Assembly: GCA_963744145.1 (NCBI GenBank)
Contig: CAVUSO010000001.1
Location: 1,600,001-1,664,000, forward strand
DNA: 64,000 nucleotides
Direction of reading: 5' to 3'
From: an uncultured cyanobacterium
GTDB lineage: Bacteria > Cyanobacteriota > Cyanobacteriia > Cyanobacteriales > CAWUOF01
Shown: in pieces, positions 1 to 64,000 of the stretch
Numbering within the stretch: the stretch's first letter is position 1
How the letters are laid out: each line of letters starts with the position of its first letter
Position numbers and translations under genes: made by a program
Notes under the pieces: model-generated
Seen by the model: only the letters and a program-made list of their open reading frames with translations
The model's database searches: none
What the model was told of the DNA's origin: nothing

Positions 1-1837
<1,837 letters not shown>

Positions 1838-2328
1838 CTATAATTACAAAATCAGGAAATATGACAATCAGCTCTGATCACATAGTGCCATACTTCTCTC
1901 GCTACTATTCAAAAATATTGAAACATTACTAAATCGTTAATATTCTATATATTCATTGATGAATCCATTAGCGATCAGCCCAACCCAGACCCAAATCCAA
2001 AGCGCAGTGGACTAAGTTTTTGGTGGTGCTTGGTGATATAAATCACCCAGAAAGTCAGAAATACTCACTGATGAACTCTCAATAGTGATGTAAGAGACAA
2101 GCTGCTAGAACTCGACGATATAGCAGCTTATTTTTGGCGATCGCATTCAACTAACAATTAATCACTAATAAAGCTAATCGTGGGACAAATCTATATATTA
2201 GGGGCATTGTGGGTAGTTAAAATTTAGAGAATTGGTATAACCTCCAATTTACTGGATTAACTTTACATTTTCTATGTTAAATATGCGATCGCGATCAGTA
2301 ATGAATTAGAGTTCTTGGATCTTATAAG

Positions 2329-2808
2329 TTACAAGTCTTTGTGCGAGTAAAGACTCCAGAAACTACAACCACCACACACTAATGAAACAAGGAATAAAAA
2401 ACCACCAGTTGGCAGATGTCCTGGAGGTGAACTGGTGTTAAATGTAAGGTCGTTATAATCCAACAATTCCCCTCTCTTGCTCCATCCTAATATATCAATA
2501 AATTTTCCATAAACCTCACCTCCTACATCAGGATGTCCCCCAAGACTTTCCCAGATTTGCTTTTGCACACTAAAGCCAAAATAGCTATAGGAATATTTAA
2601 CCCATAACTGATCTATAGTACAAAGGTCTTTACTGGGAATATTTAACCAATCATCACTCAATAGATATCCTTTTTTTTCACGATTAGAAGCCTTTAAGAT
2701 CAGATGGTAAGTTGTCTCATCAGCCTCTTTCCATTTACCACCAGCTAGTAACTTACGCAGAGGAGCGTAATCTATTCCTACTTCACTCTGAAGAATAATC
2801 TCGCTCAT
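2329..2808 (-). CDS. GUN4-like domain protein
   Basis: DYAPLRKLL..GKWKEADETT, DLCTIDQLWVKYS...FGFSVQKQIW and P.GHLP are GUN4-domain motifs. Confidence 0.85.
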   Translation of the reverse strand: MSEIILQSEVGIDYAPLRKLLAGGKWKEADETTYHLILKASNREKKGYLLSDDWLNIPSKDLCTIDQLWVKYSYSYFGFSVQKQIWESLGGHPDVGGEVYGKFIDILGWSKRGELLDYNDLTFNTSSPPGHLPTGGFLFLVSLVCGGCSFWSLYSHKDL

Positions 2809-2842
2809 AATTTCACCATACTAATTTAAAAATTGTCGCTAT

Positions 2843-3568
2843 TTAAACTAATCTGGCACCACCATCAACTGGCAAAACAATTCCAGTAACAAAACTATTG
2901 CCTGCTAGAAATAAAATAGCATCAGCAATATCTTCAACATGACCAATACGTTTGGTAGGAAGTTGCATAGCTTGCTGTTGAAAAAAGGCTAATCGCTCCG
3001 ATTCTGGTAAACGCTCCCAGTAGGGAGTCTCAATCAATCCAGCCGAGACCGCATTAACACGCACAGGAGCTAGTTCTAAAGCTAGAGGTCGAGTAAGAGC
3101 TTCAATCGCTCCATTAATTGCTGCTGTTGCGCCCATACCTCGAATTCCTTTGCTAGCAGCAATACCAGTTACAAAAGTAATTGACCCGGTTGACTTAACG
3201 TAGGAAGAACTATGACGCACTACATTTATATGAACCCAGAATTTCTGATCAACAGCACGATGTAACTCCGTACTATCTAAATTGGCAAATATTCCCAATG
3301 CGGTGCCACCTCCAGCAGCGATCACCAGATGGTCAAATTCGCCTACTTCTGTAAAAAATTTAGCTACTGATGCTTCATCGCTCCCTTCTAGGCAATAGCC
3401 TGTAATCAAATCAGGAAACTGCTGTTGTGCATTAGCTATTTTATCCTGCGATCGCCCAGTAATCACAACTGAAGCCCCAGTATGGATAAATGCTTGAGCT
3501 GTAGACCATCCAATTCCTGAACTACCACCTACGATAATAACCCGTTGTTTAGAAAACTTCATATTCAT
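2843..3568 (-). CDS. Short-chain dehydrogenase/reductase (atypical SDR)
   Basis: GGSSGIG Rossmann motif, VRVNAVSAG, VDGG C-terminus; catalytic YxxxK appears replaced by TAAIN. Confidence 0.9.
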   Translation of the reverse strand: MNMKFSKQRVIIVGGSSGIGWSTAQAFIHTGASVVITGRSQDKIANAQQQFPDLITGYCLEGSDEASVAKFFTEVGEFDHLVIAAGGGTALGIFANLDSTELHRAVDQKFWVHINVVRHSSSYVKSTGSITFVTGIAASKGIRGMGATAAINGAIEALTRPLALELAPVRVNAVSAGLIETPYWERLPESERLAFFQQQAMQLPTKRIGHVEDIADAILFLAGNSFVTGIVLPVDGGARLV

Positions 3569-3661
3569 ATTCTAAACTCCTAATGCTTCTTTTTTCGGTT
3601 TGTCTGGATTGAGAACACTAATTGTTGCACTCATAGAGCCTTTTTCCCTCACCCTAGATCA

Positions 3662-4705
3662 TTATTCATCAATTTGCCAGACATCCTTATTAAGTTCCTC
3701 ATCCAGAATTCGCTTGGGACGTACTATCGTTAAAACTTTCCCCAGTAATTCGATCGCTGGTTCTTCTTCAAACCATTGAAACTCTAAATTTTCACCTTCT
3801 TCAATGATAAAATAACTATTAGATTCCCATACTCTTATTGCTCGATCTACAATCACTAAAACATCTTCAACATAACCAGAAATTTTTCCAGGTAAGCGAT
3901 CGCTATTGGCAATAATTACGACTGGATCTTCAGCATTCAAAACTATTTGCCATCCTGGAATTGGCACCCATGCACCTGTACCCGAAAATTTTACCATCCC
4001 AAAAGCATTAGTTGCTTCAATGACTGGCACAACTTTTAAATCTGCTCGGGTAATGGGCATTTCCCCCACTACGGGTAAAATTCGCGGTAATTCTGCTTCT
4101 GATTCTAAACGATAAATTGGTAAAGTCGGAGCTGGACGTTTTGGTAATACAGTAAAATCAGTGAGGAGATTTTCAATTTGCTCCCGAGCTGATTCAGTTT
4201 GTACAAATCTTAATCCTTGGGCAATTAAACGCGATCGCTCCTGTAAATCAGATATTTGTTTAGCTCTTTTCCAATATAGATAAGCTAAACAATCTCCTGG
4301 ATGGTCTGAAAATCCGGCTGGGGTTGGTCGTAAATAGGAAAAATCTTTGATCGCTTTGGCTAATTCCCGAGCCTGATCAACATCCAACTTTTTAGTTAAC
4401 ACAAATTCAGCGGCGCTACTTCGTTCTGATCCAGACAGAATCCGCAACTCATATAAAACATCACTACCCTTATTAGTAAAATGCGATCGCGTTGACTCGG
4501 ATACACCATTATTGACGATGGTAGTATAAACCTGAAAACCGACAATAATCTGATTTTGTTGAATGGGTTCAAATCCTGTTTCTTCAAAAATACGCTGGGG
4601 ACTGTAACCGGATTTTTGCAAACTTTGACAAGCTTGTCCCCATTCCACCCAATTACCTTCTTTACGACGGAGACGTTGGATTAAATTTTCAATTTCAATA
4701 GTCAT
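3662..4705 (-). CDS. raf1: RuBisCO accumulation factor 1
   Basis: LRRKEGNWVEWG, IFEETGFEPIQQNQIIV, GSDVLYELRIL and the C-terminal WQIDE are characteristic of Raf1. Confidence 0.92.
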   Translation of the reverse strand: MTIEIENLIQRLRRKEGNWVEWGQACQSLQKSGYSPQRIFEETGFEPIQQNQIIVGFQVYTTIVNNGVSESTRSHFTNKGSDVLYELRILSGSERSSAAEFVLTKKLDVDQARELAKAIKDFSYLRPTPAGFSDHPGDCLAYLYWKRAKQISDLQERSRLIAQGLRFVQTESAREQIENLLTDFTVLPKRPAPTLPIYRLESEAELPRILPVVGEMPITRADLKVVPVIEATNAFGMVKFSGTGAWVPIPGWQIVLNAEDPVVIIANSDRLPGKISGYVEDVLVIVDRAIRVWESNSYFIIEEGENLEFQWFEEEPAIELLGKVLTIVRPKRILDEELNKDVWQIDE

Positions 4706-4738
4706 GGATTATGATTAGTCATCAATGATGAAGTATAA

Positions 4739-4999
4739 TTAGTTTTGCTTATTAGTTTCTTGTTCTTGTTTAGCACCAGATTCTTTAACTGTAGTAGCGG
4801 CATCTTTTGCTCGATTAATCGGTACTAAAATTGGATTAGGAGAACTTGATGCAGTTCCCGCTGGACTAGCAGTAGGAGCTGTACTTGGATCGGTCGTCGT
4901 GGCCGAATTTTGGGCAGGTGGTGGGGCAGAAGATGAGCAAGCAACGACTAAGGGCAAGATCATAGTTGTCAGACAGACAGTGAGTTTGAGATTGAGCAT
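4739..4999 (-). CDS. Small putative lipoprotein
   Basis: From ATG 4999: MLNLK, a hydrophobic stretch, lipobox VVAC and a Pro/Ser/Thr/Ala-rich mature part. Confidence 0.7.
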   Translation of the reverse strand: MLNLKLTVCLTTMILPLVVACSSSAPPPAQNSATTTDPSTAPTASPAGTASSSPNPILVPINRAKDAATTVKESGAKQEQETNKQN

Positions 5000-5140
5000 T
5001 TTTTTTCCTGGAGATGGGGAGAGCGGCATTTGGCCAGGTTGACTGGCGATCGAAATCCTGATCTTGAGCCTAACATACTCTGAGCCTAACTTAAATGCCA
5101 GATAACGCTAAAATAATACGGTTGTAATTTGTAGCGGACT

Positions 5141-6436
5141 GTGATCGAACGGTATACTCTGCCCGAAATGGGTGAATTGTGGACTGATAATTATAAATTT
5201 AAAACCTGGTTACAAGTAGAAATTGCGGTATGTGAGGCTCAAGCTGAATTGGGATATATCCCAGAGGATGCTGTCAAGGAAATTAAAGCCAAAGCTAACT
5301 TTGATGTGAACCGTGTCCTCGAAATAGAAGCTGAAGTCCGTCATGACATGATTGCGTTTCTCACTAATGTCAATGAATATGTAGGAGAAGCAGGACGTTA
5401 TATTCACTTAGGTCTAACCAGCTCAGATGTATTAGATACGGCTTTAGCATTACAATTGGTAGCCAGTCTAGACTTGATTTTGGAACGAATTGAGGATTTA
5501 AGTCAAGCAATTCGTTATCAAGCCCAACAACATCGCTCAACTGTAATGATTGGTCGCTCCCACGGAATTCATGCTGAACCGATTACCTTTGGGTTTAAAC
5601 TAGCTGGTTGGTTAGCAGAAGTATTTCGCGATCGCGATCGCTTAGTCAATTTACGTCGTAGTATTGCTGTTGGCAAAATTTCCGGTGCTGTGGGCACTTA
5701 TGCGAATATCGACCCACAGATTGAAGCGATCGCTTGTCAAAAACTAGGATTAAAACCTGATTGTGCTTCAACACAAGTAATATCACGCGATCGCCATGCT
5801 GAATATGTGCAACAATTAGCTCTAGTAGCTGCATCCATTGAACGTTTTGCTGTGGAAATTCGCAACTTACAGCGGACTGATGTGCTGGAAGTAGAAGAAT
5901 TCTTTGCTAAAGGTCAAAAAGGTTCTTCAGCTATGCCCCACAAGCGTAATCCCATCCGTTCCGAACGCTTAACTGGAATCGCCAGAGTGATCCGGGGTCA
6001 TGCGATCGCGGCTTTAGAAAATGTAGCACTTTGGCACGAACGAGATATTTCCCATAGTTCCGTCGAGCGGATCATTTTCCCGGATGCTTGTACTTTAACC
6101 CATTTTATGATCTATGAAATCACCGATTTAGTCAAAAATCTACTTGTTTATCCCCAAAATATGGCCCGAAATCTCAATGTTTACGGGGGAGTTGTCTTTA
6201 GTCAAGGAGTGCTATTAGCTTTAGTAGAAAAAGGATTAAGTCGGGAGCAAGCATATAGTATTGTTCAATCTTGCGCTCATCAAGCATGGAATCAACCAGA
6301 AGGTAATTTTCATGATTTAATTAGCCAAGATGAGCGCGTGACTACTAAGCTATCTTCTGAAGAGATCGAAGCTTGTTTTAATCCACAACATCATCTCCGA
6401 CATTTAGATCAAGTTTATCAACGGTTAGGAATTTAA
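5141..6436 (+). CDS. purB: Adenylosuccinate lyase
   Basis: MIERY start, GRSHGIHAEP, fumarate-lyase signature GSSAMPHKRNP. Confidence 0.97.
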   Translation: MIERYTLPEMGELWTDNYKFKTWLQVEIAVCEAQAELGYIPEDAVKEIKAKANFDVNRVLEIEAEVRHDMIAFLTNVNEYVGEAGRYIHLGLTSSDVLDTALALQLVASLDLILERIEDLSQAIRYQAQQHRSTVMIGRSHGIHAEPITFGFKLAGWLAEVFRDRDRLVNLRRSIAVGKISGAVGTYANIDPQIEAIACQKLGLKPDCASTQVISRDRHAEYVQQLALVAASIERFAVEIRNLQRTDVLEVEEFFAKGQKGSSAMPHKRNPIRSERLTGIARVIRGHAIAALENVALWHERDISHSSVERIIFPDACTLTHFMIYEITDLVKNLLVYPQNMARNLNVYGGVVFSQGVLLALVEKGLSREQAYSIVQSCAHQAWNQPEGNFHDLISQDERVTTKLSSEEIEACFNPQHHLRHLDQVYQRLGI

Positions 6437-6438
6437 TC

Positions 6439-6580
6439 GTAGGGGCGAAGCATTCGGGCGAAAATTAATAGCTTAAACTTTACCCTGAGTGCTCCCTGAG
6501 CCTTGCCCTGAGCGTAGTCGAAGGGGGAGTCGAAGGGCGTAGTCGAAGGGCTGTTAATATTATATCCGAATGCTTCGCCC
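6439..6580. repeat. GTAG-type REP/MITE-like element containing nested short repeats
   Basis: Begins GTAG; 15-bp inverted repeat gggcgaagcattcgg (6443-6457) / ccgaatgcttcgccc (6566-6580); inside are three ccctgag and three agtcgaaggg units. Confidence 0.8.
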
Positions 6581-6588
6581 TTCTTATT

Positions 6589-8364
6589 TTAATCTACTAA
6601 ATCATAAAATAAATCATTAATCTTTTTGAAAAAATTACTCGATGATCTTTCTCCAAAAATAGCACTATACCAAACTTGCCACATTAATAAAAGCCATAAA
6701 TTTCTCCCCACTCTTCCTCCTTTCATCAAACCTCCCACTTTACCACTAATTATTTGTTCACTGAAATCAGGATTCCAGATTCCTTGCTCGCGCAATCGAC
6801 TCCGACTTAACCATTTTCTCACATCTCTGCGTAATTCATTTAAGCATAATGTGGTTACAGGAACAGCCATTCCTTGTTTTTCTCTCCAAACTATTTCTGG
6901 AGGTAACCAAGATGCGACAGCTTTTTTCAGGATATACTTTTCACAAGCTCCCTGTAAACAAAATTCACCCGGTAATTGAAAACTCCACTCAGTTAAAGGA
7001 AAATCACAAAAAGGCGATCGCACTCGTAATCCTTGAGACATGGCTAAGTTATTGGCTCGAGGTTGAATATTTTGCGCTCCTTTTAACATTAAGGTTGCTC
7101 GTCGTAATTTGGCTAACCAATCGGTACAAAATTGTGGATCTAAAGCTTCTGCTAACCAGTCAATTGGGTTAATTGTTTGAATGTTTCTCAATACTTCCCT
7201 TTGAAAACAAATCGATTCATAACCAGATAAAGCGCCAAAAGTATCTAGATATTGACGGTTAAAGTCTTTAAATCCAGCGGGATTTTCCTGGTTATAAATT
7301 CCCGCAGCAATTAAGGGTTTATTTGTCCATCCAGCAAATAATTGATCACCATTTTCTCCATTAAAAATTAAAGCAGTTTCTTGACTAGCAACTTGGGTTA
7401 ATAAAAATAATGGTAAAGTTGCACCATCCCCAAAAGGTAAATCTAATGCTTGAACTGTGGGAATTAAAGCTTTTCTAAGTTTATCTGGGGTGACAGTAAC
7501 TTTGATTAAGGGAATTTTGAGAAAATCTGCTACTTGTTGAGCATAGGGTAATTCGGAAGTATTCTTATTCCTTAATATGGGCTCAAAATCTAAAGTATAA
7601 GCACGTATTTTTATCCCTGCTTGCACTAATAAAGCTGCGACGATCGAAGAATCAATTCCACCGGATAAAAATATGCCATAATCATCATTAGTTAAATCAG
7701 CTATTTGCCGATTAATTGCAGCTTTTAATAGATTTTGTAGTTGGAATATTGCCTCTTCTTCATGTTTAATTAACTCAGGTGCTTGTTGCCATTGATGTAG
7801 TTTAGTTGTTACTCTTTCCGTTGGATTATTAGCTACCCATTTAACTTCTGTTCCCGCAGCGATCGCCAAAATATTTTCGATGGGTGATAGAGGTGTTGGT
7901 ACATAAGAAAAACAACTATATCCATAAATAGCTGGGATACTAAGGTGGTAATTTTCTCTTAAGGGTAAAAGTAGTTGCAATCTAGAAGCAAACCAAATGC
8001 TGTGGGAAAGTTCCGTCCAATATAGGGGTAATCTTCCCAAAGGTTCTCTTCCTAAAATACAGGATATTCCCTGCAATTTTACCCAAATTTCTGGCTGATC
8101 CTCTAATCCTGTAGCTGATAAAGAAAAGGTAATTTCCTCTCCCTGGTCAAATAAGTTAGAGTTAAAATTGTCTCCACTAGAACCAATATAAGCAACACCC
8201 CAAATTAGTGAATTTCCCTCCGACCGGATATCTAATTTACCTTGGTAGCGTTTGATCTGATTTGGTTTTTGGGTAATTAAAACTTGACCTAATAAGTCTT
8301 CTGCTTCAGATTGGATAGCATTACCCCAATATCCAATAAATTGAGCTGGCTGAGTTATACCCAC
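6589..8364 (-). CDS. Asparagine synthetase (AsnB)-like protein
   Basis: FLSGGIDSS ATP-pyrophosphatase motif, RSPF, EKYILKKA, WREKQG; degenerate N-terminal GATase-like domain. Confidence 0.85.
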   Translation of the reverse strand: MGITQPAQFIGYWGNAIQSEAEDLLGQVLITQKPNQIKRYQGKLDIRSEGNSLIWGVAYIGSSGDNFNSNLFDQGEEITFSLSATGLEDQPEIWVKLQGISCILGREPLGRLPLYWTELSHSIWFASRLQLLLPLRENYHLSIPAIYGYSCFSYVPTPLSPIENILAIAAGTEVKWVANNPTERVTTKLHQWQQAPELIKHEEEAIFQLQNLLKAAINRQIADLTNDDYGIFLSGGIDSSIVAALLVQAGIKIRAYTLDFEPILRNKNTSELPYAQQVADFLKIPLIKVTVTPDKLRKALIPTVQALDLPFGDGATLPLFLLTQVASQETALIFNGENGDQLFAGWTNKPLIAAGIYNQENPAGFKDFNRQYLDTFGALSGYESICFQREVLRNIQTINPIDWLAEALDPQFCTDWLAKLRRATLMLKGAQNIQPRANNLAMSQGLRVRSPFCDFPLTEWSFQLPGEFCLQGACEKYILKKAVASWLPPEIVWREKQGMAVPVTTLCLNELRRDVRKWLSRSRLREQGIWNPDFSEQIISGKVGGLMKGGRVGRNLWLLLMWQVWYSAIFGERSSSNFFKKINDLFYDLVD

Positions 8365-8365
8365 T

Positions 8366-8989
8366 TTACTTAACCGTAAAAGTGTTTTTACTAATAATAT
8401 GATCTCCTAACCGCATTTCTACTTGCCAAGATCCAGTTTTTGCTGTGGAATTAAACTCATAATAGCAATAAGTCGGCCAGGGATTGCGATCGACTTGACG
8501 AGTTTGATATTGGCTTTGATGAGCAATTTGACCGCTTGGATCAATCCAATTACAGGTTAAGGAGAGTTTTTCTCCCAAGGGCGCATTAGTTAGGGTAACA
8601 CGGTAATAAGCAGTGGGATTGGTTTGACGATCGACAATGTTTACCGGAATCCCTTGATCTTGAGCTAAGGTGACGTTACTAGAATAAGCCGTAATCTGGG
8701 CAAAAGTTGTTTGACGAGTGACAGTATAAACTGTGGTTGCTGCGATCGCCATTATTAAAATCCCGATTACCCCCGCAATTACCCATTGACGTTGCTTGGT
8801 TTGGACTGCAAGCACTTCTCGACGTTGGACTTGAACTAAAGCATCATCAAGTAAATCTGGGGACAAATTTAATTCTTGCAAAATCTCCTGGACCTGTGTC
8901 CGATCTAGTTCCATTTCCCGTTTTCGCGATAGCTGCTCGATTTCTGCAATTACTTTCGCTAGTTCCTCTTGATTTAGTCTTTTGTCCAT
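8366..8989 (-). CDS. Single-pass membrane protein, DUF3859-like C-terminal beta domain
   Basis: Helical N-terminus, one TM segment, CNWIDPSG...G.WQVEM C-terminal domain; abuts the asnB-like gene. Confidence 0.65.
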   Translation of the reverse strand: MDKRLNQEELAKVIAEIEQLSRKREMELDRTQVQEILQELNLSPDLLDDALVQVQRREVLAVQTKQRQWVIAGVIGILIMAIAATTVYTVTRQTTFAQITAYSSNVTLAQDQGIPVNIVDRQTNPTAYYRVTLTNAPLGEKLSLTCNWIDPSGQIAHQSQYQTRQVDRNPWPTYCYYEFNSTAKTGSWQVEMRLGDHIISKNTFTVK

Positions 8990-9192
8990 TTCGTCCTCTT
9001 GACTAGATGTTAAATTTTGGCAGAAAAATTTTCTTGGACAATTAATTGATTAAAAATCAAACTCTCTGACAAACTATAATAATCGATCACAAATTTGCAA
9101 TTAATGGCTAACCGGTTGCGGAACTGGCTAGTTAGAGATTGTAGCTAACTTCAGTTTAGTTAGTCTAGTAGCGTATTCAGGGTAGCAGAATC

Positions 9193-9810
9193 ATGAACAA
9201 ATATTTAATTGAATCTAGTGACGATTCTCCCAGTCAGGAGGAGCTTGATTTGTTGCAAATAATCCTCGAACCAGAAGCTTCTTATCCTTGGAATCCAGCT
9301 CAACCAGAGTCAGAAGCTTTTTTTACTCAGTTAGAACATAAATTTACCTTCGCTGAGTTATCCCTTGATGACATCGAAATGCGATCGCAACAATTATTTA
9401 GTCAATTAGATCGACTGTGGGAAATTACTGATCCTTCAGTCATTGAGGAAAGTTCCCTTTTAAAAAAACTGTTGGCGCTTTTGTCTGAACAGTTTGCCCC
9501 CCTTGTCCCTCAATCTTGGTTAAATGCGATCGCACAGCAAGCAGAAATATTAACCGATGCTAATCACTCCCATCTATCTTTGGAAACAAAGCTAGTCGAA
9601 TGCGTGCAAGAGCTTTTACCGAATTGGTTAACAGAGGATTTACAAGTCTTAGCGCGACCCTACGCTTGGGCAATGCGGTCTTCTGAACCTCCTAATTTAC
9701 GAGCGGTAGATTGGACTGAGTTATCGGAAATTGAACAGGTTCGTTTCACTTTAGCGATCGCTCATTTTGCGCTCTCTCAGGTAAATATTTCTGACCATCC
9801 TTCATCGTAA
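9193..9810 (+). CDS. Hypothetical protein of cyanobacterial type
   Basis: 205-aa ORF with motifs YPWNP, ARPYAWAMR, W.ELSEIEQ.R; no function recognised. Confidence 0.75.
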   Translation: MNKYLIESSDDSPSQEELDLLQIILEPEASYPWNPAQPESEAFFTQLEHKFTFAELSLDDIEMRSQQLFSQLDRLWEITDPSVIEESSLLKKLLALLSEQFAPLVPQSWLNAIAQQAEILTDANHSHLSLETKLVECVQELLPNWLTEDLQVLARPYAWAMRSSEPPNLRAVDWTELSEIEQVRFTLAIAHFALSQVNISDHPSS

Positions 9811-9908
9811 ATAGTGAACGGTTAAAAGTAAAGAGCAAGCCCTTCTTTCTCTTTTCTTTTTTCTCTTTCACTATTTTTTTTGCCTTTGATTAAAATAGTT
9901 TTTACGCA

Positions 9909-11204
9909 TCAATTAGAAATTCTCGTAGCGAAGTTTTGCGATCGCGTTGGTGATAGTACCCTTGCTTTCAAAATTGCTGCACCTAAAAACGCATAAGACA
10001 ATACTCCTACTAATGCCAATACTAACACATTATAATTGCCCGTGGCATTCCATAAAGCATGAAGTCCGGCAGCAGTTAAATACCCAATTACCAATATTTG
10101 CCATCGATGTTTAGGTTTAAGAACACTTAGACCAATAAAATATCCTAAATAACCACTATAAGCCATGTGACCTGCCACTGATCCTAAAATTCTGGGAATT
10201 AATAATTGTAATCCTAACAATTCTCCATTAATTATTCCTACACCTAATGTTCCCGTATGTATCGCTTGGGGAACATATTGTCCTAGAGTTTCCATCAGAG
10301 TAAAAGCTACCGCACTAGCTGTTCCTAATAAAATACCATCTAAAGGTTCCCACACCCCAATCTGTTCTCGTCCAGGTGATTTTAAGCATCTACCCAGAAA
10401 CCAAGCTCCTAAGACTGGTAAAGCTTTGAGCAATTCTTCCATTAATCCTGCCCCAAAAAACATTTTCACTAATAAATCTAAAAAGTCGGTTGGGGGAACC
10501 TCTACTTTGCCTGGTAAAAGCTTACGAAAAAAGAATATAAATATATTTAAAATTGGGCTGTGTAAAATTAACAGCATGGTACAACCACATCCCCCAATTA
10601 CCCACCAGGGTTTGTGTTTACCACAAAGTTGATAGACAAAATAGTAAGCTGCTCCAGCTAGATAAGCAGCAAGAACTAAGTTAAATAGACCTGCTTTCCC
10701 GATCGAAACAAACATCAAGACCACAAACAGCACCGTCAACATCCCAGGAATCAGATAAGCTTTGCGGCTTAATTCTCCTCCTGTTGCAAAAATTGGGAAT
10801 AATTGGGTGAGAGTGAGGGAATCTGAGGGAAACTGGGGTGCAGAACTGACTGTTTGACATTGAAAAATGAATTCAGGACCATTAACTGCGAGGGTAATGC
10901 GATCGCCAGTTTGCAAAGGTTCACATCCCTGAATGCGTTTGGCATTAATATAGGTGCCATTAGCACTATTCAGATCACAAATGAGCCAAATTGCTTGCTG
11001 ATTTCCCTGGTTGACCGTCGATCTGATCAGTGCGTGATGTCTAGATACACCAGTATAGATTTGAGAATCCAGAAAGATTTGGCAATCCCGATCGCGTCCC
11101 AAAGTAATTTCGGTGTCAGCAGACCAGGTAAATAATGGCTGATCTGATGTTTTACCTGCTTTTAACTCCCATAGTTCAGCTCGAGCAGGAATTTGACCTG
11201 TCAT
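9909..11204 (-). CDS. FHA domain + PrsW-family intramembrane glutamic protease
   Basis: FHA motifs GR, VSRHHA, DLNSANGT; PrsW motifs EELLK, F..ME, H and HALWN; start moved to ATG 11204 to avoid overlap with def. Confidence 0.88.
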   Translation of the reverse strand: MTGQIPARAELWELKAGKTSDQPLFTWSADTEITLGRDRDCQIFLDSQIYTGVSRHHALIRSTVNQGNQQAIWLICDLNSANGTYINAKRIQGCEPLQTGDRITLAVNGPEFIFQCQTVSSAPQFPSDSLTLTQLFPIFATGGELSRKAYLIPGMLTVLFVVLMFVSIGKAGLFNLVLAAYLAGAAYYFVYQLCGKHKPWWVIGGCGCTMLLILHSPILNIFIFFFRKLLPGKVEVPPTDFLDLLVKMFFGAGLMEELLKALPVLGAWFLGRCLKSPGREQIGVWEPLDGILLGTASAVAFTLMETLGQYVPQAIHTGTLGVGIINGELLGLQLLIPRILGSVAGHMAYSGYLGYFIGLSVLKPKHRWQILVIGYLTAAGLHALWNATGNYNVLVLALVGVLSYAFLGAAILKARVLSPTRSQNFATRISN

Positions 11205-11220
11205 ATTGATTTTAGCAGTT

Positions 11221-11784
11221 TCACTGGACTGGTTTAACCGCATTATTGGCAAAACCATGTTTAGCCAGTTCCTGAGTTAGGGCTAATCGGTTGTCTACTC
11301 GATCGACAAATAGGACACCATAAAGATGATCCATTTCATGTTGAATCGCCCGAGATAATAGCCCAGAAGCCATCATCGCTTGGGGATGTCCATGTTCATC
11401 TTTATAGGATATTTCGATTAGTTCAGGACGTTTAACGTCTAAATAAACACCAGGAATGCTCAAACACCCTTCTTGAAAAACACAAATCTCTCCACCCAGT
11501 TCTTTAATAGTGGGATTAATTAAAACTAAGGGAGGTGTAGCCGAATTTTGGGGATCACAGTCAATCACAATCAGTTGTTTTTGAATACCAACTTGTGGAG
11601 CTGCTAAACCGATCCCATCAGCACTGTACATAGTTTGCAGCATTTCTTTGACCAGCTGCCGAATTTCTCGATTTACTTGAGCTACACGCTTGGACTTTTG
11701 ACGCAATGCCTGATCACCTAGATTATGAATCTCTAGGGGCGGTTTGGCCAATTTTTTCTTCTCAACCAGAATTTGTGAGGTCAT
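11221..11784 (-). CDS. def: Peptide deformylase
   Basis: GIGLAAPQVG, EGCLS, QHEMDHL. Confidence 0.97.
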   Translation of the reverse strand: MTSQILVEKKKLAKPPLEIHNLGDQALRQKSKRVAQVNREIRQLVKEMLQTMYSADGIGLAAPQVGIQKQLIVIDCDPQNSATPPLVLINPTIKELGGEICVFQEGCLSIPGVYLDVKRPELIEISYKDEHGHPQAMMASGLLSRAIQHEMDHLYGVLFVDRVDNRLALTQELAKHGFANNAVKPVQ

Positions 11785-11914
11785 GAGTTTAATTAATGAA
11801 AATGCTGCTAGGTTTTAAATATGAGAGTTCCTTTTAATCTTAGCCAAAACCGTTGTTTTCTGCTTCGATCGCAAGTTTAATTAGAAATTTTTTTAAATTG
11901 CCAAGTTTATCTAG

Positions 11915-11962
11915 GTGTCAGAAATCAGTTTGATGATGCTCTCAAATCTGACTCCTGACAAC
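11915..11962 (-). terminator. Stem-loop downstream of rpsJ (possible terminator or stabiliser of the str operon)
   Basis: tgtcagaaatcagtttga ... tcaaatctgactcctgaca imperfect inverted repeat just after the rpsJ stop. Confidence 0.4.
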
Positions 11963-11970
11963 TGCTCCGT

Positions 11971-12288
11971 TTAGAGTTTGACCTCAATATCGACACCCGC
12001 AGGTAAATCCAGTTTCATTAGAGCATCAATGGTTTTCGCTGAGGGCTGGTAAATATCAATAATCCGACGGTGAGTCCGGGTTTCAAAGTGTTCCCGGGAG
12101 TCTTTATCAACGTGGGGAGAGCGTAATAAACAATAAATTCAACGTCTAGTGGGTAAGGGAATTGGACCAATAGCTGTAGCGTTAGTTCGATTAGCTGTAT
12201 CTACAATTTTTTCACAGGAAGTATCTAGAAGACGACGATCAAAAGCTTTGAGACGAATGCGAATTTTTTGCTGGGGGATAGTGGCCAT
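11971..12288 (-). CDS. rpsJ: 30S ribosomal protein S10, with an in-frame TGA at codon 50 as sequenced
   Basis: Manual translation: [29 protein letters not shown]...[34 protein letters not shown]...[12 protein letters not shown]; directly follows tuf. Confidence 0.95.
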
Positions 12289-12444
12289 TTCTTTAATTTT
12301 CGAGGTTCAGTTTGCTGTTTAATTTGGCGATCGCCAAGGTATTTAACCGAGCGATCGGCATGGAAATGAGAATTTTTTTGAGCAGAAAAGCTTAATACCC
12401 ATCGCATTAGCTCTTCTGCTCAATAATTAGTAGGTACTTAGAGC

Positions 12445-13674
12445 CTACTTCAAGATTTTGGAGACAACTCCAGCACCGACTGTGCGACCACCTTCCCGGA
12501 TGGCAAAGCGCATTCCTTGTTCAATGGCGATCGGGTTAATTAATTCTACGGTCATTTTGATGCGATCGCCCGGCATTACCATTTCTGGTTTGGCACCATC
12601 ATCAGAAGTAAACTCTTTAATTGTCCCAGTTACATCTGTAGTCCGAACATAGAACTGAGGACGATAACCAGAGAAGAAGGGAGTTTTACGACCACCTTCT
12701 TTTTCACTGAGAATGTAGACTTCACCTTCAAACTGAGTATGAGGAGTGATTGAACCAGGTTTAGCAATTACCATTCCGCGTTCAATATCAGTCTTTTGCA
12801 TCCCACGGAGCAACACCCCAGCGTTATCTCCAGCCATTCCTTCTTCTAGACTTTTCTTGAACATTTCGATCCCAGTTACCGTAGTATTCTTGGTATCTCT
12901 CAGACCGACCAATTGTACGTTATCACCGATTTTCACTTTCCCACGTTCAATCCGACCAGTAGCTACTGTACCACGACCAGTAATCGAGAATACGTCTTCT
13001 ACCGCCATCAAGAAAGGCTTATCAATATCACGCTCTGGGTCAGGAATATAAGAATCTACAGCATCCATCAGTTCATAGATTTTATCTACCCACGGATCCT
13101 CACCTCTCTGGGTTTTAGGACTTGCTGTCATTTTTTCTAAAGCTTTCAATCCAGAACCTTTGACAATGGGAATCTCATCGCCATCAAATCCGTACTCAGT
13201 TAAAAGTTCCCGTAGTTCTAAATCTACTAATTCTAGTAGTTCTTCATCCTCCATCATATCTTCCTTATTCAGGAAGACCACCAACTTAGGCACACCTACT
13301 TGACGTGCTAATAAGATATGTTCCCGGGTTTGGGGCATCGGACCATCAGTAGCGGCTACCACCAAAATCGCTCCATCCATTTGAGCGGCACCAGTGATCA
13401 TATTCTTCACATAGTCAGCATGACCAGGACAATCTACGTGAGCATAGTGACGTTTTTCGGTTTCATACTCAACGTGAGCAGTGTTAATCGTAATCCCCCG
13501 GGCTTTTTCTTCCGGAGCGTTATCAATTTGGTCATAAGCTTTAGCCACAGCCTGACCTAAAGCAGCTAAGGTCATTGTAATTGCTGCGGTCAAAGTTGTT
13601 TTGCCGTGGTCAACGTGACCAATGGTACCGATGTTAACGTGAGTTTTATTCCTTTCAAACTTTGCGCGTGCCAT
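12445..13674 (-). CDS. tuf: Elongation factor Tu
   Basis: [36 protein letters not shown]. Confidence 0.99.
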
Positions 13675-13702
13675 GAATTTATCTGTTCCTTATTTCTTTT
13701 TT

Positions 13703-13773
13703 TTTAGATTTTAGAATCTTAGATTAGGGATCTTAGATTTAATCTAAAATCCCTGATTGTTTCATCTAAAATC
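13703..13773. repeat. Degenerate heptameric short tandem repeats (TTAGATT / AATCTAA) forming a hairpin
   Basis: ttagatt-ttagaat-cttagat...ttagattt followed by inverted aatctaaaat / tctaaaatc in the fusA-tuf spacer; resembles STRR-type repeats of filamentous cyanobacteria. Confidence 0.5.
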
Positions 13774-13774
13774 G

Positions 13775-15850
13775 TTAGGCGTTCCCTTTGCTTTTCGCAA
13801 TAATTGGTTCAGCCACGTTGCGAGGCACTTCATCATAATGGCTAAATTCCATTGAGAAGATCCCCCGACCTTGGGTTTTTGAACGGATATCGGTAGCATA
13901 TCCAAACATTTCTGCTAATGGCACCTTAGCGGTTACCTTCGCAAGTCCCTGTTCAGAACCCATCCCTTCGATTTGACCACGACGGGAATTGAGGTCTCCC
14001 ATCACATCTCCTAGGAAGTTTTCGGGAACTTCGACCTCAACTTTCATCATAGGTTCTAATAGGACTGGTTTAGCCCTCATCACGGCTTCTTTAATTGCCA
14101 TTGAGCCAGCAATTTTAAAGGCCATTTCTGAGGAGTCTACGTCGTGGTAAGAACCATCTACTAAGATGGCTTTGAGGTCAATTACTGGATAACCAGCGAG
14201 GATGCCTGATTCGCAAGCTTCTTTCATCCCTTGTTCAGACGGAGAGATATATTCTTTGGGAACAGTCCCACCGACGATTTTGGAGACGAATTCAAATCCA
14301 GTCCCAGGTTCTCCGGGTTCAAGCTGGATCACCACATGACCATATTGACCTTTACCACCACTTTGACGGATAAATTTGCCTTCAGCCGTCACTTTCTCGC
14401 GAATTGTTTCGCGATAGGCTACTTGTGGGGCACCCACATTAGCTTCAACTTTGAATTCCCGTAGCATCCGATCAACTAGAATTTCTAGGTGTAATTCACC
14501 CATCCCCGCGATCACGGTTTGATTAGTTTCGGGATCGATTCTGACTCTAAATGTGGGGTCTTCTTCCGACAAGGACTGGAGGGCTTTGGATAGCTTCTCC
14601 ATGTCCTGTTTGGTTTTGGGTTCGACTGCGACGGAGATCACTGGCTCGGGAATGAAGAGCGACTCCAGAATCACTGGGGCACTTTCTTCGCAGATGGTAT
14701 CGCCAGTAAAGGTGTCTTTCAGTCCTAGGGCTGCACCCAAATCTCCCGCACGGAGTTCTTCGACTTCGATCCGGTCATCGGCTTTGAGAACTACCAAACG
14801 GGAAATCCGTTCTTTTTTGTTTTTGGTGGAGTTTAGGGCATAGCTGCCTTTTTTGAGAACTCCTGAGTAAACCCGAACAAAGGTTAGCCTGCCATAGGGA
14901 TCGGCCATAATCTTGAAGGCTAGGGCAGATAGGGGTTGATTATCATCAGCATTGCGCTTGACGATACTACCATCAGGTAAAGTCCCCTCAATTGGTGGAA
15001 TATCGATGGGTGCTGGTAGGTAGTCGATCACTGCATCTAATAGTAGTTGCACACCTTTGTTTTTGAAGGCTGAACCACAGAGCATGGGCACCATTGTCCC
15101 CTGGATCGTTCCTTTGCGGATGGCTTGGTGGATCTCTGCTTCGGTTAGTTCTTCACCTTCGAGATATTTTTCGGTGAGGTGATCGTCGGTTTCGGCGGCT
15201 TTTTCGATCAGATTTTCCCGGAATTTTTTGGCATCTGCCATCACTTCTGCCGGAATATCGGTTTCGGTAATGTCTGTACCCTGGTCATTGGTGTAAATAT
15301 AAGCCCGCATTTTTACCAGGTCTACGATCCCTTTAAAATCACCTTCGCTCCCGATCGGCACTTGGATGGGAACGGCATTAGCTCTCATCCGATCCTTGAT
15401 CTGGTCATAAACTTTATAAAAGTTTGCGCCCGTCCGATCCATTTTGTTGACAAAAACGATCCGAGGCACTTTATACCGATCTGCTTGTCGCCACACGGTC
15501 TCTGATTGGGGTTGAACGCCGCCAACTGAGCAGAATACGGCAATCACTCCATCCAATACCCGCATGGAACGTTCTACTTCGATCGTGAAGTCTACGTGGC
15601 CCGGTGTATCAATAATGTTGATTTGATATTCTTTCCAACTGGTGGTGATGGCCGCAGCCGTGATGGTTATGCCCCGCTCCCGCTCTTGTTCCATCCAGTC
15701 GGTTACGGCTGTACCTTCGTGAACTTCGCCGATTTTATGCACCATGCCAGAATAGAACAGTATTCGCTCAGTTGTGGTGGTTTTGCCCGCATCTATGTGG
15801 GCGGCGATGCCTATGTTGCGTATTTTCTCAAGCGGGACGGTACGTGCCAC
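13775..15850 (-). CDS. fusA: Elongation factor G
   Basis: [32 protein letters not shown] start with GGAGG upstream. Confidence 0.99.
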
Positions 15851-16208
15851 AGCTACCTCCTTAGTTTTTGTCGCATAATATATGCGTTGTTAAGATTTCA
15901 TGTTGCGAATGAGTGCGAGGGAGCAGCGTTTGGTTGAACCAAAATCTTGCTCAAGGTTCTGTCATGGCTGTTTTTAATCAATTGCCACTAGTCACCCTGT
16001 CTGCCACACCCAAGCATCCCTCGCGCTAATATTATGCTTGGAAATGGACATAATCAAAGATCTGTCCTGAGCGACTATCCACTATTCTCGATCAGATCAA
16101 AAAATGCTGTCTTGTGGATAGCGCTGTTCTGGTTACATTTTAATATTTTTTGCAAAATTTGTTCACATATTGAGATCTCGATCTGTGGAAGAGAATCCCT
16201 GGTAAACA

Positions 16209-16679
16209 TTAGTACCGATAGTGGGCGAAAGCTTTGTTCGCTTCTGCCATCCGGTGAGTTTCTTCTCGCTTGCGAATGGCATTACCTGTCTCATTCGCAG
16301 CATCCATTAATTCATTGGCTAGTTTGTTAGCCATGCTTCTTCCGGAACGCGATCGCGAATATTGAATTAGCCAGCGTAGGGCTAAAGTTGTGCCCCGATC
16401 TGAGCGTACTTCCATGGGCACTTGATAGGTCGCACCACCGACCCGACGTGCTTTTACTTCTACCAGTGGGGTCGCATTCCGCACTGCTTTTTCAAACATT
16501 TCTAACGGTTCAGCACCAGTTCTTTCTTGAATTGTTTTTAACGCATCATACACAATATGATTGGCAACTGATTTTTTGCCTTTTTTCATCACCCGTCGCA
16601 CCATCATGGTAACTAGGCAACTATTATATACGGGATCTGGAGGAATGGGACGTTTTTGAATAACACCGCGACGAGACAT
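16209..16679 (-). CDS. rpsG: 30S ribosomal protein S7
   Basis: [25 protein letters not shown]. Confidence 0.99.
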
Positions 16680-16801
16680 AATCAGCCTTTAACGAGATAA
16701 TTTTGCTAGTTGGGATTTGGTGATTGACCAGTTTTTTTATTGTCTATGGGCAACTACCGACAGGAGTTCAAATTACGCCAATCCTTTGGCGATCGCGATC
16801 A

Positions 16802-17182
16802 TTACTTGGCAGCTTTTGGACGTTTAGCTCCGTATTTGGAGCGACCTTGACGCCGATCTTTCACACCTGCGGTATCTAAAGTACCACGAATAATATGGTA
16901 TCTAACTCCGGGCAAATCTTTGACCCGACCACCACGGATCATCACGACCGAGTGTTCTTGGAGGTTGTGGCCAATTCCGGGGATGTAAGCTGTGACTTCA
17001 AATCCCGAGGTCAGTCGTACCCGGGCGACTTTACGCAGGGCGGAGTTCGGTTTTTTCGGAGTGGTCGTGTACACCCTGGTACAAACGCCACGACGCTGAG
17101 GGCAACTCTTGAGTGCTGGCGATTTGGTTTTCTTTTGCGCTGCGGCGCGTTCAGTCCGAATGAGTTGCTGGATAGTGGGCAT
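16802..17182 (-). CDS. rpsL: 30S ribosomal protein S12
   Basis: [28 protein letters not shown]. Confidence 0.99.
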
Positions 17183-17314
17183 GGGTTCGATGGCCTAAAA
17201 TTTTTGGCAGTGGCAACTTTCAACAAACTCTTACTATATCTTAATGGAGGTATCTGTGTCAATGGTTTTTTGCTTAATAAATTCTAAATTTCTGCGGTTA
17301 CTGACCTGGGGATA

Positions 17315-17689
17315 CTAGATTTTTTGATTTTGGCAATGATTGTGCGGATCTACTGATCTGGTTGTACCAACTGAAAATGAGTTCCCGCATCCACAAGTTT
17401 GAATTGCGATGGGGTTATGAAAACGGAAACCCCCTCCCATTAAGTCTTCTGAGTAATCGATGGTAAGACCATTAATATAGTTTAACGTCTGGCTATTGAT
17501 GACTATACTTATACCGTCACATTCATAAATTAGATCTTCAGCGGTTGCTTGTTCGGTAAAGCCCATAATATAGTATAGTTCAGCACAACCGCCTTGGTCT
17601 ACACTCAGCCGAAATAATAGGTTGGGATTTGATTGTTTAGATTTGAGACGTTTGATTTCGTTGGTGGCGGCTGGGTTAAGATGAATCAT
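17315..17689 (-). CDS. HesB/IscA-family Fe-S cluster assembly protein
   Basis: GGC, F.FHNP...TCGCGNSF. Confidence 0.9.
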   Translation of the reverse strand: MIHLNPAATNEIKRLKSKQSNPNLLFRLSVDQGGCAELYYIMGFTEQATAEDLIYECDGISIVINSQTLNYINGLTIDYSEDLMGGGFRFHNPIAIQTCGCGNSFSVGTTRSVDPHNHCQNQKI

Positions 17690-17915
17690 TTTTAATTAGA
17701 GCTAGAAACGCGATCAAGAAATTATACCTCTCTTTCACACTTTTTAATTGGTCAGAGTAGAATGAGAGTTTTGGACTATAAACGCCTAGGCGATCGCGAT
17801 CGCTGCCAAGCTATCCCAAGGGGTTTTCAGAACCTAGTCTGGTGCATGGCTGGCTAGGATGTTTAAGCTTCTGAAAAGACGATTTCTAAGTTGACGGAAT
17901 TAACCATTACAAAAT

Positions 17916-19562
17916 ATGAACCGATTAAAACAATTAAAACAGTATTGGCATTGGGCTTGGAATATATCAAAACTCTACTGGGTTTCTAGTGAAAAATGGG
18001 GAGCTATTACCATAGCTTGTGCCCAGATAGGAGTTATTATCCTGGAAAATAAAGTCGCATTGATGTTGAACAGTTATCAAGGCGAAACAGCTACGGCACT
18101 ACAGGCAAAATCACCTACTTTTTATCAACTTATCTTAATTAGCACAGGTTTAGTAGCTTTATACATTTTCGGTTGGATTTTTAAATATTTTATTCAAAAA
18201 AAGCTAGAATTATACTGGCAAGAATGGCTGACTAAAGATTTTCTCAAGAGATATTTTCACAACCAAGCTTACCACAAAATTAATAGTTGTAAGGAAATTG
18301 ATAATCCTGACAATCGCCTCTCTGAAGACATCCAATCTTTTGTAGGAGACACGTTATCTTATTCTTTCAGCTTAGGCGATACAATACTGAGAGGTTTTCT
18401 ATTTTTTGGAGTCCTTTGGTCAATTAATCATTTTCTAGTTTATCTAACAATTATAGTAGCAGCTATCCGAACTTTAATTAACATTTTCATTGGCCAACCT
18501 TTAATCCCACTCAAAAATAAACTGCTCAAATTAAAACCCGATTTCCGCTATAGCTTAGTCTATGTTCGTAACAATAGTGAATCCATAGCTTTCTATAGAG
18601 GAGAAAAACAAGAATTAGACCAGATTCAAAGAAAATTTGGAAAATTTTTGGCAGTACAACATCAAATTATTTTACCTGAAAGTGCTTTATTTGCAGTTGA
18701 GATTGGTATTTCTATTGCTTTTACTTTAATGCTTCAGTTTATTTTAGCTCCTCAATATTTCAATGGCCAAATTTCCTTTGGTGACATCACTCGTTCTATC
18801 GGTGCTTGTGGGACTGTTTTGAGTGTACTTAGTTGGTTTGCCGATTCTTTTGATGGATTGATTTCCTACGCAGCAACTATTAAGCGTTTAGGCACATTTT
18901 CAGATTTTATTGAGTCACCCAATTTAGTTTCCTACAAAGCTCAAACTATTGAAACAGTAATCGATACTAGGCTAGCTCTGACTCATCTTTGCTTACAAAC
19001 TCCTGACTACAAAAGAACTTTAGTGCAGGATATCTCCTTAGAAGTTCCCACAGGAAAAGGAGTCTTATTGATGGGACCGTCCGGGAGTGGGAAGAGTTCG
19101 ATTTTGAGGGCGATAGCAGGTCTGTGGGATACTGGTTCAGGCTGTATTTTCCGTCCGCACATAGAAGAAATTTTTATCATCCCCCAACGTCCTTACATGA
19201 TTCTGGGTTCTCTCAGCGCTCAATTATTATACCCACACACAAAAAGAGATATCAGTAATGAACAACTTCAATCCTGTTTAGAAAAAGTCAATCTGGCTGA
19301 TTTAGCCACCAGAATGGGTGGTTTTGATGTGGAATTAAACTGGGCTGATATTTTATCCCTGGGTGAGCAGCAAAAACTGGCATTTGCTCGCCTATTTTTG
19401 GCAAATCCTCGTTATGTATTGTTGGATGAATCTACTAGTGCGTTAGATGTGGCTAATGAGAAGCATTTATATGAACTTATCAAAGGTTTAGATATCACGT
19501 TTATTAGCGTTGGACATAGACCAACGTTGCTTCAGTATCATGAGTATATTGTTCAAATTTGA
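17916..19562 (+). CDS. ABCD-type (ABC_membrane_2) fused permease/ATPase
   Basis: IDNPD.RLSED, ESIAFYRGE, Walker A GPSGSGKSS, LSLGEQQ, LLDESTSALD, SVGHR. Confidence 0.9.
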   Translation: MNRLKQLKQYWHWAWNISKLYWVSSEKWGAITIACAQIGVIILENKVALMLNSYQGETATALQAKSPTFYQLILISTGLVALYIFGWIFKYFIQKKLELYWQEWLTKDFLKRYFHNQAYHKINSCKEIDNPDNRLSEDIQSFVGDTLSYSFSLGDTILRGFLFFGVLWSINHFLVYLTIIVAAIRTLINIFIGQPLIPLKNKLLKLKPDFRYSLVYVRNNSESIAFYRGEKQELDQIQRKFGKFLAVQHQIILPESALFAVEIGISIAFTLMLQFILAPQYFNGQISFGDITRSIGACGTVLSVLSWFADSFDGLISYAATIKRLGTFSDFIESPNLVSYKAQTIETVIDTRLALTHLCLQTPDYKRTLVQDISLEVPTGKGVLLMGPSGSGKSSILRAIAGLWDTGSGCIFRPHIEEIFIIPQRPYMILGSLSAQLLYPHTKRDISNEQLQSCLEKVNLADLATRMGGFDVELNWADILSLGEQQKLAFARLFLANPRYVLLDESTSALDVANEKHLYELIKGLDITFISVGHRPTLLQYHEYIVQI

Positions 19563-20096
19563 GGGCGACTAAATGCTGATCTATTTGATCCTCGCTACTT
19601 GGCCTATTTTATTACTTAAATCAAACTAGCAATTGTTAAACAAATTTTAAGCTTTCATTAATATTACGTCAATCGGGTCAATGTGACTTATAATGCGAAA
19701 CCGTATTTTTGACAACAGTTAAATCGCGCCGATCGTCCATACCCGCTCAAAATTTAAGAAAAAGTTACGATCTGAAAAAAGCATAAAAGATATGATAGAG
19801 ATATAAATTAATAGTTAATGCTGCATCAGCATAACCAGAAGAGCAACCCTAATAAACCTCAACAAACAAGCAGCTAGGCTTAGTAATTTATCCTAGACTA
19901 AAACAAGAGAAAAACAACATTTTAGTTGTTTTAATTCATGGTAATTATCATTATGTAAGGATGCAATTTTCAACAGATAAACAGATAGGAAAGCGAAGTA
20001 ATTTTGGTTAACTAAACCAAAAACAATCAGGATTAAATTGCCCCAAGGAAATTTCTGGCAGCAATTGGCTAGAGTAATAGCACAATAAAGGCTTGA

Positions 20097-23703
<3,607 letters not shown>

Positions 23704-23796
23704 TTAGTTTTAGGTGAGTTTGGTCGGGGTGGAGTCTAACCCCGACTAACTCTGAATACTCATTTAGCAGGTTTTATTAGCAAAGGATTAAAGACC

Positions 23797-24807
23797 ATGG
23801 ATCTTACCACTAATTATTTAGGCTTAACCCTGCGATCGCCTTTAGTTCCTTCAGCCGCAGCTCCATTAACTGAAGACATTAGTAATATTAAACGCATGGA
23901 AGACGCGGGAGCTGCCGCAGTGGTTTTGCATTCTTTATTTGAAGAACAAATCAAACAAGAACGCTACGAACTTGAACATCATCTTACCTACGCTACTCAT
24001 AGCTTTGCTGAAGCTTTGACTTATTTTCCCGAACCCGAAGTTTTCCATGTCGGTCCCCATGAATATTTGAATCATATTCGGAAAGCTAAGGAAGCGGTCA
24101 AGATTCCGATTATTGCGAGTTTAAATGGTTCTTCTACTGGTGGTTGGACTGATTACGCTCAACTAATTCAGCAAGCTGGAGCTGATGCGTTGGAATTGAA
24201 TATTTATTATATTCCGACGGATATGGATTTGAGTGGAGCTCAGGTCGAACAAAATTATTTCGATATTGTTTCTGCTGTGAAAAGTGTAGTCACAATTCCG
24301 GTGGGACTGAAACTGAGTCCATTTTTTAGCAATTTTGCCTATATGGCAAAAAAATTTGATGAACTTGGTGCAGATAGTTTGATTTTGTTTAACCGTTTCT
24401 ATCAGCCTACCATTGATATTGATGAGTTGGAAATTAAACCCCTTGTCTTGTTAAGTACACCGCAAGCTATGCGTTTACCCATGCGGTGGATTGCGATTCT
24501 TTATGGTCGAATTAGTGCTGATTTAGCAGCTACTGGTGGGATTCATAAAGGAACTGAAGCTTTAAGTATGTTAATGGCTGGGGCTAAGATTACTCAATTA
24601 TGTTCTGTCTTGTTGCGTCATGGAATTGAGCATATTCGGGTAATTGAAACCGAGATGTTGCATTGGATGGAAGAACATGAATATCATTCGGTGAAGCAAA
24701 TGCAAGGTTCGATGTCACAAATTAATTGTGCTGATGAATCTGAATTTGAACGCGTCCAGTATATGCGTGCGATTCAGTCCTATACTCCGGAACGAGTTTT
24801 TAGGTAG
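23797..24807 (+). CDS. Dihydroorotate dehydrogenase-like flavoprotein associated with nifJ
   Basis: MDLTT.YLGL.L.SPL, SLFEEQ, ALELN, KLSP, FNRFYQP, ATGGIH. Confidence 0.88.
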   Translation: MDLTTNYLGLTLRSPLVPSAAAPLTEDISNIKRMEDAGAAAVVLHSLFEEQIKQERYELEHHLTYATHSFAEALTYFPEPEVFHVGPHEYLNHIRKAKEAVKIPIIASLNGSSTGGWTDYAQLIQQAGADALELNIYYIPTDMDLSGAQVEQNYFDIVSAVKSVVTIPVGLKLSPFFSNFAYMAKKFDELGADSLILFNRFYQPTIDIDELEIKPLVLLSTPQAMRLPMRWIAILYGRISADLAATGGIHKGTEALSMLMAGAKITQLCSVLLRHGIEHIRVIETEMLHWMEEHEYHSVKQMQGSMSQINCADESEFERVQYMRAIQSYTPERVFR

Positions 24808-24818
24808 CACTTTCTCCC

Positions 24819-24849
24819 TAACCGTTACAAAAATGATCTGTAACGGTTA
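24819..24849. terminator. Perfect 11-bp stem-loop
   Basis: taaccgttaca / tgtaacggtta just after the stop of the DHODH-like gene; no clear U-tract. Confidence 0.45.
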
Positions 24850-24940
24850 ACTAAATCGGTGGTGGTTAATGAGAATTTAACCTTCACATTTTAGGCTGAA
24901 TAAGACATTAGGACATTTAGTTAGCTAAGTAAAAACTTTT

Positions 24941-26104
24941 ATGAACAAACAAAAACGGATTGGTATTCTGACCAGTGGGGGCGATTGTCCTGGTCTTAAT
25001 GCTGTGATCAGAGCTGTGGTTAAATGTTCTACAAGTAAAGGTTGGGATGTTTTTGGAATTCCCTATGGAACTGATGGCTTTATTCATGTAGCCACAGGTA
25101 AAGTTAATCCCGAAAGTCTGAAGTTAAAAGAACATGGCTATGATATACCTGGATTACTGCAAGGCTTAGATGTTTTACAGTTTCTGAGTGGTAGTGTGCT
25201 AGGTTCTCTGAGTAAAGGAGATACAGAAAAGAATGCTGACAAAATAATTGCTGGCTATCAGCAATTACAGCTAGATGCTTTAATTGCGATCGGTGGTGAT
25301 GGCAGTTTGGATATTATTTATAATTTAGCTAAACAAGGTAATTGGAATTTGATTGGTGTGCCAAAAACCATCGATAATGATGTTCCTTTTACGGAAAGAT
25401 CCGTTGGGTTTGATACTGCTGTTAGTACAGTCACACAAGCTCTATATGATCTGACCTTTACTGCTGCTAGTCATGAACGAGTGATGGTGGTTGAATTAAT
25501 GGGGAGGGATGCGGGTCATTTAGCTTTACACGCTGGAATTGCTGGGGGTGCTGATGTAATTTTAATTCCTGAACTTGCTCCCAAAATTGATGATACTGTC
25601 ATTGAAGAAGTTACTCACACCTTAACTGAATTACGTCAAAAAAGACGCAAATTTGCTTTAGTTGTAGTAGCAGAAGGGGTGAAAAATTCCGCCGGAAAAA
25701 CCGAAAAATGTATTGGTGATTATTTAGCTAAACATATTCAAGCATATAGTGAAAAACTTTGTCAAGTTGGTGAAACTGAGTTCTGTCAGATTGAAGATGT
25801 CATCGATACTCGAGTCACAGTTTTAGGTCATCTCCAACGAAGTGGTACTCCTTCCTCAGCCGATCGCTTATTAGCTACTGCTTTTGGAATTAAAGCGGTG
25901 GAATTAATTGATGAAGACCGTTGTAATCGATTGGTAATTTATCAAAATGGAGAAATTCACAGTAAATCTTTAGATGAAGTCATTGATGTAATTAAAAAAT
26001 GTCATGCTGAAAATCGTTGTGCTTCTCCAGTCAATCCGAATAGTTTTATGGTGAAAACTGCGCGATCGCTCGGGATTTATGTTGGACCGATACAGCCCAT
26101 TTAG
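24941..26104 (+). CDS. pfkA: 6-phosphofructokinase
   Basis: [33 protein letters not shown]. Confidence 0.95.
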
Positions 26105-26220
26105 TATAAATGTGCTAAACTTAATTGAGTAGGTATATGTTTGGCCAAAAATTAAACCTGATTTTCTGGTAGTCCCTGGAAAACAGTGGAGGGGATCAAA
26201 AATCGGGATGTTTCCCTGGC

Positions 26221-26276
26221 CATGTAGGGGCGTATTGCAATAGGTCATGTAGGGGCGTATTGCAATACGCCCCTAC
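26221..26276. repeat. GTAG REP-like palindrome with a partial tandem copy
   Basis: Perfect 28-bp palindrome gtaggggcgtattgcaatacgcccctac (26249-26276), preceded by a truncated copy catgtaggggcgtattgcaata (26221-26242). Confidence 0.8.
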
Positions 26277-26316
26277 CCTATCTGCCTGACAATCATTAAT
26301 TTTAAAAATTTAAAAA

Positions 26317-29300
26317 ATGAGCATTACCCTTGCTGGTTACAACCAGATTGAAGCTATTTACGAAGGTGCCAATACTATTATTTATCGGGCCGAAAAAGAG
26401 GATAAAACAGTAGTAATTATCAAAACGATCAGGTCTGAATATCCTACCATAGAAGAGATTACTCGATTAAGGCACGAACATAAAATCCTGGAACAATTGC
26501 CAATAGAAGGAATTGTCAAACCCTTAGCATTAGAAAACTTTCACAATGGTTTAGCTTTGATCTTTGAACATTTTCCAGGGGTATCTCTCAAAGATTTTAT
26601 CACTCACCGAAAGCTGAAAATAAATGAATTTATCCACCTGAGTATTCAGTTAACTAAAATCTTAGGAGAACTGCATCAAAACCAGATTATTCATAAAGAT
26701 ATTAAACCGGATAATATTCTGATCAACCCAGAAACCAGACAAGTCAAAATAATCGACTTTAGCATTGCCTCTGGTCTAGAGAGAGAAAATCAAATTCTCA
26801 GCACTCCCAATATGTTAGAAGGGACTCTTGCTTATATGTCACCGGAGCAAACTGGACGAATGAACCGCTCCCTTGACTATCGCACAGACTTTTATTCTTT
26901 AGGCGTAACTTTTTATGAAATGCTCACAGAGAAGCTACCATTTTCCGCAAGCGAACCACTAGAATTTGTCCACTGCCATATTGCCAAACAACCAGTACCA
27001 CCTTCAGAAATAAATCCCAAAATTCCCCAGGCAATTGCTGACATAGTAATGAAATTATTGTCCAAAACAGCCGAAGACAGATATCAAAGTGCCCAAGGAC
27101 TAAAAGCGGATTTAGAAATTTGTCAGAAAATGCTCGATCGCGGAGAAATTTCGCCATTTATCGTTGGTCAACTAGACTTATATAGCAAATTTTCCATCCC
27201 GCAAAAACTCTATGGTAGGGAAACAGAAGTTAAAACTTTGCTAAAAGCATTTGAACGAGTTAGTGCTGGGAACACCCAAATAATGATGGTTTCTGGTTAC
27301 TCAGGTATTGGGAAATCCTGCTTAGTTCAGGAAATTCACAAACCAATAGTGCGACAAAAAGGTTATTTTATATCTGGGAAATTTGACCAGTTTAAACGTA
27401 ATATTCCCTTTGCTTCTTTAATTCAAGCATTCCAAGAATTAATGCGACAATTGTTGACAGAAACCGACGCCCAAATAGCAGTTTGGCAAGCAAAAATATT
27501 AGCAGCGATCGGTGCTAATAGTCAAGTAATTATTGATGTAATTCCTGAAGTAGAAAAGATTATTGGTATCCAAGCAGCAGTTCCACAATTGGGACCATCG
27601 GAATCGCAAAACAGATTTAATCGGGTATTTCAACAATTTATTCATGTATTTAGTCAACCCCAACATCCGCTAGTTTTATTTTTAGATGATTTACAGTGGG
27701 CTGATCTACCTTCTTTGAAGCTAATTGAGTTAATTGTAACAGATCCAGAAAGTCAATATCTATTATTAATAGGGGCTTATCGAGACAATGAAGTTAATTC
27801 TACTCATCCTTTAATTCATACATTACAAAAGATTCAAAGCAATGGAAAAACCGTTAATAACATCATCCTCAGTCCTTTAAATATCAATCATGTAATCCAA
27901 TTATTATCTGATACCTTTCACCAAGAAACTTCCCAGGTTTTGCCCCTAGCTGAGTTAGTGTTTCAGAAAACCCAAGGTAACCCATTTTTCTTAACTCAAC
28001 TGCTGCAATCTCTCGTTCAAGACCACCAATTATGCTTTAACTTTGATCGAGGTTGTTGGGAATGGGACATTGAGGTGCTTCAAGGGATTAAGAACAGTGA
28101 TAATGTAATTGAATTAATGGTCAGCCAAATTCAAAAGCTATCAACTAAGACGCAAAATATTTTAAAGTTAGCCGCCTGTATAGGGGACAAATTTAATTTA
28201 GATATTTTGAGTATTGTCAATGAAAAATCTCAGTCAGAAACAGCATTAGACCTATGGGAAGCATTACAATCTGGTTTAGTTATACCTCTGAATCAGTCTT
28301 ATAAAATTCCGATTTTATTTAACCAAGAGACAGCCAAGAATTTTCCCGGTAAGAGCTTAAAAATTACTTACAAATTTTTACACGATCGGGTACAACAAGC
28401 CTCTTATTATCTAATTCCTCCAGAAGAAAAGAAAGCAATTCATTTAAAAATTGGTCGCCTAATGCTCCAGAATTTGAATGAATCTGAACTAGATGAAACA
28501 ACGTTTGATCTAGTAAATCATTTGAATCTAGGGATAGATTTAATTACTGATCAAAACCAGCAAGATGAATTAGCTAACTTAAATCTTAAAGCTGGTAAAA
28601 AAGCTAAACTTTCCACAGCTTATGCAGCAGCACTTCGGTATTTTCAGGTAGGTTTACAACTGTTAGACTCGCAAAGTTGGCATCATCAGTATGATTTAAC
28701 TCTGGCTTTGCATACAGAGGCAATGGAAGCTCAATATCTTAACACTAACTTCGAGGCTGCTGAAACCTTAGCTGAGGTAATTTTGCAACAAGCAACGAAT
28801 CAACTTGACCGAGTAAAAGTTTATGAGTTACAGATGCAGATGTATACGGCTCAACACCAGATCCTCAGAGCTGTTAATATCGGACTCCATGCTCTGGAAA
28901 ATATGGGTATTTTTCTATTAGATGCGTCTGTCGAAACTTTTGAAAGACAGAGGTTACCTCAGTTTGAAGATTTAGAAAATATGCCCAAAATGACCGATCC
29001 TGATAAACTGGCAGCTACCAGAATTTTAACCAATGTATTGCCAGCAGTTTTGCAAGCCAAACCCGAAATTTTACTTCAAGTTGTTTTAACTTTAGTTAAT
29101 CTTTCGATCGAACATGGTTTGTCAGAGTTAGCTGCTTTTGGCTATAGTTTTTATGGAGTGATACTGTGCGGATATTTGGGAGATATTGAATCAGGATATC
29201 ATGCCGGAGAAATTGCACTAAGACTTTTAGATTTATTTGATTCTAAATTGCATAGATGTAAGGTCTACAACATGGTTTATGTTTTTGTGAGACCTTGGAA

Positions 29301-32265
29301 ACATCACGTTAAAGAAAGCATGAATTCGCTAGTTGAAGGAGTACAAAGTGGTCTAGAAGTTGGCGATTTAGTATTTGCCAGCTATTGTGCTTTAAATTAT
29401 TGCACATTTTTGTTTTCGACTGAGGAAAGATTGGAAATCGTTCAACAAAAACAGGAAGTTTATATTAGTTTACTTCAGCAATTAAAAAACAACCTATCTA
29501 TATATTCTACTAATATTTGGAGACAGATGACCTTTAATTTACAAGGAGCAGTAAACGATAAATGTCAATTAATTGGTAATAGCTTTGATCAAGAAAGTGC
29601 CTTACCAAAATTACACGAAACTAATGATGGTTGGTCACTTTTCAACGCTTATTTAGCAAAAGCAATTCTTTTATATTCATTTAAAGATTTTAATCAAGCT
29701 ATTGCTAATGCTTTGAAAGCAGAAGAATATAGTGGTTCTGTAGTAGGAGTTATGTGTGTAACTGTTCACAAACTATATTACTCATTAATTCTACTTTCCT
29801 TGTATTCTCATGCTGAAACTACCGAAAGAGAACGTTATTTAAACCAAGTAGAATTAAACCAAGAAAAGCTAAAATTATGGGCGTTTCATGCGCCAATGAA
29901 CTATCAACATAAATATGATTTAGTGGAGGCAGAGAAAGCACGAGTATTAGGCCAAATTTTACCAGCCATGGAGCTTTATAACCGTGCCATTCAGGGAGCG
30001 AAAGAACAGGGATACATAAAGGAAGAAGCCCTGGGCAATGAACTGGCGGCAGAATTTTATTTCTCAATCAATAACCATAAAGTTGGTCAAATATATTTAA
30101 CTGAATCCTACTATAGCTACCTGCGTTGGGGAGCGACAGCAAAAGTCAGAGATTTAGAACTCAAATATCCCCAAATATTTGCGCGGATGGTCAAACGAGA
30201 AACCAGTCCTGCTCAAGAGACTAATAACATAAAAACCTCGATCGGCGCTGGGACTGTGCAGTTGGATTTAGCCACAGTAATTAAAGCATCCCAAGCACTT
30301 TCCGGCGAAATAGTTCTGGAGAAATTGCTATCTAAGTTAATAAAAATAGCCATCGAAAATGCCGGCGCACAAACTGGCTATCTCCTCTTAGAAAAATCAG
30401 GTAACCTAATGATAGAAGCACGAGGCGATGTAGCTCAAGAGAAAGTCAGCGTCATGCAAGCCATCCCCGCTGCAACTAGCCAAGAGTTACCCTCCTCACT
30501 GATTAATTATGTCGAGAGAACCCAAGAAGATGTAGTCTTGAGTAATGCCACTCGTGACGGGATATTTACCGCAGATCCCTATATTATTGAACACCAACCA
30601 AAATCAGTTTTATGTACCCCTCTCCTCCATCAAGGAAAACTTATCGGTCTGCTTTATTTAGAAAACAACCTAACTGAAAGTGCCTTTACACCTGATAGAT
30701 TAGAAATCTTAAAACTCCTAGCTTCTCAAGCAGCAATTTCCTTGGAAAATGCTCAACTTTATCACGATTTAGCCGCCGCCAATGCTAGTTTAGAAGCCAA
30801 AGTAGAAGATAGAACTCAACAGCTACAAGAAAAAAATATCCACCTACAAAAAGCCGAAGCCGCAGCCCAATCTGCCAGCCGGGCTAAAAGCGAATTTCTG
30901 GCTAATATGAGTCACGAACTTCGCACACCACTCAATGGCATTTTAGGTTATGCTCAAATTCTGAAAAGAGACAAAAATTTGAGCGATCAGCAACAATATG
31001 GTGTGCAAATTATTAACCAGTGTGGGGAACACTTGTTAACCCTGATCAACGATATCTTAGACCTCTCTAAAATCGAAGCCCGCAAAATGGAAATTCACCT
31101 CAATAATTTCCATTTTGCACAATTTATTGAAGGCATCTCAGAAATTTGTTATTTTCGAGCCGAAAAAAAAGGAATCTCCTTACTTTATCAGCCAATGACA
31201 CCCATACCAATAGCTGTTAATGGCGATGATAAACGGTTGCGTCAAGTATTAATTAACTTAATTGGTAATGCGATTAAGTTTACTGAAAAAGGTAGTGTGG
31301 TTTTTAAGGTATGGTATAATCAAGGAAAGATGAAGTTTCAAGTGGAAGATACTGGTATAGGGATGGCACCAGAGCAATTGTCAGAAATATTTTTGCCCTT
31401 CCACCAAGTAGGAGAACATCATCGTAAGATTGAAGGAACAGGATTAGGACTGGCAATTAGTCGCCAGTTAGTGCAGATGATGGGTGGTGAAATTCAAGTG
31501 GAAAGTACCTTGGGGAAAGGCAGTATTTTTTCCTTCGATTTAGATTTACCAGAAGGATCAGATTTGGCAGCAAAAGTTAATCAATATAATCCGGAATCGG
31601 TGGTCGGATTCAAGGGAAATAAACGTAAGATTATGATTACTGATGATCAATCAGAAAATCGCTTAATTTTGGTGAAGATGCTTGAGCCTTTGGGGTTTGA
31701 ATTACTGGAAGCTATTGATGGTCAGGATTGTTTAAATAAGGTATCTGCATTTAAGCCAGATTGTATTTTAATGGATTTGATGATGCCCGGAATTAATGGT
31801 TTAGAAGCGACTCGTCGTCTCCGTAAGTTGCCGGATTATCAAAATTTAATTATCTTGGCTATTTCCGCCAGCGTCTTTGATCTTGATCGGCAAAAAAGTC
31901 TGGAGGTAGGTTGTAACGATTTCTTACCTAAACCGATCAGGATTGAAGAACTTTTAGAAAAATTACAAGTTTATTTAATGTTAGAATGGGTAGATCAATC
32001 TGGAAGTAGCATGACGGCAACGAAAGATGATATTGAAGGTCAGTTGGAGTCCGAAGTAATAGTGTCCCCACCCCCAGAGGAAGTTGAAACTCTATTTGAT
32101 TTGGCCATGATGGGAGATTTGCGAGGTATTGCAGATCACATCACTCAACTTGAAGCATTGAATCCGCTTCTTACACCTTTTGCTACTCGTCTCCATCAGT
32201 TAATCAAAGGATTTGAAGTGAAACAAATTTTGGAATTAATCGCACAATATAAGAGGCCAATTTAA
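26317..32265 (+). CDS. Hybrid Ser/Thr kinase - AAA ATPase - GAF - histidine kinase - receiver protein
   Basis: HKDIKPDN, DFSIA, YMSPEQTGRMN; GYSGIGKS; LFLDDLQW; GAF domain; FLANMSHELRTPLNG; GTGLGL; C-terminal REC domain. Confidence 0.95.
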   Translation: MSITLAGYNQIEAIYEGANTIIYRAEKEDKTVVIIKTIRSEYPTIEEITRLRHEHKILEQLPIEGIVKPLALENFHNGLALIFEHFPGVSLKDFITHRKLKINEFIHLSIQLTKILGELHQNQIIHKDIKPDNILINPETRQVKIIDFSIASGLERENQILSTPNMLEGTLAYMSPEQTGRMNRSLDYRTDFYSLGVTFYEMLTEKLPFSASEPLEFVHCHIAKQPVPPSEINPKIPQAIADIVMKLLSKTAEDRYQSAQGLKADLEICQKMLDRGEISPFIVGQLDLYSKFSIPQKLYGRETEVKTLLKAFERVSAGNTQIMMVSGYSGIGKSCLVQEIHKPIVRQKGYFISGKFDQFKRNIPFASLIQAFQELMRQLLTETDAQIAVWQAKILAAIGANSQVIIDVIPEVEKIIGIQAAVPQLGPSESQNRFNRVFQQFIHVFSQPQHPLVLFLDDLQWADLPSLKLIELIVTDPESQYLLLIGAYRDNEVNSTHPLIHTLQKIQSNGKTVNNIILSPLNINHVIQLLSDTFHQETSQVLPLAELVFQKTQGNPFFLTQLLQSLVQDHQLCFNFDRGCWEWDIEVLQGIKNSDNVIELMVSQIQKLSTKTQNILKLAACIGDKFNLDILSIVNEKSQSETALDLWEALQSGLVIPLNQSYKIPILFNQETAKNFPGKSLKITYKFLHDRVQQASYYLIPPEEKKAIHLKIGRLMLQNLNESELDETTFDLVNHLNLGIDLITDQNQQDELANLNLKAGKKAKLSTAYAAALRYFQVGLQLLDSQSWHHQYDLTLALHTEAMEAQYLNTNFEAAETLAEVILQQATNQLDRVKVYELQMQMYTAQHQILRAVNIGLHALENMGIFLLDASVETFERQRLPQFEDLENMPKMTDPDKLAATRILTNVLPAVLQAKPEILLQVVLTLVNLSIEHGLSELAAFGYSFYGVILCGYLGDIESGYHAGEIALRLLDLFDSKLHRCKVYNMVYVFVRPWKHHVKESMNSLVEGVQSGLEVGDLVFASYCALNYCTFLFSTEERLEIVQQKQEVYISLLQQLKNNLSIYSTNIWRQMTFNLQGAVNDKCQLIGNSFDQESALPKLHETNDGWSLFNAYLAKAILLYSFKDFNQAIANALKAEEYSGSVVGVMCVTVHKLYYSLILLSLYSHAETTERERYLNQVELNQEKLKLWAFHAPMNYQHKYDLVEAEKARVLGQILPAMELYNRAIQGAKEQGYIKEEALGNELAAEFYFSINNHKVGQIYLTESYYSYLRWGATAKVRDLELKYPQIFARMVKRETSPAQETNNIKTSIGAGTVQLDLATVIKASQALSGEIVLEKLLSKLIKIAIENAGAQTGYLLLEKSGNLMIEARGDVAQEKVSVMQAIPAATSQELPSSLINYVERTQEDVVLSNATRDGIFTADPYIIEHQPKSVLCTPLLHQGKLIGLLYLENNLTESAFTPDRLEILKLLASQAAISLENAQLYHDLAAANASLEAKVEDRTQQLQEKNIHLQKAEAAAQSASRAKSEFLANMSHELRTPLNGILGYAQILKRDKNLSDQQQYGVQIINQCGEHLLTLINDILDLSKIEARKMEIHLNNFHFAQFIEGISEICYFRAEKKGISLLYQPMTPIPIAVNGDDKRLRQVLINLIGNAIKFTEKGSVVFKVWYNQGKMKFQVEDTGIGMAPEQLSEIFLPFHQVGEHHRKIEGTGLGLAISRQLVQMMGGEIQVESTLGKGSIFSFDLDLPEGSDLAAKVNQYNPESVVGFKGNKRKIMITDDQSENRLILVKMLEPLGFELLEAIDGQDCLNKVSAFKPDCILMDLMMPGINGLEATRRLRKLPDYQNLIILAISASVFDLDRQKSLEVGCNDFLPKPIRIEELLEKLQVYLMLEWVDQSGSSMTATKDDIEGQLESEVIVSPPPEEVETLFDLAMMGDLRGIADHITQLEALNPLLTPFATRLHQLIKGFEVKQILELIAQYKRPI

Positions 32266-32290
32266 TGTCCATAAAAAAATAACCAATGGT

Positions 32291-33811
32291 GTGATTTTAA
32301 TAGTTGATGATTTGCCAACTAATTTGGGGGTACTGTTCGATTTTTTGTCTGATTCTGGTTTCAAAGTTTTGGTAGCTAGGGATGGTGAAAGTGCGATCCA
32401 GACAGCCGAATACGCCCCGCCTGACTTAATTCTACTGGACGTGCTGATGCCGGGTATAGACGGGTTTGAAACTTGTCAGCGTTTGAAAGCAAAAGAGCCA
32501 ACAAAAGACATTCCCATAATTTTTATGACTGCGCTTTCCGACACAGTAGATCGGGTTAAGGGTTTGAGTTTGGGTGCAGTAGATTATCTTACCAAACCGC
32601 TTCAGCATGAAGAGGTTTTAGCCCGCATTAATATCCATCTGAGCTTGCGGAATTTGACCAAAAAACTGCAAGAGCAAAATGAGGTTTTGCAACAGGAAAT
32701 CGCACAACGTAGCCAAGCAGAAAAAGCGCTGTTTCAGTTAACATTAGAGTTGGAAAAACGAGTAGAGGAAAGAACTAATCAACTTTCTTACTCCAATTAT
32801 CTATTAAAACAGGAGATTGAAGAGCGTCGTAGTGCAGAAGCAGAATTGCAGCACTCAGAAGCTCAATTACGAATTCAAGCTAAATCCCTAGAACAAACCT
32901 TGCAACAATTGCGGTTAACTCAAACTCAACTGATTCAGACTGAAAAAATGTCGGCTTTGGGCAATTTAGTTGCGGGTGTTGCCCATGAAATTAACAATCC
33001 GGCGAATTTCATTTACGGTAATCTCAGCTATGCCAACGAATATACCAAAAATTTGATCGATATCCTGAATTTATATCAGGAAAAATTTCCAAATCCGGGA
33101 GAAGAAATTACGCAAAAACAGGAAGAGATAGAATTAGATTTTATCAGAGAAGACTTGTCTAAATTGATGACTTCCATGCAGGTGGGGGTTGAACGTATTT
33201 GTGAGATTATTCAATCGCTCCGCATCTTTTCTAGGATTGATGAAGCTGAAATGAAGCCTGTAAATATTCACTCTGGGATTGATAGCACGTTGTTGATTCT
33301 GAACAACTGTCTAAAATCCAAAGGAAATTTGCCTGCGATCGAAGTAATTAAGAACTATGGAGCTATCCCTCAAGTAGAGTGTTATGCTAGTCAAATGAAT
33401 CAGGTATTTATGAATTTAATTGTCAATGCAATTGATGCTTTAGATGATTATAATGCGACGCGCACTCCATTAGAAATTCAAGCCAATCCTAGCCGTATTA
33501 CGATCAGCACTGAGTTACTAGAAAAACATCGGGTGGTGATTCGGATTACCGATAATGGCCCTGGGATGACGGAAGAGGTGAAAAGGCATTTATTTGACCC
33601 ATTTTTTACCACTAAGCCTCCGGGAAAGGGGATGGGTATTGGCTTGTCAATTTCCCATCAGATTGTTGTGGAGAAACACAAAGGCAATTTGATTTGTGTG
33701 TCAAATTTAGGTCAGGGAACCCAGTTTACGATCGATATCCCAATTCAGCAACGAGTTATGCAAACTACCCTAGGTTTTATGAAGTTACCTAGTGATAACA
33801 TTGTGATGTAA
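32291..33811 (+). CDS. Response-regulator receiver + histidine kinase
   Basis: ILIVDD, LLDVLMP, LTKP; AHEINNP, NAIDA, DNGPG, G.GIGL. The true start may be ATG 32265 with a 1-nt deletion (see findings). Confidence 0.93.
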   Translation: MILIVDDLPTNLGVLFDFLSDSGFKVLVARDGESAIQTAEYAPPDLILLDVLMPGIDGFETCQRLKAKEPTKDIPIIFMTALSDTVDRVKGLSLGAVDYLTKPLQHEEVLARINIHLSLRNLTKKLQEQNEVLQQEIAQRSQAEKALFQLTLELEKRVEERTNQLSYSNYLLKQEIEERRSAEAELQHSEAQLRIQAKSLEQTLQQLRLTQTQLIQTEKMSALGNLVAGVAHEINNPANFIYGNLSYANEYTKNLIDILNLYQEKFPNPGEEITQKQEEIELDFIREDLSKLMTSMQVGVERICEIIQSLRIFSRIDEAEMKPVNIHSGIDSTLLILNNCLKSKGNLPAIEVIKNYGAIPQVECYASQMNQVFMNLIVNAIDALDDYNATRTPLEIQANPSRITISTELLEKHRVVIRITDNGPGMTEEVKRHLFDPFFTTKPPGKGMGIGLSISHQIVVEKHKGNLICVSNLGQGTQFTIDIPIQQRVMQTTLGFMKLPSDNIVM

Positions 33812-34017
33812 CGCTGCACTTAATAAGTGCGAGTCTCGACTGGTTTGTAAACAAGATTTTTTTTAGGAACCGCGATCGGCACAGAATGCACGATCGCGGC
33901 GATGTTGGAGTCCAAAACCTGCATTCTCCGGTTGCATAGTTAAAAGTGTCTGAAGGATTAATTGAGGAATCATCATTTATTGTAAAATTAATCTCTATAG
34001 ATATTTTAAAAGTTCCT

Positions 34018-37000
34018 ATGAGTGATTCTAAACTCCCAAGTACCGGATTTTACGACGCCTTTATTTCCTATGGTCGGGCCGATAGTAAAACTTTCGCGGT
34101 CAAACTGAAAGAACGACTACAGAGTCAAAATCTTGAAGTTTGGTTGGATCTCGAGGAAATTCCCTTCGGAGTTAATTTTCAAAATCAAATAAATGATGGG
34201 ATCACCAAAGCTGATAACTTTCTGTTTCTAATTTCGCCCCATTCCGTCAATTCTGCCTATTGTCGCAAAGAAATTGACCTAGCCATCGAATTAAACAAAC
34301 GAATATATCCCATCTGGCACGTTGCGGAAATTGATCAGGAAACGTGGCAAGAACGTAATCCTGGTAAATCTGAAGCTGAATGGCTGAGGTATAAGGAAAC
34401 GGGACAACATTCTACTGTTCCCGGTAAGAATCCCAATATGCACCCTAAAATCGGCGAAATTAATTGGCTCCCTGGTGAAAAAGATAAACAAAGAGATGGT
34501 GAAAAAAGGGATGATTTTGAGGAGAGATTGTTCACATTATTAGATACCGAATTAATAAATATAGTGCGTCGCCATCAAGACTATGTGCGACAACATACAG
34601 TTTTGTTGAATCAAGCTCTTTACTGGAAAGATCAGCAGAAACAAACTCGTTATTTATTAATTGGAGAAGAACGGCAAAAAGCCGAAAAATGGTTAAAAGA
34701 GAGAAAAGAGAGGTTTAAGGAAAAAAAACTAGCGCCCGGCGAACCTACATTGCTGCATTGTGAGTTTATTTGCGAGAGTATCAAGAATGCTGATAACTTG
34801 ATGACTCAGGTGTTTCTCTCACATTCGGATGTAGACCGTGATTTCATGACTAAAATCCGGGAGAAATTGGTCAGAGAAGGGATCACGGTTTGGACAAATA
34901 AGACAGATATCCCAATTGGGGCTGAATTTGAGCAGGTAATAAATCAGGGAATTGAACAAGCGGATAATGTGGTCTATTTGATTTCGACCGATGCACTGAC
35001 ATCTCATTATTGTCAGAAAGAAATTGACTATGCTCTCTCGTTGAATAAAAGGATTATTCCTTTGAAAATTAAACCAACAGATCCAGCTCAAATTCCAGAA
35101 AGAATCAGCGAGTTACAATTTATTGACTTTACTGAAAATCAGACAGAGGCAGATGAACAAAAACATTTGGATGATTTGCTCAAGGTTTTACAAGAGGAGG
35201 AGATCTATTACAAAGATCATAAAATGTTGTTAACCAAGGCGCTGAAGTGGGAAGAACAGAAACGCAACCCGTGTATTTTATTGCGGGGTTACAATTTGCG
35301 CCATGCCAAAGATTGGTTGTATAGAGCGGAACAGAAAAAACAACATCAGGCGACAAGCTTACAGACAGAGTTTATTAATGAAAGTTCGCGCCAACCTCCT
35401 GCCCCATCACTGGATGTATTTATTTCCTACTCTAGGTCTGATTCGGATCTAGCCCGTCTGTTAAATGATGAATTGCAGATCCGAGGAGGGAAGACAACTT
35501 GGTTTGACCAAGAGAGTATAGCGTCTGGGGCGGATTTTCAGCAAGAGATTAATCAAGGAATTGAGAGTGCTGACAACTTTTTGTTTATTATTTCACCACG
35601 TTCTATTAATTCTCCCTACTGTAAGGATGAGGTTGAATATGCAGCAAAACTTAAAAAACGGGTTATTACCGTATTGTATCAAGGTGTGAATACTGCTGAT
35701 TTACATCCTGAGTTAGGCAAGGTGCAGTGGATTGATTTTACGCAAGGGGAATTTGCTGCGAATGTTACTGAATTGTTGAGGACTTTAGAGACAGACAGGG
35801 AATATCTAAAAAATCATACTAAATGGCTGCTTCGGGCGATCGCATGGGACGAACAAGGTCAAGATAAAGATTTACTGCTAAGAGGTAGTGAATTGGCGAT
35901 CGCCCAGGACTGGTTAAAGCAAGCAAATCAAGGCAAAAACCAACCCCAAGAATTGCAAATCAAGTTTATTGAATCTAGTCGCAAGAATAGCGATGCTCAT
36001 GCTAAAAGTGAAAAACGACAACGGCTTATAGGGCTTATAGTAGCGGCGGGGTCGCTCCTCTTTTTTGCGTTTATTATCTGGGCAATCAAATTCGGGGCAG
36101 AAAACCGCGAAAGACAATTCGTTACTAATAGCGCTAATGATGGGAGACTAGCTTTAGCCAAAGCGGATAATGGTCAAACATTTGATGCTTTAATTCTCGC
36201 AATAAAAGCCGGAAAGACTTTGGCAAAACACAAGACGAATGACTCAGTATGGACACAAGCGGATTCAATCGTGACAAAAGCTTTATCCAAATCATTTTTT
36301 AGTGTTAAAGAATACAATCGCTTGGTAACGCATAACCTTAGAGTCATGGACGTTAGTTTTAGTCCCGAGGGAAACATCTTAGCTGCTGTTAGTGATGACA
36401 ACACCAGTAAACTTTTGGATGTCACTACAGATAAGGAACTCGCTAAGGTTCCTGGGCAGTTTCGTGGGGTGAGGAGCATCAGTTTTAGCCCTGATGGGAA
36501 AATCTTGGCTTCTAGTGATGAGAACACCATCAAACTTTGGAATGTAATTACAGGTATGCCATTCCGTACTCTTACTGGGCATCGTAATTGGGTCAATAGC
36601 ATCAGTTTTAGTCCCAATGGGAAACTTTTAGCTTCTGGTAGTGATGACAAAACCATCAGCCTCTGGGATATGGAGACAGGCGATTTAATTGATACTCAGC
36701 ATGGGGATAATGGTGGGGTCTTGAGCGTCAGTTTCAGTCCGGATGGGAAAACCTTGGTTTCTGGTAGTCGTGGCAGCACCATCGAATTCTGGTATGTCAC
36801 CACTACAGGTCTGAAACACAATACTTATTATATTACACAACCTGGTCCGGTCTCGAGCATCAGTTTCAGTCAGGATAGGAAAACTTTGGCTTCTGGTAGT
36901 AATGATGACAACAACATAATAATCGCAGGTGTGCATACAATTCCGTACAGTTATTATATTTTGTTGAATACTAATCCTGTTACTAGTGTCAGTTTCAGCC

Positions 37001-37203
37001 CGGATGGGAAAACCTTGGTTTCTACTAGTAAATACAAAATCCACCTCTGGCATTTGATGGCAAACAAGAAATCTTCTCGCTCTGAAACTCGTGATTCGCT
37101 CATAGAAAAGGGTTGCCAGTGGTTAAAAGATTATTTGCAGAACCCAAATTCTGATGTCGATCCGAAGGATCGGCATCTTTGCGATGATATGATTAGGAGC
37201 TGA
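34018..37203 (+). CDS. Triple TIR-domain, single-TM, WD40-repeat protein
   Basis: Three TIR starts (DAFISYGR, QVFLSHSD, DVFISYSR), each with YC..E; TM segment LIGLIVAAGSLLFFAFIIW; about 6 SFSPDGK-type WD40 repeats. Start set at ATG 34018. Confidence 0.9.
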   Translation: MSDSKLPSTGFYDAFISYGRADSKTFAVKLKERLQSQNLEVWLDLEEIPFGVNFQNQINDGITKADNFLFLISPHSVNSAYCRKEIDLAIELNKRIYPIWHVAEIDQETWQERNPGKSEAEWLRYKETGQHSTVPGKNPNMHPKIGEINWLPGEKDKQRDGEKRDDFEERLFTLLDTELINIVRRHQDYVRQHTVLLNQALYWKDQQKQTRYLLIGEERQKAEKWLKERKERFKEKKLAPGEPTLLHCEFICESIKNADNLMTQVFLSHSDVDRDFMTKIREKLVREGITVWTNKTDIPIGAEFEQVINQGIEQADNVVYLISTDALTSHYCQKEIDYALSLNKRIIPLKIKPTDPAQIPERISELQFIDFTENQTEADEQKHLDDLLKVLQEEEIYYKDHKMLLTKALKWEEQKRNPCILLRGYNLRHAKDWLYRAEQKKQHQATSLQTEFINESSRQPPAPSLDVFISYSRSDSDLARLLNDELQIRGGKTTWFDQESIASGADFQQEINQGIESADNFLFIISPRSINSPYCKDEVEYAAKLKKRVITVLYQGVNTADLHPELGKVQWIDFTQGEFAANVTELLRTLETDREYLKNHTKWLLRAIAWDEQGQDKDLLLRGSELAIAQDWLKQANQGKNQPQELQIKFIESSRKNSDAHAKSEKRQRLIGLIVAAGSLLFFAFIIWAIKFGAENRERQFVTNSANDGRLALAKADNGQTFDALILAIKAGKTLAKHKTNDSVWTQADSIVTKALSKSFFSVKEYNRLVTHNLRVMDVSFSPEGNILAAVSDDNTSKLLDVTTDKELAKVPGQFRGVRSISFSPDGKILASSDENTIKLWNVITGMPFRTLTGHRNWVNSISFSPNGKLLASGSDDKTISLWDMETGDLIDTQHGDNGGVLSVSFSPDGKTLVSGSRGSTIEFWYVTTTGLKHNTYYITQPGPVSSISFSQDRKTLASGSNDDNNIIIAGVHTIPYSYYILLNTNPVTSVSFSPDGKTLVSTSKYKIHLWHLMANKKSSRSETRDSLIEKGCQWLKDYLQNPNSDVDPKDRHLCDDMIRS

Positions 37204-37373
37204 TCACATTTCCCCAACTATCCACCCTTAATCTTGATCAGAGCGATCGCAATTTTCCAACCTGCATAAGCAGTCTTAATTCTGATCACGATCGCACCTA
37301 ATATTTTGCTCTTTTGTTTAACTCGGGACTCATCCCAACTACCGCCCCGATGCTGGGGACTTTTCTTGAAAAT

Positions 37374-37835
37374 TTATTCAATATTTACAGCAGTGGTGGG
37401 CAATCGATAGCCATAAAAATTAATCCGATATTCAGTAATTTTTACTCCTGTTTGTTGTTCGACTTGCTTGAGTATATCGACAGGCAAATCTATATGTATA
37501 TCTAAAATTTGTTCCGTATCTATACAGTTGACATGGGAATGGCAATCATTTATATTACCATATAAACGACCATCCGATCGCTCTAAACATTCAATGATGC
37601 CCTGACTAGATAAAGCGTCTAAATTTTGATAGACAGAAGTATGACCGATCGCTCTTCCTTGCAGATTCAAGCGATCGTAAATTTCCCGAGCCGATAAATG
37701 TTCTTTTTCTTGCCAGAGCAGTTCTAAAATAAAGCGTCGTTGACGACTTAAACGCATCCCTAATGTTTGACAACGGTTAAGAGCTTCTTCTAAAGAGCGA
37801 ATTGGTTTCACAACTTTCGCCTCATCTTGAATCAT
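37374..37835 (-). CDS. furC: Fur-family regulator, FurC/PerR type
   Basis: RSLEEAL.RCQTLGMR.SRQRRFILELLWQ..EHLSAREIYDRL, GHTSVYQNL, HSHVNC recalled as the cyanobacterial FurC (PerR) pattern. Confidence 0.85.
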   Translation of the reverse strand: MIQDEAKVVKPIRSLEEALNRCQTLGMRLSRQRRFILELLWQEKEHLSAREIYDRLNLQGRAIGHTSVYQNLDALSSQGIIECLERSDGRLYGNINDCHSHVNCIDTEQILDIHIDLPVDILKQVEQQTGVKITEYRINFYGYRLPTTAVNIE

Positions 37836-38216
37836 ATTTTGACCTTGAGTAGTAGTAGCTGACTGGCTAAGACAAACTCATTACCACTTTAACCTAAATT
37901 GTCAAAATTTCCACTTCCACCGTCAGAGATACCTAAAAAAAAGGAGTGGTGGACAAGCAGAAAAATCGATTGACTAAACATTTATTTAACATAATTTTGG
38001 TTAAAATGTAAGGATCAGCTTGACAATTTAACTAGATTTGTGTTTTAAAAAGATAGTTGCAAAATTGATCCCTAGCGGGAAGTAGACAGTGTTGAACTAA
38101 TCGAGAGCGCCAGGTAAAATGGCCATTAGTTAACCGCTTGATCAAACCAATGTTTTATTTGTGGTTAAATTGATCACAAGATTGGGCTGAACCCTCTACC
38201 ACAGGAGTGACAGATC

Positions 38217-38486
38217 ATGAATCTAGAGAAAATTAGAAAATTGGTAGAAAAATATACAGTAGCAGATTTAGAAGCTACCATCCTCCGATTAGAAGCCTGT
38301 TTTATGCCCGATTTGCCAACCAGAGATCCAGTTTGTGGTAATTTAGCATCAGTAGAAGCTGATATGGAAGACTACGCTAAAGCCCTAACAATCCGCGAAA
38401 GAGTAGAAACACAAGGACTTTCTTTTCAGGAAGGAATTCGGGACTTAGCCAGTCGGATGCGCCGTTTTCCGGGAAGCAAAGTTTAA
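38217..38486 (+). CDS. Small hypothetical protein
   Basis: 89-aa ORF with AGGAG ribosome-binding site, 3 bp before the next gene. Confidence 0.7.
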   Translation: MNLEKIRKLVEKYTVADLEATILRLEACFMPDLPTRDPVCGNLASVEADMEDYAKALTIRERVETQGLSFQEGIRDLASRMRRFPGSKV

Positions 38487-38489
38487 AAT

Positions 38490-38969
38490 ATGAGTATTAA
38501 GATCACCATTAATCCAGATGAGATCGAAAAATTAGATATATCCCCCGTAGAAATAGTGATCGAAAAATTAGTGAAATCAGGGGCGATCGCCACCACTCTA
38601 CCAGAAATAAGCTTAGAAATCAACTATTCCCAGGACCCAGAAGATCCCAGAGAACTCTCCGAAATTGCTGAAATCCGGTTGTGGTTTATCCGTTTAGATG
38701 CAATTTATCCCTGGTTTCCCATTGTATTAGATTGGAAAGCGGGAGAATTATCTCGTTATGTCGCGATGTTAGTCCCTCATCAATTCCATCGGAAGGAAGG
38801 AATTCAATACAATCCAGAAGCATTAGAAATTTTTCTGATGCACAAAATTTTTATCTTGACTAACTGGTTAAATCAGCAAAACCTACCTAGTCGCTCCCGA
38901 CTCAAATCAATGGCTCAACTACTTGGTTATGAACTAGATGATCGCTTTTTTGATTTACTCAATTCTTAA
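38490..38969 (+). CDS. CRR6-family NDH-1 (NdhI) maturation factor
   Basis: DPRELSEI.EIRLWFIRLDA.YPW, GEL.RY.AMLVPHQF, NPEALEIF. Confidence 0.85.
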   Translation: MSIKITINPDEIEKLDISPVEIVIEKLVKSGAIATTLPEISLEINYSQDPEDPRELSEIAEIRLWFIRLDAIYPWFPIVLDWKAGELSRYVAMLVPHQFHRKEGIQYNPEALEIFLMHKIFILTNWLNQQNLPSRSRLKSMAQLLGYELDDRFFDLLNS

Positions 38970-39109
38970 ATTAATATAAATAATTAACCTGGCTCTTGAT
39001 CTTCCTGGTGGTGTTTGACCAAAAAATGTCACAAAAATCCTCATTAGTTGTTACAATAGTGGATTGCAGATAAAATGACCCCCAACCATTGGGGAAGAGA
39101 AAGAGAGTG

Positions 39110-40474
39110 ATGGCATTACCTATAGTAGCTATTATCGGACGTCCAAACGTGGGCAAATCAACTATAGTCAATCGTTTAGCTAGTGCTAAAGAAGCAATTG
39201 TCCATGATCTACCAGGAATGACCCGCGATCGCACCTACCAACTAGCTTATTGGTGCGATCGGGAATTTCAAGTAGTAGATACGGGTGGTCTAGTTTTTGA
39301 CGATGATACAGAATTTTTACCTCAAATTCGGGAACAAGCGATCGCTGCTCTAGCTGAATCGAGTGTAGCGATCTTTTTGGTCGATGGACAAGCTGGTTTG
39401 ACCGTTGGTGATGAAATCATTGCTGATTGGTTACGTCAACAAACCGTCCCCGTGTTAGTAGCAGTGAATAAATGTGAATCTCCTGAACAAGGATTAGCTC
39501 AAGCTGCTCAATTTTGGGAACTGGGATTAGGAGAACCCTATCCCATCTCTGGAATCCACGGTAATGGGACAGGAGAACTACTTGACGAACTGATCAACTA
39601 TTTACCACCAATCACAGAAGTTACCGATACCCCCAACGAAATTAGAGTAGCGATCGTGGGACGTCCTAATGTGGGGAAATCAAGTTTATTAAACTCATTT
39701 CTAGGAGAAAATCGAGCGATCGTGAGTCCAATTTCTGGTACTACTCGTGATGCAATTGATATGGTAGTAGAACACAATCAACAAACCTATCGTCTCATTG
39801 ATACAGCCGGAATTCGCAAAAAGAAAAACGTGGAATATGGACCAGAATTTTTTGGAATTAATCGTGCCTTAAAAGCAATTCGTCGTTGTGATGTAGCCTT
39901 ATTAGTAATTGATGCGATCGATGGGGTGACAGAACAAGATCAAAAACTAGCAGGAAGAATCACAGAAGATGGCAGAGCTTGTGTAATTGTGGTGAATAAA
40001 TGGGATGCGATCGAAAAAGACTCCCACACAATTTATGAATATGAAAGACAGCTCAAAGACCGATTACATTTTCTCGATTGGGCAGAAATGATTTTTGTGA
40101 GCGCATTAAGTGGTCAAAGAGTCGAAAAAATTCTTGATTTAGTTAATATTGCAGCCGAACAACATAAACGTCGCGTCAGCACTTCGGTGATTAATGAAGT
40201 TTTGGAAGAAGCATTGAGATGGCACTCTCCTCCTAGCACCAGACAAGGACGTCAGGGGAAAATTTATTATGGTACTCAAGTTAGTGCCCAACCCCCCAGT
40301 ATTGCTTTATTTGTTAACGATCCGCAGCGTTTTAACGAAAACTATCGCAAATATATCGAACGACAATTTCGTCAACAATTAGGTTTTACTGGTACACCGA
40401 TCCGACTATTTTGGCGCGGTAAAAAAGTGCGTGAAGCTGAAGCGATTACTAAAAATCGTGCGACTCGGGTTTAA
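39110..40474 (+). CDS. der: Ribosome biogenesis GTPase Der
   Basis: Two G domains (GRPNVGKS twice, DTGG/DTAG, NKCE/NKWD) and a KH-like C-terminus. Confidence 0.97.
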
Positions 40475-40530
40475 TTAGCAATCGGCCCATGTTTAAGTGT
40501 GCGCCACTACTTTTTTGAGTATTAATCAAC

Positions 40531-41550
40531 ATGGATTTATTGCGATCGCTACCAATCGGACTGTATTTAGAACAACCAATTACTTGGCTCCATCAGCTCG
40601 ATCCGAGAGTAAAATTAGCATGGTTGATGACTTTTTTAGTAATCCCGTTGCTAGCTAATCCCCTGTGGAGAATTGCGGTGGTGGGATTACTGATTGTGAT
40701 TACTTTAACAGCAAAAATTCCCTGGCGAGTCTGGCGTCAACAAATTGGTTGGTTAATGGTATTAAGTATATGGGTGTTAATTTTAGCATCCTTTGCTCCT
40801 GACGGGCTCGACACCGAATATCAACCACGTTTACCAGCAGATGAACTCGGTTTTGTCCAAAAATCTTTACCAGAAGCGATCGCGGCTAGACCCTGGTACA
40901 ATCCTTTTGGTTGGGGAGAAAAAACTAATAACTCCCAGCCAAAAATTCCTGAGCCAAAATCTCTAATTGACTTACCTCAACCAACATCCTACAGATATAT
41001 TCTATTTCAAAAAGGACCACTGCGAATTAGTCGTCATTCCTTAGATATGGCGATTCGGATTAGTACCTTACTTTTTACCCTGATTTACAGTACGAATCTT
41101 TATCTATTAACAACTGCTCCGGAAGAAATTACGGCTGGATTGGAAAGTTTAATGCTACCATTAAAACGATTGAACTGGCCAATTACCGAAATTATTCTGA
41201 CTTTAACTCTATCTTTGCGGTTTATTCCGCTCGTGTTAGAAGAAATTCAAAATTTAGTGCGTTCTGTGCAAACAAGAGCAATTAATTGGCAGAAATTAGG
41301 TTTTCGTAAAGCACTACAAGTGTGGATGTTGGTAGCAGTAAGATTATTAGAAAATTTATTATTGCGAGCTGAACAAATTGCTAGTGCGATGCAAGTTCGC
41401 GGTTTTACCAGTCCGAATCAACATCGAGTACAATGGTATAAATTAAGTTTGAAAATAGTTGATTGGTTATCTTTAGCATTCTTAGGTTTAGTCTGGGGAG
41501 TGAGGATACTTTGGGGAGGAGAATCCTTTGATCTTAGTTCACTACTTTGA
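40531..41550 (+). CDS. ECF transporter transmembrane T component (CbiQ/EcfT family)
   Basis: LDPRVKL, TT.PEEI..GL, LSLRFIP, AM.VRG. Confidence 0.9.
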   Translation: MDLLRSLPIGLYLEQPITWLHQLDPRVKLAWLMTFLVIPLLANPLWRIAVVGLLIVITLTAKIPWRVWRQQIGWLMVLSIWVLILASFAPDGLDTEYQPRLPADELGFVQKSLPEAIAARPWYNPFGWGEKTNNSQPKIPEPKSLIDLPQPTSYRYILFQKGPLRISRHSLDMAIRISTLLFTLIYSTNLYLLTTAPEEITAGLESLMLPLKRLNWPITEIILTLTLSLRFIPLVLEEIQNLVRSVQTRAINWQKLGFRKALQVWMLVAVRLLENLLLRAEQIASAMQVRGFTSPNQHRVQWYKLSLKIVDWLSLAFLGLVWGVRILWGGESFDLSSLL

Positions 41551-41604
41551 GATGAGTTCTGATTACCACTTTTGAGGGCTGTTTCATTCTGCTCGAAGAA
41601 TTTG

Positions 41605-41642
41605 ACCTCTCCCCCAACCCCTCTCCTAGGAGGAGAGGGGAG
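41605..41642. repeat. Short palindromic dispersed repeat, possibly a bidirectional terminator
   Basis: acctctcccccaacccctctcctaggaggagaggggag; stem cccctctcct/aggagagggg between convergent genes. Confidence 0.6.
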
Positions 41643-41777
41643 CAAAATTAATCTGATTAAATTACTTAATGCTTTTCTTTAGATATAGAGGTTCTCAATT
41701 TAGAGAAATATATTTTATTTGAGAACCGCTATAACTATCCAACTTAAAACTCAAAACATTTTCTACCTATAAAAATA

Positions 41778-42269
41778 TTAATAATATATCTTGCCACCTC
41801 CCCATTTGTTGCCAACAATTTTCGGCTGAAGTAGAATATGTCCTGCAATGCTTTTAAGATCCTCATCTGTGAGATTTCTCATTTGCGCGAAAATATTAGC
41901 ACTCTTCATACTAGGGTGAAGTTCAGAGATTTCTATCTCACCATCATAAGTGGTAGGATTTTTCAAATAATCTACTAGACTTTCAATATTGTTGCGTGGA
42001 GGAGTTGCATGAGCAAGTGTTTCGGGATCTAACCCAACATTTTGGTTAGTTTTTGTTACACCTCCAGCATGACATTGAGCACAAGCAAAATTAAAGAGTC
42101 GTTTGCCTTCCTTTACTTGTTGTAAACTCAGAACAGTTGTGTCTCCTTGTCCATTAAAAGGAACTGTACGGATATCTACATCCATTTCGAGTGCTGTCGC
42201 TCCACTAACAAAAATTTGTAATGAAAAGAGCAAGGTAGCAAAAATTAAGCAGATGGATTTTTTCAGCAT
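41778..42269 (-). CDS. psbV: Photosystem II cytochrome c550
   Basis: Signal peptide from ATG 42269 (GAGG upstream), CAQCH haem motif, NPTTYDGE, WGGGKIYY. Confidence 0.96.
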   Translation of the reverse strand: MLKKSICLIFATLLFSLQIFVSGATALEMDVDIRTVPFNGQGDTTVLSLQQVKEGKRLFNFACAQCHAGGVTKTNQNVGLDPETLAHATPPRNNIESLVDYLKNPTTYDGEIEISELHPSMKSANIFAQMRNLTDEDLKSIAGHILLQPKIVGNKWGGGKIYY

Positions 42270-42452
42270 GATTTTCCTCAAAAGATTTGGCTTGAATGAT
42301 TGAAGAATCGAGAAATTAGGCTCAATGCCATTAGCAAACACTTGATCAGAGCAAGTAGATTAAAAACAGATTAATACCAATTTCCTCTCCTTAGCACTAC
42401 AGATAACTGCTCTAGACCAAGGGCAGGTTTGTCCCTCGATGAGAGTAATTAT

Positions 42453-43844
42453 CCCTATGATTGTCACTCTAGATAAAGTATAATAGAGACAATAAGCTAA
42501 AAGTCTGATCTGATATATGGTAGAACCAAAATCAAGCCCTCAAACAGTCAGCTTTATCGATGACTATTGTCAATATTATCAAAAGCTGTTTCCAGAAGTG
42601 AGAAGCTTTACAGCTTTTAAATATTTGCAGATCGGGTTACTTTCGGAATTAAAACGGAAATCCTTACCAGAAATTGCGAAACTGGTTGGGTTAAAAAATT
42701 CCCAATCATTACACCATTTTTTCCAAAACTCGCCCTGGTCAGCCGAGCCATTAAAATTAGCGCGATTGCAATTAATCTTAAAATTTTCAATGGCAGAGAA
42801 ATTACTGCGATCGTTGATGAAACAGGAGACCCAAAAACAGGAAAAACTACAGATGATGTCAAGCGACAATATATTGGGAACTTGGGTCAGCTAGAAAACG
42901 GAATTGTAGCGGTAACGGTATATGGTTTAATTGATAACTTAACTATTCCTCTGACCTTTGAAGTTGATCAACCGCAAGAGCGACTAAAACCAGGAGATAA
43001 ATATAAAAGTAAACCACAACTAGCTGGTGAAATGCTACAAGAACTCCGGGGGATGGGATTTAATTTTAAATTAGTTTTAGCAGATAGCTGATCGGGTTGA
43101 AAGTGGCAGTAATTTTATTAGTCTATTAGATGAATTACAGCTTAATTTTGTGATGGCAATCCGGAGTAACCACAAGGTGCTGATGGCAAAAGGCCAAAAA
43201 GTTCGGAAGAATAGATGGCGGAAATTTGAGCGAGTTTTTACCAATGGAAAAACTCAAGAGCGATAGATAAGAGAAATAATTTTTGGTCAACGTCGTTGTG
43301 ATCAATATTGGCAAATTACGACAGACAAAGAGGAATTACCTCAGAATGAGACTTGGTATGTAATAACCAAAGTTCCGGGAATTAAGTATGAGCAAGTTGG
43401 TCAATTCTATGGATTAAGAACATGGGTAGAATATGGGTTAAAGCCAAGTAAAAACTCCTTGGGATAGGCCGATTTCCGGCTCACGGATGATCAAGAAATT
43501 GAAAAATGGTGGGAATTAGTCTGTAGTGCTTATTTATTGGTGAGTCTTTATTCATCATCATTAGGATCACCGAGTGCTATGAATGAAACTAAATTTTCTG
43601 CTCATTCCCACTGGTGTCCGCCTAATAACTGGAATAATTTGCTGAATAATTTACGTTTAATTATCCAGCCTTTTATCGGTTTTAATCTGATTAAACTTTG
43701 GTTAGATGTTTTTCCAATTCCACAATTATCCTGGGGTTTTCCGAGACTAATTGCCCTGATGAATGAGTTTCCTAGTTGCTTAGATTTTAATGCTTTTGAG
43801 CTTGACCTATATTTTTCCTCTGCTAGCGAGTGACAATCATAGGG
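42453..43844 (+). mobile_element. Degenerate IS701-family insertion sequence
   Basis: 17-bp perfect terminal inverted repeats ccctatgattgtcactc (42453-42469) / gagtgacaatcataggg (43828-43844). Confidence 0.85.
42517..43833 (+). pseudogene. IS701-family transposase pseudogene
   Basis: Fragments FPEVRSF, RKSLPEIAK..GL.N.QSLHHF, IVDETG, ENGIVAV, VLADS, LRTWVEYG, IEKWWELV are spread over several frames with internal stops. Confidence 0.88.
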
Positions 43845-44815
43845 CTATTTTTAAAAACCAATCAGTGAGTGCTCAACACCTGACGGTATCAAAGGTTAGG
43901 AAACAAGTGTTTAGTAAAAGAAATAATACCAATATATCGTGCTCAACACCTGACGGTATCAAAGGTTAGGAAACTTGCATTTAGCAATTAGGGAACTATC
44001 ACGCATATGTGCTCAACACCTGACGGTATCAAAGGTTAGGAAACCAACTCCATCCTGAACTATCCGAATGATACGATTGTGTGCTCAACACCTGACGGTA
44101 TCAAAGGTTAGGAAACTGGCAATTTCGCCAATTTGGTTGACCCAGTCAGCCGTGCTCAACACCTGACGGTATCAAAGGTTAGGAAACTTCCTTGCTCGTG
44201 ATAGGTTTGTTACCATTTTCGGGTGCTCAACACCTGACGGTATCAAAGGTTAGGAAACCTGCTTGACAATTTGTGGATAGTCGTGCATAATATATAGTGC
44301 TCAACACCTGACGGTATCAAAGGTTAGGAAACAAGTTTTCGTGCAGCAAAAATTAACCTACCGAGCCGTGCTCAACACCTGACGGTATCAAAGGTTAGGA
44401 AACAGCCCACCTAGATTCTACCGCTTCTAGTCCACCCTTGTGCTCAACACCTGACGGTATCAAAGGTTAGGAAACGCACTAGCCTGGTCCAAATCCCTAG
44501 AAATCGTTCGCTCGTGCTCAACACCTGACGGTATCAAAGGTTAGGAAACCTTCAAATCTTTTTCTGTGATCTGACAAACTCTCAACCATGTGCTCAACAC
44601 CTGACGGTATCAAAGGTTAGGAAACGAAAGTATAGCTCGGACATTCGGAAATATTTGAGGGTGCTCAACACCTGACGGTATCAAAGGTTAGGAAACTAGC
44701 TATCAGGAAGCTTCACCGCGGAGCTTGTAGATGTGCTCAACACCTGACGGTATCAAAGGTTAGGAAACCAATTAATCTTGTCTTTCTTTTTTCAACATAG
44801 AAGGTGCTCAACACC

Positions 44816-46288
44816 CAATACGGTTCGGTTAAGCTAAAAATCAGGTAAAATGAAAGTGTCACCTAAATGGAATGAGTAGGAATGCAGCTCAAAGAATTCA
44901 CTGTAATATCACCTGTGGTCGAATCAGGGATGATCCTCAAAGCGTTAGAAACAGCGATTCCATCGACAGCAATTGAAAAAGCCATTGAAGATACCAATAG
45001 AAAAGAGGAACGACAAAGAGCATTACCAACGCATCTGGTTATCTGTCTAATCATTGGGATGAGTCTATGGTCTAGGGGGTCAATGAGGACAGTGTTGAAA
45101 AATCTGGTTGATGGCTTAAATGAAGCATGGGTCAGAGTTAGTTATTATTGGCGAATACCATGTAAATCATCAATTACAGAAGCTAGACAGCGAGTAGGTG
45201 CAGGGGTAATGCGGCATCTGTTTCACATAGTAGTTAGACCACAGGCTACTAGGGAAACCCCAGGGGCTTTTTTAGGTGAAAAGCGAATTATGGCTGTAGA
45301 TGGAACAGTGTTTGATGTGCCAGATAGCGACACAAATGCCAGAGTATTTGGATATCCAGCTAGTCGTCCTGGAACTAGAGCCGCGTTTCCCAAGGTGCGT
45401 TTGGTTCTATTGATTGAAGCAGGAACACATTTAATTGTAGATGCCTTGATCTGCCCTTACCGAATCGGTGAGCGAGTCAGAGTGAAAAGGTTACTACGGT
45501 CAGTCACCACTGGAATGTTATTAATGTGGGATCGTGGATTGCATTCTTATGCAATGGTGCAAGCCACCTTGTCCCAAAAATGTGATTATTTGGGACGCAT
45601 CCCCAAAAATGTTAAATTTCCTGTGGAGCAGGTATTGGATGATGGTTCCTATCTCTCCTGGATTGCTCCCGACGGCAAGTCGAAAAAACAGGGCATGACC
45701 AAAATTATGGTTCGAGTCATTGAATACACTATTGATAATGGCGAAGCACAAACTTACCGTCTGATTACCAGTTTGACGGACATCGCTTTATTTCCAGCTT
45801 TATTATTAGCCACAGAATATCATCGTCGTTGGGAAGTTGAAAATACTATCGATGAATTGAAGGTTCATCAATTGGGACGTAAAACTCTGATTCGTTCTCT
45901 TCATCCCCGTGAAGTGGTTCAGGAAATTTATGGTTGGCTCCTCGGACATTGGGCGGTTCGTTCTCTCATGTTGACCGACGGCCACCTCTGCTCACATCTC
46001 CCCTTTACGATTGAGTTTTACTGGTACTCTCAATGTTGTCCGTCGTGCTATTCCCAAATTTCAGCGCCTTCAACCAGAAGAATTTCCCCTTTTTTTTAGT
46101 TGGTTGATCAGGGAAATTTTGGATGAACCAATTCCCAAACGTGAAGGTAGAAGTAACCCTCGTGTTATTAAAAAAACTCGCGCCAAATTTCCATCCAAGA
46201 AACCAATTCATAGAGGTCAGGGAGTTAAACATGAAACCCTCAATTTTTCTATCCTCAATACTGCTTAAAGCTTAACCGAACCGTATTG
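44816..46288 (+). mobile_element. IS4-family insertion sequence (1473 bp) inserted inside a CRISPR repeat
   Basis: 20-bp perfect inverted repeats caatacggttcggttaagct (44816-44835) / agcttaaccgaaccgtattg (46269-46288); 10-bp target duplication gctcaacacc (44806-44815, 46289-46298). Confidence 0.95.
44882..46268 (+). pseudogene. IS4-family DDE transposase with a frameshift near 45970-45980
   Basis: AVDGT, WDRG and the Y-(2)-R-(3)-E-(6)-K signature YHRRWEVENTIDELK; the C-terminus (ISPLRLSFTGTLNVVRR...NPRVIK) continues in another frame. Confidence 0.88.
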
Positions 46289-49200
46289 GCTCAACACCTG
46301 ACGGTATCAAAGGTTAGGAAACATTTGTAACAAAACAAATCGATAACTCATAGTTACGTGCTCAACACCTGACGGTATCAAAGGTTAGGAAACAACCAAC
46401 TGACTAGTAAACTTTTGCGGATCAAGTTGTGCTCAACACCTGACGGTATCAAAGGTTAGGAAACCTATCCAAAAATTTCTGACAATAATACTGGGTCAAT
46501 GTGCTCAACACCTGACGGTATCAAAGGTTAGGAAACTCATCTAGATTTAGGCTGGGAAACGTTTGTTTTACGTGCTCAACACCTGACGGTATCAAAGGTT
46601 AGGAAACTATCCAATGGATGGACATCCTTAATGTAACTGGGGTGCTCAACACCTGACGGTATCAAAGGTTAGGAAACTAATTCATCCGAAACTAACAATA
46701 ATTCCTTAGCTTGTTGTGCTCAACACCTGACGGTATCAAAGGTTAGGAAACACAAATCAGATGGAAAAACCAAAGCAGCTAGTCTTGCGTGCTCAACACC
46801 TGACGGTATCAAAGGTTAGGAAACTTGGAATTGACTAGATAGCAAGAATGAACATGACTATGTGCTCAACACCTGACGGTATCAAAGGTTAGGAAACAGT
46901 CCCAAGATGATACTTTTGCTGATGATATTTATCGGTGCTCAACACCTGACGGTATCAAAGGTTAGGAAACAGTCCTGATTTTACAGGAATTATTAATTAT
47001 ATAAAGTGCTCAACACCTGACGGTATCAAAGGTTAGGAAACTTTGGGTAACGAGTGGTTTATTCGGGATGTCGTACGTGCTCAACACCTGACGGTATCAA
47101 AGGTTAGGAAACACTTTTTTCGCTCGCACTTGGGGCAAGTTTTATAATCGTGCTCAACACCTGACGGTATCAAAGGTTAGGAAACGCTCGCAGCTTGGCA
47201 ATACAGTGATTCTTATATAATGTGCTCAACACCTGACGGTATCAAAGGTTAGGAAACCCCCAAGTCCGGACAATACTGCACTGGCACTAAGAATGTGCTC
47301 AACACCTGACGGTATCAAAGGTTAGGAAACTAGCTGATGAAGCTCATACAGTTTGTTTTTTTGCTGGTGCTCAACACCTGACGGTATCAAAGGTTAGGAA
47401 ACTAATTGTTCTATTTTGTTTTGTTTATCTTTCAACCGTGCTCAACACCTGACGGTATCAAAGGTTAGGAAACCAGGCAAAAACTTGTCTTTTTCCCAAT
47501 CATGTCTTAGTGCTCAACACCTGACGGTATCAAAGGTTAGGAAACTTGCCCCTAAATGCCATTCATTAGGTGGGTAATAATGTGCTCAACACCTGACGGT
47601 ATCAAAGGTTAGGAAACTTATACGCCCCATAATAGTTTTCTGGGGATTTTAACGTGCTCAACACCTGACGGTATCAAAGGTTAGGAAACACCTCCGGAGA
47701 GATGGGAAAAAATTCCTAATTATCATGTGCTCAACACCTGACGGTATCAAAGGTTAGGAAACGATTGGTCAGCAAGAGAAGCGGCGAAAAATGCTGCTGT
47801 GCTCAACACCTGACGGTATCAAAGGTTAGGAAACGTCGGATAGATGTGTCGAGCTTTTTCGCTCAGATGTGCTCAACACCTGACGGTATCAAAGGTTAGG
47901 AAACACTCATTTTGGAGAAAAGATAAAAATCTTAACTTGTGCTCAACACCTGACGGTATCAAAGGTTAGGAAACTTCAAACATTACCCACGATTAACGAC
48001 TGGGATATGGTGCTCAACACCTGACGGTATCAAAGGTTAGGAAACTGAGGAACTAATAGAAAGTAACGGATATGAAAGAACGTGCTCAACACCTGACGGT
48101 ATCAAAGGTTAGGAAACTGATTTGATAGCTAACGATCGCGACCGAATTTGGATGTGCTCAACACCTGACGGTATCAAAGGTTAGGAAACAATCATCAAGC
48201 GGAGAAACTAAGAGAGCTTTTAGCGTGCTCAACACCTGACGGTATCAAAGGTTAGGAAACAAGAGCAGCCCGTAACGAATCTTTGCCGTTATTACGTGCT
48301 CAACACCTGACGGTATCAAAGGTTAGGAAACTACTGCATTATCTGGAAAGCCTCGTAATCCATAAGTCGTGCTCAACACCTGACGGTATCAAAGGTTAGG
48401 AAACACTTGACACAAGTCATAAAGACGTGCCATGATGTCGTGCTCAACACCTGACGGTATCAAAGGTTAGGAAACGAAGTTCATCCTTCAAATTGGCTAA
48501 GGATTGATAAGGTGCTCAACACCTGACGGTATCAAAGGTTAGGAAACAGTTCCCGGAACTACAAGTATTATTTTAAATAGTCGTGCTCAACACCTGACGG
48601 TATCAAAGGTTAGGAAACGGTAATTTATTTGTACCATCTACCTTGTCATTATCGTGCTCAACACCTGACGGTATCAAAGGTTAGGAAACTCGCTTGTTCA
48701 AGAATACGATCGGTTATGGGGGAAGTGCTCAACACCTGACGGTATCAAAGGTTAGGAAACACAGAAATCGATCAACTCCGCCGCGAACGAGATAAGTGCT
48801 CAACACCTGACGGTATCAAAGGTTAGGAAACAAGGGTTCCTGCTGGTATCCGCTTTCAGCGAGATGTGCTCAACACCTGACGGTATCAAAGGTTAGGAAA
48901 CATGGGGTCGTAGGTGCTGGAGTTACAGCCGCGTTAGTGTGCTCAACACCTGACGGTATCAAAGGTTAGGAAACAATTACCTTGACTTTTAGTCCCAGTC
49001 CCATCTACCCGTGCTCAACACCTGACGGTATCAAAGGTTAGGAAACATGGCTTGTGCTTTCGCACTTGAGCTAAATGTTGCTGTGCTCAACACCTGACGG
49101 TATCAAAGGTTAGGAAACCGTCCTACGCCACCAGGACAAACACCCCCTCCGCTCGTGCTCAACACCTGACGGTATCAAAGGTTAGGAAACGCGAAAAAGA

Positions 49201-52200
49201 GCAGAAAATAATTTAACAAAACTTAAGTGCTCAACACCTGACGGTATCAAAGGTTAGGAAACTAGATTAAGTGCTTGCACAGTTTCTTGAGGTAAGTGTG
49301 CTCAACACCTGACGGTATCAAAGGTTAGGAAACGGTTCTTCCGCAGGCGTTTCCATCCCACTGGTGCGTGCTCAACACCTGACGGTATCAAAGGTTAGGA
49401 AACACTTGGAACTATTCACAATGGAAAAGAACCCTATACCGTGCTCAACACCTGACGGTATCAAAGGTTAGGAAACTAAAATCTACCAAATGGTTAGCTG
49501 CTTTCCACATTTGTGCTCAACACCTGACGGTATCAAAGGTTAGGAAACGACCAGTAGAAAAAAACTGGCTGCCGCTGCTGCATGTGCTCAACACCTGACG
49601 GTATCAAAGGTTAGGAAACTCTGCTAGCAAAAGTTTTATCATCTGCACTAATATTGTGCTCAACACCTGACGGTATCAAAGGTTAGGAAACTGGGAGATT
49701 ATTAAACAATCTCCCATTCACTTAGGTGCTCAACACCTGACGGTATCAAAGGTTAGGAAACTATGGCTTTGGAACCATCAATCAAAATGATTGTTTGTGC
49801 TCAACACCTGACGGTATCAAAGGTTAGGAAACCAGAGGTTAAGAAACGAAAACAAAAGCTAGATGTCGTGCTCAACACCTGACGGTATCAAAGGTTAGGA
49901 AACATTGATCGTGTGATTTATGCCCGCTTTGTTCTAGGAGTGCTCAACACCTGACGGTATCAAAGGTTAGGAAACTATCGAATTTTCGATAGTGATATTA
50001 ATTCCTGTTCGTGCTCAACACCTGACGGTATCAAAGGTTAGGAAACCAATAATGGAGGAGTAGCCGGAGAAAACGAAACTACTGTGCTCAACACCTGACG
50101 GTATCAAAGGTTAGGAAACTTACTTAAATGGCAATGTAAACATATTGCTGGTATAGTGCTCAACACCTGACGGTATCAAAGGTTAGGAAACCTCTCCCAT
50201 CTTAACTTCCCCAGTGGTCAGTTTCACGTGCTCAACACCTGACGGTATCAAAGGTTAGGAAACGAACAAAAATATCAGGGTGAACTGCCCATCACACCCG
50301 TGCTCAACACCTGACGGTATCAAAGGTTAGGAAACATTGAATTTGCTGCAACTGTTCAAGCAGATATTTACGTGCTCAACACCTGACGGTATCAAAGGTT
50401 AGGAAACTGCATCTAGATCGGATTGCGATCGCTGAATCAGAAGGTGCTCAACACCTGACGGTATCAAAGGTTAGGAAACTCGTGGTCAATCGCCATTTAT
50501 TGCGGAAGTACCATAGTGCTCAACACCTGACGGTATCAAAGGTTAGGAAACTGTTTGGCTGCATCAGTCCCCCCCTCTTTATCTCGTGCTCAACACCTGA
50601 CGGTATCAAAGGTTAGGAAACTTGAGAAGTTCCAGCCGGAATACTGGGAGGAGAATATTGTGCTCAACACCTGACGGTATCAAAGGTTAGGAAACAACTG
50701 AAGAAATTAGATACTTACCTCTCAGTGATTGTGCTCAACACCTGACGGTATCAAAGGTTAGGAAACTCGGGGGCAACTACCTAGGATTTTGCATTAAAGA
50801 TTTTATGCCTGACCGTGCTCAACACCTGACGGTATCAAAGGTTAGGAAACCTTCAGTTTGTTCAAGGGAATCTCTATCCGTCCCGTGCTCAACACCTGAC
50901 GGTATCAAAGGTTAGGAAACTCGAGCATCAGCTTATCAATATACCCAAGACCCGTCGGTGCTCAACACCTGACGGTATCAAAGGTTAGGAAACAATGTCA
51001 CAGCATGATACTCAGCCCGTTGATCTCAGAGTGCTCAACACCTGACGGTATCAAAGGTTAGGAAACTAAGAAAGGACTTGACTCTAACTCTGTTAGTTGA
51101 AAGTGCTCAACACCTGACGGTATCAAAGGTTAGGAAACTGTATCCTTTGGAAGAGATTTTGTACCTATATCCGTGCTCAACACCTGACGGTATCAAAGGT
51201 TAGGAAACCTGGACATAGTTCACTTACCTCTCTACAAAGGTAGTGCTCAACACCTGACGGTATCAAAGGTTAGGAAACAACAAGTCAATACCCATATCCG
51301 TGGTGGCAATATCACGTGCTCAACACCTGACGGTATCAAAGGTTAGGAAACTTTATACCCTTTTTCAGACGCATCCAGTGTAAACAGTGCTCAACACCTG
51401 ACGGTATCAAAGGTTAGGAAACTAGTGTTGCGTGACATGGGACTTCGCGAGTTTTTAGTGCTCAACACCTGACGGTATCAAAGGTTAGGAAACCAGTACC
51501 TTCAGCCTCTTCAGTCTCTAGAGCTTCTGGTGCTCAACACCTGACGGTATCAAAGGTTAGGAAACACGCAAAACGAAAAAAAACTGGAATTAATAATTTC
51601 GTCCTCAACACCTGACGGTATCAAAGGTTAGGAAACATAGTGAGTTGCAGATATGGACTATATCGGTGCCAGGTGCTCAACACCTGACGGTATCAAAGGT
51701 TAGGAAACTTCCCAGTATTCTTTCAGCTCTTCACTAACTTTACAGTGCTCAACACCTGACGGTATCAAAGGTTAGGAAACCAGATTAGTCGGGATACCAT
51801 AAACTGGTGTTGGTAAGGTGCTCAACACCTGACGGTATCAAAGGTTAGGAAACTTCTTGGACCGATGCAACCAGCACCAGCTGGTTACGTGCTCAACACC
51901 TGACGGTATCAAAGGTTAGGAAACGTTGAAGAAGGACCACAAGAACCAAAAAACACGATCAGTGCTCAACACCTGACGGTATCAAAGGTTAGGAAACATT
52001 GAGTGCAACATGTGATAAGTCATTACAGGTGACATCGTGCTCAACACCTGACGGTATCAAAGGTTAGGAAACGCTTGGAGCAAGTCAGGGTTCTAAACAA
52101 CAATAATGTGCTCAACACCTGACGGTATCAAAGGTTAGGAAACTGGGAACTTAGACGTGCAGCGGATAATCGAAAATATTTAGGTGCTCAACACCTGACG

Positions 52201-53340
52201 GTATCAAAGGTTAGGAAACACAAATGGCATTCTCATTTCTACGAATCTATACGGTAATGTGCTCAACACCTGACGGTATCAAAGGTTAGGAAACTTGGAT
52301 ATTGACGATATTGGATAATCAAAGTCCGGTGTGCTCAACACCTGACGGTATCAAAGGTTAGGAAACTCTTTCTACCATCGGAATACTTAATGCTATTACT
52401 TTGTGCTCAACACCTGACGGTATCAAAGGTTAGGAAACTATCGTGCGATTAATCCGTGAACTGGACTACACTATCAGTGCTCAACACCTGACGGTATCAA
52501 AGGTTAGGAAACCTTTGAAGCCAAGCATATTCCACAGCGTTTACCAAGTGCTCAACACCTGACGGTATCAAAGGTTAGGAAACTACCGCGCGAAATAAGA
52601 AGCCTAATTAATTGTACAATGACCTGTGCTCAACACCTGACGGTATCAAAGGTTAGGAAACCTGACTAATTGCAGGGATACACTAAGGAAGATACCGAAC
52701 AGTGCTCAACACCTGACGGTATCAAAGGTTAGGAAACAGCTAGCATTGACGTAACTTTATAACGTGCTGGGAAATATCGTGCTCAACACCTGACGGTATC
52801 AAAGGTTAGGAAACAAAGAACTTGGTATCCAGCAAATGCTTGCCGAATCTGGATAGTGCTCAACACCTGACGGTATCAAAGGTTAGGAAACTTACCCCCA
52901 ATCAGTGAAAAGACAGAGCGGTCAGAAAGAGTGCTCAACACCTGACGGTATCAAAGGTTAGGAAACATGCCTAGCTCTTTTGCATTACAAGAGTTATCGC
53001 AAGATGACGTGCTCAACACCTGACGGTATCAAAGGTTAGGAAACTACGATAGACGACCAGTACGGACGTAAATTATGTTTATGAGTGCTCAACACCTGAC
53101 GGTATCAAAGGTTAGGAAACTTGCTACTGGGACGGGCTATTTCTGCGGCGTTCATGTGTGCTCAACACCTGACGGTATCAAAGGTTAGGAAACATTTTAA
53201 TCTGGATAAGCATTACATGACAGTAATTGCGTGCTCAACACCTGACGGTATCAAAGGTTAGGAAACATGAACTTAAAGGCAGTTGGATACGCCAATAGCT
53301 TAGTGTGCTCAACACCTGACGGTATCAAAGGTTAGGAAAC

Positions 53341-53601
53341 CGCGATCGCTGAACATCTCATAGCATAAGCGTTTCTGGCATATTTTACAAGCATCACCAA
53401 TTTGGAAACTATAAAGCTAAAAAATTTAGGTGAAATACCCGTTAAGAGTGACCCTCTCATATACCAAAACCCTTATCTAGTCTAGGATTTACCATTTTGC
53501 AAGCATCTTACCTGGTTCCAAAACTACCTCGATCGCAGTCCAGACAACGGTTTTCAGCTTTAATTTATTCTGTAAAACCTCTACAAACAGCGATCCTTGC
53601 A
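53341..53601 (-). promoter_or_regulatory. CRISPR leader
   Basis: Non-coding 261 bp between the cas2 stop and the first repeat; contains the repeated motif attttRcaagcatc. Confidence 0.8.
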
Positions 53602-53895
53602 TCAGATAATTCGGTATGCTTCCTCTACTAAAGGCCAAGCTTGAGGACGATTATACAGATGTATTCCCTCAACACAGCGATTACATAGACGAATCAAAAG
53701 TAAGCTATCCTTAATATCTAAAACTTGCTCTAGTTCCCATCGTAGTTTCTCCCGTTCTCGCTGGCTTAACCAACAGCGAAAAATAGAGTATTGGATTCTT
53801 TCACCGTAGCCTTTAAGTAGTTTGTAAGCCTTACGCCAGCGTTTGGAGTCCCGAATATCGTAGGCTACCAGATACCAGTTTTGGGATTCAGCCAT
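53602..53895 (-). CDS. cas2: CRISPR-associated protein Cas2
   Basis: YLVAYDI, RIQYSIF, DSL. Confidence 0.96.
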   Translation of the reverse strand: MAESQNWYLVAYDIRDSKRWRKAYKLLKGYGERIQYSIFRCWLSQREREKLRWELEQVLDIKDSLLLIRLCNRCVEGIHLYNRPQAWPLVEEAYRII

Positions 53896-53904
53896 AATCT
53901 TACC

Positions 53905-55569
53905 TCATCGCATAACTAACTGACCAAATAATCCGCCTTCACCGTTCCACTCCTTTTCCAGCAACCGTACCTCTAGCTCCAATAGACGACGGTAAGTCAG
54001 GGAATAGCCTGTAGCTGGATGTTTCCAACTTTCTTGCTTACGACGTTCATATAGGCTAACCAACTTGTGCCGTCCTGGCTCACTTAACCATACCTGTTCA
54101 CCTCGTATGGTAAAATCTGCCTGCGCGTCCCACTGACCGCGATTGACTGCACCCATTACAATCACATCCACCAAAGGCACCCGAAAAACTTCCATCAAAT
54201 CCAGTGCTAGAGGTGCAGCCTGAGAGCGCGGTTGATGATAAAAACCCAATGCAGGTTCTAATCCCACAGTCAGAATACTATTCATCACATCTTTAAGCAG
54301 GAGTGCATAGCCAAAACTCAGCAGAGCATTAAATCGGTCTTTGGGTGGACGGCGATTGCGACCATTAAAATGTAGTTCTGGATTAACTTCTGCGGAAATC
54401 AGACAGGGCAATGCCCCAAAATACAAAGCAGCCAAATTGCCTTCCAAGCCTAGTAGAGATTCCAAGGACTTAGCTTTGGGAACTTGTTTAAGGATAAGTC
54501 GCATCTGAGCGATCGCCCGTTTCAAAGCCTCTGGTGCTGGTTTAACTCCTCTTGTCCCTCGCATCAAAAATTTCCGCTGCCCCTGACCGCGACAGCTCAC
54601 CAGTTTGCAAGCTAGCTCCAAACAAGTATTGGAATTGCTCAAAGCCTCATACTGGCGAATACGACGCTGGATACTACCTTGTCGAGAATCAAAGCTACCA
54701 ATATAACGCCCTCCTCCAGAGATAAAATGCACACCAATACCCTGGTCAGTACAAAAGTGTAAGGCTTGAGTAGAGATTTGGGAAAAGCTGTGCAGCACTA
54801 ACTGTCCTACCTGATGGGCAGGAATAGTTTCTACTGGTTGAGCGCGACGGACAATTTTGAGCTGTTCTCCAGTGCGCCCAACACTTGTACCGGGTTCAAG
54901 AATATGGATTACCTGGCGATCGTCATCTGCTGGAAATAAGCGAATCGTTTCCTGCTCCTGGTTATGGGCAAGTCGGGCTTCTTCTGGAAGACAAACCGGA
55001 GCTAAAGAACAGCGGATACAAAGCCGTTCATTATCTGTGACGGGTGGACGACAAGAAGACTGTCTGATTTCTCGCGCTTGTTCGATCGCAGCTTTAACAC
55101 TTGCTCGTCCTTCATCATCAAGAGGTACATGCACCAGTACATTATCAGCATGATAACGGATACGACCTTCTTGGATAGGGATATTCAGGGCTGATTCCAG
55201 CAAACAAGCATAAGCAAGAACTTGAATGCGATCGCTTTCCCAAGCTTGGGGTTGCTTATTCTCATCTCGGTGACAGCGACCACGTTTGTGTTCATAGGGA
55301 ATAGTTTGTCCATCACGAGTACGGAGAGCATCGAGCCGACCACGTAAACCTAGTTCTTCACTTTCAAGAAATAATTCTTCCCACTCTTCATCTTCTTTTT
55401 TTTCAATTTCAACGTGCAGCCTACGTCCGGCAAAAACAGCCGCATCTTGCGTGTAAAGTTCTTCGACTTCTTCGAGATAGAATAGACGAGGACAATAAGC
55501 TAAAGCATGAAGGGCAGAGACGCGAATAGTAGCTGGTGAAACATCAATTTCAGGCGCAAACATAATCAT
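53905..55569 (-). CDS. cas1: Cas4-Cas1 fusion (I-MYXAN type)
   Basis: Cas4 part: YCPR, G.LD, EHK, QVLAY, CIRCSLAPVC. Cas1 part: LLGLEG, RRPPKD..NALLSFGY, GFYH, LALDLME. GAGG-N5-ATG start at 55569. Confidence 0.95.
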   Translation of the reverse strand: MIMFAPEIDVSPATIRVSALHALAYCPRLFYLEEVEELYTQDAAVFAGRRLHVEIEKKEDEEWEELFLESEELGLRGRLDALRTRDGQTIPYEHKRGRCHRDENKQPQAWESDRIQVLAYACLLESALNIPIQEGRIRYHADNVLVHVPLDDEGRASVKAAIEQAREIRQSSCRPPVTDNERLCIRCSLAPVCLPEEARLAHNQEQETIRLFPADDDRQVIHILEPGTSVGRTGEQLKIVRRAQPVETIPAHQVGQLVLHSFSQISTQALHFCTDQGIGVHFISGGGRYIGSFDSRQGSIQRRIRQYEALSNSNTCLELACKLVSCRGQGQRKFLMRGTRGVKPAPEALKRAIAQMRLILKQVPKAKSLESLLGLEGNLAALYFGALPCLISAEVNPELHFNGRNRRPPKDRFNALLSFGYALLLKDVMNSILTVGLEPALGFYHQPRSQAAPLALDLMEVFRVPLVDVIVMGAVNRGQWDAQADFTIRGEQVWLSEPGRHKLVSLYERRKQESWKHPATGYSLTYRRLLELEVRLLEKEWNGEGGLFGQLVMR

Positions 55570-55590
55570 GAATACCTCAAGGATAAGAAT

Positions 55591-55626
55591 TAGGTAAGCG
55601 CCCAAAGGCATCAAAGATTAAGGGGA
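55591..55626 (-). repeat. Solitary degenerate CRISPR repeat
   Basis: 20/36 ungapped identity to the array repeat (12/14 at repeat positions 17-30); hairpin retained with a compensatory A-U to G-C change. Confidence 0.7.
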
Positions 55627-55673
55627 TTTTTGATAACGTTTTGCCGTATCAATAGTGCAATTAAACTCTGTGG

Positions 55674-56372
55674 CTAGTCTGGTTTTTTAGGTGTCCATAT
55701 CCAAGCATTACTTGGTGGATATATAGACGGTTCAACAATGGGTGCAAATAGGTAATTCGTGGTTTTACTATTATCAAGGCGATCGATACCTACAGTCAAT
55801 CGATGCGATCGCTTACGTGGTGCTGAATCAATTTCCATCTTTTCATACCAGTGAGTTAATGGTGGGTGATCAACAATATCAATTCGATCAAACAGGAAGT
55901 TATTGTCCCCTGCAAATGGCATACCGTATCGGCGATCATTTAGTTCACCTCGTAAACCTTGACGAATGCGATCAAATAAGCCGTCAAATTCACAAATACC
56001 GATGATCATATCTAAACCAACCAGTAACTCTCTCCGCACAGGTACAATCCAATACTTAGCACCATGTGTTTTTATTTTCAATTCCTTCCCCGAAGCTCCG
56101 ACAGGATAACTATGAAGCTGTTGATAAAGGGTGCATATTTCACTTTCCGAACCATCAACTGCACCGATCGCTAACTGCAAATGGGGAATATCTGAACAAA
56201 TTTGGGTTGTTGGTTTATCCAACCCTGTTCGCATTTCAATCCCTGCCAGATTTAGCACTAAACCCAAAGCAGCAGATGGAGGCATGATCGGCATTGTTGA
56301 GCGATAAACACCAGCTTGAAAACCACGATAGGCAGCAAAGGGTGCACGAACGCGCAACCACATACAATTCAT
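55674..56372 (-). CDS. cas5: Cas5 (DevS/Cmx5 type)
   Basis: LRVRAPFAAYR...PPSAALGLVLNLAG, LYQQLHSYPVG, RYGMPFAGDNNF. Confidence 0.92.
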   Translation of the reverse strand: MNCMWLRVRAPFAAYRGFQAGVYRSTMPIMPPSAALGLVLNLAGIEMRTGLDKPTTQICSDIPHLQLAIGAVDGSESEICTLYQQLHSYPVGASGKELKIKTHGAKYWIVPVRRELLVGLDMIIGICEFDGLFDRIRQGLRGELNDRRYGMPFAGDNNFLFDRIDIVDHPPLTHWYEKMEIDSAPRKRSHRLTVGIDRLDNSKTTNYLFAPIVEPSIYPPSNAWIWTPKKPD

Positions 56373-56381
56373 TACATTCTC

Positions 56382-57269
56382 CTAACCTAAAAATTCCTTC
56401 GCGATTTCAATTAGCAACTTTTGCGGATTTTCGTATAACTTGGCACCAGCATCTCCGTTTTCTAAACGTTTCCGTTCTTCAGCTTTCATATTGCGAACAA
56501 TCTCACCACCAATCCAAAACTCATTAGGTGGGAGATCTTCAGAATTCAATCGGGACAATTCAGGAAAGTTTCCAGTTTCATCAAAACCATAGGTATTAAA
56601 TCCTGCCACAAGACAAGGAGTAAGACGTGCAATAATACTCTTAGGAGCCATTTCGTAATAACTACGTGCGTGACCACCTGCTACATCTGAGAGTTCACTA
56701 ATTGCCTTAAGTAAAGCCTTTACCCAATTAGGCTGATCTTTACAGTCATTGTAAGCGAGAGCAAACGGATACTGATAAGCTGTATGAGAAATCTCACGAT
56801 GCAAAAGTGCCGAAGTAGATGAGTTTTTCCAAGGGCTATTTCCTGCATTGAGGGGAGATTGATGAAAAGTAGCATCAAATCGATAGGGATTTAAAGCTAG
56901 AGCCATATTCATTCGTAGAATACTATCGCGCTTTGGTGGCAATCCTTTGTTCTTTTTAATAGCATCATTATCTGCAACCATGAAGCCGAACAAGAAATCA
57001 TCAGCATATTTAGTAGCATTAGGGAATTCTTGAAACTCAACAGCAAGTTGGTCTTGATCATGCAAGCGTCGGCGGTTAGATGGTAAACCTGCGGCAATCA
57101 ACATTTCGCGCAAAGCATTACGCATAGACTCAGGACTGATGACGGTGTATTCCTTTTTGTCTTTCACAATTTTCTGGAGAACAGTACGGTTTTCTTCGCT
57201 TTCACCACGATAATTAGAACTTGGTGCAGCATAGGTGAGAATAGTTGCAAATAGATTCTTGTTAGACAT
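56382..57269 (-). CDS. cas7: Cas7 (DevR/Cst2 type)
   Basis: NYRGESEENRT.LQKI, ISPESMRNALRE, DDFLFGFM, VAGGHAR. Confidence 0.93.
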   Translation of the reverse strand: MSNKNLFATILTYAAPSSNYRGESEENRTVLQKIVKDKKEYTVISPESMRNALREMLIAAGLPSNRRRLHDQDQLAVEFQEFPNATKYADDFLFGFMVADNDAIKKNKGLPPKRDSILRMNMALALNPYRFDATFHQSPLNAGNSPWKNSSTSALLHREISHTAYQYPFALAYNDCKDQPNWVKALLKAISELSDVAGGHARSYYEMAPKSIIARLTPCLVAGFNTYGFDETGNFPELSRLNSEDLPPNEFWIGGEIVRNMKAEERKRLENGDAGAKLYENPQKLLIEIAKEFLG

Positions 57270-57289
57270 TGTTTTTCTCCTGTAATTAA

Positions 57290-57667
57290 TTAGCTGTTAG
57301 CTGAAAGAGCAAGCATGGTCAAAGTACGCACTTTGTCTGTATCTTCATAGAGATCGCGAGTGAGTTTTTCAAAACTTTCCTCATTCATTCTTCGCTGTGG
57401 TACAGAACAAAGGGTAGAAGCAAAGTAATTGATAAAATCTGACTTTTCGGTACGGCTACGAACTTCGAGAAAAGCTGATTTAGCAATCTTGACTTTCTTC
57501 TCACGATATTCACTTTCTTTCGGTGAACCTTGTACATCCTTCCACTTAAGTTGATATTTACTATCCAACTTAGTCAATACATAGGATTGCACTAATTTGT
57601 ATATGAGTTTCTCACAAGAGTATTCGGAAACTTCAAGATCGGGATTTTGTTCTGTTTCTTCGGTCAT
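57290..57667 (-). CDS. cas11: Putative Cas11 small subunit from an internal in-frame start in cas8 (125 aa)
   Basis: GAGGTG-N7-ATG in frame at cas8 codon 424 (MTEETEQNPD...), preceding a helical C-terminal domain. Confidence 0.7.
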   Translation of the reverse strand: MTEETEQNPDLEVSEYSCEKLIYKLVQSYVLTKLDSKYQLKWKDVQGSPKESEYREKKVKIAKSAFLEVRSRTEKSDFINYFASTLCSVPQRRMNEESFEKLTRDLYEDTDKVRTLTMLALSANS

Positions 57668-58936
57668 ATTTTCCACCTCATATTTGAATGATTCGCGAAC
57701 ATCATGACAGAAATAATCATTTGCCATCGTTTGTTCATAGGAAATAGTACATAGTAGCGAATCAAATCCTATATACCAAGCTTTATTACTTACTAGATTG
57801 AGCAATCTTTGGCGGCGAAATGTAGCGTGCCACAAATTGTTTCGGATGTCTCGATACTTATCAATCCATTCTGGTTCTGGTGGATCGAGCCTTATTGTAC
57901 CGAGAATGCGAACATTGTTACCTTGCTTTTCAGCGTGAATTACATCCACACCCATTACCAAATCACCGATGCTAGTTTCTAATCTAGAAACACGATCTCG
58001 CAATCTAGCCATCATATCTAAGGCTCCTTCTACCGCTAAATCAACTACAGCGTCACGAGGGCGATAGCCTGTAATTTCACTTCCGCGTTCTTTCAATAAC
58101 TCGAAAAATTCATCACAGAATGTTTTTAACTGTGCAATATCAGGAATAGCGATCGCATAGCCAACAAAATCGCGCTTACCTTCGTTGTTAATTACGGCTG
58201 GTATATAGATAGAAACTGCAAATACCCAAAAATGCAAAAGGAATTGATATCTTGCCCGATCCTTAAATGGTACATTTTCAGGATTACTAGCTTGCGCTCC
58301 TAAATAATAGGTACTCGGTAAGTCAACTGTAAACTCAGAAGGCTGTAAAAGTTCTTGCCAGATTTTATCAGCATCTTTGGTATAATAGTGACCCAAGGGC
58401 AAATTTACCCTTGATTCATAGGGTAATCGCGTGCTTGGAACACCGCGCAAAATACTCCAGAGCATATCTCGCCAAAGTTTAATCCACTTACCGCGATCGC
58501 CTTCAGGATCTGCATCAGCAATAAATGCACCTTTTGGCACAACTATCGGATAAATATAGACTTTTTTCTTGACAGGATTACCTTTTTTATCAACATCGTC
58601 TTTTTCTTCTTCTCGCAAATAAGGAATAACTTCCTTAGTACGAGAATTTTTCAAAACTTGCGTCCGTTCTTGTTCTTCCTCATTTGCAGCATAAACCTCA
58701 TTGAATAGAGCTTGTAAACCTAGTTGGTTAATTCGTAAAGTAACTGAGCGATCGCTTAAATGCTCAGTTTCACAAATTGCAATTCCATCCTGTTTCCATA
58801 GCTCAAAACGATTTAACCACCGCACCATCAAAACCAATCCTGCTAAACCAGCGCGATGCTGTGATGATGGCAACTCCGCCAAAGAATAGGTAAGATCCAA
58901 TACGTCAATATGTGTATTGATCTTTTTCTTAGCCAA
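57290..58936 (-). CDS. cas8: Cas8 large subunit (Cmx8 type)
   Basis: L.YSLAELPSSQHRAGLAGL, KW.KLWRDMLWSILRG, FLLHFW, RTLTMLALSA; TTG start with GGAGGAG; lies between cas3 and cas7. Confidence 0.92.
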   Translation of the reverse strand: MAKKKINTHIDVLDLTYSLAELPSSQHRAGLAGLVLMVRWLNRFELWKQDGIAICETEHLSDRSVTLRINQLGLQALFNEVYAANEEEQERTQVLKNSRTKEVIPYLREEEKDDVDKKGNPVKKKVYIYPIVVPKGAFIADADPEGDRGKWIKLWRDMLWSILRGVPSTRLPYESRVNLPLGHYYTKDADKIWQELLQPSEFTVDLPSTYYLGAQASNPENVPFKDRARYQFLLHFWVFAVSIYIPAVINNEGKRDFVGYAIAIPDIAQLKTFCDEFFELLKERGSEITGYRPRDAVVDLAVEGALDMMARLRDRVSRLETSIGDLVMGVDVIHAEKQGNNVRILGTIRLDPPEPEWIDKYRDIRNNLWHATFRRQRLLNLVSNKAWYIGFDSLLCTISYEQTMANDYFCHDVRESFKYEVENMTEETEQNPDLEVSEYSCEKLIYKLVQSYVLTKLDSKYQLKWKDVQGSPKESEYREKKVKIAKSAFLEVRSRTEKSDFINYFASTLCSVPQRRMNEESFEKLTRDLYEDTDKVRTLTMLALSANS

Positions 58937-61271
58937 GGTTTATCTCCTCCTGGTTTTTCGTTGAAAATCCCGATCGCTCATCATAATTACCTTCCCACTG
59001 AGCAACACCTAAATATTTTGGCAACCAACTTGGTTTTTCATCGGATGGGTTTACTGCTTGACGTGGAACGCTTATAATAAATCCGTCATAAGTTTGTTTC
59101 TTAGGCTTAGATTCAATACATTTCTTGACCTCATCAAGATCGCGATCTAAAATGCAAGGAAGAGCATACTCATCGGGATCACGGAAATTACCCATTGTGG
59201 CAAAATAACCACTTGTAAAGAATGATGGTAATCCATCGGCTGTTCTCTCTTCGTTGGCAAATTTCTCTAAAGCCTCAGCTAACTGCTTTTGACTGATATC
59301 ACCACTACCTAATTTATCAATAAAGGTTTTTGCAGTACCTAACTCTTTAGCCTCGTATGGCAAATCCTTTGGTGGTTTGTAAATATGTAGCATAGCCCGA
59401 AAATTATCACCTCTAGCCAAGTGACGATTAGCTCGTCCAAAACGTTGAACCAATGAGGATATTGGTGCAAGTTCAGTAATCAAAACATCAGCATCTAAAT
59501 CGAGGGACATTTCACAAACTTGTGTAGTTACAGCGATCGCCGACCGGCGATCGCCATCTTTTTGAAAAGCAAACGCTTTTACAGTATCCGCATGAACTTT
59601 TTGGCGATCCATCAATCGGAAGCGACTATGATAGGTCAAAACTTCCACATTCAATTCATCAGCCAACTTCTTGGAAATTGCCAAACAACGATCAACTGTA
59701 TTCACAACCCATAAAACTCTTTCACCTTGTCTATATGCCTGAATTGCCTTTGTAAAAGCATTCCTAAAACATTCTACAGGTTGAAGTCGATAGCGGGGGT
59801 GATTTTCTTTCTTTTCAAGGTCTTGCAGACTCTGGCGATCGCTTTCTGTTGGATAAACCTCTAACCCCAAATTCACAAGTTGTTTACGACGAGATGGGGG
59901 TAAAGTCGCAGTCATACATAAAACAGGGATATCGAAATGCTTGAGAAAAGCTATCAAACTATCAAACATCTTCAAATCGAAGCTATGGATCTCGTCAATA
60001 ATCAGAACGCTATCCGCTAAAGCAGGTAATAAACAGATACCACCATAATTATGTTCCATAAAGCCCAAAAATTGATCAACTGTTGCGCTAAAATACCGCC
60101 GCGACCAGAAACCTAAAGAAAACAAACGGTGATCACTTGTAAAGTCTTTTTCTTTCATTGATTCGGGTGGGTTAGAAGCGATTGCTTCCAGTTCATAACG
60201 GGCTGTACCCGTCACTAATGCTGCATCAGTTTCAGGTGCCCAACTCACATAATCTTTAAAACCCTCTGTAGCAGTACCGCGTGTGGGATAGAGAAAAATC
60301 ACTTTCCCAACTTTATAATGCTTAACCTGTTCCTCAGCCCATTTCCAAGCTGCAAGGGTTTTACCTGCACCGCAAGCTGCCAAAAGTAAAACTCGCGATC
60401 CTTTTTGCGCTGCTAATCTTTGAAATTCATCCCATTTGAAGCTACCTTTATCTTTGATTATTTTTTCAATACGAGGATTAATAATCTTTGTAGTGATATC
60501 TGCACTAGAAATATTATCACTATGGACAACATCTTCAATCCAATCATAAATATTTTTATTCTCTCTAACTAATCCAGAAGCAACCGCATCAGAGACAATC
60601 AGTCCTGCTTTTACCCCTAAAAGTAATCTTCTTCTTTCTTCGGTTATTTGACGCATTAGCTTCTTGGCTGTATCCATCCCTTCTGTCCGTGCTTTAGACC
60701 ATATAGGGTCATTTTGAGAGAAAGTAGAAAATGAAAGTTCAGGTGGTTTGTCAAGAGCCGCAATATTAGCAATTTCTTCCAAAATGCTTTTAACTTCATC
60801 ATGTAGCAAATAAAGCCGAACAGATCCACGAAGTTTATTTGGTTTTGCCCATTCGCGATCACCTTTGCTAGAAGCTTTTAAATGATGGGACAATACCGCT
60901 GCTGTTATAATTTCAACATCTAAAGGTGTTCGATTTAACCAAGAGCGTATTTGAGGTAAGTGTAGTATCAAAGCACTGATATGTTCGTGTCTGAAAGTCT
61001 GAGTGGAACCTTTTAATACAGCGTCATAGAATTCTTCATTCGCCTTTCCAACGTCATGAAATAAGGCTGCAATACGCAAATTCAAAAGAAATTTATGTTG
61101 CTCTTTCTCACTTGTTAACTGAAAAAAACGACACCAGTTTTGCCCCCAACGACCATCTAATCGAAATATTTGATGTGCAGATTTCTCTGTATCTAATAAA
61201 TGCTCTTGCAATGTAACAATGCGATCGCCAAGTTTACTTTTTGCTAAGAGTTGTTCTGGTAAGTTTGCCAT
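58929..61271 (-). CDS. cas3: Cas3 HD nuclease-helicase
   Basis: EHL..T, FHDVGK, RHE, SHH; Walker A CGAGKT, DEIH, MTAT, QRFGR.NR. Confidence 0.96.
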   Translation of the reverse strand: MANLPEQLLAKSKLGDRIVTLQEHLLDTEKSAHQIFRLDGRWGQNWCRFFQLTSEKEQHKFLLNLRIAALFHDVGKANEEFYDAVLKGSTQTFRHEHISALILHLPQIRSWLNRTPLDVEIITAAVLSHHLKASSKGDREWAKPNKLRGSVRLYLLHDEVKSILEEIANIAALDKPPELSFSTFSQNDPIWSKARTEGMDTAKKLMRQITEERRRLLLGVKAGLIVSDAVASGLVRENKNIYDWIEDVVHSDNISSADITTKIINPRIEKIIKDKGSFKWDEFQRLAAQKGSRVLLLAACGAGKTLAAWKWAEEQVKHYKVGKVIFLYPTRGTATEGFKDYVSWAPETDAALVTGTARYELEAIASNPPESMKEKDFTSDHRLFSLGFWSRRYFSATVDQFLGFMEHNYGGICLLPALADSVLIIDEIHSFDLKMFDSLIAFLKHFDIPVLCMTATLPPSRRKQLVNLGLEVYPTESDRQSLQDLEKKENHPRYRLQPVECFRNAFTKAIQAYRQGERVLWVVNTVDRCLAISKKLADELNVEVLTYHSRFRLMDRQKVHADTVKAFAFQKDGDRRSAIAVTTQVCEMSLDLDADVLITELAPISSLVQRFGRANRHLARGDNFRAMLHIYKPPKDLPYEAKELGTAKTFIDKLGSGDISQKQLAEALEKFANEERTADGLPSFFTSGYFATMGNFRDPDEYALPCILDRDLDEVKKCIESKPKKQTYDGFIISVPRQAVNPSDEKPSWLPKYLGVAQWEGNYDERSGFSTKNQEEINLG

Positions 61272-61922
61272 TTATTTAACCTCTTTCATTGGCATAAATA
61301 CACCGCAACCCATACGATGCTTACCACCCAATCCAGAAACCTGTAACTTAATCGAGTCTTCCTCACTTAAGCCCGATACTTCCAGCCCAAACCCTACTAC
61401 AGTATAGGTCTTGATTTTGATGGTCTTGCGATCTGCTTTCCCCTCAGTATTCAAAGGCAAAATTACCTCACCCATAACTCCCAAATCCGCTAATTGTAAC
61501 TTTGCCGCTTGCAAAAAACTCTCTGGTTCCTGATAGTTTTTGATAATAACAATCCGAGCGCGTAATCTCTCAGCAGGACGCAACATAAAAATTTGCGGAA
61601 TACCCAATTGAATTGAATGCCCCCCAATAGTTAACCGTTTTCCCGCCAAGTGATAAATCGTAGGCATACACTCATAGGGCAACCGAATGCGTAAATGCGA
61701 TCGCTCGGTCAAAAAAATCTGGCCTTGCTTATCCGGAATTCCAGCAATTGTGAGAATACTCAAACCATCTTGCTGGTGAATTTGGGGAGCTAAATGAGCG
61801 ATCGCGCTATACAACCCATAACCATGATCGGCGGGAAGCGTCTGCCCAACTACTCCAAAACTCAACTCCACACAAGGCAAACTACCTAACTGTGTAACTG
61901 AACCGTATTCATTTGCCAGCAT
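61272..61922 (-). CDS. cas6: Cas6 (Cmx6 type) crRNA-processing endoribonuclease
   Basis: LPADHGYGLYSAI and C-terminal G-loop GLGGKHRMGCGVF. Confidence 0.93.
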   Translation of the reverse strand: MLANEYGSVTQLGSLPCVELSFGVVGQTLPADHGYGLYSAIAHLAPQIHQQDGLSILTIAGIPDKQGQIFLTERSHLRIRLPYECMPTIYHLAGKRLTIGGHSIQLGIPQIFMLRPAERLRARIVIIKNYQEPESFLQAAKLQLADLGVMGEVILPLNTEGKADRKTIKIKTYTVVGFGLEVSGLSEEDSIKLQVSGLGGKHRMGCGVFMPMKEVK

Positions 61923-62904
61923 CCTTGTCTCCTAAAGAGTTTGAATAAATACTGTACATTTGCTTTATTTCTTCCTGAACCATCTGCACCAATTCTGGTG
62001 GAGCCTTTACCACTGCTCCCTTCCCATAGCCCAAAACCCACCGTTTTAGATCATTTATCCCCCGGACTACCATACACAAGGTTAATGACCCATCAGAATG
62101 TTCTTGGATCTTCTGTGTTGAATGCCAGCATCGCTCCCGGATGTACGGAGCTGTTGGTGCATCAAACCAAATAGCAACTGAGTGTTCTATTCCACCCGCT
62201 TCATGCTGGAAAATCATCGCCAGATGATCTTTTGCATTGAATAAAGGGTTTGGCACAAAAGTTGATTCCAATATCTGAAGTTGCTTAATCCGATCAACAC
62301 GAAACCAGCGAATCTCCTGACGGTTATGGCAGTAACCAATCACATAGGGATTAGTGCCACGATAAATATACAAAACATAAGGATCGAGCTTGCGTGTTGA
62401 AACTGTATCCCGACTAGCAGTGTAATAGGTCATCTCAACTGTTTTATGAATCTGACAAGCTTCTTCTAGCTGATGCCATATCTCTGGATTTAGGTCGATC
62501 TGTGCTCCGGCCCGAAACAAAATCCGCTCCTCTGCTAACTCTTGCAGATCAACCCATGTTTCCTCTGGCAGCCGCTCCTTCAACCGTTCAATCGCTGAAC
62601 GCAACTTCTCCGCCCAAACTGAACCAGCATAAGTTTCTAGCATCCGCGCTCCCAAAGTAAGAGCAAACAGTTCTCCTTGGGAGAGAGAAATGCTTGGTAA
62701 GCGCCACTGGGAATTAGTGTAATGAAAACCTTGTTGAGGATTATATGCCAATGGAGCACTGAAGCGATCGCGCAAAAACGCTATATCATTACGAACAGTA
62801 CGCTCACTAACTTCTAAAGTTAAAGCTATTTTGGCTGTTGTCGGTCGTTTTGCAGTCCGCAGCAGCTCATCAAGTTGCAATAATCTTTCTAAGTGACGAG
62901 ACAT
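61909..62904 (-). CDS. HTH-WYL(-WCX) transcriptional regulator heading the cas operon
   Basis: HTH LEVSERTVRNDI, WYL domain (R.LDPY, YVIGYC..R..IRWFRVDRI), WVLGYG...V..P..L; overlaps the cas6 start by 14 bp. Confidence 0.93.
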   Translation of the reverse strand: MSRHLERLLQLDELLRTAKRPTTAKIALTLEVSERTVRNDIAFLRDRFSAPLAYNPQQGFHYTNSQWRLPSISLSQGELFALTLGARMLETYAGSVWAEKLRSAIERLKERLPEETWVDLQELAEERILFRAGAQIDLNPEIWHQLEEACQIHKTVEMTYYTASRDTVSTRKLDPYVLYIYRGTNPYVIGYCHNRQEIRWFRVDRIKQLQILESTFVPNPLFNAKDHLAMIFQHEAGGIEHSVAIWFDAPTAPYIRERCWHSTQKIQEHSDGSLTLCMVVRGINDLKRWVLGYGKGAVVKAPPELVQMVQEEIKQMYSIYSNSLGDKDAGK

Positions 62905-62953
62905 AGACGAAATAAATTTAAGTTAATATAACTAAAACTTTAATGGAGCTACC

Positions 62954-62970
62954 CGGCAAAAACCTTGCCG
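62954..62970. promoter_or_regulatory. Inverted repeat, candidate WYL operator
   Basis: CGGCAA-aaacc-TTGCCG in AT-rich DNA 50-66 bp upstream of the WYL start. Confidence 0.5.
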
Positions 62971-63008
62971 CCTTCAGCAAATTTATAAGATTAATTCTTA
63001 GTAATTGA

Positions 63009-63058
63009 TAAAAAATAAACAGCCCAAAGCCCCTCCATAATAAAATGAAGGGGCTTTG
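63009..63058 (-). terminator. Intrinsic terminator of the rRNA operon
   Basis: Stem caaagcccct (63025-63034) / aggggctttg (63049-63058), followed on the minus strand by GTTTATTTTTT. Confidence 0.75.
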
Positions 63059-63070
63059 AGTGAAATAATA

Positions 63071-63189
63071 ACCTGGCACCGAGCTATTTTCCCAGGCAGC
63101 AACCCGCCAAGTATCTTCGCCGCAGCAGCGTTTCACAACTGAGTTCGGGATGGGGTCAGAGTGGGACCACTGCGCCAACAGCACCAGGA
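63071..63189 (-). rRNA. rrf: 5S rRNA
   Basis: Minus strand TCCTGGTG...CCCATCCCGAACTCAGTTGTGAAACG...GTGCCAGG; ends approximate. Confidence 0.96.
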
Positions 63190-63273
63190 AAGCTGTAGGA
63201 CTCTCAAAAGACAGAGACCTGAAGACTGCATAAAAAACAAGTCAAGAAGCGACATCGAAACCAAAAATTAGAG

Positions 63274-64000
<727 letters not shown>

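Follow-up and report, generated by a model that had tools for sequence, protein, structure and literature searches.

A degenerate CRISPR repeat, here called element R, lies between the last interference gene and the cas4-cas1 fusion gene of a cyanobacterial type I-MYXAN CRISPR-Cas locus. Its sequence marks it as a degenerate copy of a conserved, probably cis-acting RNA element situated in the 5′ untranslated region (UTR) of cas4-cas1 in cyanobacterial I-MYXAN loci, with a probable role in timing the production of the acquisition proteins. In our preferred reading, which is tentative and to which we give somewhat less than an even chance, R is the relic of a terminal repeat turned into a 5′-UTR switch of cas4-cas1, in which a repeat-type hairpin (fold A) competes with a helix over the ribosome-binding site (fold B) and a cut by Cas6 would unmask that site.

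The I-MYXAN locus

The stretch of DNA analysed here (the window, 64,000 nucleotides) carries on its minus strand a complete type I-MYXAN CRISPR-Cas locus, which runs from a WYL-HTH regulator at the operon head to the array (Table 1). The operon type had been assumed in a preliminary description of this DNA, and cmx6, cas3, cmx8, cas7, cas5, the cas4-cas1 fusion and cas2 were indeed found. The cas6 product, Cmx6, is the candidate binder or cutter of element R. A leader of about 260 nt separates cas2 from the array, whose repeat reads GTTTCCTAACCTTTGATACCGTCAGGTGTTGAGCAC in the window; this array is the only one of its repeat family in the genome, and it represents the source family of R. An IS4-family transposase gene (44882-46099, plus strand) lies inside the array and splits it into 13 and 98 repeats, and the repeat at 46287, which adjoins the insertion, has two bases altered. 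Directly upstream of the cas operon are a 5S rRNA gene (63071-63188, minus strand) and the 3′ end of a 23S rRNA gene (63273-64000, minus strand). A hairpin with a T-run is found downstream of the 5S rRNA, at about 63050-63000, and an 88-aa "ORF" (62918-63184), overlapping the 5S rRNA gene, is probably spurious.

Table 1. Positions of the cas genes, the array and the predicted elements discussed in the text.
Feature	Position in window	Strand	Remarks
Box GGCAAGGTTTTTGCCGG	62953..62969	minus	operon head, ahead of the WYL regulator gene; partly palindromic
WYL-HTH regulator gene	61909-62904	minus	heads the cas operon
cas6 (cmx6)	61272..61922	minus	TIGR02807, 245 bits; repeat-processing endoribonuclease
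cas3	58929-61271	minus	
cmx8	57290-58936	minus	
cas7	56382-57269	minus	
cas5 (Cmx5/DevS)	55674..56372	minus	last interference gene; stop codon 55674-55676
Second hairpin, UUGAUACG..CGUUAUCAA	55630..55652	minus	predicted; window-specific
Element R	55591..55626	minus	degenerate CRISPR repeat, 36 nt in register with the array repeat; 20/36 identity
Fold A hairpin, UGCC-UUUG-GGCG	55599..55610	minus	predicted, -4.5 kcal/mol, z -0.08
Fold B 3′ arm, UCCUUGAGGUAUUCAUGAU	55565..55583	minus	predicted to pair with 55617-55600 of R
cas4-cas1 fusion	53905..55569	minus	554 aa, ATG 55569; TIGR03983 cas1_MYXAN, 568 bits; TIGR00372 cas4
cas2	53602-53895	minus	
CRISPR array	43869..53340	minus	111 repeats; Rfam CRISPR-DR33, 35-37 bits, minus strand

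The space between the cas5 stop codon and the cas4-cas1 ATG measures 104 nt. The cas4-cas1 frame is open further upstream, through R, with a TTG at 55614 and an ATG at 55611, the latter within GATGCC. Both the homologues, which align from residue 1-14, and the Shine-Dalgarno sequence GAGG point to 55569 as the start. In most of the related loci, the ATG inside GATGCC is followed by a stop (ATG-YCG-TAA).

A degenerate repeat in front of cas4-cas1

Read on the minus strand, 55626-55591 is TCCCCTTAATCTTTGATGCCTTTGGGCGCTTACCTA. Aligned without gaps to its own array repeat, R is identical at 20 of 36 positions, namely at 17 of the 28 positions 1-28 and at 3 of the 8 positions 29-36, and it shares 21 of 36 with the repeat of locus L049. 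It begins 47 nt after the end of cas5 and ends 21 nt before the ATG at 55569. The sequence and coordinates of this element, its identity of 20/36, its distance to the start codon and the degeneracy of its 8-nt handle had all been given in the preliminary description, and each was confirmed. The conserved core of R, which corresponds to repeat positions 10-28, occupies 55617-55599, and its GAT begins 43 nt before the cas4-cas1 ATG.

Judged within the window alone, the likeness of R to the repeat is at chance level. The score of 20/36 is the highest outside the array, yet it is tied by 11 other positions (12 of the 108,628 scanned window positions). The likeness becomes significant by comparison: the core GATRYCNNNNGGYG has only 38 occurrences outside the array on both strands of the 7.7-Mb genome, and one of them, the R site, is at the very position that this element occupies in about 46 of 72 related loci. 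A strict regular expression for the core had no match in the genome outside the array, and the Rfam model CRISPR-DR33 gave none at the R site at E≤10, though it matches the array repeats.

R is not a functional repeat of the local array, because near-identity over the full length, including the 8-nt 3′ handle TTGAGCAC, is missing. Nor does it belong to a regular series of repeats and spacers, since the nearest array repeat is at 53340, and no true repeats precede it at spacer distance, cas5 ending 47 nt upstream. A search of the cas operon brought up no further repeat besides R.

The element is conserved among related loci

We compared 80 cyanobacterial loci with close relatives of the Cas4-Cas1 fusion (73-85% identity), 72 of which had a usable upstream region. 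In about 46 of these 72 I-MYXAN loci, the repeat core CCTNNGATGYCNNNNGGCG (consensus ACCTCTGATGTCGTAAGGCG) stands 39-61 nt before the predicted cas4-cas1 start. The regular expression for the core matched 50 loci, from which L053 and L064 (false matches), L060 (too far from the start) and L018 (where a nearer copy had been missed) were set aside. The tally by regular expression over the 72 loci was 46 with R only, 1 with both R and the promoter-type box described below (P box), 15 with the P box only, and 10 with neither. Conservation of R in about two-thirds of the cyanobacterial I-MYXAN loci examined means that many strains carry the element. The orthologous intergenic region itself was not found in 60 related genomes searched, where the two short matches (L091 and L092) were unrelated coding sequence.

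R stays at cas4-cas1 whatever lies upstream, be it cas5 (L037, L042 and L028), a gene of the Uma2 family (L007 and L032) or an array in the same orientation (L021-L023, L054, L062, L073 and others). The Uma2-family gene, a putative restriction endonuclease (PF05685), is located between cas5 and cas4-cas1 in Nostoc-type loci (2344-2922 in L007 and likewise 2344-2922 in L032), and in L007 and L032 R follows within about 20 nt of its stop codon. Two effector variants occur among the related loci, with either Cmx8, as in the window (57290-58936), or Cas8a1/Cmx1 (Csx13), for example at 8-1276 in L028; both share the adaptation module and R.

In a MAFFT alignment of 48 sequences including the window (A1), nine core columns are invariant, and the linker downstream varies in length and in sequence. 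When 45 distinct R elements were set against 41 distinct array repeats from the related loci, R was found to keep repeat positions 10-12 (CCT), 15-18 (GATG), 20 and 25-28 (GGCG), which are the positions that are near-invariant in the array repeats themselves. Positions 1-8 and 29-36 are not kept in R, and the 3′ handle is thus lost. The kept nucleotides fit a shared binding protein such as Cas6. On the strength of these sequence comparisons, R is a genuine repeat derivative, placed on the sense strand directly upstream of cas4-cas1 at a conserved position; the proposal that the R site holds a derivative of a CRISPR repeat is therefore borne out by the same element in about 46 of the 72 related loci.

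The origin of R is indicated by the loci in which an array directly precedes the adaptation genes. There are about 14 of them, and in each such array R is the last repeat, at spacer distance, which points to descent from a terminal repeat. In L054, the four array repeats nearest to cas4-cas1 carry up to 1-3 mismatches to the consensus, versus 0 in repeats further upstream. R resembles a degenerate terminal repeat in that it has the orientation of the array and is degenerate mainly at its 3′ end. It differs in that the window and most loci have no upstream array and keep R by itself, with a constant spacing to the cas4-cas1 start, and in that R has a matching anti-sequence at the ribosome site. 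We know of no ordinary terminal repeats with such a fixed start distance and an anti-sequence at the ribosome site.

The copy in the window agrees with the family core on the sense strand, except for a T in place of C at position 10 and a G at loop position 24. It thus reads TCT where 96-100% of the elements have CCT, and it has G for A in the loop; GATG, C20 and GGCG are intact. The T at position 10 is shared with L040 and L059. By its sequence, the window copy is among the most degenerate members and is a weak member of the family. A covariance model of the element (R1), built without the window, matches 55635-55564 over the full length of the element (27.6 bits, E 0.0026), with all 11 pairs aligned, 10 of them standard and 1 non-standard. 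This model is unspecific, as array repeats score about as high (best 28.5 bits).

The repeat-type hairpin

Fold A is a stem of 4 bp, UGCC/GGCG, closed by a 4-nt loop. The preliminary description had drawn this stem and loop, which do exist as a predicted structure, but the hairpin is no more stable than those of shuffled sequences (Table 1), and the fold of the whole intergenic region is equally ordinary compared with shuffles (z -0.37). Its further claim, that the stem had been kept by co-variation, fails: GATGCC/GGCG is the consensus of the family's array repeats, and the array of the window (GATACC/GGTG) is the odd one. It had also looked to an alignment of the related intergenic regions for signs of co-variation, and here the element itself turned out to be conserved (about 46/72 loci), yet the hairpin, which is 90% paired across the 48 sequences, shows 0 compensatory changes. 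As far as the sequences go, fold A would draw its support from conservation only. If Cas6 cleaves the stem at its 3′ base, the break would fall between 55599 and 55598.

A predicted helix over the ribosome-binding site

The bases directly before the cas4-cas1 start codon can pair with the 5′ arm and loop of the repeat hairpin, a complementarity that the preliminary description had not noted. In the window, the 3′ arm of this helix B contains the Shine-Dalgarno GAGG (55578-55575) as well as the start codon (55569-55567). The pairing takes the form GATGTCGTAAGG with CCTTACAGACAT in Nostocales and GATGCCTATAGG with CCTTGAGGCATC in others; in the window it is UGAUGCCUU.GGG with UCC.UUGAGGUAUUCA, reaching the AUG, with several G-U pairs. 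In most sequences, 0-6 nt lie between the end of the 3′ arm and the start codon. Folds A and B use the same nucleotides and are for this reason mutually exclusive.

In 41 of the 46 distinct sequences, the computed duplex of helix B was stronger than expected from 300 shuffled versions of the downstream part (p≤0.05); the mean z was -3.1. For the window the value was -12.9 kcal/mol (z -3.04, p 0.007, 300 shuffles), and the helix is present in the minimum free energy structure of the window's intergenic region. RNAalifold, run on the MAFFT alignment, returned only a 3-bp repeat hairpin, since some rows have their 3′ arm out of register; helix B was then specified by hand and counted with controls. 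On this unfitted alignment 84% of the cells are paired, and sliding the partner by 1-3 columns lowers the figure to 28-53%. Nineteen cells are changed on both sides, a number reached by 0 of 500 shuffles. Without the window, 88.5% of the cells are paired and 12 are doubly changed, again reached by 0/500 shuffles; the number of helix B pairs with double changes was reached by 181 of 500. Few events make up the covariation. On the Cas4-Cas1 tree, position 19 shows 4 changes, which yield 1 independent pair on supported branches, too few independent changes for a phylogenetic sign test. In the many loci with T19 in R and C19 in the array, the 3′ arm carries A and therefore matches R rather than the array, which bears on the idea of an anti-repeat acting in trans on arrays.

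Adaptation proteins are usually kept scarce. Helix B could have been selected by itself, as a translational attenuator that is independent of Cas6 and holds Cas4-Cas1 synthesis always low, the relic having served as raw sequence and no nuclease being involved. Helix B is the best-supported feature of the element, hairpin A is without covariation, and cleavage is here only deduced, all of which suits this explanation. We nevertheless regard it as unlikely. CCT at positions 10-12, G15, C27 and G28 lie outside helix B and are as conserved as in true repeats (C11 1.00, T12 1.00, G15 1.00, C27 0.91 and G28 1.00 among the 45 distinct elements), so that the helix alone is no explanation. The sequence of a simple attenuator would be free to drift as long as pairing was restored by compensation, yet in 45 distinct sequences the 5′ arm has remained repeat-like, and the loci with the P box do without a hairpin of this kind. 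That repeat nucleotides outside helix B are conserved is our main argument that a repeat-binding protein is involved, as the switch reading supposes.

We then considered the predicted effect of a cut. In modelled RNAs that start after G28, the mean predicted unpaired probability of positions -14 to +3 rises from 0.38 to 0.68, and it goes up in 43 of the 48 sequences. The window is an exception, as the predicted accessibility of its translation initiation region falls from 0.62 to 0.49 after the hypothetical cut. Moreover, when 33 nt of coding sequence are added to the window RNA, helix B is lost, and pairing of GGGCGC with GCGCCU at codons 5-6 wins. In these models the fold of the window copy is ambiguous.

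These results bear on a reading in which the window copy is an inert relic, a terminal repeat in decay that plays no role today and pairs only residually with the start, while the family may be functional elsewhere. The copy deviates at positions that are otherwise near-invariant, its identity to its own repeat is at chance level, and its helix B, with several G-U pairs, is outcompeted once coding sequence is included; nor does accessibility rise after the hypothetical cut. Even so, the duplex with the Shine-Dalgarno and start region still has a z of -3.0, GATG, C20 and GGCG are intact at the canonical distance, and the model built from other loci matches over its full length with 10 of 11 pairs standard; we consider inertness distinctly unlikely.

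Transcription context and the promoter box

In loci without R, a box, GGAAnnnTTTTTGCCGG, is found 62-97 nt upstream of cas4-cas1 (15 loci by regular expression, about 19 with variants). These loci include L004, L026, L049, L051, L055, L058, L061, L063, L064, L067, L068 and L071; the box also occurs in L081, at 8893-8915. In the window, the box (GGCAAGGTTTTTGCCGG) is found at 62969-62953, at the start of the operon and ahead of the WYL regulator gene. It is probably a promoter or operator, and perhaps the site of the WYL regulator. Next to the start of the P-box loci we saw no consistent hairpin (7/19 at p≤0.05). The plasmid pSYLB of Synechocystis sp. PCC 6714, from a plasmid collection, carries an I-MYXAN operon with a box-type leader and no repeat relic.

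The gap to the upstream gene has a median of 87 nt in R loci versus 165 nt in loci without R, and the short gaps in R loci leave little room for a promoter. A scan of the cas5/cas4-cas1 intergenic region in the window detected neither a sigma-70-like promoter nor a terminator. An own promoter of cas4-cas1 within this region was thus considered and rejected, the only promoter-like site being inside cas5 (55799-55770). A terminator reading was likewise dropped, since the helix is not followed by a U-run and 55400-55900 holds nothing that resembles a terminator. Two alternative controls of the adaptation genes appear to exist, namely an own promoter, or a repeat relic within a longer transcript. 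A role for R at the junction of interference and adaptation genes, as had been suggested before, is plausible.

The complementary arms of helix B are equally an inverted repeat in the DNA, and a WYL-HTH regulator heads the operon. A dimeric protein, such as this regulator, might accordingly bind the arms as an operator and control transcription into cas4-cas1. We hold this to be highly improbable, because the G-U pairs of the window and of other loci correspond to C-A mismatches when the opposite strand is read (GU occurs 5-6 times at one pair and UG 3 times at another), the two arms are anywhere from about 14 to 40 nt apart, and the box that is associated with I-MYXAN promoters has a different sequence.

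R is hardly a crRNA-like regulator

Standalone repeat-like regulators are established; as far as the parts of these sources that were available tell, they act in trans as guides on promoters (10.1101/2023.03.03.530964; 10.1101/2023.03.10.532045). The preliminary description had offered such a role for R as an alternative, in which a handle-like ATTGCAC, a 28-nt pseudo-spacer and R itself would give a small RNA guiding Cascade to repress a promoter, after the manner of CreR/CreA. According to the accessible parts of the same two preprints, mini-arrays of this kind are known in type I-B, I-E, I-F and V-A loci, and the layout in the window fits superficially. Yet this explanation is extremely improbable. 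In 53301-64000, the pseudo-spacer has no match beyond chance: its longest exact match to the cas locus is 10 nt, inside cas6, and at least 10 nt is reached by 82 of 200 shuffled spacers. ATTGCAC and the "spacer" are not conserved in the related loci, where the whole gap can be as short as 65 nt, as between cas5 and cas4-cas1 in L037 and L042. The two repeat-like parts of a CreR/CreA mini-array are not both present either, the upstream one amounting to the handle-like ATTGCAC of 7 nt. Finally, Cascade would need the 5′ handle from a downstream repeat only if another spacer followed R, and none follows.

The second hairpin, also noted beforehand, is indeed predicted in the window but was not seen in the other loci (72 upstream regions). 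It contains CGGCAAAACG, whose reverse complement CGTTTTGCCG resembles the core of the box in inverted orientation, a resemblance that may be due to chance.

A proposed model for a possible switch

We propose the following scenario for the preferred reading. R would derive from the leader-distal end of an array, being the final repeat of one that formerly stood immediately in front of the adaptation genes. The middle of this repeat (positions 10-28, with CCT, GATG and the hairpin) would have been kept, and the 3′ handle lost. Fold A would be the short hairpin by which Cas6 (Cmx6) recognises repeats in pre-crRNA, and fold B the longer helix formed by the 5′ arm and loop of the hairpin with 12-19 nt just before the start codon. 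If cas4-cas1-cas2 is co-transcribed with the upstream genes, as we suppose, fold B would mask the ribosome-binding site by default. Cas6 may then bind fold A as it emerges and cut at the 3′ base of the stem, at about 55599/55598; the cut would remove the masking arm, separate the adaptation mRNA from the interference mRNA and permit translation. The downstream fragment would be neither loaded into Cascade nor a crRNA, because the 5′ handle is missing.

The coupling of spacer acquisition to interference, and the means by which the risky Cas1-Cas2-Cas4 machinery is kept low, are poorly understood. One could imagine that Cas6 licenses adaptation: by cutting the repeat relic in the cas4-cas1 leader, it would let the acquisition proteins be made only where the processing and interference machinery is present. 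This stronger proposal is possible, though rather unlikely in our estimate. If true, it would amount to a protein-operated and irreversible RNA switch, a natural counterpart of the engineered Csy4 insulators, and the loci that lack R and have a separate promoter box would mark the junction between cas5 and cas4-cas1 as a general point of control.

Several known systems offer comparison. In synthetic biology, engineered Cas6/Csy4 hairpins are used to cut polycistronic mRNAs and to insulate translation. R resembles them as a Cas6-type hairpin between genes of one transcript, where cleavage would uncouple the downstream gene; the engineered hairpins are artificial, whereas R would be a natural counterpart to which a masking helix is added and in which cleavage is deduced. 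The 5′-UTR helices of riboswitch-like elements and RNA thermometers are similar too, in that an upstream segment pairs with the ribosome-binding region and an alternative fold competes for the same nucleotides. In R, the agent that stabilises or removes the competing fold would be a CRISPR protein nuclease and not a metabolite or temperature.

CreA/CreR, scaRNA and crRNA-like RNAs, as described in the portions of the sources at hand, share with R that they are repeat derivatives outside an array, conserved within a cas locus and put to regulatory use. According to the same portions, CreA/CreR and scaRNA differ in being trans-acting guides, directed by a pseudo-spacer to a promoter and usually built of two repeat-like parts. 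R has one repeat core and no targeted spacer, and its predicted action is in cis, through pairing with the start region. One of the preprints (10.1101/2023.03.03.530964) reports an enrichment in type I-B near cas6, and cas4 does not occur (0 occurrences) in the available part of its text. The literature consulted, including PMC12102369, PMC11237760 and both preprints in their available parts, does not describe the R element, and the supplements of the preprints may list such hits. If true, the reuse in cis of a Cas6 recognition hairpin within a cas mRNA, masking and unmasking a ribosome site, would be a different route of self-regulation.

Other observations

Apart from the CRISPR-Cas locus, the window contains six tandem units of about 126 nt at 36342-37045 (plus strand), which are 66-75% alike and look like a gene for a repeat-domain (WD40-like) protein.
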